Below are positions 1-64,000 of a stretch of DNA of 64,000 nucleotides, one piece after another. Source of the stretch: Marsupella aquatica (Eukaryota; Plantae; Marchantiophyta); NCBI GenBank assembly GCA_973895155.1, contig OZ316893.1, positions 21,250,955 through 21,314,954 of the forward strand, given 5' to 3'. Under the pieces are notes generated by a model. It ran no database searches and was not told the origin of the DNA. It saw nothing but the letters and a program-made list of their open reading frames with translations. Position numbers and translations under genes: made by a program. How positions within the stretch are numbered: position 1 is the first letter of the stretch; every line of letters starts with the position of its first letter.

Positions 1-80
1 GGGACAGAATTCGAGGATTTCCACATCCATAACACGACGAATACAAGGTCTCGAAAATCAGCCAGAATTGTTTATCGTAC

Positions 81-3000
81 CTGTACAACATCCATGCCCT
101 TGACCACACGTCCAAATACAGTGTGTTTGTTATCCAGCCATGGAGTGGCCACTGTTGTAATGAAAAATTGTGAACCATTTGTGTTCGGACCCGCATTTGC
201 CATCGAGAGAGTGAATGGCCGATCGTGTCGTAGGCTGCAAATGGAACAAGAAAATAATCGGGTTAGCAAACGGAATATCCGCTGTTTCAGGACTTTTGTA
301 TTCCCACATTACCAGAAACGGGTTGAGTTGTTTCAGATTACAAGGTTACATTATATTATTAAGGTACTTTGGAAAGAGTAGTTATTCATCTCAACAGATG
401 CGATTATTCTACACCTCACAAAGCTTTCAATCCAAAAAATGAGTGACACGTAAAACGAGTATAACCCTTCACTCTTGGTTGCACGTTGAAATTCGAAAGA
501 ACAACAACTTAAAGTACTCTCTTACTTTCATACCTGAAATGAGAAAATTGAAAGATGGTTAGGTCTACAATAAAGGCGTTTCTGTAACTGCACCTCTTGT
601 GGAACTCATCCTCAAACTCTCCTCCCCAAATAGACTGTCCACCAGTGCCGTCTCCTAAAGGATCACCAGTCTGTACCATGAAGCCCTTAATGACTCGATG
701 GAAGATAAGATTATCATAATACCCATTGCGGCAATGTGTTGTGAAGTTTTCTACTGTTCGGGGACACTCCTCCGGATATAATCTCATATGAATGTCTCCA
801 AGAGTTGTATGCATGACCTAGAAAACCAACATTGAAGTCAGACATTCTACTCAACTGATGTTAAAAAAGGCAACATCAAGCAGATATTCTTTAAAGCCTC
901 CAAAACGTCTTCCTTAGTTGAACTTAAATAAGGTACGCATTATTGCAAAGGAAAGCAATGAACTACACTCAAGGGACCAGAATTGCCTTCAAAGACTTGT
1001 CTACTACTGCACTCGGAAAAACTGTGCTCTGATCGTCTAACACCACGTACCACATTGTCTGGAAGAGAAGTGCTACTTGTTTTGCTGACATCTGCGATGG
1101 CCAGAAGCTCCTCGGCAGGAGGTCTTTCATTGAAGACATCCCGCCCTTTAGTTGTATCCTCTGCTTCCTCAGGTTCTCTTCGGCTAATCCATTCAAGAAA
1201 AAAAAGCCACAGCATTGTAAAGTGAACCCGAGACATAGGATAACTTCGATACCTTTGAGCTATGAGACTATATACAAAGTAAATAGTTTATGGTATACTT
1301 GATTGATTGAAGAGAGTTACTGCTTAACTAAGATTATCTCAAAAAAGAAAATGACCAACTATAAGAAAAAAGAAAGCTTGTAGAATTAAACGGTAATAAT
1401 AAAGACAGGCTTCATGGAGACTCAAATTGCTCTGGTGCACGTCGTGGGGCTCTCATGTCTTTTCAGAGGCTCACATTCTAAAGCACACCTAATAATGTTC
1501 AATTGTAAGAGACCCCAAGCACTTCCCAAGCAGAGACGTGAGGCTACTTGACTTAAAAGACACTGAAAGTGAGAACGATGCAGAAGAGAGGACATCGAAT
1601 ACATCTCCTGGCCGCGGACTTACAGAATAGAATTTCTGTCAAGTTTCAGGTCAAGGATCCTCAAAGAGCATATACCTGAAGAGATAAAATCGGTGCTTTT
1701 TGAAAGCACAGCATATAAGGGTTGGATCTGTCAAAGGCTCTCGCTTGTCATTCACATTGGCAACTGCTGCAGGTATCTTCTTGACTTTTTTGCTGCTGCT
1801 TGCCCCTTGAAACAGAGCTACTCTGAGAAACCTCTCAGTGTTTTCTACTTTGCCAATGATTCTGACCACCTTGTTAGAATGCAGATTAACCACCTGCCAC
1901 AATTGAGCGAAAGGTAAGCAAGACTCTTGATTGATCACTCCTGAAAGTGACTAAAGTTAATTTAATATGAAGGCGCTCCTTATTGTATATTAAGCTTATA
2001 GCATATGCTTGCCACGAGAGATCAAAATCGACGTTGGACCGACTGAGCTCCACAGTCATGACTCGCCGCTGTGATAGACTAGACACCGACATCACGACTT
2101 AGAGTGTAAAATTCTAAGCAACTAAGTTGACTAGACAAGTGCGAACCATAAAGAACAAGAATTGTCTTCCTATGGACGCCCACAGACTTACTAGGCACTT
2201 TACCTTTATTCCTAAGAGAGTTGTATATATCAAGAAGTTGCCACTCTCATCAAATATTGCATTGGGTTCTGGAACATCTTCTGTCTTCTCAATCTCCCTC
2301 TCCACAGCCATCCGTCTCCCAAAGTCAATGGCATCCAACTTATACATGGGAGAATCACTTCGCTGTAGGTCTTGTGCCACCTGCACCAAAGCAGCTGTAG
2401 GTTAAAATATTGCTTAAAAGGCAACTCAAACATACTAATCAGGTCATCAGCGTTATGACAGAACAAGAATTGATAAGTGTAAAAGTGTTCGGTGGTAGGA
2501 GCGAAAAAAAAAAGGAAGAGTTCCCACTGAAGTTGTCGTACCTCCAGCGACTCATCATAGGTTCGTCGTAATTTCCCTGTCAAAATCCAAAAAACCCGAA
2601 TCCTTCGATCAGGAGACGTTGTCACGAACTGCTTCCCATCTACACTAACCTGCAAGAATCCGACCTCCCGATGGTCAGTTGCTATTCACTGCGAACCAAA
2701 CATCAATATTATATGGATATAAACCGAGGGAACAAAACGATAGTAAGACAAGGCACGGGGGAGAATGACAGCAAAATCTGCTCTCTGTTGCAGATTGACG
2801 TACCTCCAGAGCAGAGACTGTTGTTTTAGCCTTGGCCAAACTATAGAGGTCCGTTTCTGTCTTGAATTTGAACTGCAAACTACACAACACCACTCATCAT
2901 GACGGTCCACTACCATACGTCCAAGACGGTCGTAAGGCCATCTCACGTAAAGTGAATAAAAACGAGAACAAAAACTAGCGCCCTCAAGGCTGGAGCATTA

Positions 3001-5487
3001 GCAAAATGCTTGAACTTTAACCGGAATAATGATTGGCTAGATCGCTAAGGTCTCCTTCACGCTCAACCTTGACCCGATGAGATTTATCAAGACCATAATT
3101 GTTTTTATTTTGCCGGAGTATCACATATACCGTGTGCAAGACCTACATTGCAAACAATCCAAAATATGAAATCCCAGCTTGTTTTATACAGTAGGAAAAA
3201 CTTAGCTAGGACACTTGTCCTCGTCTCTAGGTTCCACAAAGAAAAGTTCAATATTGCAAACCGAAAACTAGAGAGACCAAAAGATGAAGTGCTCCAAGAA
3301 AGGACCAATTACCTGTGATCAGGAAAGAGTAGTGAATCTGGAGACCAATAGTCAAGGAGGCCTTTTGTATCAGCAGACAAGACAATATCAAATATTGGAT
3401 TATATCTCATGCATTTCACAGGTAGCATATGAATCTGTATGACAAAATGACAATCGTGAGACAATATAAAACTTGGAGAGGACAGAGGGATCTCATAAGA
3501 GGGAAAACTCTGCAAGTTTTTGCCCCCTTTACAGTTTCCGTTGATCAAAATCACTCAGAATGCAACGGACCTGGGGAAATACCCCCTGCGGTTGTCGAAC
3601 TTCACCTTATTCTGGATAATTGAGAGTTGTGAAGGGTTTAGGATTTAGGGTTTAAGGTCTAACCCTAAACCCTAAACAAATACCCAAGTCAAAAACATGC
3701 AAAAGCATCACCTATATTGCAATTCTTGTGAATATAGACAGAACATTGAATGAGAATGATTAGTAATGAAGGCTACCTGCTTAGAGAGTATTGGTTCATT
3801 ACTCCCAGAGCGAGCATCATAAATGTATACAGTTGGTGATTTGCGGTCACTGATAGCAAGCTTGGCTACAGCATCCCCCAGTTTGAAGACCCATTCTGCA
3901 GCCCCAGGTGAGAATGGTAACCGCAACATGGCCATCATGTCGTAGTTGACAACATCATAAATCTTAGCAGCACGATCACTGGAAGTAGTACAGCACAGAA
4001 GCCCGTCAGCACTAACCTGTATCACGCCACCCGAATCATTATTACTAACTTCTAGAAGACCCTCCACACAAGGGTACAAAAGCCAAGTTGCACATTAGAA
4101 ACTAGCTCAAATATCAAAACCTGGCGAGTGCCACAGTTTGAGGGTCAGACCTGCAAGGTCATACTAGCGACATAGAAGCGCTCCTAATTTCGTAAACCCA
4201 ACACACCCACCCCCAAATTTTGCCAAAACAATGCTGACTCTAGACTGGCACCCATCCAAGACAGACTGCAAGGTTATCATGAGAGAAGCTAGTTTCCATG
4301 ATAGAATTGCGATCATTTGCTAGAATGCTAAATCTAGTCATTCGAGCAGGCAGTGCACGAAATTGATTAACAGGTGCACTGCACCATCTTATCTTCAGTT
4401 TAAACACATCAAGGCATCATTCATAAGGCGAACTTGAGGAATCCTTCAACACTTGAAGAGTGTTGAGGTTAGGGTTTTAGTTGAACAGCTTCCGCGTACG
4501 CCCTGGTTAAAGAACAACCTTGACAGTACCTCAGGGTACGGTCCCCGGTGACTCTAAGACATCATAGTTGACGTTGGCCCCTCTTTGTGCACTCACTTAA
4601 GTACACTTTCCCTTGTAGTGCATCTGGCTGGCCCATTGCGTCAATAGCTTGAACTCGACATTCCTTTGGCCCAAAGACATGCAATGCCAAGTGGACATTG
4701 ATGTACAATTATCAAAGCCCGTAAGTCTATCGTTTTGAGTCTCAGTGGTCGTGGAAGTGAAAAGGACCTCACAGGGATTGGTTCAGCAGCATAAGAAAAC
4801 AAAAAAGGCAGGGCAGCACTTACCGAAAGGTTCTCTATTGGACCAAGATGTGAACGGAAATGCTTGACAAACTCAACTCCCACTCCTTTCTTTTTCCAAA
4901 ACTTTAGATGGCCTGCGGACAGAAAACAATCGAAGAGAAAATTCAGTCAGGCCATTGGCAGGTGAAAGCGATAATTAAATTCAAACTCAACATGTTGTGA
5001 AGATGTTCATAAGGCTAGACAAATTACCGTCACAGCTTCCAGTCATAAAAAATTCCGCGCTGGACACGGCGACATGCGTTACAACGTCCCGGTGCATATA
5101 GCTCTTCTCGTACCTGCAAATGACATCGACGTATGCTGATGTGACAAAGATTATCTCGCCCCTATCTTCCAGAGTACAGTGCCCTCGTCGAAAAAACTCA
5201 TTTGAGACATTCAGCATCAAGCCGCACATTTCTATCGCCATCGTTTCTCACTAGTTCTGGCTAGCTAGTACAACAATTCCACCATTTAGTGCCCAGCTCA
5301 GAAGAACATACATTTGCGCAGAAGGCAAGGCGTCAAGGTAAGCGCGCTCGAAGCCCAACTTGCGCTTGGGCCGCGGAGCAACTGGCAAAGGCCCGACAAT
5401 AGCACCCTCCTCCTCTTCCTCATTCTGGCTCGCGTCAATGGCCGCTTTCGAAATGTCGGCAGCACGCTCGCCTCCCAGACCATCCAT
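81..5487 (-). CDS. CYP71: WD40-repeat plus cyclophilin peptidyl-prolyl isomerase (CYP71/PPWD1 orthologue); final exon(s) lie left of the window
   Basis: Twelve phase-compatible GT-AG exons: 5312-5487, 5028-5113, 4824-4912, 3777-4016, 3313-3434, 2804-2879, 2542-2649, 2204-2380, 1676-1893, 1051-1183, 594-817, 81-234. N-terminal motifs include [24 protein letters not shown] and [13 protein letters not shown]. Cyclophilin motifs include [27 protein letters not shown] and [30 protein letters not shown]. Confidence 0.95.
3633..3677. repeat. Inverted pair of plant telomere-type repeats (telo-boxes) in a CYP71 intron
   Basis: agggtttaggatttagggtt-taaggtct-aaccctaaaccctaaac; the arms match at 16 of 17 positions as an inverted repeat. 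Confidence 0.8.
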
Positions 5488-6224
5488 GAAATTGTCCCGG
5501 CTCGCCTCAGCTCAGCTCAGCTCAGCTCCGCTCTGCTCTGCTCTGCTCTGCTCCTGCCCTCTGCCGCTCGTTCAAACCAGCGATCTTTTCTTTCTTTCTT
5601 TAATATGCAATTTCGCAGACCTGAACCCTTCTGTCCAGTTCGACTGTGGAGTCGGGGAACGCGATCGAACTCGACGAGATCCACAATTTTCAGAACCGGG
5701 GCTTCAGACTCACGATGGAACTTATTTCCCCATTCCAAAGTCTCTACCGCGATCCATCTCGGTCTTCTCTGTTCTTCAGCTGAGGTATCGTCCCAACAAA
5801 TACTTTGGACATAACTTTTGCACAGCTCTCGAAGTGTAGAGAAGTTGTACCAATCCGACAAGGTCTGCCCAAGTAGTGTGAAGTCTACATTCTGCTTCCC
5901 TCCGACATGGGTGGAGCCACAACTCGCTGAAACCTGAATTGAGTGTTGACACGGTATTACTATTTGATTATGGCCCCCTGCCCTTGGGATATTTTTTTGG
6001 CCCTATCTTGTCTCCAGGTTTAGCGCTTTGGGATCTGGTCTCTGGTTTTGGCATTTTTCGTTTCTGCCAGAGTGATACATATGTTGAGTTTGAGTGAAAA
6101 ACCAAGTTGTGCAGCATTGTAGAGTGCCAAAGGTTCCTTGCAAGGGTGAGGTCTTGAGGTTAAACCTGGAAGGTGGCAAAATTGAGTGTTTTTCCCATTT
6201 TGAGACACCTCAACACATGCTACT

Positions 6225-6384
6225 GTCCAGCACCTGCTTCACACACTTGTGGGCCAAGGGAGGTCGCAAAAATTAGCCAATCACTTACTTAAGAAACAAT
6301 CAAGGTCCAGCACCTGCTTCACACACTTGCGGTCCAAGGGACGTCAAAAAAATTAGCCAATCTCTTACTTAAGAAGCAAACAGG
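6225..6384. repeat. 80-bp tandem duplication
   Basis: gtccagcacctgcttcacacacttg...aattagccaatc.cttacttaagaa occurs at 6225 and 6305. Confidence 0.9.
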
Positions 6385-7667
6385 CTAATGATACTCAGGG
6401 TAAAATTTAAAGAATTTTGTTCCATTAGCCACCACCTAATGCGCTATGGAGGAGCATTAGCCAGAAAGCACTCTGTCATTCACAGATATACTTCATAACC
6501 AGACCTATGCTGGTCTATACAGTAAAATAGTCGCCACCTTGGCAAATGTTTAAGAACAAGAAAAAAAATGACTGGCTGGAACCCAGCCCAAGCCACAAAG
6601 CAATCTCAAAGTCACCCTCTGAAGAATATGACATTGGGTTTTTTGAATATGGAGGGATTTCTGTGGTCTGACACTCCCACTCCCAATGGCAAGCTTCATC
6701 TATCCATCCATCTACATGTACAAGCCTTGAATATGAATGGGCTGGAGCAAAACACCGGGAGGGGGGTTTGACACTCCCACTCTCAATGGTGGAACAGGCC
6801 ACGGTTAAATGGTTAATCTATTAATGGCCTTGTTCCATCAGCCTGCAAGGGACACCCTCACCCTCCTCAGGGTGAACAAAGCAGTGTACATGGCCTGGTT
6901 GCCCATCCACTCCCAAGTTGAAGTTGGGGGTTGCCCTGAAACTCTATCTAACAGCTGAGTGTGATATACTTTGTGGATTTGGAGATGCAAGGGTAAGAAC
7001 AGGATCCCGTGTGTTTTAGGGGCAAGGGGTACCAAAATGCTTCAAGACTATTAGAGTGTGTCAAAGTTCTTTTGTAAGCAAAGTGTTATGGCTGAAAATA
7101 CCACCATTGGTACATATTTGGGTAAACCCATAGCAATTTTATCCTGGCTGTAACACCATTTCATGTCCTGAACTGTAACTGAGGTACAGGGTTGCTTTGA
7201 CACGCCCTATTGGAAACCAATGGGTGGGCAGCATTAGGGCATCTCAAAGCTTCGTGTTAGCAACATAAGGCCCTCCCATAACTCAAGTATTATGGGAACT
7301 CCCATAAAAGTTATGGGAGTTGATCTTTGGGTACCATAAGGAAAGCCCGCTGACTCAACACTTGACCTGTAACTTTCCCCAACCTTAGGCGGAAATCTAG
7401 GACGTTGGAACTCCGGAAAGCCGCAGCTGAAGGCACATGGGATTTTCTCCTAACGTGGTGATCGCTGCTGCATTCGAGGCGATGGCTGATCAAGAATTGA
7501 GGAAATTTTATTTTTTTGCTATGAGACAGGTGAGGCAGTAACTCCTGCCTTATGAGGCGGGGAGGTAACGTTACCTCCCCCCATTTTTTGAACTCTATAA
7601 CTGGGTCCCATAACCAGACATATGGGATATATCACAAATCCATAAATCCATAACTTTCACTAAATGA

Positions 7668-7756
7668 CCCAGGTTTGAGATGCCTTTTGATCCCAAGTTG
7701 AGATGCCTTTTGATCCCAAGTTTGAGATGCCTTTTGATTGCAAGTGTTGAGGTGCT
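7668..7756. repeat. About 23-24-bp minisatellite, about 3.5 copies
   Basis: ccca(a/g)gtt(t)gagatgccttttgat is repeated in tandem. Confidence 0.9.
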
Positions 7757-8183
7757 TGAATATACTCGCCTCGGGGCTAGTGTCTGTCCATTGAATACTG
7801 TATACGGGGGTGGTAGGGGAGTGCCCGTAGCCCCTGGCCCCTGTGCATGGAACCTTTGAAATGCCCCCTACTTGAGGATAACGGACCCCTATCCATTCAT
7901 GTACAGGCCCTCTCGTGCTGGCTGTAGCTTACCATTGTCCGTCGGCCCTTCATCCATGGTACGCTAATAGTAAGCACGTCTGTAGGTGAACGAACGCCAA
8001 ACAATATTAGCTGCACCAGAGGAAAATGGCGGATTGTGTTTGCTGGGCTGAGGTTTAGCTCACAGTACAGTAGAAGCAAGAGAATCAGGCGAGCGAAGAG
8101 GCTTTGCATTCGGCGAAGAAGAACGGAGCAGGCAAGAGTTGCGCGACTCTGTTATTATTTCGTTGGAGCTCCCGTTGTTGGAG

Positions 8184-10006
8184 ATGGCCGCGGTTTCAGC
8201 TTCGATCGTCGGTGCTGCTCTCGGATCCTTTGCTCCGCGGCAGACGGCTGCAACCCAGGTGTGGATCTCGATCGGCGGCCATAGCGAGCGGTCTTTGAGA
8301 GATTCGAGGACTGTTCGGTGCCGTTCCCCCATTTGTTTCTATTTCAGATGGGTTTCCGGTGTTGGTATCCACTCTAGTAGAAGTGGTCATTCAAGAGAAG
8401 CTTTTCTCTGGTCTTTTTGACAATAATTCTTGATACAAAATGTATCGAAATGTCATCTGTCGGAGTCCCGTGCGTATTGTATCTTTTGAAATTGGTGTTC
8501 CGAGAGTTTTTTGTAAGACTGAACAGTGTCCTTGATATGGAAACTATGATACGCCTAAGCTTTAGAGCTAGAACTCAGTTCCTTTGAATATCTCTGAAGA
8601 TTGTGGTGGAGGTGTCCATGTAGAAAGAGGACTGCTTCGCTTGAGAGTTGACGATCTAAAAGCCAATGGGTGCATAGCATGTGAACCTTTTTCCGTGGTT
8701 TCCGTCCCAAGAAGTGAGTGCAACTTGTGTGACGTGGGTTGCTTAAGTCGAATTGTGGCGTTTGGGCCGATGGATTTCCTGTGGGTCGGAGTTCCTGGGC
8801 TCTACTATGTAGGAGACTCACGGGTGCTTTTCGTTCCTGCGTCCTTTATTTCGTCAGCATTGACTGATTATCTAAGTAGTTTGTCCAGTTTGCTAACTTT
8901 TGTTGTACCACTTATCACATATGTACGTAGTCACACCTAAGCTTGTGGCCACTTGTGAGCATCACATCTAAACATTATTCCTTATCACATTACATATGTT
9001 AGTCCCAGCACAACAAGCATGTCACCCTCTGTTCGCTGGGTATTTGTCCCTGCAGACAGACAAACGGAAGGAAGGAACTGGTGTTCTTTTGTAGCCCTCA
9101 CTAGCTCGAGAATTTTTCTAATGATTCTGTTGGGTCGCCAGTCCAAATGCAGCTTCCACCAATTCGATGGGCTCCGGGTAGAGGGGTCGTTCGGGGCCCT
9201 GCATTCGCCCTGTCGCATTTCGGCCAAGTCAAATGGTGCATTTTCCGTTCGAGCAAATTTGAGTGGCGCATTTTCAATTCGGGCGTCTTCAGCAGTAGCT
9301 GATACTCCAGCAGTGGCGGTTTGTCCCTGTCTTTTCTTTTCCTCCTGATTTGAAGATTATATTGTTTGATTGTCTCTAAATTCTCCTTTGAATTGTTTTA
9401 GCGTTTAGGTTTTATGGCGTATGGTTTAGAATCTAGTGCTCAGTGATAGTATTTGTGCTATTCTTTAGGGACTTCGATTGAGCTTCGTGTGAAGGTTTTT
9501 AAATCTGGGACTCCGTTATTTGTTACTTTCTATTTTGGAACGATTCCAATTAACTACTGTAGCATTGGACAAGCGGTCAGGATCTAATACGCCAGACTAT
9601 GCCATGAATGAAATCGCCTCGAACTCACTGTTTTGGCTTGCCCAAAATAAGCACTAATAAATCAGAGATGCACCTTTGTAAAAATTTGCAGGCTCCATCA
9701 AAGCAGAAAATCAGGATAAAGCTGAGGTCGTACTGGACTCACCTCATTCAGCAGGCATGCCAGCAGATTTTAGAAGCTGCAAAGAACACAAATGCTCAGA
9801 CCATGGGGCCAGTGCCCCTACCGACGAAAAGGCGCCTGTATTGTGTGCTACGATCACCTCATGTCGACAAAGATTCTCGTGAACACTTCGAAATCCGGAC
9901 ACACCACCGACTCATTGACCTGATGAACCCTAATGCCCAGACCATTGATGCATTGATGCAGCTCGATCTTCCTGCTGGCGTTGACGTAGAAGTAAAGCTT
10001 TCTTAA
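8184..10006 (+). CDS. RPS10: Nuclear-encoded plastid 30S ribosomal protein S10 (uS10c) with transit peptide
   Basis: Exons 8184-8258 ([25 protein letters not shown]), 9142-9318 (Ser/Ala-rich transit peptide with FDGLR) and 9692-10006 ([10 protein letters not shown]...[39 protein letters not shown]...[13 protein letters not shown]). Both junctions are phase 0 GT-AG. Confidence 0.92.
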
Positions 10007-10229
10007 AGTTAGGACGGAAGCATTCTTTGTGAGATAGGAAACTCTAGCGGTCTATAATATCATATAAAGTGATAATTGTCTCCGTTCTTCACTTGTTGTT
10101 CGTTGCTATTCGTCGTGAACTCTGTTTTGAGTGAAATTGTCTTCACAGCCATCATTTTAGATGGTTTTGTTCCCGTCAGCGATTTACGTCTTCAATTCAT
10201 TAGAAGATGATTGGTAATGTTCTATGCGT

Positions 10230-11050
10230 ATAAGGAATGCCATCCTCTGCTTTCGCTGGCTTTCGTTGTTCAGCGGCTTCGTCAGCGATTGCATCAAATT
10301 CTCTCAATTGGAGCCGCAGCGATCAGAAGGGTATGCCCGGACAAAATGCAATTCGAATCGAACAATTTTCACTCCGTGGTTTTTCGTCGCACCCCTTGGT
10401 ACTTTCCTTCTTCAGCTATGTATCCATGTACACAAGGCCTCTTACTCAGAACCGCCTAGCTGATAAATCTCCAACCTGAGTGAAGTAGACGATAGAAACG
10501 GTGGTGGTGGTGAAGGTTGGTGGCCCAATTTCGTTTCGGATAGAGACCCAGCTGACCAGGGAGGTCGAGACCCTGCTGACAGCTACTTACTGAATTCCTA
10601 CAGATGATCAATGGTAACGAAGATCCACGATCACAATGGAGGCGAAGTCCACCTCATTTCTGTTGTTTGGCTTCTTTGCATAGGTCAGCTGATGGGATCT
10701 CTTCCAGCAGAATTCCTTTATTACTGCAGACGAAGAAACTTGATTCTTTAGTCTACTTTCGGAAGATCACCCAGTAGGAAGAGTTCCAGATAGACTGTCG
10801 TGGGTCACATTGAACTTCCAGATTTGAAAGCAGAACGATGCTCTCTGGTATCGTTCCAGGTCTAGGCAGCATCGTTAGACAAATCGAAGAGTTGAAAACC
10901 GCTCGGTATCCAGAACGGCTAGAAATTGTCTGCAATATTGGCAAATTACAAACTGTGCCACGCAAACTGTCGGTCTCACAAGAGAGTTTCTTATGCTCAG
11001 AGACTGCTACGATGTCATCCATGCAAGGAAGTCTTCTCATTAAAGCCGAT
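10230..11050 (-). pseudogene. Degraded LRR / LRR-receptor-kinase gene relic
   Basis: Plant extracellular LRR-like pieces in broken frames: GTVCNLPILQTI, GTIPESIVLLSNLEV, SLSGTLPTG*. Weaker kinase-like scraps lie downstream: HGYIAEE, RIAFC/RAYPSDR. Stops and frameshifts occur throughout. Confidence 0.45.
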
Positions 11051-11541
11051 ATAGCGCGAACAACTTGTCAAACCGTAGATATTTTAGTGCTTTAATTCAA
11101 AACGAACAAGTTGGGTATTCAAAATATAACATTGATACAATCAACTCCACACTGTGTTAGCGTGCTTCCAAGCTTATATCTGTCATATTGCGAGATCCTC
11201 GCAACATTTTCAATTGATTCTTTTTTATCACTCCAATAATTGCTCCGCCAGCGCTTCGCCTTCCTCAGCACTCTCTAATGCTTCCTCAATTTGCCTGCCT
11301 ACTTCTTCAAGCATTTTAAACACTGAGGCTCTCTTAACGATCTTCCACTGCTGCTCAGTGCAGGTTGTGGCTTCCTCAACCTGCCTGTTTTCTTCCTCAA
11401 GCACGTTAATTAAACACGTCTGTTGCTTCTTCAACCTGCCCTTTTACTCCCCATCCTGCTGCTCACTGTTGGCTTTGGCTTCCCCTCCATCTCACTGAAA
11501 CCATTTATTAAAACCTTCCACGCACAGATCCATGGACGGTT

Positions 11542-14500
11542 TTAGGTAGTAGAGAACGAATGAGAGTGTCCAAGGTGGGGAGGAGCAACCTGCTTTGGAA
11601 ACGAGAACCCAATGTTCTCAAGCATACCCTGCAATAGAACAGACCAACGCAATCTTAAACAAAGTCCTCATATTGAAGCATGAATGAATTGATATGGACT
11701 CCCCTTCTGTATATCAATATTTCCCAGGTTATCTATAAAGGAGGAGGCTCCAAATTAAATCCTGTGATACCCTCCCACATTACCTTCAAACTACCAAGGC
11801 ACAGTTTCCTTCCAAAACCGGCCATATCCGCTAACTAGTTATGACTCTTGTTCTGCAAGAGGGATCTGGATCCATCATCGAAACCTGAAACAACTCATTG
11901 AAATCCCAACCTCATGACCCCTATCAGAACCAAAGACGGCGTACTCACAGTTGGATCATTGATGCCAAAGGCGACACAGTAATGCTCCTGCCAAAGAACA
12001 CAGTATATTAAGAAATTGGCAACACGCAATGAGATGTCACTGACATTCAAAGACCACTCTCATGGACATGTATCGTCAAGTGACTTACTATCAACTTAAG
12101 ATCCGCATTCAATAACAATAAATACATGAGGAGATTTCAATATATATACCTGCATAATATGCCATTCCTCGAATTCGTCAAATATCTCAAGCCGCTCAAT
12201 CCTAAGACACAGCATAGCGAGAATTAAGACTAGAGCAAAGAATTTCTCCCCCAACCATCACCCGTGATATCCAGGCCAACATCATCCATACATTTGTGAT
12301 ATGTGAAACTTGTTAAAAATTCCCGAAAACCACAGTTTCCTGGACATCTAGATCGTTGTTCCAAGAGATCAATGTCCAATCAGCTAATTCTTAAGCTCAA
12401 GACCTACCTCCTTCTGTCAATGGGGTCCAAGTGTTGGTTGTAGATCACATCCATATTTAGTGCATCTGCTCTCTGCAACAGAAAGGGAAATTTGACAAGA
12501 AAGAAATCAGGGTGACATGATACAACTATCGCAAACTAATTCCTCAAAACAGTCCACAGAACGCAAATGAGGAAGAGAAAGAAGAAAGGGGACGCAAACA
12601 AACAGTGGAGTGAAGTCCCCTAGAAAAACTCAACTTCAGCAATTCCACATCAAGAAGGGCATACACTACTGCTTGAAGATGCTACCTGCTAATGATCAGA
12701 TACAGCGCCCACACCATAATAATAACCCATTGATAACTACAACAGGTCCTTTTCTTAATCGACTTTACAACCAGCAAAGCACTTAACCAAACGCAGGAAC
12801 AGACCTGCCATCCTAGGTCAGTAAAACGTTTCATTTTTGCCTCCAAAGTTGGTGTGTCTTCAAGTCCCAATAAACCACAACCTCGGCTCTGAAAACATGA
12901 GAAGAAGTTTTCCACCCCGTTCAGATTGCCAGACTTGAGCGCACTATAAGGCATGATGTGCACGAAGTCAGTGTTGGAATACAATAACTTAGAGCGCCCT
13001 GAAATGTGCAGTTCTAATGTACCTCAGTACTGCTACACACACCTCTCGGTAACACTCAGGCGTCCAAATTGAACAATGATCTTGAGGTAGACTTACAGAC
13101 CTCAAGGTTTCTAATCATTTGCTGTCCAAATGCGTCGTCGGGATGAATCTGTCATTCCCAGTACAGAAGTTAGGCTACTGAATTGGCTCCCTTTAATCTA
13201 AGTTACTTAACATCCCCGTCATAACTTCATTTTCGATGCTTCTCCTTTACAATAGATAATTATGCCAGACAGAGTTCCGAGACGAACGAAATCAGTGTTA
13301 ACCCAATTCGGTTGGTCGGTGTCCAGAAGCAAATTGGAACTTAAGAGTGAAGAAAGCCCAACTCATTACGAATTTCGATTGAGACTTGTGGTTACAGATC
13401 TAAAGTCCAGGTCGGACAAAACAACCTCAAGAGTGATGTAAAACTACAAGGTCCACAATGGTTCAAGGACAAAAGAAATTATAAGGATTGATAGATAAAC
13501 ATGAGCCAAAGTACGACACCTTCTACAATTAAAACTAGAAGATTTGATTACATGAAACTCCGCAAGCTATCTAAACATACATCCCAAGTTTTGTCTAGTT
13601 CCCCATTGCAGATTGTTAATCCAGTCTTCGGACTGGGATCCCTCCAGTAACTACTACTGAGAAGTGGATTGTGGACATTTCAATCCCTGCGAAAGCAGAA
13701 TATAATACCTGCTCATATATTACAAAAATTGATGTCGACAACTTCTCCGCAGCCCACTTAACAACAGCACGGCTGACTTCAGGGTCCAAGTAAATGAGCA
13801 CACACTCTGCAATGATTATGGTAGGCACACTGGAAGGACAAGGAGACAGTAAAAGTTTTTAATCAAGACTGATGCAAGGTGACATCTAACTGCTGTGGAA
13901 AAACTTAACACAGAAAACTCAAAACCCTGGAGAGAAGTGCATACGAAAATCGGTCGAACGTGGCATCTTTCCGGATAGTTTCTGAAATACTGCCTAGTTT
14001 GAAGACTTATGTGACCAAATATACGACTAATTCATGTCACGCTTAAAAGCTTCGAAAAAAGTATGACAACCACATATCTCCACCATGAAAAAAGTTGCTT
14101 AATTTGCTGTACCTAGCATCCAGACCAGCACGTTCAAACACAGCGTCTAAACCCTTCAGGTCCCGCAAATCAGCAGCCAGTAGCTTGTATTGCTCACTGA
14201 GAATTTCACCCTTCTCTGCACCATTGAGGCCCATCCTAGTGGTATTCACATGTCAGGCTTTCAGATGTAACAAATCAGATAATTACTTGATTTAATTACT
14301 GACAGGCAGATATTAATCAGATGCTTACTACAACGACAATACAAAATTGGGTCCAGGCTACATCAATTAATGATCTAGCTTTAGTTAATACCCGTTAACT
14401 AGTCCAGCTGTTTCATGCTTCGAGAACAACCCAACCTGGCCAACATGGGGTTACTTCCTCAACGGTTAAGTATAGCTAGAAGAGGTTCAGAAATGTGGTC

Positions 14501-16738
14501 TGTTATTATCCTACTGTTTTTGGTAGTTGTGATTGGGGCTGGGGGGACATATACACTTCAACTAGCATCATAAGTCTACAACGTGACACAAGAATACATC
14601 ATGGGAGTCATCTGACGATAGGTCTGATCCTCGGAGAATGGCCTTATCATATAGGGATGGGACCAATGTTAGCAAAAAGAGAGTCGTTGTACCCTTGTGA
14701 ATTTCGACTTCAGGACCAAGGTTGGCAACGAGCTCACCATGCGACGCAATTACTCCAGCCTTTCTACTTGTCACCTGGAAAAATCATTGATGTCCCACAA
14801 AATCCCCCAAAAGTGAGTGATTGACCTCTTTATACTTAAGGGTAGGCAAACGGCATATAACCTGGATAACTTCAAATGTACTTGGAACGCTATGCTGTCG
14901 CAACTTGGACAGATCTTCAAATAACGTCTTTCCATATTTTCAACATAGTTCTTATGCCTTCTCATGTCACCCTTACGTATAGACTGACCCCACAGAATGC
15001 AATAAACCTCGGAACTAAAGAGACTTCCACAATGTATTTTGAGCGTTTGTGCCAGCAGCCCAATAATCACTTGTCTGGATTGGGTACCAGACACGTGTAG
15101 CTTGATTCTTGGGCAAAACCAATTTTCCACAATGAATATTATCAAAACTTATAAGAAGATCCTTTCTGATTGATGTCAATTTCAAAATGCGTACCTCAAT
15201 AAAGTCCAACTCCACAAAGAGATGTGGCGCTCGTCCTTCATCCTGGAGATTGAGAAGCCATGAATGTTATGTGTCACTCTCACTTGCCCAACATCAAGCG
15301 TGCTCATAAAATGAGAGCAAACTCCCTCTTGCGAATCATGAATCTAGTTCATGATAGGCATATCAGTACACGTGCATGCTGTTTGCTCCACGACCTCTCT
15401 CTGACACGTTAGGCTTAGCCTTTGAATATGGCTAGCCAGGAGGCGTCATCACTCCCCCAAAGCACGGATCCTTAGTGGCATCAAGGCCTTCCTTCATTTG
15501 TTGTGAATCTCATGAAATACCTTAAGTTGAAAGAACAAGGTATCGAAACCAGCTCCAAGTGACAAAACTTGCTTCCGCGGTGGAGTTCCATCTGCAGATG
15601 AGGGGTCGGCAACCTCAAGGAACTGGAGCACCAGCTTCCGCATCGCCGCCCAGCGTGCATAATAACCTGCGTTATGCAAGAGTCCAAAGCAATATTGAAC
15701 AACTAAACAGCGGGCAACAGCTCTAGACAAGGCTGTAGCATAGCTCGTCCTCTACGCCAGCCATTAACGTAGGACTGCAGATATCAAATCAACTACAGTG
15801 CAAACTCGCCACACATATGTTTGAAGATGTACCAAACTTGCCTAAACAGACTTAAGAGCCTGCAAATCTTCTCGAAGCACATCACAAATCAAGAATCAGC
15901 AACCTACCTTAAAAGATTTCTGCCTACGTATAACGCTCTTGAGCAAGAAAACCTTTTCAAAATGCACATCAGGATCCGCAACCTGACCCAAATTAAATTC
16001 TTCTTACATGTCATACCTCTGAGCAGGAAAACATTCTCAAATTAAATAAAAGCAGTTATAAAAAACCTAACCTAAATTGAATTCTTCCTAATTACCATAC
16101 ACTTAAGCGACAACCTTCTCAAATACAAATTATCAGGATCAGCAACTGAATTCTACTTGCCGGCCATACTTTTGCGCAGAAAAACCTTCCCAAATTCACT
16201 TAAGAATCAGGAATCAGCAACCTAACCGTACTGAAATTCTTCAGATACCTTATACTTGTGACAATGAAAGTATTCCCAAACGCAGTTCAGTAATCAGGAA
16301 TAAGCAACTTCACCAAAATCTACATCCGTTGTACCTTTCAGACTTTGGAGCATGAAAAGCTTCTTCTCAAACGCACCTCAGAAATCAGAAGTCAGCAACC
16401 TACCCTAAATTGGAATATTTCCGGAGCAGAAAATCTTACCACGATTTATGATCGGGGATCTCTTTAAGGGTCTCCTCACAAAGAATCTGACGTACTTGTC
16501 CTCGATATATCCCTTGCTTACACAAGATCTGCAATTGCGGAATGGCAAACAGAAAATCAAATAGAGATTCTAGTATTTGGGGAAACCCTTCAAGCTGGTA
16601 CGACACTAAATGTCCATCAAACACAAAAACGATAGAAACCATTCAAATTGGCACAACCCCTTCGGAGACATACAATTTGGACGCAGAGGCGTCGTCGTTC
16701 GTAGCCTGCACGGCAGCAACAGAGCTGCTGCCCGCCAT
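11542..16738 (-). CDS. LCMT1: Leucine carboxyl methyltransferase 1 (PP2A catalytic-subunit methyltransferase)
   Basis: The spliced product begins MAGSSSVAAVQATNDDASASKLSCVSKGY...RSPIINRGYYAR. It contains QVLSLGAGFDTLFFQL, FVELDF, YKLLAADLRDL, PTIIIAECVLIYL, YEQIHPDDAFGQQMIRNL and IERLEIFDEFEEWHIMQEHYC. The last exon (acceptor near 11628) reads GMLENIGFSF...STT*. Confidence 0.93.
15860..16438. repeat. Degenerate 80-90-bp tandem array (about 7 copies) in LCMT1 intron 2
   Basis: The pattern gagcagaaaa(c)cttctcaaa...atcaggaatcagcaaccta...aattctt recurs near 15864, 15941, 16021, 16111, 16174, 16264 and 16348. Confidence 0.75.
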
Positions 16739-17477
16739 CTCGCGCAACTCCGCCCAGCTCAGTTCAGTTCAGTTCAGCTCGGCTCCACAATACCACAGCA
16801 ATACCAAAGGAATTACGCAGTACAGAACGCAACAATAGCAACTTCCAGTAATGTGTATATTTCGTTGCGGAATGCAGATTCTTGCACTGTATAGCTCTCC
16901 AAGAACTCTCTAGGCTCACGCTGTGTGACCAGGGATCAGGTGTGCACTAAACCAGGTGTTGCATTCCTTGAAAAGTGCTAACCCCCTAAAATTTGCATTT
17001 CTTACTAATAAAGCGCGAATTGCAGCCTACTTTCACAAGCTAGGGTCTAGAGTGAAGCCTCTAGACCATAACTCTATGGCCCGCTCTATGGTCATCATGT
17101 GTATGGGAAAAACTTATGACATGACTATGATGTATGGACATGTCAGGTTTATGTGATAATTTTTAAATATTTACATTCAAAATATATAGGTAATATGGCC
17201 CCCCCACAACATATGTGCATAGAACATGGATGTGCATACAAAAAGCTTGATGTGCACATCAAGGAGAATGATATATTATATATGACTATTAAAATGTTAA
17301 GTTTTTTTATCAAATCATTAATCTTCAAAGAATATGAATAGAAAATATATTTTGATAATTCTTTTATTGTCATCTCCGCTATTCACGTTCAAAGAACGGG
17401 TAGTCGGGGCTAGTATTGATAAATGTGCATCATTTAGATGCCTTTGTTAAATGTGTAATTATCCAGGGTTTACCTGA

Positions 17478-17595
17478 AATTGATATCCAATTGGATTGGC
17501 GATGGTAGATTGAGCACCACAAAGTGAATGAACATGAATTTGATATCAAATTGTATTGGCTATGGCAGATTGAGCACCACAAAGTGAATGAACAA
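17478..17595. repeat. 60-bp tandem duplication
   Basis: tgatatc.aattg.attggc.atgg.agattgagcaccacaaagtgaatgaaca occurs at 17481 and 17541. Confidence 0.9.
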
Positions 17596-20589
17596 CAACA
17601 TGACTCAAGAAAAAGCACTTGCTCACATTGTAAATGCTTTAATAGGGCGTCTCAATCCTTGGAGTCGCGGGAAAAAAAAGAGGCCCGGAACTAGTAGTTT
17701 CGGTCACCGTTCAGCAGTGTGCGGGACACAGATTTTTGTGTCCGCCACTTTTTTGCCAGGATTCCGTCTCTGACCGCGACTGGAAGTAGCAACGCAAAGT
17801 TTGAGACGCCCTAATGTACCCAAATGATACAAAGAATCCTTGAAAATGAAATTTATTGCAAACCAGCAACATTCTGTGTCCAACGCTTCTTAAAGCTCGC
17901 ATGTGCAATCGGGCCCTCCGTCAGTGAGCAGTCTTGTGACTAGCAACACAAATTGTACATCCATTCCCTAAATTTGGCGCCCAATTCCATAAGTGCATTT
18001 TCTACTCTACTAAGGATGGACATGCATTTATTAGTAAATGCAATTCTATGGATTGATAAGTGCAGATAAACCTTATCAATGGGTTGTGCTTATAAAGTTG
18101 TCATTCAGAAAAATGATTACAGGCCTGAGTGCGCTTAGAAAAGAAATACAAAAATTGCAAAGTCTGTGTACAATAAAAGAGAAGAACAGGGTGTCTTGCG
18201 CTAAACCAATTTTGCAGGGTATGGAGTGCATGCTTAGAGAGAGCCAACTGTACAGTAGAGAGAGAGCTCAATGCGGTTTGCATCAACAGAGTTCTCAGTT
18301 GGCTATTTCCAGGCCCAGCTTCTGGGTTCCATGAGACCCAAGAAGATGGCCAAGTACTTGCCCCCTACAGAACTTGGGATGTCCAGAAGAGCAATCCGGC
18401 ATAGGATGATTTTTAAGGTTTTTCTTTTCTTTGTTGCTAGGGTGGCTAAAGGCACCTTGTGTGAAGGAGACTTTGCTAAGAATATTTTTTATGAGATTTT
18501 CCTAGAATAATTGCTGGCATTTAGGTCTCTCTAGATTTAGGACTAGCCATCAGATTGTGGATAATGGGGTGTGTGGCTAGGTGTGAAACTGACCAATAGA
18601 AGAAAAAGACTTTTCAGTAGTGAATATGGTGAATTTTTGCCACCGAAAGAAACACTGATACAAAGCCAATGTAGTACTTTCCATCAGCCCTCACTTGAAG
18701 CTAAACCTCACTCCAAGCAAAAAATAAATTGTGATAGCACTTTGATGTTTCCAGACACTTTGATGTTTCCATTTTTTCTCTGCAAGTTATTTGTTGGAGA
18801 ATATTTTCTAATCTACCATTTAACTACAATCTTCCTGCAACCACAACAGTTGCTCTTGAAAACACTTCCTCTTTGAAGACATTTTCACTCTGTCAACAAC
18901 AGTTCTTAACAACATTGACCCAAAGGCAAAATTGAACCACAACAATTATATTTTTCAAAGTCACAGCACTTCTTTGCAACATCAATTTCACTTGACAAAG
19001 ATTTCACTCAACAAAGCTTTTGCTAAGCAAGTTCTTTATTTGATGAACTGTTCGACTGACCATTCAGATTCATGCCAATCTTCCCACAAGTGACCTCAAC
19101 ACTTTCTTCATGAAAAACAAAGTACAATGAGAGAGCAAGGAGAGCAAAATGTTGTCAAGCCAGAGAAAAACTTCAATAATCTGACAATCTGATGTTCCTT
19201 AACTCCCTAGTTATAGGTTATGGACACAAAAGTTATGGACTACACAATTCATAGTCCATAACTTTTTGCCATAAGGATTGGTCTTATGCCATAACCATTA
19301 GTCACTGTATAGGTTGGTGAAAGAAAAAAACAATAAAAACTTTTATAGAGTCTTGTGAAAAAGTTATAACCTATTCTTTATAATGGCCAAATGTCATCAT
19401 CCGTAATTTCCAAGCTTTGAGACTCCCTAATATCTCACTAGACTTTCAGTTCTCTTTGTTCTCAACATCAGTTTGCACAGAGACTAAAGTGGGAGAATGA
19501 ATAAATATACTGAAAGAATTGAGTTCCAGCATCGTACAATAAGAGAGCAAGTGTAAAAAAGTAGTCAAATCAGAGAAAAACTTCATTATCTTAGTACACC
19601 ATCTCAGTTTCTTCTTTGCACTCAGTATCAATCAGCAAGAAGAGCAAAAGGGGGAAGATAAAATTAATCTTCTGAAAAGGTGAACTCCAACAAAGTACAA
19701 CAAGAGAGCACTGAGAGAAGAAAAGTCATCCAAAGGCTCAATAAGAAAGGAAGAACTCTTAGTCTAGTCGTCCTAGTCCTCACCGAGCCCCACACTTTTT
19801 CCTGCCTTGCTTGCATGCATTTTGCTTTGCTGCCATGATCATGAATGAGCGAGAAGTGACACTACCAGAACAACTTGTTTTCACTTTTTCTCCCACTAAT
19901 TGGACAAGGAGGAAAAACAAAAGTAGCCAATGGACTGACACTAATTTTATGGACAAGTGCTTTTTGAACGTCCAAGCCTTACAGGGCACCTCTATAAGTA
20001 TCCCATATGGAGTTAAATCATGGACATAAAACAGTTTTATGTCCTAGGTTATAATGCAGTTATGGCAGTGCTCTGATACTCCATAATAACCCCTAATCTT
20101 CTCCCATAATGTTCCCGACTTAGTCAAGCAATTAGCTGCCATTTTTTTAGTGAAAATGTCCTAATCATTAGTGACTAAAGATCCCTAATTCCTAAGCTTG
20201 CAATCCATACTCTTATGTGACATGATATCTTTTGGACACAAGTGATCATGAAGTCAAAGACAAGATTTGTTTTGGACAAAAAAAATGATTGGACATGATA
20301 ATTGAGAGAAGTGTCATGGACGGGTCTTGGTAACTGCACATCAAAATATGACATATACTATATATGATACCCCTACATATTGCACATCAAAATATGATAT
20401 ATATTATATATGATACCCCTACATACAGTGATAATCTTAGTTTTTTGTTTTCAATCAATGAATACAACCACATTTTGATGTGTGATTTACCAGCAAGGGT
20501 CATGGAAAATCTATCAGTCCATCTAAGCTTTAAATTCTATAAAACTACTGTAAGTTTATTCCCAGATATTAAGAGCCAAACTCAAACAT

Positions 20590-21630
20590 TCTTAAAACAA
20601 ACATTCTTAAAACAAGCCGCCTCGAAATATTCAAGGCCCCCAAAGAGTTAATGATAATTGCTTCATGACATTAACAAGCGGCCTCGAAATATTCAAGGCC
20701 CCCAAAGAGTTAATGATAATTGCTTCATGACATTCTTAAAACAAGCGGCCTCGAAATATTCAAGGCCCCAAAGAGTTAATGATCATTGCTTCATCACAGT
20801 ATCAATCTGTAAGTAGCCCCTAATCTTTTCTCATAATGGTCCCGAACTGGTCGAGGAGTCCCTCTTCAAAAGAATGAGATAAATATGCCCTAATCATTCA
20901 TCGCTATAGTACACTCATCACAAGCGTGTAGCAAAAGCAGATTCGTACTTCGTAAACTATTGTAAGTTTTCAATCGTTAATAAATATTTAATTTTATTCA
21001 TAGGTATAAAACTCACTGGAACATGCTTTACAACAAGTGGCCTCGAAAGGTTAAAAGTTCCGAACAGTTAATAATTATTGGCTTCATGACAGATCAATCA
21101 ATAAGTAGCACCCAATCTTCGCCCGTACTGGTCGCCAACTGGTAAAACGGTTCTTCTTCAAAATAATCATTACTTACGACAAATCTATACAGGAAAACTG
21201 AAAAACTCCCTAATTAGTAAAATTTATTCTAGGTTTTTTATCGTTAAAAAATACGATAATTTCGCGGTATAAATCCAGCCAACAGTAAGATTCGTAAAAC
21301 GAGCGGCCTCCAAAGATTCTGAGGCCCCAAAGAATAATGATCATTGCTTCATCACAAAATCAATCAATAAAGAGCCCCTAATATTCTCCCATAAAGATTC
21401 CAAGGCCCAAAAGAATAATGATCATTGCTTCGTCACGAAATCAATGAATAAATAGACCCTAATCCTCACCCAAAAGAATAATGATCATTGCTTCGTCACG
21501 AAATCAATGAATAAATAGACCCTAATCCTCACCCATACTGGTCCCGAACTGGTAAAGCACTTCCTCGTCAAAATAATTGAATAAATATGTCCTAATCCTT
21601 ACTACAATCTCTAGAGTACGCTCATCACAA
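20590..21630. repeat. Complex (higher-order) tandem repeat array
   Basis: A ~63-67-bp subunit (aacaagcggcctcgaaatattcaaggcccc...taatgataattgcttcatgac) occurs 3 times at 20610-20800. Longer ~250-290-bp units restart near 21030 and 21297. A 67-bp sub-duplication lies at 21407-21535. Confidence 0.85.
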
Positions 21631-23255
21631 ATGTCACAGCACAAAGAAGATCCGTGATTCCTTCCTTCAATTTCCTTCCCTTCCTTCTGGACACCAACAG
21701 CTTCGTTCGGATACACATGCAATGCAATGCAACGCAACGAACGAGAAGACGATGCGTGGGCATCAATCTCTCGTCTCCTTCCTTGAAACAGAAGTAATGT
21801 AGTTAGTAGTAATCTCGCCTAAAAGTGTCGTGTCAGCTCACATTTCGGAGGCCCGTCCGAATCCAATCACCTCCCGCGAAATGGGAGAAAGCCCAATCAT
21901 TCCAATGCTCCTTTTTCCCTGATTTGCTCTGAAGCCATGTACGCCTGGAGAGACTAGCGGACTCATCAGAGACCATGCAGTTCAGAGCGTGGGTGTCCTG
22001 TGGGAGAGGAAGAAGAGTAGTACAGTAAAAGAGTTTACAGTAAGCGGCCTCGATTAATTACGCTTTGCTCGTAGCTGATCCAGCTCAGTTTGATTTGTTG
22101 TGCTTATCCTCTCTTGGAGTCTGTGCGAGTACAGTGTTATTACTTTCCAATCAGGAACCCCTACCTTCCTCTGCTTCCTTCTCAATGGACGTGTCGGTGG
22201 GGGCCTCGCAGGAGGGAGGAAGGTGGCGCCGTGGACTCTTTCTGTCGGTATACGTGCTCACTCCTTCTCTTGTGTGTGCTCTCTCGAAGATAGCTGTGTC
22301 AGTGTCCCTCGTCCTTTGAAGTACTGTCTCGTAGAATGCAAATTTTCTGTGCCCCGATTGTTTTGAAGCTCAGAAGCGCCGTTTCGTAGAATGCGAATTG
22401 TCGGTCGGTGCTAGGTCGGTTTCCGGCGGAGAAGAGTGTGCTGAGCGGCTAGTCTTATGATCGTCCTCTTTAGTTGGACTCAAACAACGAGAATGTCCGT
22501 CGGCCTGGAGTTTTTTTCTGCTTGAGGGACATGGATGAGCGTATGGACGCTTCCCTTCGTTCGCGTATCAACGTTCTTCCACTGAGAGAACTACTGTATT
22601 GGCAGCAAATTCAAACGAGCTATGTAGTTGTGGGTACTCGTACTGGCTAGCAATGCCTCTTTACTAAGGAAGGTGCATGGAGGAGGAAGAGGAGAGGAGA
22701 GGAGAGGAGAGGACAGCGATAAACATGCGAGAGGGAGGTTTCTCGAACGCGAAGGTGGCCTGTCGCTGAAGGTCTAGCTGACAGTGGCATATACCTATAG
22801 AACTCACAAATCTGTGATCCGACGTCCCGGTGATGTACTTAGTTCTGTATACGCGGCAACCTAATGGGGGAAAACGAGAGCATAATTTTGATAAGCTGGG
22901 AGAAGAGTAGAGAGTAGCAAGCTAGGTCAGGTCAACGTGCTGTTGGACTGTCAGTTTCAGGGCCAGCTTCCGACGGAGGAGTAGAAGGGGATTGGAAATG
23001 GGCTGTGATAAACTCGTAACCAATGTTCCTCGTCATTTCCTTTTGGTCCACAGGCGTCAGCCAGGCATTGTGACGTGCTGTGCAGAGCGGAGAGGGTGGA
23101 CAGAAGCTAAATGGGCTCCCCAGGGTTACAATTGCAGATCGAGGAATCAAGGGAAAAGAGGAGAGTCCTGCGACGTTGGAGAGGCTGTCAAGATTGGGAA
23201 AGGGAATTAAAGGAAGGGAAAGAAATGTATGGGAAGGGAGGAGATAGATTGATGG

Positions 23256-25605
23256 TCATCTCAAATTGACTACACGGAGCTCATATCCACCATGAGCGAA
23301 GTGGCAACGGTCCGCAAACGTGCAAGTACCCTGGAGGAAGTTCTTGCACATCTTCGTCTTGAAGCTTCTGGAGCCCACAGGAGAGACCTTGGTGGAGAGC
23401 AGCTCTTTGTCCGTCATGTACTGTCTCACCATAGCGCTTGCCTGCTCGATTTGCTCGAGGGACCCCTCCATCTCCACATTCCTCAAGTTGGCGTCCGTGG
23501 TGTGCTCTCTGATGGACACTTTGGCTCCCGTCACTCGGTTGATCTCCTTCACGTTCGCTCCAGCCTTGCCGATGATCGCTCCAGCGAAAGCTGCGCCGAT
23601 GCTCATCTTCTTGGTCGTGGTTGGAGAATCGAATCCAAGCCTGCTACTTGTTCCAACCGGCGATGAAAGAGAAGCTGCAGGGGAGCTGACGTCCAGGTAG
23701 TACTGGTGGTTGAAGCTCCCCCCGTTGTCGAGGCCCTGGATGGACCCGGTATCCAAGCTGAGGCTTAGGTTCGATGACTGTCTGGAATAGTCACGAGGGG
23801 AGCGTCCGCTGATGGAGCTGCCGAGGGAGCGAACAGACAGAGAGCGAAGCGGAGAGGGGTTCTCGCTCTTGCCTCCTGCTGCTTGGTGGAGGTCGCTCTT
23901 CCCATGCGCGAATCTGCACTTGTCTCCGTATTTGCAACCCTCCGGCGTATTGAAGCGGAGGCAGAGGCGGGTCTTGTAAACGCTGGGATCGGATTCCTCA
24001 CCGCCAACGTCGTCTGATTGAATGGTGCTGTTGCTGTTGTTGCGGTGATGGTTAGATCCCAAGATGCTGCCGCCATTTCGTCCTGCAAAGTCAACCAAAC
24101 AAGACGCCCGCGCCGGATGGCATGGCCGCCGGAGCCCTTGAGGAAATTGACGACCATTCCGCTGTACTACAGTAGCAGCGCATCAATCCTACTCAGTCTA
24201 ATCCAGTGCAAGAAAAACCATTGCGGAGAAAACCATTGCTGTGTCGTCTCAGTACTTCTCTTCAGAAGAAGCTCAATACTGAGCTCTAATCTGGTATTCC
24301 TAGGTTCGTAATATCAGTACCGTGGTCCGCTACAGTATTAGTTCAGTCAAGGGGCTGGCTTGGTGCCGATGTTTGTGCGGAGCTCTTTATTCGTGCCGAG
24401 GTTTACTCCTCTTCTCTCGTTTTGTCTCTTTCACTGCGATCGTTGCTCCTACTCTAATGGGAATTGTCTGTATCTCAGGGATGAGTCGTTAGCTGTGTCC
24501 GACGAGCGCTAATCTGATATCCGCAAAGTGGTCAAGAAGTATCCTTTTTAAGGTCAGTGTTCGTTCCTTCTTCGTTTCAAATGCCGTCTGGCTGTCCAGT
24601 ACTTTTCTGTTTCTCCCTCTGCAATGTTTCTATCACCTTCTGCAGCCCCGATTGCTTTTGTGTTTGTGTGTGGAATGGATTGCCTGGTGGTAATGTCGTA
24701 TATTGCAACTTTTGGGTCCCACTGATGTAACCTAGCGTGTTGTTCCGACATGGCTCGGCCCGAAGACCTCGAAAAAGCCGAGTAGAGTATCTATTAAAGT
24801 AGAGAGCTTCCGCTTGTCAAGTCAATGAGAAAGTAGATAGTTGCCTACATCACCACAGACGTCTGGAGTCCATACTGTCATTCCCTGGCAATCTAGTGCG
24901 GAAATGTGGGTGCAGCATTACAGGAGACGACTGAAGAAAGAAGCCTACTGAAGAAACACGCCTACCTTAGCTCTACGGCATCCCGTGTGGACTGACCAAA
25001 GCCTACGTTAGCTGCGCGGAATTGGATATATCGGTCTAGTGGATCAAGAGTCGGTAAAAGTGCACCCGAATATCTACCTCGCTAAATTTTTGATATTGTT
25101 CTTGTGGGTGACATCATTAGGATCTCCTGGGTTTTACCAGTGTAGAAGTTTGCTGTTGGGAGTTCATTACTCGTCCACAAAATTATTCGAGACGGCAGAA
25201 GACACGACACGACACGGGCGTCGATCGAGATGAGCTTGATAACTTAGCTTAGTTCACACCGGAGACTGCGTCTATTGTGGTTATTCCAGTATATCCGAAA
25301 GTGACTACACAACGGCCAGATATCGTCCATTAGTGTTAACATCTAGCGGATCGAATCTGTGCATCTCATCATGAACAGGGGTCGTAAATTGGGACTAAAA
25401 TCTACAGTATTTGGTATTGCGTAGGAGTAAATAAAATTTCCCTCGGGGATGTATGGTGCGAATTCTGGGAATAGGTTTGTGAGCATTTTCCGAATAGAAA
25501 AGAGGAGGGAAAGGGAAGCTAACCTGAGTGGTGATGGTTGTTGGAGTCAGTGCTATTGAAGGAGTGACTGCGAGTAGCCATGGCATAAGATTTGTCGGCG
25601 TTCAT
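23256..25605 (-). CDS. CCCH zinc finger - KH - CCCH zinc finger RNA-binding protein (KHZ1/KHZ2-like)
   Basis: Exon 1 is 25524-25605 (MNADKSYAMATRSHSFNSTDSNNHHHSG, phase-1 donor GTTAGC). It joins the acceptor ttgcag at 24082, and exon 2 is 23256-24082. Domains: YKTRLC-x8-C-x5-C-x3-H, a KH domain with the IIGKAG loop, and FKTKMC-x7-C-x5-C-x3-H. A 5'UTR intron acceptor lies near 25678. Confidence 0.88.
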
Positions 25606-27008
25606 CTCTTGTACTGCTAAGATGGCCGAGGTGTAGGAGTTGCCGTGGTTTTTGAAGCTGCCCGGCGTGCCCCAACGCCTGCACAAAAGAAAATAAATGG
25701 AGAAAGGGCCAATAAATAATAAATGGGAAATAAAGCGAAAGCTGGAAATTTACTGTCGGGCTTGGGCTCGTGAAAAGTTAGAGACTGGAACAAGCCCCCG
25801 TTAAGTATGATATAATTCGTGCAGATAATAGATATGGGTAATATAGTCATGAAATGACCTAATAGTGAATAGTCTCCGAAACCATCCCCTCTTGAAAAAA
25901 TCAAGAATGAAAACTCTAGATTGATGAAGGAAATCCGCGCCGGTTCGAGCAGAACCCATCTAATTCACCTTGTTGATTTCGCATTGTGGAGGCCTACGAA
26001 TCAATAGTTTCTGACAAACGAAAATATGGACCGTAGTTGCAGCTAACATGGGCTCCGAATTGCGCGCAACGCCAATCATTTGCTGAAAAATTGGAGAATG
26101 CTGTGCAGCTCCATGTCTTCTTTCCAGATAAGATGATAAGATGCTTATGGAAAGGCCAAACGGAAATTGTAATATCTATTTCTTAAGCAGCACCATGGGG
26201 ACAATTCGTAAATCTTCTCACAACTTTGACCGAACCAGCTCCACATGTTCCTAGGACCAAAATTTACCTTCATATATCAAAGTGCCAAAGGTTAAGAACG
26301 CCGAATCTGGTGACAGGGTTTATACCAGTAGTATACAGGTACCTATCAAACGTCACAGTAGCCAGATAGCTATCATCCAACACGCCAGGTACATATCATA
26401 TAGACAAAATGCGCCATACATACCACAGTAACGTTTTACTCATAGCCGGTACTCACTGCTGTAATCAGTTTACATGATCTTTGCTCAATTGTAGAACATA
26501 CATAACGAAATGTTGACCGAATGGGACACAGACCTTCAACAGACAGCCATGTGAAAATAAATACCCGACCTTTCCAAACCCACAATCGGGCCCACAATGA
26601 GACTAGCTTGAACTACAAATGTAGCAATGTCACATTGCGCCGGCGGCGGGTATATCGAATTAGTGTAACCTGTGGTTTTAATTAAAATCCATACACGACG
26701 TTCCGAAGCCAAATTGAGCTGTACAAAAGTAACAAAATCATTTCAATTATATCCCCCTCCAACTCTCGAAAAGAATCACAATTATGTATACGTGGTGACT
26801 ACGTATGGCTACTTTAGTAAACCTAGTCTTTGAATTCTCGGTTTGTGCCAAAGATTCGATGTCAATGCTGTAATCAGGTGGAGTAAAGTGGGTCAAATTA
26901 CAAAGTGGGACAATCAGTCCGCGCAAGAATGTTCAGAACCAACATATATTTTTCCCTAAAAAGTACCACCAAACATGGCACTTATAATTATATCCCCAAA
27001 CCATACAC

Positions 27009-30000
27009 TTACTCATGCTGTGGTTGTAAGAAATTGAAGGCGGCGTTGTCCCGTAGCAGTGGAGGAGCATCCACTTCTGACAAATCTACCTCTGTCATCG
27101 CCTTTGATATGTCATCCACAGTGAATGGAATACTGCGCAGAAAAAAACAAATACTAACTTCGTCAATAGTGTCACTCTGGGTTGCCTGAATAAAGACAAC
27201 CCACCTAGCATTCTAAGTGGTCAAACAAACCTTGACCTTACAAAACTCAAACAACATCGTGGACATTCCTTCGTTCACTGTTTACATAAGACAGGTCTGC
27301 CAGAATATTCGAACCTTGAGTCATCATCCAGCAAAAACGAGTTGCTGACGGCGCTATTGGAATCTTCAGTCATCAATACTCTCATATTTGCAATCACCTG
27401 CAAGGCATCAATGAGAATTTAGAATCAGATACATGCATAAGGCAATACAGCCAGTTTTAGCTGAGTGTATGCACAAAGAAAGTGATTCTGAACCCACCTC
27501 TGGAGAGACACTGTGGGTACCATACTTGTCATCCCAGTACATAGTGCTGATGCGGTAGAGTTGTTGTATACTTAGAACCTGAAGCACAATTCAATTTCAG
27601 AACGTCTTGAAACAGAGCATCTTGGAAACACAACTGTGACAACCATTGAAGTGACAAGAGTACGCTATAGTGCATAGAATTGGCGGAATGCAGGAGAATT
27701 AAGGAAGATCTGAGGTACTTCACATACCGGACAAAGATCGTGTGTTATCTCATCAAGGGACTTCTTGGGTTTTTGATGTATGACCTGAAAACAACCAACA
27801 AAAATAGGAACGGGACCACATGAGAACTTGACAAAAAACAACAGGAGTTGTCGAGAATATGAACCACAAGTGGGGACAAGATGAATTTGCAGAACATATA
27901 TGACGTTTCCGCACTACTCTAGCATTCCCAACCTTTTCTACCTCGACAGTACCTCTCAAACACACCTGAATGAAAAAATCCTACTTGGGCCAAATGACAG
28001 CAGGAAAAGGGTGCCAGGAACGGCGATTTTAATAAGCAAAGCATTCACTCACCAAAAACCCAACAGCTTGTCGGATGTACTTGAGCTCATCCCAAGACGA
28101 GCCGGCATACTGCAGATGAATGCTCCTATAATTAGTCCTTGAGTTAATTGATTCGACCGACCTCGATGACCAATATATTCAATATAGTTCAATACAGAGA
28201 TTACGTTGCAATGTCAGCTGCATTCATCCACAGGTTTATTCACAAGCGGAGCAATTTACCTCCTCAGAAGCATCGTAGATCCAGTGTTCAAGCTCAGCAA
28301 GCCCTGCCTTCACATACTCTCCATTGCTAAACGAGCAGCATTCTCGTCTCAAAAGCAAACTGTTGTTCCAGTCAGTTCATAGTCATTAAATTAATCAAAT
28401 CTGGCATTCAATTCTTCGTACGATGTAATATAGGTTTAAGTAGACTTGTGAAATCTAAAGCTAGAAGACCGTACAATAACAGAACAGGACAGACCTGTTA
28501 AAAAGCTGTACATTGATGAATGAAAATATTTGCGTGAAGAGCTTGCGAACCAAGAAGGATGGCACCTATAAGCACCAATAGACAAAAAAGGGTCAGCTAG
28601 CTATTAACACGAGATTTCAGAACTCTTCATGTATCTCTTTGGAATAACAAAGGCAACGATTGACTGTCGTGCCATACTGAGACTCGAGGGAACCCAAGTG
28701 TAAAAAAGTTAGGTCTTGTGTTCTTGGACAACTCACATGAGTAGCTTTCAATGTGCTCAGGAGGGAGCTCAAGCTGCTGATAATGCTGTGCCAGTGACTG
28801 CTCAACGTTTGTTGATTCGACATATTGCTGACGGGTGACCTTGATGGCATTTTACCAAGGGTAGCCCTAGATGACCTTGGTGCCTGTATGACACAACGCA
28901 GATCGTCGAATTAGTCCTCACATAAAATCTCACAATTGAACTATTTACCTACCAATTGTAATTTACTATTATCCTTAAAATTGCCGTTGAACCAGAAAAC
29001 GTCCTGGCACACCTGAATGCAAAGACTTAATAAAGGCGATATCTCCTTCTTGAGGTTGTCTCGTATCATTCCATAAATTTTCTCAACATAAGCAGTGAGC
29101 TGCTGCTTAAAGAGCAAGGCGGGATATTTCGCCTCCACTTGCCGCAAAACATCCAATCCACCCATAATCGCTCCATTTCCGAAAGAAACTCCTCCCCCAG
29201 AAGGGGATGACCGGAAACCCTGGGTAATATACCACAAGTAGATCATCAGATGAACGGCTCACACCTTACCCAGCTACGGATTTAGAATCCTGAACAGAAC
29301 TTTAAAAAGCACTTCCACAGGCTCAGTGATGCTTCTAACTTCAGAACCAACAGTCAATCTACGTGTTCTGCAAACCATTCGTGTTAACAAAATGTCTGAC
29401 ACAATGAAAGGGCTGGCGATGACATCTATCCCACGGCAAAGCTCGTACTTGTGTCATGCGTCCAAACAGGGTGACAGAATTGGGTCTGCGACGTTGTGGG
29501 GTTCCACCCGCGGCACCAGTTGCTTTTAATGTGCGTTGAAGCAGGAACAGTAATGTGGACGCATTTGACAACCAGTAAGACAAGACCTCATTGTTCTCCT
29601 GGCTCTGCAAGACATTCGACATGGCAGTTGGAATGATTGTTCCGCAAAGCATTTAGAGCCAAAGCATAATTATGCCACGTGTGTAGTTCCATCGTGTACA
29701 ATGCTTTAATTACATTCCTGGTGACAAATTCATACTTGCACTAATTAATTGTCAAAACAATAAAAGGTGAACTTCAGCTTTGAGCTCTTACTTCTATGGC
29801 TGTTCCCACGGTTTGAATGATCCGGTCAAATACATTAGTCCTCTCAGCTTCAAATGAGCGCCACTGGAGGAGGGACTTGTAGATAATAATTGCAGCAACT
29901 GGTCTATCATGGCTGAATCCAACATCTTGCATGACAGACTGCAAAAGCGAATCTTGATTTTCCTGTAAGATCGTCATCCAACAATTGTCCATGTGAAATA

Positions 30001-33000
30001 ACTTTCTGTGACAACATAGTCAGGCAATGCTTTAAGCAATTGGTAGACAGAATAATGAATGATTGAATCCCTTGCACCCATCTGGGGTGCTAACCCTGAC
30101 GCGACCTAGATCACGCTTCAGCGGACAGGTGCGTCTAATTCGTTCTCATGAACTACGAGAAATCGAGCAAGGATCAATCTGATTGCTATGATAACTCATT
30201 ATCAGTCAGACCTGTTCACACTAGGTCAAAATGTGAGCGAATTAGAACGCCTTATACGACATTCCTGAATCCATGCACTACTTTATACGTACAACTGCAA
30301 GCCTTCTACTTTGCAAGGAGGTCCCGAGATTGGTGAAATTCATTATAATATTCTCCTACAGAACGATGGCTCCGTACCTGTTGTCTGTCAATTAGAAGCT
30401 TCTGGCGCCTCTGTTCTGTCTCGGAGTGGTCTCTTTCAATTTGAGCAGTGGTTGGAGTCTCCGGCTAGAAAATACACGAAGCAGAGTCAGGACCTGGTTT
30501 GCTAGCCTACATTCATCATTTGTGTACCAGCTTCACCGGTCAGTCAACAGTATATTGTATTAAGTGCTATACAGTTCCAAATTTGAACATTGCAGAATGG
30601 AACCGAACGTTCCATTGAATGTGGACGCTGAGTCTATAAAAGTTTCGAAAAGTACTTACAGCAACAACTCGGTGTTCGCCATTCCCAAGATAGCCATTCT
30701 CTGGACTCCTCTGCATACCAAATAGAAAGCAATGCAGGAGTGTCCATTTGATGTAAAAAACGACGTTCACATGAGATCCAGTGGTCTAACACCAAACAGA
30801 AATTTCCTCTGGCAACAAGACCAATTTACCAGGGGACCAAAACCTTCTATCAGAAATAAGGTAACAAGAACAAATCCATAACCATGAAATCAGACTCGCG
30901 AAAATTGAAAACAAGCAAAAATGTCCATCAGTTTGCTGAAGTTCGCAAACATCGTTATCTAATATTACCTGAAAAACTGTGGTTTTGAAACGACTACCAA
31001 GTCCCTTGGTCGGTGACATGACCAACGTTTGCTGGCGTAGAACTTGATTCTCTGACTCCATATTCGAAAGCTTCTCTTCCAGCCTAGAAAGGTAGACGAA
31101 AATGAAGATCAGATTAGTTTCCACTCCATTAAGGATATAGCGCGAAAATTGGACTATCATTTGGAATGACAAACAAATTCGAGGTTGATAAACAAGTAGT
31201 CGACACACGCGGAGTTTCCAATGCTAGAACAATGTAAAACATTTCACACGATACACCCAATGATAGAGTTATGCTAGACATGGTCCAGAAACTAGAACAC
31301 CAACATAAAACAAATGTAGATCAAATAAGGTGCAATCTCCGTGATAATTCACAGCTCTTGGCAGAATCAATCTTTATTCCAGAAATGTGTATACAAGTAC
31401 AAGGTTGATTCAGAACTTCTGATGGTCAATTTTACCCTTCGGGCTCTAGTTTTCTTCATCAGTTTTCTACAGTGTCGAAAAGATTTCCTAGAATAATTTA
31501 AATGCCTCTCTAGAAAGGCTCTCGCAACTCGCGATACTTTACAGTGGATCCTTTGACCCTTTCTTGTTCATGACTGCTAATCGAACCTTCTGCTTGAAGG
31601 TAAATCTGACTTCCACGCAGAGAATGAATATGTCGAACATAAATCCTATCCATGACTAGTACTGGATGTTAGTTTGCAAATCTAAATTAGGGAGGGAGAT
31701 ATAAATAGACAACTGATGAGAGGTGCATCTATTCTACCCGGCATAGAAGTACAAAAGAATTCTGCGTTTATCAGAAGAGGACTCTGATGACAGAAGGTTG
31801 CCTAAGCCTGCTAGGTGTAGGACTTGAAGGACATTTGGTCTCAGAGCTTTGATATGTCCTCTGATAGTCTACGAATTGTGCCACTAGAGGATCGACGCTT
31901 CTCAATGGGATTCTTGTTGACTGAGATGGAGGAGTTTTCGTGTCTTTCACATTTGGAGATGAGAAATAGCCTTTAGCTAGTCTTGGAGATGCAGGAGGAG
32001 AAGGCCTTAACGACGGGGAAGGAATCCTGGATATGGAAGAGGTAGAATTCCGCCTTGAAGGGGAAGGAAGCCGGGGTGACGGTGATGCAAGAGTTGGCTT
32101 TGCTGATGGGGATGGAAGTCTGGGCGATGGTGATGATGGAGTACGCTTTGCTGATGGGGATGGAAGTCTAGGCGATGGTGATGGTGGAGTACGCTTTGTT
32201 GATGGGGATGGAAGTCTGGGTGATGGTAATGCAGGAGTGCGCTTAATTGATAGGGATGGAAGTTCAGGCGATGATGATGCAGGGGAGTGCGTTGGTGATG
32301 GGGGTGAAAACCTGGGTGATAAAGATGCAGGAAGAGAATGCCTTCGCGATTGAGATATAGTAGAAATCACTTGGTTACTGCGAAATCCCCCCTTCAACAA
32401 GAAGGCGTGAGGTGCTGGGGGTGTTACAGGTGCTACTGTATCACCAGAAGAAGAGTCGCTGGATGAATCAGAACTTTTCTCGCGAACACTCAGAGGATCG
32501 GGACAAAACTTGACAGGCTTGAGAGAAAGAGAGCTTTCCAGTGCTTTATCTAGTTGCCGAACAGAGAGAAGGGCTTTCGTTGTAAGGGATTCTCCTGATG
32601 AGAGGGACTTCGGTGAAGGTTTTCCACGAGGATAGTGCAAGTCTTTCCCTCGTGTTGGACGAAACTTTGCGGAACCATTAGAGAAGGAGGTTGATATGGG
32701 TTGAATCCTGCCACCACAAGAATCACAGAGTGGCTTCTCTGGATCAGGAAGTTTTGCAACCCCATTTGGAAGTGGGGAAGTGGCATCAGGGAGTAGAGTC
32801 AGCAAATGGTTTGAAAGTGGGACGAGCCAATCCTCGGGCGTCTCACAAGGCATCTCTAATAGTTGGAAGGGCTTAGAAAGCCCACCAGACAGGCTGACAC
32901 CCAAGAGTTTGGTGAAATTGTCTTCATTTTTGTGGGGGGAGAGTAAACCCTCCAACATTTCAGAACACAGCTTCGAATCTTGCGCACTGGGCGCAAGTCC

Positions 33001-36000
33001 ATGAAGCTGGCTGCCAAGCCCCCACATGGGTCTTCGTAAACCGTTGGCCAGCCTGTCAAACAGAAGGGTTAGGGTTAGAAGTTGTTGCCTAACGGGTTTA
33101 GATGTCTCCTGTTAGCAACACTCGACCATTCCAATAATGCACTATGGCATTATCAGAGAAGTGATCGACGACAACTACCATGTGATTCATTAGTTTTCAC
33201 CAAAGTTATACAAATTGGGAAGATTGGCCACAAGCTTTGAAGGTAAAAGGTGAAGGCTCTATCCAACCTATTCACGGCCTCCTGCATCTGTTCAACCTTA
33301 GCCTCTGCCTCTTCTGCCCGTCGTGCCCTGTCTTCACTTTCCTTCTTCGCTTCAGCATACTTGTTCTCTGCTTCAGCAGCCTCGGCTGTTTTCTTTTCAA
33401 GAGATTCAATCATGGCCTGCCGAGACCCCAATATTAATCAGAGGTTCTCACAACATTTACAGAGAGTATCCATCAACAGCAGTTGCAGGTTTTTCCTCCA
33501 CGAAACAATCACAGAAACCCAGCAGAGAACACCCCTAAAGCTGAACCGTAAAAGGTACGAGTGTCAATGGAATACCTTGAGAGCATTGTTGTCCGCTATC
33601 AATTTTTCCACCTTAGCATCCGTGGCTTCAACAGAAGGAACTCTCTCAGCAGCAAGAACAGCCTGCCCAAGGGCAGCCTTATTTGATGCTCTTTCATTTG
33701 ACAGATCAGCACTTGCAGACTGAACTTGCAACTGCATCTCATGCATAGTAGCTTGAAGCTTGGAAATTTCTTGGGTCTTGGCGTCTTCAAGATCAGTCTG
33801 CAATTATCAAACACAAAGAGAGTCACTAATTATCAGAATGAAAGAGATTGTATTATTGCGCTCCAGCAGCAGCAACATGTATAATTCTTGGTTAAGACAC
33901 AACAAGATCACAACAAGAGTGAGCATCAATAAACCGCAATCACACCTCTGATACTGTTGCCACTTACAATGGAAAGCAAATTTAGGCCTTTTAAGAGGAT
34001 CCCAATCATAGATCAGAAACAGCACTTTGAGATAGCCCAAGACTTGCATCATGCAGTAACGAAATCAGATACATGTCGCTGAAAGACTGAACCGTTTATC
34101 AGTCAACGATTCCATTCGTAAAGTAGGGTTCTTACCCGCATTCGTTTCTCCAACTGCAGCCGCCATGTAAGCTCCTCACATTTTTTCTCAAGCATGGTCT
34201 TGGCTGCTTGCAGTGCTCCTGTTTCCTTAGCAGCCTAAGAAAAATTTTAATAACCCAGGTTAGCTCAACGAGAAAGAAAATTCCCATACACAGTACACCA
34301 TCATCTACACCGAAGTTTTCAGAGAGGACAAACCTGCTCAGACACGGTATTGGGACACAACTGCATTTACAAGAAAACTTCAATTGCAAAGAAACAGACA
34401 AGACTAGGAACACAGATAGTAACACAGGACATTTCTGCTGCGAGAACTCACTCTGCAGCCATAGGCATATTCAACACAAATAATCAACCACACTCACCAT
34501 TTTGAGGTTTCTGAGCTCTTTCCTAGCCACCCTGCTTCGCCATGCACACTGAAATGTAATAGCAGACTTCCGTAGATTCTTGTAGTCGGAGCGAGCTTTA
34601 TATCCTCGCAATTGTGTCTGAATAGATCAATAACATAAATACAAACCAGACACCAATGGAAAGTGTCAGTCTGAAACTTCAAACCATCAGACACTCAACT
34701 GACAGTGCAACTGAGAGGTGATATAGATATCCGTGCAAGGTTTGTATCAGAACGCAAAAGACCTCACATCGACGTATCTTCAAGCTTCGTAGCTACGCAC
34801 ATCACACAATTATAAGCTTTCTTCTTAGTGGAGAGTGCAATCGGCAGAGAGAGTACAAGTCAGGCCATACCTGCATTTTGATAGCAGCTTTTGTTTGACG
34901 TCGGAGTCGATACTCTTTGCGCGCAGCCATACCACGTACTCCAGACTGTATAACAATAGTTGCTTCGCGAGTTCTGTGATATGACTTTTGTGCTTGCCAT
35001 CTTCGAACATTTTTCTGTATAGCAACAGCTGCTGCTTCCTCTCTCATACCTTGATATAACTTTCGTGCGAGTCTCCCTCTCCAATGGGCCTGAATCGTTA
35101 TTGCAGCTTTCCTCTTGGCTCTGAACTCTTTTTGAGCCAGGAATGTACGAACTTGGCGCTGGACTATCCTTGCAGCATTGCTCAATACTTCGGCCCTCTT
35201 AGCATCCAGCTCTGCCATCTGGCCAGCCCTCAGAAAGACCTTCGTCTTTCCAACCTGATAGTTTGTCAGACCCATTTTCTGCAAAAGCTTCTCGGTAGCA
35301 CTCTTTTCATCATAATTTCCCTCAAGAAGTTCTGATGCTAATAGGCTAAATCTGTCGATGAACTCATCAAACGTCCGTCTCGTAGGATATCCAGCACAGC
35401 TGATTCTGACAGCCTCAAGGACACCACCACATCGAAGCTGCTGCAACACATTGGCGTTTTCGAAACGGCCGGGTTTGTTGAACATATTTGGTTTCACGCA
35501 TCGAATGTAGTGTGGCTCTGTTGTGTTCAGAGTCTCCATCAGTGCTTGAAGTTGTTGCTTAAATCTTGTACCAATCGAGGAGAACTTGTAAGAAGACTTG
35601 GAAGACTCATCAGAAGGTGGTGGAAAAAGCCCCGCCACGAATGGGCAATCTGATGAACCCAGCAAAGCTTGATGTTCAGCAACAACGTAGTCCTTATTCT
35701 TGTCTAGGAAAAGATCCGTCTGGTATGTTACATCCCCAGCATAGTGACTGATGGTGAAATCAGTCTGAGCAAGCTTTGGTTTGCTGAAACGCTTGTTTTT
35801 ACTGAAGCTCTGGAACAATTTCGTTGCAAATGTCTCATTTGTGGCCTTGGGGAACATGCTGCAGACAAATGTACCAGAGCAGGTAAGCTGTACGTTGAAC
35901 GAATGGGATAAATCATTGATAAAACAACATCCTAGCAAAGTGGCTTGCATCTTGCACATGATTGGTACATCCATTGCTGATTCAATTTTGTAGAAACTAC

Positions 36001-39000
36001 ACAGTTTGAAGAAGGGATTACAACTCAAACTATCGAGCACACATGTAGTAATGGACATGCTAAGTCACGAGAATTCATCATACCAGGCTTCATCAAGAAG
36101 GGCGATGATACCCAGAGGCTTCTGTAAAATTAGTCAGACCAGCATTTTAGAAGATAAGATAAATACGAGCAACGTTCCCACAAAATTGTTAAAGGGCATG
36201 CAATTTCATAACCAACTACATCCTCATAGCTCAAGAGATAAGTAGCAAACAAGTTAAGATCGCAAGGACCTTCTCTATGAGATCCAGAACATCTTGGTTG
36301 TCGACAAACTCAATGTAGCTCCAGTCAATAGCTTCTTTGGTGTACTCGTCCTGTTCCATCTTGAACACATGCTACAGAAAGCAACCACACGGTGTCACTG
36401 TTTAGCAAAGTTTGCGCACATAAGAGTAGACAATCAATAAAAATGTCCCACACAGACAAGGCTCATGCATCCAACAACCGACCAAGCATTGCCGTCGCCA
36501 GCATATCATCCTAACTGTTCTTACACATTTGTCTCCAATCAAGTCAGCACACCTGATTGAAATGCTGTTGCAGCTTCTCATTGGCAAGATTGATGCAAAA
36601 TTGCTCGAAGCTGCTCGGTTCATGAAAGGGTCAACAACAAGGATTGATAAGACTCCTATTCACTCAATTTGCAACATAGAACTGCAGACAAATGCCTTGC
36701 GCCAGCACCAGTCAACTACCTCGGTTGACTCATAACTCCAGAATGGATCAAAGCTCCAAATAGCACAGAAAGTAAAAAATAAAAGTTAGGACCATGACAA
36801 GATAGCTTATGAAAGATAATCGAACATCCTCCTACCTGTTAACATTGAAGCTCTCAAAACCATAAATATCAAGAACTCCCACAAGAGAAGTTGAGTCGGG
36901 ATCTTGTCCAATGGACTTGTTCACTTTGTCAACAAGCCTGTTCAGTGCACAACAATCCTGTCATGTAAATCAAGTGACAGTGAAGCTGGCCAAGGCAACC
37001 ATCATCATGCGCAAGTCAATTGACATTTTAAACTTCAAACAGACCACAAACCTTCAGATGAACTGCAAAAATTAGAAGTAGTAATGAACTAATGCAGCAG
37101 GTCAGGGTGAGGCACCCTGGTCTTACCAATCAAACAAACGGGAATAGAGTGTCTTTGCAAGTGTATCTCGGTTTGTCGCAGCAGCCACTGAATCAAGGGT
37201 TTTGGTGATGTTCTCATCCCGTGTAACAATGATTCGCTCACAAAGAGAATCGAGAAGATTCTTCACGTTGCACCTACATTTTTATAAACGGAGAAAACTG
37301 TGAGACAGACCAGGATACTTAATACAAGTATTCAAGACAGTTTCTGTAAACCAATGTTTGACTAAAAAACACGACTTGACAAAAGGAATGGACTCCTCCA
37401 ACAGCCTATTGAGATGGATCCACATTGAGCCAAAACACCCATGACCAATATCCTGGAGACAACTGAAACATACTTCAAGAGCTCAGCTACTGCTTCAAGG
37501 TGCAATTTAGACTGATCATCCTTCAGAGCTGAGGAATCGTGCTCTTTTCCAGGAATAAAATCGACATTCCCAAGATGCAATATGGCAGCCACCACCCGAA
37601 AAATTGCTTCCTGAAACGATAACACCAACTCGATGAGATGGTCCAAAACCTTAGTAACGCAAAATCGCAAGTACTCCAAAAATTCCAATTACGTCAGAAC
37701 CAGGGGGTAATGCAGCCTCGTGCAGTGGGTATGATTTCAATTTCGGATCTTCACTCAATGTGTTTAGATGGACAGTCCAGTTGTCATTGTTGTTAAAAGG
37801 TCCAGTGATCTGACTTAAAGCCTTCCGTCAAAAGTATAACAAATGCCCGACTACATACAAAGTTAACTCTCTTTGAAAATAGGACGATACCTGTTCTTCA
37901 GGGCTTATCCCGACGACATCCATTGCTCTTCTAGTCTTCACATACTCCCGTGCATTATTGACATTATTCAACTCAAACACAGGACTTTGATTCAGATAGT
38001 GAAAACTTCGAGGATCACCAAGCTTGTACTTTTCACAGTCCTGCAATATTTCAACAAAGAGGAAAGAAGGAATAAGCAAGACGAAGATACTTTAAAATTT
38101 CCTTGACTTTCTGGTAAATCCATGTTTCAGCACAGCTTCAACTTGTCATCTTTCAAATGTCCTACTCACTTACCTCTGGCGAAGCACACAACTGATAGAA
38201 GCAATGATAGTTCCGCTCAGGATCTGCAATTTGTACAACTCGAGACCTTTCCAGAAGATACGTCCGGATCGCTGCTCCGGATATCCTCCCACTTTGATCA
38301 AACTGTATCTCGACAAACTTTCCGAAGCGACTGCAGAACAAGGCCCTGTGATGTCATTATCTGTTTGGACAAAATTCTAAAATCCAAAAAGATTTCAAAT
38401 CCAGAGTGGTCCGGCTTAGGAAATACTGGGTTCAACAAATATATACACAGCATTCTGTCAATCCCTTAAAGAAGTTCAATCAGAAAGAACACCAACCGGT
38501 TCTACTACCACCACCTTACCTAGAATTGTCGTTACGAGATGTTTTCGCATTTCCAAATGCCTCAAGAAGAGGATTCGACTGCCCAAACACAATGCATCCA
38601 GCCCAAAATTGTGAGTCTTCAATAGAACCTTGTTGTTACAGTAGCTTTACCGAGCCGTGAGTTTCGTGTTGCCGACAGTTTTAAGATCAGAGGGAACATC
38701 CTTTATAGCTAGCAGATATACGACTTTCAAACTGCTTTGAAACAAGTTTCAATCAACCCACCTCTAAAACTTGTTGTTCCACAGTCCTGCCGTCTGTGTT
38801 GGCTCGTCCACCCATATAAGCCAGATACTGCATAATCAATTTTGTTGTTTCTGTCTTTCCTGCTCCACTTTCTCCACTCACCAGAATCGATTGACTTTTC
38901 TTCTCATTCATCATAGCCCTACATACACGGAAGCAGAGTGTTCCAGTTTGAATTTGTTATCTTACTGTCAAGAAAGGGCAAAGATGCGAATTCCAACAAA

Positions 39001-42000
39001 TCAACCTCGACAACCTAGTATTTTAAAACACGTAGTTCTAAAGATTGTGAAATTCAGTTATGTAGTCGGAGACTACAAACTCTTAGGTCCAAGTCTTCTA
39101 GTACTTTTGCCCAACCCTCTTGTCAACGCTCGTCCTTCTCAAGTGATGCGGTCCCCGCATAAACACTCCATATCTACGCAGGGCCATCATTAGGAAAATA
39201 CCTGTATGAACTGTCAGCAACTGCAAACACGTGCGGGCTCAACTCTCCCAAGGGAGCTCCACGGTATTGCTCCATCATGTGGTTATCATATAGGTGCGGT
39301 AGCTTTGCAAAAGGATTGATGGCAATCAAAATATTACCAGTGTATGTCTGAAAACCACAAGGGCACCCAAAATTAACCAGAGTTCTCAAAATTACTTAGA
39401 AAACAATACACGTTAGGGAAACTAACCTCATAACAAGGCTGACAGATGCACGCGCGCAACATACAAAGACAATGTGCTTGTACATGGAAAGAACTGGAAG
39501 CTACACCGCTTGTGGTCGCCGTAACATAGGCTTTATCACACAATCTGATCCCGCAATGATCTTGACCAAAATGCAGGCCCCATTTGTAAGGACTATCAAC
39601 GGCAACACCATGCCTTTGCTTGACTGATCATTCCTTGGTAGCAAAAAAAGTAGACAAAAATGCTATGCATATACGAAGAGAAAGTCGACAGCGTAGAACC
39701 CCGAATATTTGGTATTAAAGACAAGTTTAAATTAGCTTACATAGATTTCATCGAGTTCATATCTAGTTGCGAGGTTGTTCAAAACCCCAGGTTCATGTAA
39801 ATAGGCTAATTTGGTCATGTCATCCACTCCTCCTTGTTGTGCGTCAGTGTCTTTGGGATAAACATTAGAAACCAACGACGTAACCTGCAAACGTAAAATT
39901 ATACCCAATTAATAAGATGCCAGATTTAGAACATCCCATGATTCAATTGCCAAGATAGCATGTACAGAGCCCGATACCACTCAAATTTCCATTCCAACTA
40001 CATGTTCCTATGTTCAAATTTTCCTGCTCATAAAGTACGAAGGTCTGCGTCAAAGAAAGCTCCCTGAAAGGGAAAAATCCCACCGTTTTGCCACCCTGGA
40101 TCTGAGCCTTCACTTGCTTTCCATTAAATTCCACAACCTCGGCCTCTACCCAAGCTGAGGTGGAATCTTCCACCCATACTTGAGACCCGACGGTAATATT
40201 AACAGACGCCTGCATCAACAGGATATCACGAGGATAAGTATTTTAGTGGTCCATCAAATAACCACCTTATGAGGACTTGAACCCCTCGACAGTGTGTACC
40301 AAAAGACAAATTAGAAGAAATCCCGTGAAAATGATATCATGTTAGCTCACATCAACTGAAAATTTGCAAAATACATATTGTTGTGCGGCCAGCTGAACTC
40401 AATTCCTATGTAGCCCTTGACAGAGATGTCAGTGCGGTACTCCAGCATCCAACGCAGATTCGCAGCTATAAGAGGCATGGCAATATCTTGAAAGGAGATT
40501 GACTGTCCATTCCTTTTCCATCTGAGGACCAACAGGAAGGAGTGTCCCCCAAATTCTCTTCGAAACGGACGTCATTGCTAAAAACCCGTCGAACTCTATT
40601 GCGAGCAAAGAGTAGGTTAAATAACCCACTCCTTGACTCAACTCCGTCCCAAGGTTTCATAGACTCTTGAGCTTCGGGACAGAAAGAGTTTTCAGGAATC
40701 CATTCACCTTATTGATGCGGGTGATAGACCATGCTGCTCGACGAGTAACGTTTCTCGTATACCTTAACGTGCAGTTCGCTGAACGACACGATTTGCTAGC
40801 TTTCCAGCAACCTCTGACAACAGACACCCTGCCAAATCACTCGACTTCCTTTAAAGTGTCCCAAGTAAGGACTCTATCGTATAATAGCTATAGGCAGCCC
40901 AATAACTGGGAACCCCCGTTCATTCCACGGCTCGGTCGCCTTATCCAACCAGGGATGATTTCTCTTACTGAATGTCGCTTGTTCCAAGGGATCCCCTCGG
41001 TACCTTTTGGGAGGGGGTGAAGTACTTGAAGAGCAGAAATTATTAAAAAAATCATGCCAAACCCCAATTTCCAACCTTGATCCACTAGTCATGTGCATCG
41101 GCCTAAATCGAGCATCAACTTGAAACAGGATGCTAACAGATTGAGGCAGCAATATAGCGCTAAAACCTGAATCAATCGTCGTCCAGTGTTCCAGGGGGAA
41201 ATGATTAGGTTGTGGACCAAAGCCGGGAACTCCGGGTTTGTCAGCACTGGACCTTGTACGAGGAATTTTCATCGGCAGCCTATTTTCATCCCCCTAAACT
41301 GTAAACTGGCCGAATCGGTCCCACGTCCAGGACTAATGGCGAATGAATATAAATCACCCGGACCAGCAAACAAGATACATAGCGATTATAAGAATGACAT
41401 AAAACTCAACTCCTAAACCAAAATCAGCAATTGGCGACGAGATATTTTAACCAGGTTTGGTGAACGAGACGGTCCACAAGTATGGTGCTTAGTCTCAAGT
41501 GAGGCAGATTCTTGACGACTGGATGCCTAAGTTATAAAACGGGTTACGAGAGTGACAACACTGTACATGGTCTGCACGGCTGCGATCCATGGCTGTCCAT
41601 CGGGGTCCATCAGTCAGAGTGACAATTTCCTATCCTCAATTTCTTATCGTGCACATAACTGCACGGACCATGCCCTGTACCCCAACACTAACATTGTGAA
41701 CAGAATCTATCCGTTGCAGACAATATCATAAATCCCATGCTGACGAACAAGGGACTTACCAAAGCCAAGCGAAAAGCCAGAGGAACTGCAGGGATCAGAC
41801 CTACCGGCTGCTTTAAGTCCAAGCACCTAAAGCAAGAACTAGCCCACCCTGGAAAGCGCGTTTGGTGAAAACTAGCGTTTGAAGTGCAAGGGCCAGCCGT
41901 AGTAAACAAATTCAGGCTTGAGGAACTATTACAGCAGACATGAGAGGCAGCTCCCCATAATTCGTTGGTGCGAAACAAACGAACAATGAAGGGCGGCATT

Positions 42001-42283
42001 CGGGTAAGAATCCGCCAACCTTGAGCCCCAAAGTTGATTTTACAGCTTTGAGCATTAAAGATGCGAGGAGCCCGATTAGCCAACTGGAACTAACATACAG
42101 CCATCTACTCAAAAACAGAGCGGAAGAGTGCAAGGTATGGTTAAGCGTTGTGAGAGAGGTGGCTCCTGGAAGCATCGTTGCGGACGCATTCATACGATCA
42201 TCGACCATCAGTAGAGAAGAAAACATCGAGATTGACGAAACCCATGAAGACAGATACAAGCGGAGGATGAAAGTACAGACCAT
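27009..42283 (-). CDS. Class XI myosin: SH3-like N-terminus, motor, IQ motifs, coiled coil, DIL/globular tail
   Basis: Motifs: [45 protein letters not shown]-loop, [34 protein letters not shown] repeats, [14 protein letters not shown] and [12 protein letters not shown]. Early exons are 40084-40209, 39741-39884, 39202-39347, 38762-38918 and 38520-38578. The start is inferred as an ATG-only coding exon (gcaATG|gtctgt, 42281-42283) and is uncertain. The stop at 27009 assumes no splicing at GA|GTAAGT. Confidence 0.95.
31771..33052 (-). CDS. Putative alternative terminal exon of myosin XI, encoding a 426-aa Ser/Pro/basic low-complexity tail (or a nested single-exon gene from ATG 33027)
   Basis: A stop-free frame of 1282 nt lies inside the 31084-33267 intron. 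Its acceptor ttCTAACcCTAACccttctgtttgacAG|G has branch-point-like CTAAC elements. Phase matches the upstream donor AAT AG|gttgga at 33268. An AATAAA lies at 31373-31378 on the - strand. Confidence 0.72.
32060..32275 (-). repeat. In-frame 48-nt (16-aa) tandem repeat, about 4.5 copies, consensus SPRLPSPS(A/T)KRTPxxP
   Basis: The + strand unit tgctgatggggatggaagtct(g/a)ggcgatggtgatg(a/g)tggagtacgctt recurs at 32101 and 32149, with more diverged copies on each side. Confidence 0.9.
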
Positions 42284-42967
42284 TGCTAAGCTACTGTAGG
42301 CAGCTGCTTGGCGAGATTTAAATCAGGTGTGCCTCAACATCAGATTATATAATCTGCAACTCGTGAAATCGCTACAGCAGCTCGTGGCTGCCCCTTGGCA
42401 CCGAATGCGTCTACCCGAACTGTCTTTGCAAGTCACTGCTGAACGAGTGAAAAACGACTTCCCGTGTGCCGCCTGTCCAAGTGCGTTTGAAATCCTCGAA
42501 CCAAGCAACAGCTCCAAGAACCTGATGCACCACCGCCGATCCCTCTATATCTGCGTCGGTGGATTTCGAGCTCACCAATCCAATCCGCCTGTCCCTAACG
42601 CTATCTCTCCAACCTCTCCGGCCGACTGTCACCAATGCAATCCTACGCTGCAAGTTGTCCATCTTCTTTGCAGCTCCATCACCTTGTCTTGCTCTGATAC
42701 AAATCACAAACTCATTCACCTGCCCTTGCACTACCTAAAAACCAATTCTCGCCAAGCCACGCTCCCCTCCACAACAATATCACACAATAGCCGCCCTCCC
42801 TCTCGTCAATGGATTCGTTTCTCTCTGCACTTCACGCCATTCTCTTCTCCCTCCTACTCTCTCGCACGCCTGCTGTCTTCCCCTTTCGTGTGTCTCTCCT
42901 CTTCGCTCTGCTCGCTTCCACAGACAGACCTCCGGGCAGGAGCGGCGGAGGACAACGACGACGATGG

Positions 42968-43012
42968 AGAGAGGGCGAGCGAGAGAGAGAGAGAAAGAGA
43001 GTGAGGGGGGAG
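42968..43012. repeat. GA-rich microsatellite (CT-rich on the myosin sense strand) in the presumed myosin XI 5' leader
   Basis: gagagggcgagcgagagagagagagaaagagagtgaggggggagag lies upstream of the inferred start. Confidence 0.6.
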
Positions 43013-44559
43013 AGTAGTCGAGACCAGCCCTCGAGGTGCGGATTCGAAATGGAGATAGTTGCTCGCACTCTACCGCTGCCCTACGGTACAAGAAGCTTTT
43101 CATCCGCAACAAAGCCTCTCTTCCCCCACTCTGTTCCCTTTTGTCCCTCTCGCTCTCTCCTGTCTCTCGTGCATCAACTCCAACGCCGATTGCCAACAGA
43201 CCAACAGTCCTCGCGCGTCGGCAGACACAACCTCACTCCGCCGTAGACCAATTTGTCTCCTTCTCGCTCTGCTGTAACATATACACTCTACACAGTCCGT
43301 CTCTCGTTCCTCAGCACCGTATCACCAGACGCACATACTGTAGAAGTGGCGGGCCCTCTCCATTCTCCTCGTATTGTAGCAGTACAACATAATAATATAG
43401 TACACCATCCCGCGCCTCCATCCCTCCCGCCCGCAGACGGCCCCTCGCCTTACACTGCGTGCTCCTGACGGTGTGTATGACACTCCGCTGTCCCGCCTCG
43501 CCCCTGGACAGTAAGTTACAGTCTGCTCTTGCTAAGTGCACACTAATGAGGCGCCAGCCCTGGCTAATTGCAAGGCGTGCGTTCTTTCCTATTGTCTGAG
43601 ATCGGTTTGCACTTATTTTGCAATTGTTGTGAGTACAAAGAGGGCTCCAATGACCGACCCCTATGTAAGTGCAAAACCCTCTACATGGGTATGTTTACAC
43701 CACGGGTAAGAGCACAAAACCTTGTGTGAACACTTTTGGATACCAACTTGGATACCAGTTTTACGTAGAGTTAAGAGTAGTGTTGCAGCTATGAGATATA
43801 TCTGACAGGGGTTTACAAGAGGGGTGTAAAGTGGATGGTTTTAGGGACGGCACAAGAATCTCCCTTGAACACTAAATGACAACTTCTCTTGTCTGACAAG
43901 AGACAAAGGGAAGAGCACTCTAGCAGCAAGAAGCTTGACCGTGTTCCTTCTCTATAGGTGCAAAGCCTAGAAATTGAGTACTTATCATATTATAATGTAA
44001 GCCACATGGAAGTGCAAAACCCTTCACAGGAGCATACACTTAGGACAATCATGTGGTCATTCTTCTGTACTCCACCGTCAACGGGATGACAAAAGGGGTG
44101 GCAGGCAAACTTGACCGAATGACCGACTTGTTTGGGGGAGGGAAACGACATTATTAGTATATTATTATTTATATATCTGGAAAGTATATCTACTCCGCTT
44201 GCCGCATCTCGTTTGAATCGCACCACTCAGTAAAATATGCATGGGACTCCTTGCCGGTCGTTACCGGCTCTCCTCCCAGGGCCTGAGTTAGAGACTTAGA
44301 GTGCCCCGCACCCCGGGATTTTTATTAATTTTGTCAGCCTTTTCCAATTAGCCGTCCGGGCTTCGTCGGCGATGACGGGCATTTTGGTGTCCAGGTTTAT
44401 TTTCCTTTCCACCTCTCCAGTACTTAGTAGTGTATATACTACGCCCTTTTTCCCTCCTCAGGCGTTCATAAACAGCCGCCCCGCCCTGGCCCACGCCGCC
44501 ATTTCGGACTTTCGTCCGCTTTCCCATCAGCTCGTGCGCTTTTGGTCCCTAACTCGCTC

Positions 44560-45015
44560 GCTCTCGGAAAGAAGGGCCAAGTACACAGAATCTCGGGGAA
44601 GAAAGAAAGACAAGCTGAAATTACACGAGGAAAGAGGAAAGAGGAAAGAGCTAGCTGGAAAGAAGGGCCAAGTAAGGAGAATCTTGGGAAAGAAAAAGAA
44701 TGGAACTGAATTTACTAATGTCAAGGAAGAGAATCTCAGGAAAGAAAATGAGAGGAGCTGAACTGGCAAAAGAGAGGCAGAGCTAATTCTTGGAAAGAAG
44801 AACCAAAGATTGAGAATCTCAGGAAAAAGGAAGAGAGGAGCTTGACTTGCAAGACAGAATGAGCTAGCTTTTGGGGAGGAGGACCCAGTAAAGAGAATCT
44901 TTGAGAGAAAAATACAGGAGGTGAAGTTACAAGACAAAAAGAGCGACCCTAGCTCTTGGGAAGAAGGGCCAACTAAGGGAAAGAAAAATAGAGGAGCTGA
45001 AGTTGCAAGAGGGGA
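44560..45015. repeat. Purine-rich degenerate ~75-80-bp tandem array
   Basis: The unit gagctagctcttggaaagaagggccaagtaaggagaatcttgggaaagaaaa.gagaggagctgaa recurs about 5-6 times. Confidence 0.75.
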
Positions 45016-47178
45016 AGAGTAGCAACTCGAGTATTCTATGTACTGTTGGGAACATCTTGGACTCCCTCTAAAGTCTAAAGACTCTTGGAAGCCAATCCCG
45101 AGGTAAGCTCCAGGTGGTTTCCATCTATATATAGCCATGCTAGTCCCGAAAACCTTCTGGGAATTGTTGGAGTTTTCTTTTTGGCTTGAAGTTTCAACAA
45201 ACTCTTTGATCCAAAACTAAACCATGGTTAGTCTAGACCATGCAAAACCTCCCTTCCTCTTTCCTTCTCGACATACCTCAAGTTGTTCTATTGTTGTACC
45301 CTGAATTTTTTATTTAAGCTATAGAAAACCACAGTAATTTTTTTCTTCAAGTTTGTGGTAGAATTCCACACTGGAGATGTCAGACACATGCCTTTGCTTT
45401 ATACCTTGGCTAGCAAGCAGCCAAACCTTTTTAACTCAAACAGGTCCATGACATTGTCGATGCCTTTCTCATGTGCCTTCCACCAAATCATGTGGTAACT
45501 CTTACAACTAGGTTTGTGAACAGTTATTCCCATCTGGAGAGTGAAACTTCAAATAGAAGTTTTCTATTGTGGCTGATTTTATAGAAGAACCGAAACTCTG
45601 TGGACAACAGTAGTTCAACCCGAAATTAAATACTGTCTAGTGTTGTAAATTATTATTAATTCTGTCTAACTTAACTTGAATACGGAAAGACAGGAAGAAA
45701 CGGATATGAATGCACAACAGACACACCACCATTAGTGAAAATCCTAAAACAATCACATAATTTGCACTTGTCTCTGATATCACAAAAATTCTATGATAAG
45801 CCAAAAACAAAATATCTACTCCTGGTATAAACTATACTTTTATTGCAGTTGGAATGAGTTCAAAAAATTCTAATTGAGCTCAACTGTCTTCAGAAATCAA
45901 ATCTAATGACAGAACATGCCACATTTGCTGAGAATATTCACATAATTTTGGCCATTTACAAGGTGGCTTTGTTAAATTTACCACAATTAAATTCAATTAA
46001 TCATACGTACGATTGATTTGAAGAAAACTCTTTCAAGTCCCAACGTGGAGGATCCTCTGTTCTCTTCTATCGAGCATAAATGTGAAAAGGAGTGACAACT
46101 ACGGTAGGAGGGCGGAGAGTTCGTAGTCTTGTCCTTTCTGCAGAAGGAAGTGGGTTAGGGAAGTTGCTGGCGGCCAAAATAAGGCCAAAATAAGGCTATT
46201 GTACCATAGACCAAAGCAGGCCGGCCCAGGCCAGCCGCGACCCCCATAGGGCCCTCTCTCCCGATGTATGGCCCCGGTGGCCCACCGGTCTGGAATCGGT
46301 GGAGAATCAGATCTGCCGGTAGCTGATTTTGCAGGGCCGGTTCCTACTCCGTTCACAAAACTCCCCTACTGTTTGCTCAGCCACATCTTTGCTTTGGATT
46401 TATGTTCACTTATTACTTAGCTTTTGTTCCTTTAAGGCAGCCAAGTCAAAAACTTTTTCAATCAAGGTACCAGACGTCAGCAACGCTTGCTTATTATTTC
46501 TAGGTTTTGGGGGATAGTATTTGCGCTCTTCTTTTAGTAACGGATGACTAGTTGTCTCCTCTGAAGGTCTTTTGCTTTTACTCCATTGTATTTGTTTGAT
46601 CCTTTCAGTAAATTGGTGAATACCTTTCATGGTATTTATGTGGCCCCTCCAAACCAACACACATACACAAATCACAACTGAAAATTTGTGCTACCTAACC
46701 TTTGCAAACCTCTTGAACTGCTCCCTGAAAATTATCCTGATCCCTTTACATTAAATTCAGTTAATTTATATCAAAAAAATTGTGAAATTTCCTTGATTTG
46801 TAAACAAAACAGAAAATCAAGCTCAATGTGTACCGGGATGTTTACTTGACATTACATGGGTTAACCTGAAGGCAACTGAATCTTTAAAAATTCTGATGTG
46901 GAAATTGGATTCAATTATGCTGCAAACCTACAGTGAGGTACATGCCCATGCAATGCAAGGAGAAAATGAATACTAATGGCCACAACCAAAGAGCAACATA
47001 ACAACTCCTTAAAACACATATTTTGCCTTGTTAAATTCTTGTATCTCAGTCGTTGTAAGATGCACTGATGTGTTAGTATGTGCAGCATGCCTTGCCTTAG
47101 TCTACTTTATATCTTTTCTTATCTACTGGCCCAATGTCTATGCATTACACAGTATGGTCAATAGTTTTTTCTTTGAAA

Positions 47179-50100
47179 TGTTGAGCATAGACGACATTCG
47201 TAACGGCAAGCCCATGAACCATCCAACGTACAATAGTCGACACAAAGAGATACGTGGTTCACCTCCACATGAGGCTACGTCCACGGGAACACACAAGAGC
47301 TTTATTGCACTCTAGGCCGACCAGCCATACCAAGCATCCACAACACAAGCTCTCTCTATCTCTCAATTAGCTCCGTAACAATGAACCTAAGTTCCACCAG
47401 GGTCTGGCATCAGCCCTGGCTTAATACACAACAGCACTACCGCTAACATTAGCTAAGTCCTAACCCAAGTTAGACTAACTGTAGTTAGCTCATGAGTCAC
47501 AAGACTAGAGCAATATCTAACAAACTCCCCCTTGACTCTTGTCTTGGGGACTAGACTAAATGCTACCATATGGAATCCTCAGCGGGAAGTTCTAGACAAT
47601 CACCAAACCAGGTCTCCCCCTAAAAACCACAAGGGTTAACTAAGGGTTAACTAGAACTAAGCCGTAGCCAAACAGGAATGAGTAAGTCATATACAAATAG
47701 TCACACATTGCTAAATAACTCTACTTGCACTACAACTGCAAAACCTGCAAAGTAGCACGGTGTCTTGAGAAACTCTCCAAAAGAATCACTTTGGTAAAGG
47801 CATCAGCGGGATTGAGTTTTCCATCAATCTTGACTAGCTCAAAAGTTTTATCAGACACTGCTTGCCTGGTAAAATGGTACCTGATATAATGTGCTTCACC
47901 CTGCTATCCATCACCTGGTTAGCAGCCAAGTGAAGAGCACTCTGACTATCACAGTTTAGAGTCATTTTGCCATGCTCTAAACCCATCTTCGCCATCAACT
48001 TGTCCAACCAAATTGCTTCCTTTGCTGCTTTTGCTGTTGCAATATACTCTGCTTCTGTAGTAGACTGAGATATACACTTCTGCAAGGTGGATTTCCAACT
48101 GATACATCCTCCTCCAAGAGTAAATACAAACCCAGTTGTAGACCTCCTTGTATCCACACAGCCTCTATAGTTAGAATCTACATAGTCAACCAACGTTCTA
48201 TCTGATTTGACATCAAATAGTAATCCATAGTCCTGTGTACCCTTCACATACCTGAGAATCCATTTCACAGCTTCCCAGTGTACCTTCCCTGGATTTGACA
48301 TGAAAATGCTAACCTTGCCCATTGCTAGGGCCAAGTCAGGCCTAGTACAAGTCATCAAATACATCAGACTGCCTACTGCCTTCTCATAAGGAATCTTAGC
48401 CATCAGACCTTTCTCCACAACATCCGTAAGAGAGAAAGCCGATGATAACTTGAAATGTGAAGCTAAAGGAATACTCACTGGCTTACAGTTCTTCATGTTC
48501 AATCGTGCAAGTACTTTCTTCGCATACTGGCCTTGACTCAAGCACAACTGTCCAGTCTTAGAGTTCATAAAAATCTCCATCCCTAAGATCCTCTTGGCCT
48601 TACCAAGACCCTTCATCCTGAATTCAGCATTCAATTTTGCCTTGAGACTGTCAACCTCAGATTGATCTTTAGCCACAATCAGCATGTCATCCACATAAAT
48701 AACCAGAATGATGAAACCAAACACATCATTCTTGACTGATTTTATGTACACACAAGGATCATACACCATCCTTGTAAAACCTTGAGCAAACATGAAATCA
48801 TCAAACCGCTTGTTCCACTGTCTGGGAGATTGCTTCAATCCATACAAGGACTTGAGCAATCTGCAAACTAAGTTCTCTTGGCCCTTCTTCATAAAGCCTA
48901 GTGGCTGTCTCATGAAGATCAACTCTTCCAAGTTGCCATAGAGAAAAGCATTAACAACATCCATCTGATTCATCACCAGACCAAAAAACACAACAAACTG
49001 ACACAAGATCCGAATTGTGGAATATTTAGCCACCGGTGAAAAGACCGTATTGTAATCCACTCCTTTCTCTTGAGTGAATCCCTTGGCAACAAGCCGTGCC
49101 TTGTAGATCTTATCTCCACCCTCTGAAGGATTGTCCTTCAACTTGTAAATCCACTTGCTGTCCACCACTTGCTGACCTCTTGGAAGCTCCACCAGCTCCC
49201 ATGTCTTGTTGTCACTCAAAGATTGCAACTCCCTCTGCATTGCTGCATTCCACTCATGCTTCTGCTCTGAAGCACAAGCCTCACTGTACGAAGAAGGCTC
49301 TCCTTCCAAGATCAAAGCCATGTCATCTTCATCAGGTGCAATGTCAATATCATCTAGCTTAGATGAGTCTGCCCATTGACCATACCTGGTAGGAGCTCTA
49401 GTAGAACGACTGGAAGTTCTTCTAGTAGATGACTCAGGCTGATCTGTTGCTACTGCTGGTTGAATTTGAGGTACCCCAACAACAATATGCTCCTCTTGTT
49501 CCATCACAGGAACTAGCTCCAATCCCAAAGCTTCTCCATCTCTCTTGTCATGAACAGCATCATGACTAATCTCCCCCTCAACCCGGTCCGGGATGGGAGA
49601 TTTCCCCTTGTAAGTATGGGAGTCCTGAGAACTCTCCCCCTCCTTTGATGATCTGGACTCATTAAAGGACACATCTCTATTGACAATTAGTTTACAGGTT
49701 ACTGGATCCCATAACCTATAACCCTTCACACCTTTCTGATAGCCAAGGAAAATGCACTTCTTCGACTTGAACTCCAGCTTGGATCGAAGCTAGGAAGGTG
49801 TAAGCACATAAGCATCACATCCAAAAATCCTCAGATGTGAGTAATTTGCTGGACGCCCGTACCTCATTTCAAATGGCGTCTTGAATCCAATAGAACTGGA
49901 TGGAGAAAAATTTACCAAATAAGCTACAGTGTTGACAGCTTCAGCCCAAAACTCATGTGGTAAGCATGATTGACTCAACATACTCCTCGAGCGGTCCAAT
50001 AGTGTTCGGTTGAGTCTCTCAGAAACACCATTCTGCTGAGGAGTATAACTTGTTGTGAGATGGCGAGTAATCTCATGCTCCTTACAATACGTTCTAAATT

Positions 50101-51292
50101 CCTCAGAACTGTATTCACCGCCGTTATCCGATCGAAGATATTTCACCTTATTACCAGTGTGATTCTCAACTTGGGCTTTCCACTCCTTAAACGTGGCAAA
50201 AACATTAGACTTATTGTGTAGAAAATATATCCACACATACCTTGAGTAATCGTCTATGAACGTGACATAGTATAACCGTCCAGAATATGAGGGAGTAAGG
50301 GCTGGACCCCACACATCACTATGTACATACTCAAGTACCTCCTTGCTGGTGTGAGTTCCAACTCCGAAGGGTTTCCTGTGCTGCTTCCCTAGCACACAGT
50401 GCTCACAAAATTCCAACTTACAAGATTGCAAATTAGAAAGTAATCCTTTCTTCTGAAGAATAACCAAACCTTTTTCACTCATGTGGCCCAAACGGAAGTG
50501 CCACAGCCGGGCCGTCTCCTCATGAGATAAGGTTACATTGGCTTCATTACAAATTACACTGCCCTCCAAAATGTATAGATTGCTATGTCTCTTTCCCTTC
50601 AATACAACTTTGGTACCAGTTGAAACCTGAAGGACACCATTAGCAGAACTCCACTAATGGCCATTTGCTTCTAAAACTCCAAGTGAAATGAGATTTTTCA
50701 TCATGCTGGGAATATGTCTCACATTCCTCACCGTTCTTATAACACCATCAAACATCTAAAATCTAACAGATCCAAGTCCAACAACTTGACATGGGATTCC
50801 ATTTCCCATCAACACTGACCCGTTGGAAACCGTATAAGAACTGAAACAATCTCTCCTAGAGCAAATGTGAAAAGTACATGCACTATCTAGAATTCAGTCA
50901 TCACTACCTGGATTTGACACTACGTTGAGAGCATAACCTTGACATCATAATATGTCATCATCATCGAGTAAATCTACCTCATGCGAGCTCGATGCTGCGT
51001 TAGCAGAGGCAGTAGGGACCTTTACTCGACAATCCCTTTTCATGTGGCCAGGCTTGCCACAATTCCAACATGCAAGAGGCTTCCTCTCTTGCGATTTCCC
51101 TCTGGATTTGGATCTCCCCCATGATGTAGATCTAAACCTGTTCCGTAACAATGAGCCTAAGTTTCACCAGGGTCTGGCATCAGCCCTGGCTTAATACACA
51201 ACAGCACTACCGCTAACATTAGCTAAGTCCTAACCCAAGTTAGACTAACTGTAGTTAGCTCATGAGTCACAAGATTATAGCAATATCTAACA
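47179..51292 (-). mobile_element. Defective Ty1/copia LTR retrotransposon
   Basis: Domain order is zinc knuckle (CWNCGKPGHMKRDC), protease (LDSACTFH), GAG-pre-integrase and integrase (HSDVWGP, YLRSDNGGEY), RT (YKARLVAKGF, YVDDML), RNase H. In-frame stops and frameshifts are present (e.g. TAG at 49790). The 3' LTR is 47179-47522 (TG..CA), preceded by the PPT agggggagtt. Only part of the 5' LTR remains, at 51142-51292. Flanks TGAAA and TGACA form a 5-bp TSD with one mismatch. Confidence 0.95.
47730..51140 (-). pseudogene. Disrupted copia gag-pol reading frame
   Basis: ORF pieces 50945-51151, 49790-50602 and 47834-49729. The RNase H C-terminus continues in a shifted frame (RYHF...NPADAFTK) to TAG near 47730. 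Confidence 0.9.
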
Positions 51293-51860
51293 TGACAGTT
51301 GAATGAAAGTGTTGTCAAGTATAAGTGAGATGGCCAGGCAATTGGACAATTCTGGGAGTCGAGAGTCAGCCTGTCAACTGGATGCCATAGAGCATGCAAG
51401 CTGCAGGGAGAGTGACGGGCTGGGCATGGACAAGATGCATATTAACACAGGTCCATCTCATGGTGAGGGAAAATGTCACCATAATGCAAACGCCAAGGAG
51501 GATTCCAGCCAAGACATTTTGTAAAGTACAGACCATGAGGAAGAAAGAGCAAGATCGCATATTAAAGGTTTAGACAAGCTAAGTGAATTATCTCTAATAT
51601 TTCTTTCTACTAGTCTGATTTCCTGTTCCTTGAATGTAAATAGAGATTAGGTGAAAGAAAAACTTTGCAGAAAAAAGGATTCCCTGGTATTTCATGTTCA
51701 ACTTTACCCACATCCTTTTGTGGTCTGCACCCTCACTTACGATCATGCCCTCAATTAGAGTCATAGTCTAGAGGCGGCTTAGGAAGTGCACCCTCACTTT
51801 CAATTATGAACCCAGTTAGAATTATGGTCTAGAGTCTTCACTCTAGATAGTAGACCTAAT

Positions 51861-52090
51861 GGGCTTTATATTGCTTTCATTAGTTAGATTTCCAAGTATA
51901 TTCATTTTGGCTTTCACCTGGATATAGTTGTCTCTTTTTACTCTCTTGGAATCTCTGACTTTGAGACCTCCACAAAGGGCTTTATATTGCCTTCATTAGT
52001 TAGATTTCCAAGTATATTCATTTTGGCTTTCACCTGGATGTAGTTGTCTCTTTCGAATCTCTTGGAATCTCTGACTGAGACGTCCACAAA
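51861..52090. repeat. 116-bp tandem duplication, with a separate ~61-bp duplication just upstream at 51726-51845
   Basis: gggctttatattgc.ttcattagttagatttccaagtatattcattttggctttcacctgga...tccacaaa occurs at 51861 and 51977. Confidence 0.92.
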
Positions 52091-53784
52091 ATTATATTTT
52101 TGTTTGGGCACTAAAGAAATTTAGGAATCTATTGTCAATCATGCTAACACAAGATAGATAGAGTAGACCAAAGTGCAAGTTTTTATTTAGCTGCGCTAGC
52201 TGTATTCAAATAATGTTATCTTGCAGCTCATACGTGGTACGTGGTATTACTGAAATAATTAGAAGAAGTGAGAGTGATGTAGACGGTCAGTAATGCTTGA
52301 TTTTGTTTGCTGCATTTTTAGTTACATATTATCTGAAATAAAACAAAGTGAAAGGAAGCTTGGAAAATAGTAAGAGAAGCCGTATGAGTCAACGGTATTA
52401 TTGCAAGTCATGAGCAGGGCGGCAAAAATATGGCCCACAGAAAAACTTTTAAAATGTGGCCCACAAGATCGAGGAATAACATGGACCCATGGAAAACGAT
52501 TTGTCCTATCTATAACCATAAAGGCAAGTTGTATACCTCAAGCCTGTTCACTTCGTTTCACAACAAAAAAGCCAACCGCCCGTTGTAAAAAATGAAAACC
52601 AGACCTTTTATGATTTCACTACATTGAGAGAACCAACAATGTGAACAAAAGTAAAAAACAAAGGGACCAACAAAAAGGGGCCAAGACCTGAGAGGTTGGA
52701 CATAAGCTCTTGTTGGCTGGCAATGTCTTGTTCAAGAAATAGTTCCTTTTTTGGAAGAATGAAAATTTTACTGTTGTAAGGCCCTTCAAGTAAGTTTCTC
52801 TTCAATGCCCAAAACTATAAAGTTACTTGGTGTGACAGTCAAACTGTTTGTGGCAAACATTGGCAGCCATCTAAGCATGACTGCAACTATAGGGTTTCTG
52901 TGTACCATGCTGACACCTCACCCACGGCTGGCCCCAGACATACATTTTGAGTCTACTGGCGAGTTGCTAGGCGATCTCACCGTGTCTTTTGTCTTTGAGT
53001 AAATTAGCAGACAAGTGAAGATGCAGCTCATCTGTGTATTGACAAACCAAATCATCCCCTGGACTTGCCCTGTAATAGAGCATCTCAATCCTCAGGCAAT
53101 ACAGCTGCCAGGTTCTGGTCATAAGATCTGACTGTCACGATTCTCATTGGCAGGCTGCCCAGGTCATCTCATTGCTCGCTTCCCTATAAACATGTCCTAT
53201 GGATATGTGTTGAGAACAAAAGGTTAGGGAACACTGATTTTGAAGTCCATAAGGATTTGTCCATAATCACCGGCTACAATTCTTCTGAAGACGTCCCTCG
53301 GTATCGTCGACAACAAGGACAGCTTAGCTCGTTTAACTCCTGTCCTCTCAAAACTTTGTTTCACGAAAAGCTCTAATCAGATGATCCTAAATGATGTGCT
53401 ATATGATCGACTGTGCCCCTTGCGATACAAACTTGGAATGATTGACTTATCTTGCTTCGATTCCAAATCAGTACGACTTAATCAATCACAGCCCGGACAA
53501 AGGTGGAAATGATTTCCTACCGATTAGGATTAATGACCGTGATGGTGCCTCTGTGCAATGTTATCAAAGCTCTACACCTCACAGACTCGCAGAGGATGCA
53601 AATCAACTGGGACAAGCGAATCCTTTATTTTCGTTGATACCCCCATAGTAAGTTTCTCTTCAACTTTCCATGGAAGTTTAACCTCACTGTACTAATTCTC
53701 CAGCCCAATCAGAAAGATGGATTGTTTATCAGGCTAGGCTTTGCGCCACGAGATGAAGGTCTATGGAACGAGAAATCAAAAAGC

Positions 53785-54116
53785 ACAGAAGACAAAGTTC
53801 TGTCAGCTCTCCTCGAAACGTGCCATCCTTAAAAATCACAGAAGGCAAAGTTCGGTTCAGCTCTCCTCGAAATTTGCCATACTCACTTGTTCACTTGTTG
53901 ACGTCTCTAATGGACATGTTCCTTTCATGCGATGCATTCACATTTTCGTGAAAGCGTCAGAGTGAGCTGGTCTGTCTGTTTCTGTCTCTCGTACTTGTCA
54001 CCTTCTTCAAGCAAGCTGGTGAATCGTTTCCAATGACGGAATGGAAAGTGGTCTCCTTTATGAGCAAGCTGGTGCTTCGTTTCTAATGGCTGAATGGAAA
54101 GTGGTCACCTTTATGA
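53785..54116. repeat. Two separate ~53-54-bp tandem duplications
   Basis: cacagaag.caaagttc.g..cagctctcctcgaaa..tgccat occurs twice (53785-53880). agcaagctggtg..tcgtttc.aatg.c.gaatggaaagtggtc.cctttatga occurs twice (54010-54116). Confidence 0.85.
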
Positions 54117-55363
54117 AGCTGCAACCAGACCACCATATACTGCCATTTTCGTTCGACCGGTAAATGAATATTTATTAAAATTCGTGGGGCATTCCTGGTG
54201 CAACACACTTACCAGGATGCCCCACGAACAAAATATTTTGAGTCCTTGTGAAACTTAGAGAGAATTTTGTCACATAAGTTGTACCAATGTTCTCAGCATC
54301 CTGGTGCAACACACTTTTCAGTGTACTAGCCAAGATTACCCCTTCTTTCAACATGAGTAGAGAAGAGCATGAGTAGAGAAGAGTACAATAAAATGTAACA
54401 AAATATATACACTATTCTCATTCTACATGTTAATGGAACGGGTTAAAAAGCAATCATTCATGTGTTATACATGATATAGCATCATGTCTATACATATCTT
54501 CTTTACATGCACATATATTTTGGTGGAGTCCTAGAGTCACGGTCTAGAGTCTTCACTCTAAAAGCCTAGACCCTGACTATAACTTCCCCTTGGCTCTTTA
54601 TAAGTAAGATACATTGTTGGTTTAAAAAATAGTAATAAATATTCAAAATTGGGGTAATATTTTAATGCCCTTAAGACACCTAGAAAGAATTTTGTCACTT
54701 ACATTTAAGAATATTCTAAGCATCCTATATTACTAGATTGATTTCTTATCCTCAAGATTTGCCAAGATTTAAGGATAAACATCAGATTTTAGCTGATGAG
54801 GTCCCTAACTACTCGGGAAACTAGCTAATGGAAGCCAAGAAACCTACGCTGTTCATCGTAATCAGTGTTATGCAAGAATAAGTGCTAGTACAGAATTAGT
54901 AAAAATGTTTTTGAGTCCATTAACACTAATTTTTGTCGGTTTCAAAACAGTTTTTTTTCACTTTAGTTTACATTGCTTGTAAAAATTGGATGATCTTGAG
55001 TCCAAAGTAACACTCATTGTTGTGGATTCTTCAAAATAGTTTTTTTCCTCTCTATTTTTCTACTCTTAAGACCACAGTAACACTAATTCATGCGCAAAAA
55101 TAGTGTTAGCACAAAATTAGTGTGATTAACACTAATTCGTGAGTAGACCCTGAAATGGGCGCTCTCACATTAGTGTTAGTCACACAAATTATCGTGAACA
55201 GTGTAGTGAATTCTAGCCAAAAGTGACCAAGACCTTTCAAAGAGGTGGAATCAGGAGAATCTTCACCACTAAAAAAATGCTATATTGGACTCATTGGAAG
55301 CCTAGATTATTTAATTTTTCAATACATAGGATTGTTTATGAAGCACTAGAGGGGGTAGATCAT

Positions 55364-55708
55364 TGTTAGGATTTACTCTTAGGTCTAGAGTTATGACTGT
55401 ACCGTAGTTAAGGCTAACCTTAGTCGCAGACTTGGTTAGGTTAGTCATGCTGTGCACACTCTATAACCAAGGGGTGTTCGCTTGGAGAGTGGGAACTCAG
55501 GCTCATTGTTACGGAGCTAGTTGAGAGATAGAGAGAGCTTGCGCTATGGATGCTTGGTTTGGCCAGTCGGCCTAAAGTGCAATAAAGCTCATGTGTGTTC
55601 CCGTGGACGTAAGCTCATGTGGAGGTGAACCACATATCTCTCTGTGTCGACTCTTGTGCGTTGGATGGTTCATGGGCTTGTCGTTGCGATTGTCATCTAT
55701 GCTCAACA
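55364..55708 (+). mobile_element. Solo LTR of the same copia family, opposite orientation
   Basis: 345 bp, TGTTAG...CTCAACA, flanked by a perfect ATCAT TSD (55359-55363 and 55709-55713). The 3' ~210 bp closely match the reverse complement of the 47179-47522 LTR. Confidence 0.92.
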
Positions 55709-57300
55709 ATCATAAAGGCAGCCTAGGGTCTAGAGTTTAGACTGTAGAGAAAAGGCCTCGTCACATTGATTGGCTGAACACTTATTTGTTTAACTACCAC
55801 CATTTTCAAAAGCTTATGGACCCAAGTTTCCATAATTAGTTAATCATATTCTTGACAAAATAAAAAGGTGCATAAATGGAGACTATAATTTACCGACCCC
55901 CATGAGAGGTCCCTTGCAAATTCCCTCTACGAGGTTGTGCCACATCAGCACAACCAGCCACAAACAAGAACAGATTTATTTCCAAATTAAAATAAATCCT
56001 TCTTTCGTGTTTGTGGCAAGTTCTGGGTAAATTTAGTGTGCCATGCCGTAAAACATAATGTAATTTTATTTGACAACCATTTTAGTTACCTTTTCTTCTT
56101 ATTAAGTAAAGACATAAGATATATAAGTGATAAATAGCTGAATTTTTGCAACAATTAAAATGGTTGCCAAAATTATGGCAACCGTAACCGACTCTGCATC
56201 TAGAGTTGTGGGCTGAAAGATGGAGAGCATTATCAAACACTCCACACCACACATTGAAGCGTGTTATAATAGGTTGTGGGAGAAACCAAAAGCAACAACA
56301 CAGTGATCGATATTACAGGATTTTGAAGTCCACGAATCTCCAAGAATCCGGAGGTAGGGCATGCACCAGCTATTACTAAGTCCATCAAACCAGCAAAATC
56401 GATCAAATCATGAACAACCTGAGCAATGGAGAGGAACAATCTGGAGTCAATGCTAAGAGAAATTGAGGATTTGAGACAAACTAAAAGGGATTCTAGGACA
56501 AAAAAAGCAACAAACCGGGTAATTGATCAAATCATAAACATAGCATAGAATCGTGGCCCGATCGAGAAACTGGTTGAGAGGGAGAGAAGAGGTGCAGAGC
56601 TCGATCAAGTAGAATTCAATCGGAGCGTCGTGGTCTGGTCAGTGGTCAATCTGGTGTCATTAGCGTATTGAGGCAGCCAGTGGAGAAAAGCAGAGGAGAC
56701 GGAGGTTACATATAATCAGTCTTGATGTAGGCTATGCATTGGAATCCAAGTCAGCTGCTGCTGTTGCGTGGATGGGTGGATTTGTGATGGGATCACTTTT
56801 CTGGGTTGTTCGATTAGAGAGCATCAGAGGTCAAAATGATCAACAAGATTTCTTCTAAGCTGCGAACTAATAGGCAGTAGTCAGGGGTCCACGAACTAAT
56901 TTGTCATCCTGGAGTTTAGGGGAGGGGGAGGTTTAAGAAGATTGGGCATGTGATAGAGGTTGGGAGGTTTCAGAAGCTTCAGCTTTTGTACTGTTTTGTT
57001 CGGGACTGGCTGATTTTTTGCGTAGAGGGGGTTGCATCATTCGCTAGTTTCTGTTTTTGTGATGTTCTTTAGACAGTGAGTGTCTATTACACTTCAAAGA
57101 GATGAGACATTTACTATTATTTGTCATGCCAAGGCTATCGTTTCTCGGGTCGCCAGTCAAATTACTTTCAGTGACCTTCTTGTATGGTTTACCCCAGAAC
57201 TTTACCAGACTTTTAAATTTGTCATTCAAAAAGGTTTTAAGCTTTAGTTTGCTGCTCAGTAGGGTTTTAGGCTTTAGTTTATTGTTGTAGGCAGGAGGAC

Positions 57301-57767
57301 TGTCGTGCGCATACACATCGCTACACAACATACATCGCTTGTCACACATATCCAAACATAGTCATAATCTAACGACACAAACCTAAGAGAATGATCTACA
57401 AATAGAACCCATGTCCATACATGCCCAAAACCCACAATAATCTTCTTCAATAGTGCAAATCGAACAACAATCGGTGCTAATCCAACAACGATCCCATCCG
57501 ACGCGATCACACATGTATGTCAAGCCCAACGCACCTTGTGCTTCAAGGAATCCACGTTACATGCACACAACCTGGTCAGTCACACCATAGCCACCAAGCT
57601 CATGCTCAAAGGCTCAACATTGAAAAATGAGGCCTTTGAGCCAACACAAGGGGATAACTATCCCTCACACCAACTCAAACTAAACACAGTGCTCACATAG
57701 CACACATACAAAACCTCTATACCTAGATAGTACGATATACTTTAGTACCACTCTAAATGGTGTGACA
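57301..57767. mobile_element. Probable solo LTR of an unrelated (gypsy-like) family
   Basis: 467 bp bounded by TGTCGTGC...GTGTGACA, an imperfect terminal inverted repeat whose differences are transitions. It is flanked by a GGAC direct repeat (57297-57300 and 57768-57771) and has no coding capacity. Confidence 0.55.
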
Positions 57768-58254
57768 GGACTCTTGCTGAGACTCATTGGCTTTTTGGCT
57801 CTTGGAGTTCCAGAGATTTTCCCTAGCTTTCCTCCCCTTTACTAGGTCTCCTGCTTTTCAGATAATGTCTCCCAATTGGGTGCTTTCTGTTCTTTGGTAG
57901 TGATATAGATATATACAATTTTAAATATAGTTTTGATTAAAGGTACTGACATCAAATAGCTGACCTCATTTTGTACCCCAAGGTAGGGTAACGATGATGT
58001 GATATATTGGGCAATAGAACTATAGACACACAGGATTTGTTCAAACTTCAGTCAAGTACATGCAACCATTTTTCACCCATATCAAATTCCCTTTTCATTC
58101 ATGATCTTTCAGTCACTGACCTGGTAACATATTACATTGCCTTTTCATCCATGAACTAACAACTATTAAAGACGGATGGACTGAGGGGTTTGTTCTTCCC
58201 ATCCCGTCGACTGTGTAAAATCATCGGCCAATCTCCAGTGGGGAACATAGTGAC

Positions 58255-58406
58255 TTTAAAGATGCTTCACTTTTGCTGAGGACATTTCAAGTAGATTTTT
58301 TAAGCACGCTGACCAACTGTACTGGGCAACATATTCACTTGAAAGATGCTTCACTTTTGCTAAGGACATTTCAAGTAGATTTTCTAAGCACCGTGGCCAA
58401 CTGTAA
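58255..58406. repeat. 84-bp tandem duplication
   Basis: gatgcttcacttttgct.aggacatttcaagtagatttt.taagcac occurs at 58261 and 58345. Confidence 0.9.
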
Positions 58407-58830
58407 CCTGTTGGCTCTTGGCAAACTTTTGCATTTATTTGGGCTGCTTTCAATATTTGTCTAATCTTAAAATTTGCAAACATGTTCTCTAATGTCCAAT
58501 CTATCATCTCACAAAGTTTGAGACTGTTCTTGAATCATTTGTTCCATTTTTAACTAGCATGGAAATGGTTAGATGTTCTGGACTAATTGTCAGAAGACTC
58601 TTCACTTTTGTGAACAATGCTCTGAGTAGTTTTGACATGAGAAACAAATTATCACTTTTGGTAAAACTGCTTCACTAATGTAAACTATCCCCTGATAGTT
58701 TGGGCATGAGGAGCGATTTAGTACTACCGGATGAACTAAATAAAATAGGATTCAAACTGCCAGCAGCCAGTTTACAAGTCAGCTTTGAGTCAAAACTATA
58801 AAAGGTGCCACCAAAGTCTATTTAGATGTT

Positions 58831-58965
58831 TGGCACCAGTCTATCCAAGATGTAAAAATCCATGCAAGCTTCAAAGCAAACCCCTAGGTCCATCTGGCGC
58901 CAGTCTATACAAGCTGTGGAAATCCATGCAAGGTTCAAAGCAAACCCGGAGCTAGGTCCATCCTA
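58831..58965. repeat. ~64-bp tandem duplication
   Basis: tggc.ccagtctat.caag.tgt..aaatccatgcaag.ttcaaagcaaaccc...ctaggtccatc occurs twice. Confidence 0.88.
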
Positions 58966-60365
58966 GTTTTGCTTTTTTTGTTTTTTGTTTTCATCCTAGC
59001 TTTCTTTTCAAAATCCCGTAAGTACATTATGGCTTTATTTACTAAACTAAACGCTTTAGAATATATTAGGCTCTTTTGATTGGACACACAGTCAATTTGC
59101 GATTCGTCGGTGAAGTTCGGTAAAGTACCAAAATGTCTGTGCAGTGCCGACTCTGGAAGTAGGTACTAAATGTAGGTACCTCCTTTTCCTCATCTGTAAG
59201 GACACCGTCCCACACGTGTAAAATATGCTTTCCATACATAATTACATATGGAATAAATCTTACGCTGTACATAAATATGTACATCTAGTGCATAAAGGTG
59301 ACTGTCGGCACACGATTGACACCCTTGCTAGTGTGTATGCATACCATGTAGCGCCACCCTGGCTATGTGCTAGATCCTAATGTACAAGATTCTGACAAAT
59401 GAAAGGAAATTGTCTTGAAGCACGAATTTCACAATTTTCTTAGGGTTTTCATGAATACCAGCTTGAATTCAGCTTTGCTCAGGCCCACAGTTCTCCACCC
59501 ATTGCCTTCCCCACTAGTTGCCCTCACCTATAAACTCTGGGCCACCTCCAGAGTCACCGTCAAGTGGTTCTTTCTAAGCCATACGCTCCAAAATGGAACC
59601 TTCGCTTGCAAGTATTACTTAGATTTATGAGTGAAGGAAGTGAACAAGTAATGAGATCCCAGAACTCACTTTTGTATCCAAGGGTAAGGTATTGAGAATA
59701 ATACACCCACATTTTGCAAATATACATGATGGAAAATACAGAAAAGATGTTCGTTCAGTTTTCTCGTGACCAAAGTATGAGCTGGATCAGGAAATCAGTT
59801 CTAAGTTGTGAAAAAGGAAAATGTTCTTTAGTCACAGACCTACAGTGGTTTTGAAGTTTATACAAGGGGAGACCGGAGGCCCCACTAATCTTATTTGTCA
59901 GTAGAGTTGTTCAAATATATATTCTCAAAAATTCATTTTAATAGGAAACCCCATATTAATACCAGGGTGGAGTTTGAAAGAAGAAATCAAGGATGTAAGT
60001 TCGAACACCGAACTACAGTCTACTCTACAAGTTAGAGTAGAAATTTCATAAAAGAGTGAAACAATTATGGAGTCGCATGTACTTGTGGTGCAGTACAAAA
60101 GAGGCTATGAAGGATGCCCATTTGACACGGAACTACCCTAGTGCTTGGTGCCACTGCACAACAATGCAAGTCACCTCCTTTGTGCGCCACAGTTTTAATG
60201 TTTTTTCAGCTTACTTATTGAATAATTTTGGCCTAATTACCTTTACTGTACAAGGCGAGCACATGAGCTCAATGAGGATGCGAGGAAGTAGATTGAAGCC
60301 ATAGCATCCCATAAACTTCAATTGTGCAAATGCCTTGCACAATGTCATCAAGCAGAACTGTAGTA

Positions 60366-60440
60366 TACTTTACTCTACAACGTAGACTACAGTCGAAACC
60401 AGTGTACTTTACTCTACAACGTAGACTACAGTAGAAACTT
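60366..60440. repeat. 39-bp tandem duplication
   Basis: tactttactctacaacgtagactacagt.gaaac occurs twice. Confidence 0.9.
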
Positions 60441-62679
60441 CAGTAGTACCGTAAAAATTACAGCGGTCACACGCACCTGAGTACCTAATAGGGGTCGACG
60501 GTGGCCAGGAAGCTAAAGTATTGACTGTGGGCCTACTTTGATTCCCCCCCTTTTTCTGTGCTAGCCAGCCCTGGCGCACATGCACACATCCCATCCATCC
60601 ATGGGTCCGTCCATGGCATGGCCTAGCATGGCATGGCATGGTATGATGATATGATGGTAATGTGGCCGTCCAAAACCGTCCAAAAAGGTCGGCCTGACGC
60701 AAATCTTTTGAAACGTCCAAAAACCCGTAAAAACCGACATGATTCTGTACCGTCCCTACCGGCTACTCCGGTAGTACCGGTACTACGGTCCCCAAGCGTT
60801 GTTAGGGAGGGCAGGGGACTGCGTTCGTGCAGAGTGCCGTTGTCCATTGCCAAAGCTGCCTCGACAGTCGCGGCTGGAGTGGCTTTGGGCGGCCACAGGC
60901 CAGGAAGCACTTTTTGTAGACGTGCTGTTCAGCTGTTGTTAACATGCCGTGCCAGTCTGCAAACATCCTTTTCTCACACTACTTCTTTTTCGGCTGCTCA
61001 AGTTACTCGCAATCAAGGTTCATGCTGTGGGGTTCTACATACTAGCCAGGAAGGGACCTCCATGCCCATCCCTCTTAACAAGCATCTAAATATCAAAATT
61101 TTGCCTATGGCTTCACTCTATGAAATCACTTTATGGACTGAGTCATGAAAAGATTGCAGACGGCTTCACTCTATGGAGTATGTCATAAAGATACTTCACA
61201 AACATCTCAATACCAAATTTTTTCTTCATTCTACGAAGTAAGTCCAATTTTTTTTGTTACCACTTGTTTCATTCTATGGAGTAAGTCATGAAGATAGACT
61301 CATAGTAAAGGTATAGATAGATGCATTCTCTTTGCCAGACTGTTCTTTACTCTCTTGGAAGGATAAATATCGGATCGAAATTTCCAAAGGACGAGGACTT
61401 CTTCCAACGCCTTTGATAGAGGTTCCAGGGGAAAAGGCTCTAAACGATGCCCTCGCAAGAGACATTGAGTCTCTCGGTCCTGGAGAGCTCGGGATGGGAC
61501 GCTCACTCTCAGGCGAGGCTGAAGACAGCAGGAGGTGCTGTACAACAAGCTTTAACGTCTTTGGCAATGTGTTCAACGATCTTGCACTCGGGCAAGGGAC
61601 GAATGTTCTTGTTTCTTGGTCCCAACCTTCATCTCTGAACTCAACCAGTAGGTCGACATTGAGTTTTAATCAACCATAAGGGATAATCAGAATTCCAGGC
61701 TCTCAAGTGTTGGCTACGAGAGCTGCTGTATTATTGTTCCATCTACAGGCAAAGCGGCTGCAAGACATCCTTCATGTCCAAAGAAAAGAAACACCCGGAG
61801 AGTCTCTCTGTAGATATACAGCACATTCGCTCGGGGAAAAGAATTACATTCAGCCAAACACTTACAGCCACATTTGTCGTTGCTGACCAGAACAAGTTTG
61901 GAGCCCATAAGATGAAAGCAACGCCAACACCACTGAATGAATGAGTTTTCGCAACTTATAGCCACGGTGACCGCTCCATGGTACCACCGTTCCAGTTGCT
62001 GCTACCGACTCCAATTCCCATCCGAAGAATTTTGAGAGAATGGTGAATGTCATTGCTGGAATGAAATCCTAGGAAAGACTTTGGCATTAAGTTTTCTGAT
62101 TTGGCCAATCTCATAACATCAAATAAAAAATATGCTTGGTGCCATCTCGCACAGAGCTTTCATCCCTATGTATCCTACTTGTATTTCAGACTAAAAATTT
62201 CGGATGTTAAATCGATCTCTGAGCAGCACAAGCCTGCCACTGTATGGTCCGGGTGACATTTCTAATTTTTTTTTGCAAAAATTGTACTGTTACCACGATC
62301 TATTAACCTCTACATTCATTCCCTTACGGAGGCCGAAACCATCGGAGACGGGTGTGCTTGTGATGTCCATATGGTCTATCAATCTCAATTTTCTGGATGA
62401 AATAAATAGCTAACCTCTAAACGTTATTCTGAATCACTCCCAACTCATCAGTCCCATGAATGAGGGGTAACCGGTACATTCCAAAACCGGTCATTAAGTA
62501 AATCTTAAGGATCGTCACTACCACGTTTCAGAATGAGTCGGACTGGCTATACCAAAAGAAAATGGCTACTGAACAATATCCCAGTCAAGTCAGAGATGTA
62601 AACCTGCCTGTGTCTTCCCTGTATTTGGACAGCTTCAACCTGACCTCACTGGTTGAAGAACCTACATCTAGCTAAGCAG

Positions 62680-63690
62680 TCACAGCAGCAGAGCCAGCTG
62701 CGACCCGTTTGAATTTGTTTGTGGCGCCGAATAAAATTCAGATCGTAGAGTCATGACAAGAAGGCCAAGATTGTTCGTTCCGGTTCCTCTTCTCCCAGCT
62801 AACCTAAAAAGATAATGCGTAGAGTCCTTCACTGGAACGGTTCCTGCAGTAGCAAGGAGCATCTTTTGTAGAGATAGGTAGGAGCTGAACTTCACCCGAA
62901 GAGCTCTGTACAAAGCATCGACCTTCGCTGTATGCCAATCCAGGCGAACCTGAGAAAGACATAACTTCAGCCTGTTAGCAGAACTTAAGGGTAGACCTTT
63001 TGCTTTCACAGAATGTGCCCTCACAGCCTGGTTGAACAATAGGAAGTATAACTTGTAAATTCCGTTCCGGGAGCCAGAATTGTAGAAAACACCAAACCAT
63101 AAGTCACTACAGCACATGCTGACTATGTACCAGTAGAGCCGCCTGATGAAATTATACGAGAGAAAGAGGGAGACAGACAGGGTAAAGCCTCACTATCACG
63201 GCGTGTTGTATTTCCTCCAATAATGATCGCAACAACCTTTAGGCATACATTTCGCAGCTCTGCATAAGGGTGGTGAATTCACCAGGCAAGTTTGCAAAAG
63301 CTCTTGTAAAACTTTAGAAACGAGACATTCTAGTCCACTTTGATCTAGAAGTCATGAACATAACAACTTTGCATGGCCCACAATTGAAAAAGATCAGCAG
63401 AGTGTTTACCTCAACCCGTTCCGTTTGTTCACGTCTTCACCAAGAACGTCAACCAAAATATCGTCGCTCCTCAGAGCACTAATTGCCTTCCCCGTCAGAT
63501 GCAGTGGTGGATGAGGAAGCCCCGCCACTACCCTCAAATCTGCCAACGATGCTGACCTGGCACCTGGGCTGCTGAAGCATGCCGCGACAGCGTCTGCTGC
63601 ATCAGTGTAAAATGGCTACAGTTTGCTACACTTCCCGTTGGTTTGAGCACAAAAGTGTGTAGGCGCTGGGACCTATCCTACCACTTTCAG
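62680..63690 (-). pseudogene. Collapsed pseudogene of riboflavin biosynthesis RIBR/PyrR (deaminase-like, reductase and NADAR/COG3236 domains)
   Basis: Colinear fragments: RVVAGLPHPPLHLTGKAISALRSDDILVDVLGED (63540-63430, donor GAG|gtaaac), CLVNSPPLCRAA, AIIIGGNTTRRD (donor gtgag), and a last exon 62680-62949 reading VRLDWHTAKVDALYRALRVKFSSY...NNLGLLVMTLRSEF. NADAR motif residues are altered (VKDS for VEAS; YLFRL for DLFWG). Confidence 0.8.
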
Positions 63691-63766
63691 ATACAGGTGG
63701 ACCGCTAACTACCTCGCGCAAACATTCTATAACAAAGAGTGAGAACGTGTTAGATTTCATGTACAC

Positions 63767-64000
63767 CTAAGAATCCACTATGCCTTGGGCAGTCTGCAGA
63801 GCTCTCATCTCTTCTATTAATTGAGTAGCCTTATCGGCGAGTTGTTGGCTTTTGTAAGCTTTGATCAAGATAGTGTAAGTTATTTCGTCTGGCATTAATC
63901 CTTCAGTCTTCATCTCCAAGTACGCTGCTTGCATCCCATCAAAATCGTCGGCCCTCCGATGTGCATGAATCACGGAATTGTAAAGGGCTACATCAGGTAC
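63767..64000 (-). CDS. 3' end of a P-type pentatricopeptide repeat (PPR) protein; gene continues beyond the window
   Basis: PDVALYNSVIHAHRRADDFDGMQAAYLEMKTEGLMPDEITYTILIKAYKSQQLADKATQLIEEM: two 35-aa PPR motifs followed by a stop at 63767. Confidence 0.88.
   Translation of the reverse strand, partial: VPDVALYNSVIHAHRRADDFDGMQAAYLEMKTEGLMPDEITYTILIKAYKSQQLADKATQLIEEMRALQTAQGIVDS

Follow-up and report, generated by a model that had tools for sequence, protein, structure and literature searches.

The 2184-nt intron between exons 18 and 19 of a myosin XI gene in Marsupella aquatica very likely holds a coding, liverwort-restricted alternative exon (31771..33052), as judged from a homologous segment at the same junction in Marchantia polymorpha and its absence in more distant plants. 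This is probably an alternative last exon, giving a predicted myosin XI of 1461 residues in which a 427-residue tail replaces the DIL domain. Since the frame is found at the same junction in Marchantia, a second motor protein is likely produced from the gene, in which a basic, serine/proline-rich tail would take the place of the cargo-binding end. A conserved exon that alters the myosin XI tail has apparently not been described so far. Coordinates refer to the whole 64,000-nt stretch that was analysed (the window), and all features lie on its minus strand.

Host gene

By sequence comparison, the host gene was assigned to myosin XI, with an SH3-like N-terminus, motor domain, IQ neck, coiled coil and DIL globular tail. 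The canonical path (27009..40209) was taken from an exon map and an open spliced frame and comprises 32 exons and 1535 codons, a count that excludes the start exon (not located) and would correspond to 1536 aa if that exon were one Met. Compared with M. polymorpha model P0002 (OAE35798.1), identity was 84% in the N-terminal 1035 aa and 92% in the last 503 aa. Pfam Myosin_head and IQ were matched in the large exon of the window; Myosin_N of P0002 scored just below the cut-off, and a window exon aligns there.

Splice sites were scored with a matrix built on this same gene. The final coiled-coil exon common to both paths (33268..33416, here numbered exon 18) ends in a phase-2 donor, AG/GTTGGA, with a score of 4.34 at the low end of the gene's real donors (1.8–10.4). 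The canonical next exon (exon 19, 30969..31083; 95% identity with P0002) leads to the globular tail, and the DIL cargo domain exons (approximately 27498..28565) were placed by tblastn using DIL at 1882–1986 of P0002. The other 30 introns of the gene measure 100–415 nt (median 195 nt). The zinc-finger/KH C-terminal exons known from M. polymorpha myosin XI are also in the window.

Probable alternative exon

Donor 33268 (GT at 33267) faces two acceptors, with first bases at 33052 (alternative) and 31083 (canonical), both in phase 2 and both beginning G CTG. From 33052 the alternative exon completes a split Arg codon and continues for 426 further codons (33051 to 31774) to a TGA at 31773–31771, directly followed by TAA. 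The coordinates, phase, 426-codon frame and AATAAA position that a sequence-only reading had given for this exon all hold. Dinucleotide shuffling of the intron gave such a frame in 0/1000 cases (longest 234 codons), shuffling of the exon matched its open frame in 0/1000 (longest 318 codons), and none of 1000 shuffles of its first 240 codons stayed open. The exon's other five frames contain 10–37 stops each. Composition was exon-like from about 33067 to 31768 (9 positive out of 13 intervals of 100 nt) and intron-like on either side.

The acceptor at 33052 is of ordinary strength for a real site, scoring 5.75 (rank 7 of the 125 AGs in the intron; the gene's real acceptors range from −3.5 to 11.2). 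Two CTAAC branch-site matches lie at −23 and −17, with no other AG within 36 nt, and the sub-intron upstream (33053..33267, 215 nt) is intron-like in composition and of ordinary length. That the acceptor arose as a copy of the one at exon 19 was rejected: the shared G CTG is not continued by any significant DNA similarity, 479/1000 shuffles scoring as high. Intron retention was likewise rejected as a route into the frame, with a stop 38 codons into the read-through from 33267. For a mobile-element or RNA origin, 0 Pfam families, 0 Rfam matches and 0 PDB sequences were obtained, nothing in these databases matching the tail exon.

Conservation

The sequence-only reading had proposed checking whether the frame is conserved; in M. 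polymorpha it is kept, beginning with the very first codon past the shared acceptor. OAE35798.1 (M. polymorpha subsp. ruderalis) carries a homologous segment at the same junction with 39% identity over 383 aligned columns (pairwise E 8e-40; database E 3.5e-31), and an 18-residue Marsupella stretch at the junction was set against its 18-residue counterpart. The first 240 codons have 107 identical columns against P0002 (47% identity; z = 57 against 300 shuffles), identity is 54% over the first 120 residues, where Cys, His and Trp positions are invariant, and it peaks in the first 40 codons (25/40). Flanking exons of the two species are 69–95% identical. OAE35798.1 is a prediction on one contig, named 'hypothetical protein' and without functional description; it shares the acceptor position and homologous segment with Marsupella and differs in that its 436-residue segment is modelled as internal, rejoined to exon 19, with DIL kept. 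The evidence for conservation is at the protein level and from two species.

In more distant plants, the same intron was short and without such a frame in 16/16 genomic loci (6 distinct genes), and a 1.2-kb gap one intron further downstream in two of the loci (L002, L006) contained no frame above 85 codons. A protein database search gave one match among 7976 candidates of 747–2130 aa, OAE35798.1, the only homologue of the tail; a further search of 322 candidates returned the query itself as sole match, and no protein was found in these searches to end in the Marsupella tail. A metagenome scan with the two-sequence alignment yielded 218 pattern matches, 0 of them confirmed, and an ESM Atlas search gave no usable match. 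When the first 240 residues were searched against 1.84 billion representatives, the single match was WD40-type by its repeats and was discarded as a chance match.

That a 426/435-codon frame is kept open, with 47% identity across the initial 240 codons, while the adjoining coiled-coil exons diverged to 69–73%, argues against a relic or regulatory dead end, that is, a rarely translated old insertion or an exon that truncates or destroys myosin transcripts; a poison exon would not need its protein sequence kept. We regard this explanation as very unlikely, although no cDNA-supported protein with the tail was found in the database searches, out-of-frame donors past the stop (31587, 31611) could yield a decay-prone transcript, and maize myosins are reported to have splice forms that truncate the protein (PMC3935558).

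The start of conservation at the acceptor, with 6/8 residues ahead of the first Met matching, likewise speaks against a nested gene that starts independently within the myosin intron, which would produce a free 418-residue protein from Met9 onward. Met9 is conserved in Marchantia, but around it C occupies −3 and T occupies +4. The branch-site stretch before 33052 may also resemble a telo-box promoter element, a point counted for a nested gene, but merely 215 nt of intron lie upstream. Short headless transcripts have been recorded at myosin XI loci (maize O1; PMC3935558), but no stand-alone relative of the tail was present among 1741 proteins of 234–746 aa. A nested gene is accordingly considered quite improbable.

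Predicted tail

The conserved N-terminal 240 codons (32332..33051) encode a 19-residue block and CxxC, APVxPPAP and KGGxRS blocks, and W10, C29, C69, W75, H82, C109 and C112 are invariant between the Marsupella and Marchantia tails. Inside the basic Ser/Pro half lies a 48-nt (16-codon) tandem repeat of 5.8 copies (32056..32332) with SPR-rich units, in four of which third codon positions hold 31/55 pairwise base differences, the pairs not being independent. The C-terminal halves (Marsupella/Marchantia) contain Ser 45/45, Pro 44/42 and Arg+Lys 27/30, with pI 12.0/12.0 (11.97 in Marsupella), and give no significant alignment with each other (z 1.9). SxIP-like motifs, of the kind that EB1 partners carry in basic Ser/Pro surroundings, lie at tail residues 341 and 379 and were borderline (p 0.06), with 0 in the modelled Marchantia segment. 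AlphaFold2 run on the two-sequence tail alignment (mean pLDDT 44.8, pTM 0.12) was uninformative on fold or disorder. The sequence-only reading had described a disordered, Ser/Pro/Arg/Lys-rich tail; the tail is not uniformly low-complexity, because its first 120 residues are conserved with Marchantia, Cys, His and Trp included.

Last exon or cassette

The frame is open to its stop, composition is intron-like from the stop onward (the shift sits there and not at an internal donor), and 687 nt separate the stop from the canonical acceptor, longer than any other intron (max 415) and room for a 3' UTR; together these favour a last exon. In shuffles, the frame stayed stop-free past the best internal donor in 19/2000 and past the repeat in 44/2000. 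The DIL exons are all downstream of the stop at 31771, leaving a terminal-exon isoform without DIL. Counted in favour of a tail-swap exon is also the known switching of C-termini by splicing in this myosin gene (PMC7689712), the exons for which are found in the window.

A candidate poly(A) signal (31373..31401) consists of TGTA from 31401 and 31395, then AATAAA at 31378–31373, with T-rich sequence downstream. AATAAA occurs once in the 687-nt region, the other introns (6409 nt) also hold one, its density on the minus strand of the window is 0.45 per kb, and there is none in the 1.2 kb past the canonical stop. As a poly(A) signal it is weak, such motifs arising by chance; the earlier reading had implied more strength both for this signal and for the acceptor at 33052.

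Its proposal of a swapped last exon is favoured by window anatomy, but the only homologue is modelled as internal with DIL kept. In-frame candidate donors inside the Marsupella exon are weak; the OAE35798.1 model leaves the exon again. An internal cassette exon in Marsupella would use donor 32312 or a GC site at 31802 and insert 247 or 417 residues before an intact DIL. The former (32306..32312, CAG/GTTTTC) scores highest of the in-frame GT donors within the exon that would give a useful length; it equals the real donor 33268 in score (4.35 against 4.34), gives a 741-nt cassette and is close to the end of the alignable half, but the 179 codons beyond it are still coding-like. The latter (31796..31802, TAG/GCAACC; score 1.98, including an arbitrary GC penalty of 3) is near the frame end and gives a 1251-nt cassette, as in the Marchantia model, but it is without a +5 G and leaves a 718-nt intron. 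The insert in that model is of similar length (436 residues vs 427 in Marsupella); OAE35798.1 is, however, a prediction, and a single-path predictor would be forced to rejoin in order to use both frames. Both myosin Va and maize myosin XI are often spliced between IQ and tail (PMC3935558), and a cassette would resemble the alternatively spliced tail exons of myosin Va but be far larger. Full-length thallus cDNAs of M. polymorpha (4611 and 5511 bp) are too short for the insert (PMC7689712). On balance a cassette is judged unlikely.

Discussion

For the terminal-exon form we propose that donor 33268 would pick either the proximal acceptor 33052, followed by cleavage and polyadenylation near 31350, or the distal acceptor 31083. 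Use of the exon is probably limited to some tissue or stage, because the cloned thallus cDNAs with known ends are without it. The predicted isoform would retain its motor and neck, together with the greater part of the coiled coil, and would dimerise, possibly with the canonical isoform, but would no longer bind DIL-dependent adaptors. Its Cys/His-bearing first 120 residues may form a new putative binding site. Arabidopsis XI-J is presumably without the globular tail. Engineered Arabidopsis XI-2 residues 1–1047, without the globular tail, is diffuse, decorates actin and forms no cargo dots (PMC12540253); it is cut close to the Marsupella junction (residue 1035), but is artificial and has no new tail.

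The sequence-only reading knew of no comparable isoform. Alternative C-termini in myosin XI are, however, not unprecedented, because the single M. polymorpha gene Mp8g04010 is described with a 1536-aa canonical form and a zinc-finger/KH C-terminal splice variant (Mp8g04010.1/.2; PMC7689712). As in Marsupella, splicing there makes an alternative C-terminus, and both genes have zinc-finger/KH exons; the variant leaves DIL intact and extends the protein beyond it by 300 residues, whereas the Marsupella exon precedes the globular tail and would, as a terminal exon, eliminate DIL. Neither of the two cDNAs described for that gene has room for the tail exon (PMC7689712). In maize, ZmXI-11 has a form without part of DIL and ZmXI-2 has head-only forms (PMC3935558). 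Splicing between neck and globular tail alters binding partners in myosin Va and maize myosin XI, as it would in Marsupella, but the forms described there are small cassettes or intron-retention truncations, in contrast to a dedicated, conserved replacement tail of 427 codons (PMC3935558). No account of such an exon was found in the literature searched, although further splice forms may be on record elsewhere.

The basic Ser/Pro-rich second half could bind an acidic polymer, of which microtubules seem the likeliest, with proline-directed phosphorylation controlling the binding; this is a guess from analogy that we hold as doubtful. The plant microtubule-associated proteins GPT1/2 bind microtubules through basic regions, and BPP domains have pI 12.9–13.4 (PMC5288973). 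Like the Marsupella tail half they are highly basic and without a known domain, a likeness of composition alone; they are free proteins and not motor tails (PMC5288973). More speculative still, and improbable as a whole, is a scheme in which three tails are spliced onto one liverwort motor (DIL, a zinc-finger/KH extension and a DIL-less, microtubule-binding tail), the third linking actin to microtubules in a liverwort-specific cell type. If true, it would mean a small liverwort motor family made by splicing, with a DIL-less myosin XI joining the two filament systems directly.

Work on myosin XI uses Marchantia as a simple model with one gene, whose product is regarded as a generic motor for cargo; flowering plants have about ten myosin XI genes. 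If the tail-swap form is made, RNA processing of one liverwort gene would give motors with different targets, against some ten genes in flowering plants. The reading of knockouts would then be affected, as would that of C-terminal tags, because such a tag would miss the tail-swap form.

Host gene and alternative frame

The canonical myosin XI path was followed on the minus strand through 32 exons (40209 to 27009), giving 1535 open codons with the start exon not located; adding the start methionine gives 1536 aa, as long as the canonical protein of M. polymorpha. Against the predicted Marchantia myosin XI OAE35798.1, the N-terminal 1035 residues are 84% identical and the C-terminal 503 are 92% identical. 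A FastTree tree was built from five exon peptides (19 rows, six short loci dropped, no named moss or hornwort); it placed the window gene as sister of this model (support 0.986), and the window is taken to come from a liverwort. Including the start exon, the window gene has 33 exons against 39 in M. polymorpha, and one 988-nt exon (34871-35858, minus strand) spans the motor end and most of the neck, which suggests, from the exon counts, loss of a block of about six introns. A cluster of AT-rich tandem repeats (20335-21535; periods 46, 62-63 and 81 nt) lies downstream of the gene.

The coiled-coil exon (minus strand) has its last base at 33268, and is followed by a second acceptor at 33052 and the canonical acceptor at 31083, both in phase 2 and both starting G CTG. 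From 33051 a frame runs for 426 codons to TGA and TAA; the acceptor and frame proposed in the sequence-only reading were borne out by the coordinates. The frame was matched in 0/1000 shuffles each of the intron, the exon and the exon's first 240 codons, and the other five frames hold 10-37 stops. Among the window's stop-free frames it is second in length to a retrotransposon frame. In a Ty1/copia-type retrotransposon pol region (47834-50653, minus strand; gag-pre-integrase, integrase, RVT_2), a stop separates two long frames. The host intron measures 2184 nt versus 100-415 nt for the gene's other 30 introns. The branch-site text of the sub-intron 5' of the exon (33062-33077, minus strand) is CTAACCCTAACCCT, which resembles telomere or telo-box repeats; each strand of the window has TAACCCTA once.

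Conservation and distribution

Longer relatives of the tail were sought among 7976 candidates, and one matched: OAE35798.1 (M. polymorpha subsp. ruderalis, 2086 aa). Its extra segment starts from this junction too and shares 39% identity across 383 columns, so that the frame passes the conservation check that the sequence-only reading had suggested. The first halves (240 codons) aligned with z 57, with 25, 21, 19, 14, 10 and 18 identities per 40 residues, and W10, C29, C69, W75, H82, C109 and C112 are kept in both species. The second halves did not align significantly (z 1.9) but share the same make-up and a pI of 12. In the flanking exons, identity to the model is 69% and 95%. The exon is very probably a real, conserved and apparently undescribed coding exon; a relic or decay exon is improbable. 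Six of the eight residues ahead of the first methionine are identical in both species. This suggests that translation runs in from the exon upstream and argues against a nested gene within the intron, itself a slim prospect.

A metagenome scan with a tail exon as query gave 23 plant myosin XI loci, all outside the window-Marchantia pair and 49-69% identical to the window; five stop short of the intron, two have no intron at that place and the other 16 are genomic (six distinct genes at 95% identity). In all 16 the matches to the two exons lay 81-860 nt apart, with no frame above 61 codons in between, and none of the 23 loci was matched by either version of the exon. With positives in two species only, the exon thus seems confined to the liverwort branch. 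In two of these loci, the closest outgroup genes, a gap of ~1.2 kb (L002 6276-7510, L006 2343-3538) lies two introns further down the tail, with no frame above 85 codons.

Terminal or internal use

Use as a last exon, as proposed in the sequence-only reading, is the probable arrangement. An intronic AATAAA is present with two TGTA just upstream, which fits a terminal exon, although the signal is weak; the canonical 3' end of the gene has no AATAAA in 1.2 kb. A model trained on this gene's exons and introns turned positive at acceptor 33052 and negative at the stop. The Marchantia model, by contrast, returns to exon 19 (the LEEK exon) 436 residues later and retains the DIL domain, as a cassette spliced back in frame would; it is, however, a hypothetical-protein prediction, and we consider a cassette unlikely. 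Candidate in-frame donors on the minus strand were CAT|GT at 33026 (27-nt exon, score 5.68), CAG|GT at 32312 (741-nt exon, score 4.35) and weak GC donors including 31802, real donors of this gene scoring 1.8-10.4. The donor at 32312 is thus within the real range, but the frame stays open 179 codons beyond it (as open in 19/2000 shuffles), as do 94 codons after a 48-nt repeat (44/2000), and third codon positions hold 31 of the 55 base differences in that repeat. The upstream sub-intron is of normal size (215 nt), while 687 nt follow the stop.

Duan et al. cloned two cDNAs of 4611 and 5511 bp from M. polymorpha thalli (PMC7689712). Both are too short to contain the exon, which is therefore not constitutive; the reverse primers were placed at known ends and could not have detected a form ending in the intron.

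Predicted product and known variants

For terminal use, the proximal acceptor, coupled to intronic polyadenylation, would compete with the distal acceptor. The predicted product has 1461 aa and is cut at residue 1035, close to where an engineered Arabidopsis XI-2 construct (1-1047) ends; that construct decorates actin without forming cargo dots (PMC12540253). New targets would come with the new tail, whose second half carries 26 Ser/Thr-Pro sites and a net charge of +22. Enrichment of [ST]P[RK] motifs was seen both here and in Marchantia (p 0.003 and 0.03). Basic regions of similar kind in GPT1/2 bind microtubules (PMC5288973), and a tentative best guess by analogy is a phospho-regulated microtubule-binding part plus a Cys/His binding module. 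The tail may be disordered, as the sequence-only reading had it, judging from composition only, since the predicted structure was uninformative.

A spliced zinc-finger and KH C-terminal extension of this gene has been described (PMC7689712), and its exons are present in the window (23256-27013, minus strand): the stop is bypassed from donor GA|GTAAGT at 27013, the next exon (25678-25524) has 155 nt, and acceptor 24082 opens a CCCH-KH-CCCH frame that runs to 23256, with the phase kept throughout. Truncated and headless products are made from maize myosin XI genes, and the myosin Va tail contains cassettes (PMC3935558); the known splicing cases taken from a lycophyte paper include no such exon (PMC12872637). 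No description of it was found in the full-text papers searched, few of them from subscription journals, and only one of these papers names the Marchantia gene Mp8g04010. The exon, if terminal as is probable, would give a new form of myosin XI.

Follow-up and report, generated by a model that had tools for sequence, protein, structure and literature searches.

A myosin XI gene of the liverwort Marsupella aquatica, contained in the 64,000-nucleotide stretch of DNA analysed here (the window), probably carries, judging from its sequence, an alternative last exon that seems undescribed in the literature and has an orthologue at the same place in the Marchantia polymorpha gene. We regard it as likely that this candidate exon is spliced to the motor exons; given such splicing, the chances that microtubules are the partner of the encoded tail appear roughly evenly balanced. 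The explanation that we prefer, and put forward tentatively, would be a myosin XI isoform without the DIL domain, whose basic disordered tail binds microtubules by charge and without EB1. The exon is a worthwhile finding; the argument built on its SxIP motifs is weak.

The host gene and its candidate last exon

The gene was modelled by tblastn with the Marchantia polymorpha protein; the exon model contains no internal stops and its product is 86.5% identical to that protein over 1,535 columns, with SH3-like, motor, IQ, coiled coil and DIL domains. Pfam was applied to the Marchantia protein and to a single exon of the window, the motor and IQ domains being matched directly in the window; judged by its full-length identity to the Marchantia protein bearing the Pfam domains, the host gene is a class XI myosin. 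Its features, and those of the candidate exon, are:

27009..40209, minus strand: myosin XI gene encoding 1,527 aa; 32 coding exons follow the one with the start codon
33268..33416, minus strand: last shared myosin exon before the long intron, donor in phase 2
31084..33267, minus strand: long intron of 2,184 nt holding the candidate alternative exon
30969..31083, minus strand: next canonical myosin exon, toward the DIL tail, acceptor in phase 2
31771..33052, minus strand: candidate alternative last exon, 426 codons and a stop, with an orthologue in Marchantia
33053..33080, minus strand: candidate 3' splice site; branch-like pentamers lie at -26, -20 and -7, and the AG (33054-33053) keeps the phase of the upstream donor
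33025..33027, minus strand: first in-frame ATG, the start in the Marchantia annotation of Mp8g04020

The remaining 30 introns of the model measure 100-415 nt, although length alone does not set the long intron apart, since a further, unmodelled one behind the probable start-codon exon likewise reaches about 2 kb. The candidate for that exon is a mini-exon at 42283-42281 (minus strand) with GT directly after it, lying about 2.07 kb before the first exon of the model. A 988-nt exon (35858-34871, minus strand) covers the last part of the motor together with the IQ region, all other modelled exons being at most 222 nt; relative to the 39 coding exons of the Marchantia gene (PMC7689712), six consecutive introns have probably been lost there. 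Upstream of the gene, a Copia-type retrotransposon pol (GAG-pre-integrase, integrase and RVT_2; 47834-50653, minus strand) is split between two frames by a stop. At the opposite end, a CCCH-KH-CCCH fusion can be read from a donor at 27013, which overlaps the myosin stop, into exons 25678-25524 and 24082-23256 (minus strand), whose acceptors score high (12.2 and 13.6), giving an open frame of 1,853 aa; since it matches the Marchantia isoform Mp8g04010.1, described as a cDNA-supported, RNA-binding product of 1,836 aa (PMC7689712), this little-studied fusion is conserved too. Together with the 86.5% identity, the shared myosin-zinc finger-KH arrangement suggests a liverwort gene.

Within the long intron, a single minus-strand open frame (33111-31771) holds the motifs SRIP, TRIP and RRHSLP discussed below. 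At the stop density of the other introns, 426 open codons have a probability of 4e-11 (GC of the frame, 0.50 vs 0.41). The candidate exon shows the two marks of an alternative last exon, an acceptor in phase and a frame open to a stop; joined to the upstream donor, the frame stays open and gives a product of about 1,460 aa, in which the motor, the IQ motifs and most of the coiled coil are followed by a new tail replacing DIL. The acceptor is weak: its score of 3.95 exceeds that of only 8 among the 32 true acceptors and is itself exceeded at no fewer than 8 of the 124 AG sites in the 2,184-nt intron; what supports this putative acceptor is its phase and the same junction in Marchantia, not its score.

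Searching with residues 21-255 returned, from 2,268 candidates, a single match, to a myosin XI model of Marchantia that has this sequence at the same junction (42% identity, E=2e-32), and a profile search returned one among 7,989, Mp8g04020 (Mapoly0012s0191). The latter is this very frame, entered in the annotation as a 438-aa gene in its own right, with its own stop, that encodes a hypothetical protein; it sits within the myosin XI gene Mp8g04010, in the same intron and with the same junction residue as the window exon, and in both species the frame is closed by a stop after about 430-445 codons. A further cluster member, evidently a reading of genomic DNA, runs upstream, where two residues across the acceptor position are identical. 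Of the 8 residues that separate the acceptor from the annotated Met, 6 are the same in the two species, which untranslated sequence would hardly account for; that conservation begins as far upstream as the in-phase acceptor, and not at this Met, speaks for an alternative last exon in place of DIL. The intronic positions comparable with Marchantia are four, two of them matching, too few to draw a sharp edge of conservation. The exon is thus conserved in position and sequence in one other species, and this orthologue supports the alternative myosin tail with a basic disordered end that had been proposed in the preliminary description.

Relatives from a third species were sought by a profile search of proteins of 124-419 aa, with no match at E<=1 among 7,753 candidates, and two metagenome scans for relatives of the exon confirmed 0 of 218 and 0 of 176 stretches. 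A phmmer search against 1.84 billion representatives gave five matches and no relative, four of them arising through repeat periodicity and one being a WD40-like repeat protein; this blank is weak, because the Marchantia orthologue was also not returned. A full-text search, with most subscription papers and supplements outside its scope, found no paper naming Mp8g04020 and one naming the host gene, and literature searches gave no title describing a DIL-less alternative-tail isoform of Marchantia myosin XI. The two cDNAs that Duan et al. describe as cloned from the Marchantia gene are both without the alternative exon (PMC7689712), and for that gene a 2026 paper on Selaginella mentions splicing at the N and C termini alone (PMC12872637).

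The proposed tail and its possible partners

The exon divides into two parts of very different character:

32371..33051, minus strand: sequence-conserved first half, with short conserved blocks and a conserved CxxC
31774..32364, minus strand: disordered end of 197 aa, basic (net charge +24) and rich in Ser/Pro
32056..32332, minus strand: 48-nt (16-residue) tandem repeat, 5.8 copies, with a PSPRLPSP core

The first half is the most conserved part; its first 227 aa are 49% identical to Marchantia, the first 229 residues align at z=54.6 against shuffles, and its function is left unaccounted for by a microtubule reading. For this half, Pfam gave no match, the PDB none at E<=10 and the Atlas none that was usable; Rfam gave none either, and AlphaFold yielded no confident fold for the exon (pLDDT of 35 and 41). 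Four cysteines, including the CxxC, and one histidine are common to the window and Marchantia (32716-32967, minus strand); a small metal site is possible, with no model supporting it.

Conservation of the distal part, as far as two sequences tell, is one of composition and not of sequence. Its 197 residues align to Marchantia at z=1.4, no better than shuffles, and in Marchantia the net charge is +29. The counts in the window and in Marchantia, respectively, are 29 and 34 for K/R, 5 and 5 for D/E, and 12 and 11 for PSP (2.4 expected), with 25% and 24% Ser and 22% and 22% Pro; the pI lies at the program ceiling of 12 in both species, above the value of 10 taken to mark a basic region. The pLDDT is <50 almost throughout this part, a low value that also reflects the three-sequence alignment. 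An end rich in basic residues, Ser and Pro, with few acidic residues and many SP/TP sites, had been described before at 31780..32345, and that description agrees with our counts: these 189 residues include 29 K/R and 5 D/E with 24% Ser and 23% Pro, and SP/TP sites number 26 vs 14 expected, a figure reached by 0 of 10,000 shuffles and inflated by the 48-nt repeat. Full CDK sites (S/T-P-x-K/R) in the distal part are only two.

The Marchantia protein has no apparent 16-residue array, and dN/dS among the repeat units is 0.45 in the exon frame vs 0.35-0.92 in the other frames, so that the exon frame is not singled out. An antisense open frame of 127 codons, Gly/Asp-rich (31970-32353, plus strand), is most likely a shadow of the tandem repeat. 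What selection appears to keep, from the comparison with Marchantia, is a long, basic, phosphorylatable and disordered tail rather than a four-letter motif.

According to our preferred explanation, the alternative last exon would be spliced onto the motor exons and replace the DIL cargo domain; the basic Ser/Pro tail would grip microtubules directly by charge, with no need for EB1, and phosphorylation at its many SP/TP sites may tune the binding. Such a protein would keep the actin motor, its six IQ motifs and most of the coiled coil and would, in place of carrying membrane cargo, cross-link microtubules or pull on them. In plants, a long, basic, phosphorylatable and disordered profile of this kind is that of charge-based microtubule binders. 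The language-model clusters nearest the Marchantia protein in the Atlas (scores 0.76-0.81) are MTUS2-like, AMER2 and NCKAP5, which we take to be EB1-binding microtubule proteins; since one shuffled protein in three attains 0.8, these neighbours are a lead only, and they favour neither binding through EB1 nor binding by charge.

Acidic lipids or RNA would be equally plausible partners for a basic disordered tail. The isoform might be real while its tail binds one of these other polyanions, drives condensation, or serves as a Ser/Pro spacer for a function residing in the first half, an explanation that we hold to be somewhat unlikely. It draws on the distal conservation, which is compositional only and names no partner, on the sequence conservation, which is carried by the first half, and on the cDNA-supported RNA-binding isoform of the same gene (PMC7689712). 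Nevertheless, the basic Ser/Pro composition with its PSP motifs matches that of microtubule-binding regions (PMC5288973, PMC3649978), and the Atlas neighbours, as a lead only, are of the microtubule type.

Rival readings: separate gene, EB1 motifs and internal cassette

Alternatively, the frame might form a gene of its own inside the myosin intron, transcribed from a separate promoter, starting at the first ATG and encoding a basic protein without a motor, as it is annotated in two Marchantia releases (Mp8g04020, 438 aa). We consider this unlikely, even though the ATG is conserved and the acceptor weak. Mp8g04020 RNA is reported at a low level, 1.0 TPM in thallus and, in antheridia, 1.39 (early), 1.12 (middle) and 0.51 (late) (PMC11371191), and as down in cold+dark and up in heat+dark, two of at least eight stress blocks; the host gene is absent from the sorted cold+dark and heat+dark lists that name Mp8g04020 (PMC9946954). 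Such a stress pattern fits a regulated choice of last exon and also an independent promoter. Against a nested gene, conservation extends upstream of the ATG to a right-phase AG in both species, and only ~240 nt separate the upstream donor from the ATG.

The preliminary description had gone further and suggested for the tail a binding of EB1 through SRIP and TRIP, by which the myosin would track growing microtubule ends under kinase control; it had named conservation of these motifs beforehand as one of the points on which the proposal could fall. The motifs concerned are:

32020..32031, minus strand: SRIP, two first-position changes from the repeat's PRLP, without a match in Marchantia
31906..31917, minus strand: TRIP, not clearly repeat-derived, without a match in Marchantia
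32329..32346, minus strand: RRHSLP, a pattern like that of 14-3-3 sites, no more frequent than by chance and not conserved

SRIP and TRIP lie where they had been placed, on the minus strand, and S/TxIP is observed twice vs 0.36 expected (P=0.045, 20,000 shuffles). However, the conserved Marchantia exon (one orthologous species) contains no S/TxIP, the outcome that had been named beforehand as counting against the proposal, and we now see the EB1 mechanism as distinctly improbable. The wider S/Tx[IL]P gives 2 matches vs 1.45 expected (P=0.43). Both motifs pass a nine-residue context rule, which asks for an S/T-x-I/L-P core in a basic, non-acidic context and is quoted second-hand in PMC3649978, and both have Ile; two passes are uncommon in local shuffles with an Ile-only core (P=0.007) and ordinary with the [IL] core (P=0.23). 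The Marchantia exon has two S/TxLP matches that pass the rule, of which one lies distally and the other in the middle region, a number no higher than chance would give (P=0.15). In a dimeric myosin the two motifs would amount to four copies, and the Atlas neighbours are named after proteins that are presumably EB1 binders.

SRIP itself is probably a drifted copy of a unit of this species' tandem repeat. It is found 15 residues past the last core unit, in register with the repeat, and shares 20 of 30 nt with the neighbouring unit (background mean 10, maximum 17 in 96 windows); both first-position substitutions that separate it from PRLP change the amino acid. A repeat origin means that the shuffles overstate its rarity. 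TRIP shares 15 of 30 nt with the repeat. The distal part being unalignable (z=1.4), motif turnover is possible, and the comparison is with one species. Elsewhere, all three further candidates with a credible SxIP did not co-localise with EB1 (PMC3649978), and Arabidopsis eb1a eb1b mutants are nearly normal (PMC5288973). The tail thus has two of the features of SxIP +TIPs, the core in its context (2 matches) and a disordered basic Ser/Pro region, and lacks the third, conservation in the orthologue; EB1 hitch-hiking as a later gain in the Marsupella lineage is likewise a poor prospect.

Two smaller motif claims stood in part. PSRLRQPS, reported as terminal, is present at 31792-31815, six residues before the stop, and is therefore near-terminal; the 14-3-3 pattern RxxSxP is present as RRHSLP, but a mode I site should exceed chance and be conserved, and RxxS/TxP is observed twice vs 1.49 expected (P=0.44) and is not aligned to a similar motif in Marchantia.

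Use of the exon as an internal cassette, inserted between the coiled coil and DIL, is very improbable. A Marchantia gene model of 2,086 aa (AXG93_4225s1010) has such an insert, although it is an unsupported prediction and a single member. In the window, a phase-2 GT at 32312 (minus strand) inside the exon scores 5.3, within the range of true donors, and its use would insert only the conserved half between the coiled coil and DIL; the eight highest-scoring phase-2 donors of the window include none located 3' of it, so that the Ser/Pro part is not readily spliced onward. Finally, a chance or dead intronic ORF, to which low complexity and a tandem repeat that help frames stay open and the unremarkable dN/dS of the repeat units might point, is barely credible and already largely refuted by the z of 54.6 of the first half and the frame open in both species.

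Known systems and significance

Mp8g04020 resembles the window exon in its orthologous frame, its intron and junction and its distal composition, and differs in being annotated as its own gene, without S/TxIP and without an apparent 16-residue array. Eudicot myosin-11D is, like the proposed isoform, a class XI motor without DIL and with a tail of its own; unlike the window exon, it comes from a separate gene, with a 100-aa tail in two exons, and is not a splice form (PMC3850447). Myosin-11D departs from the common gene structure after exon 25 (PMC3850447). The window gene has 32 exons and the start exon; if the six missing introns lay in the 988-nt exon, the new exon also follows exon 25, and by this exon count its junction is probably the myosin-11D departure point. 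That survey encountered no conserved alternative splicing among plant myosins (PMC3850447).

For the tail, GPT1/2 bind microtubules via basic regions, have no SxIP and track ends in an eb1 triple mutant, and BPP1-3 have basic domains with a pI of about 13 (PMC5288973). These proteins share with the tail long basic regions without a known domain, and differ from the proposed isoform in standing alone and lacking a motor (PMC5288973); no GPT or BPP protein was among the matches of the exon homologue searches. The SxIP +TIPs APC, CLASP, MCAK and Theileria p104 resemble the tail in their S/TxIP, basic Ser/Pro low complexity and nearby SP/TP sites (PMC3649978). In contrast to them, the window exon has motifs that are not kept in the orthologue, and its binding of EB1 is putative. 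The EB1 link of myosin Va runs via the adaptor melanophilin, not via the myosin's own tail. Splicing of myosin Va between coiled coil and globular tail alters what the motor binds, as is proposed here; unlike the proposed isoform, it uses short internal cassettes and keeps the cargo domain, and maize myosin splicing events map to the same general region (PMC3935558).

Well short of an even chance, in our estimate, is the broader idea that liverworts get several motors from one myosin XI gene by swapping tails, the exon adding a built-in microtubule-binding tail. If the conserved alternative last exon is true, it would show how a single gene can do work that is divided among about ten genes in flowering plants; studies of the Marchantia motor based on its tail would miss an isoform, and the annotation would be corrected, Mp8g04020 not being a separate gene. 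If, in addition, the tail binds microtubules, it would provide a direct link between actin and microtubules that is testable in a model plant with the main isoform intact.
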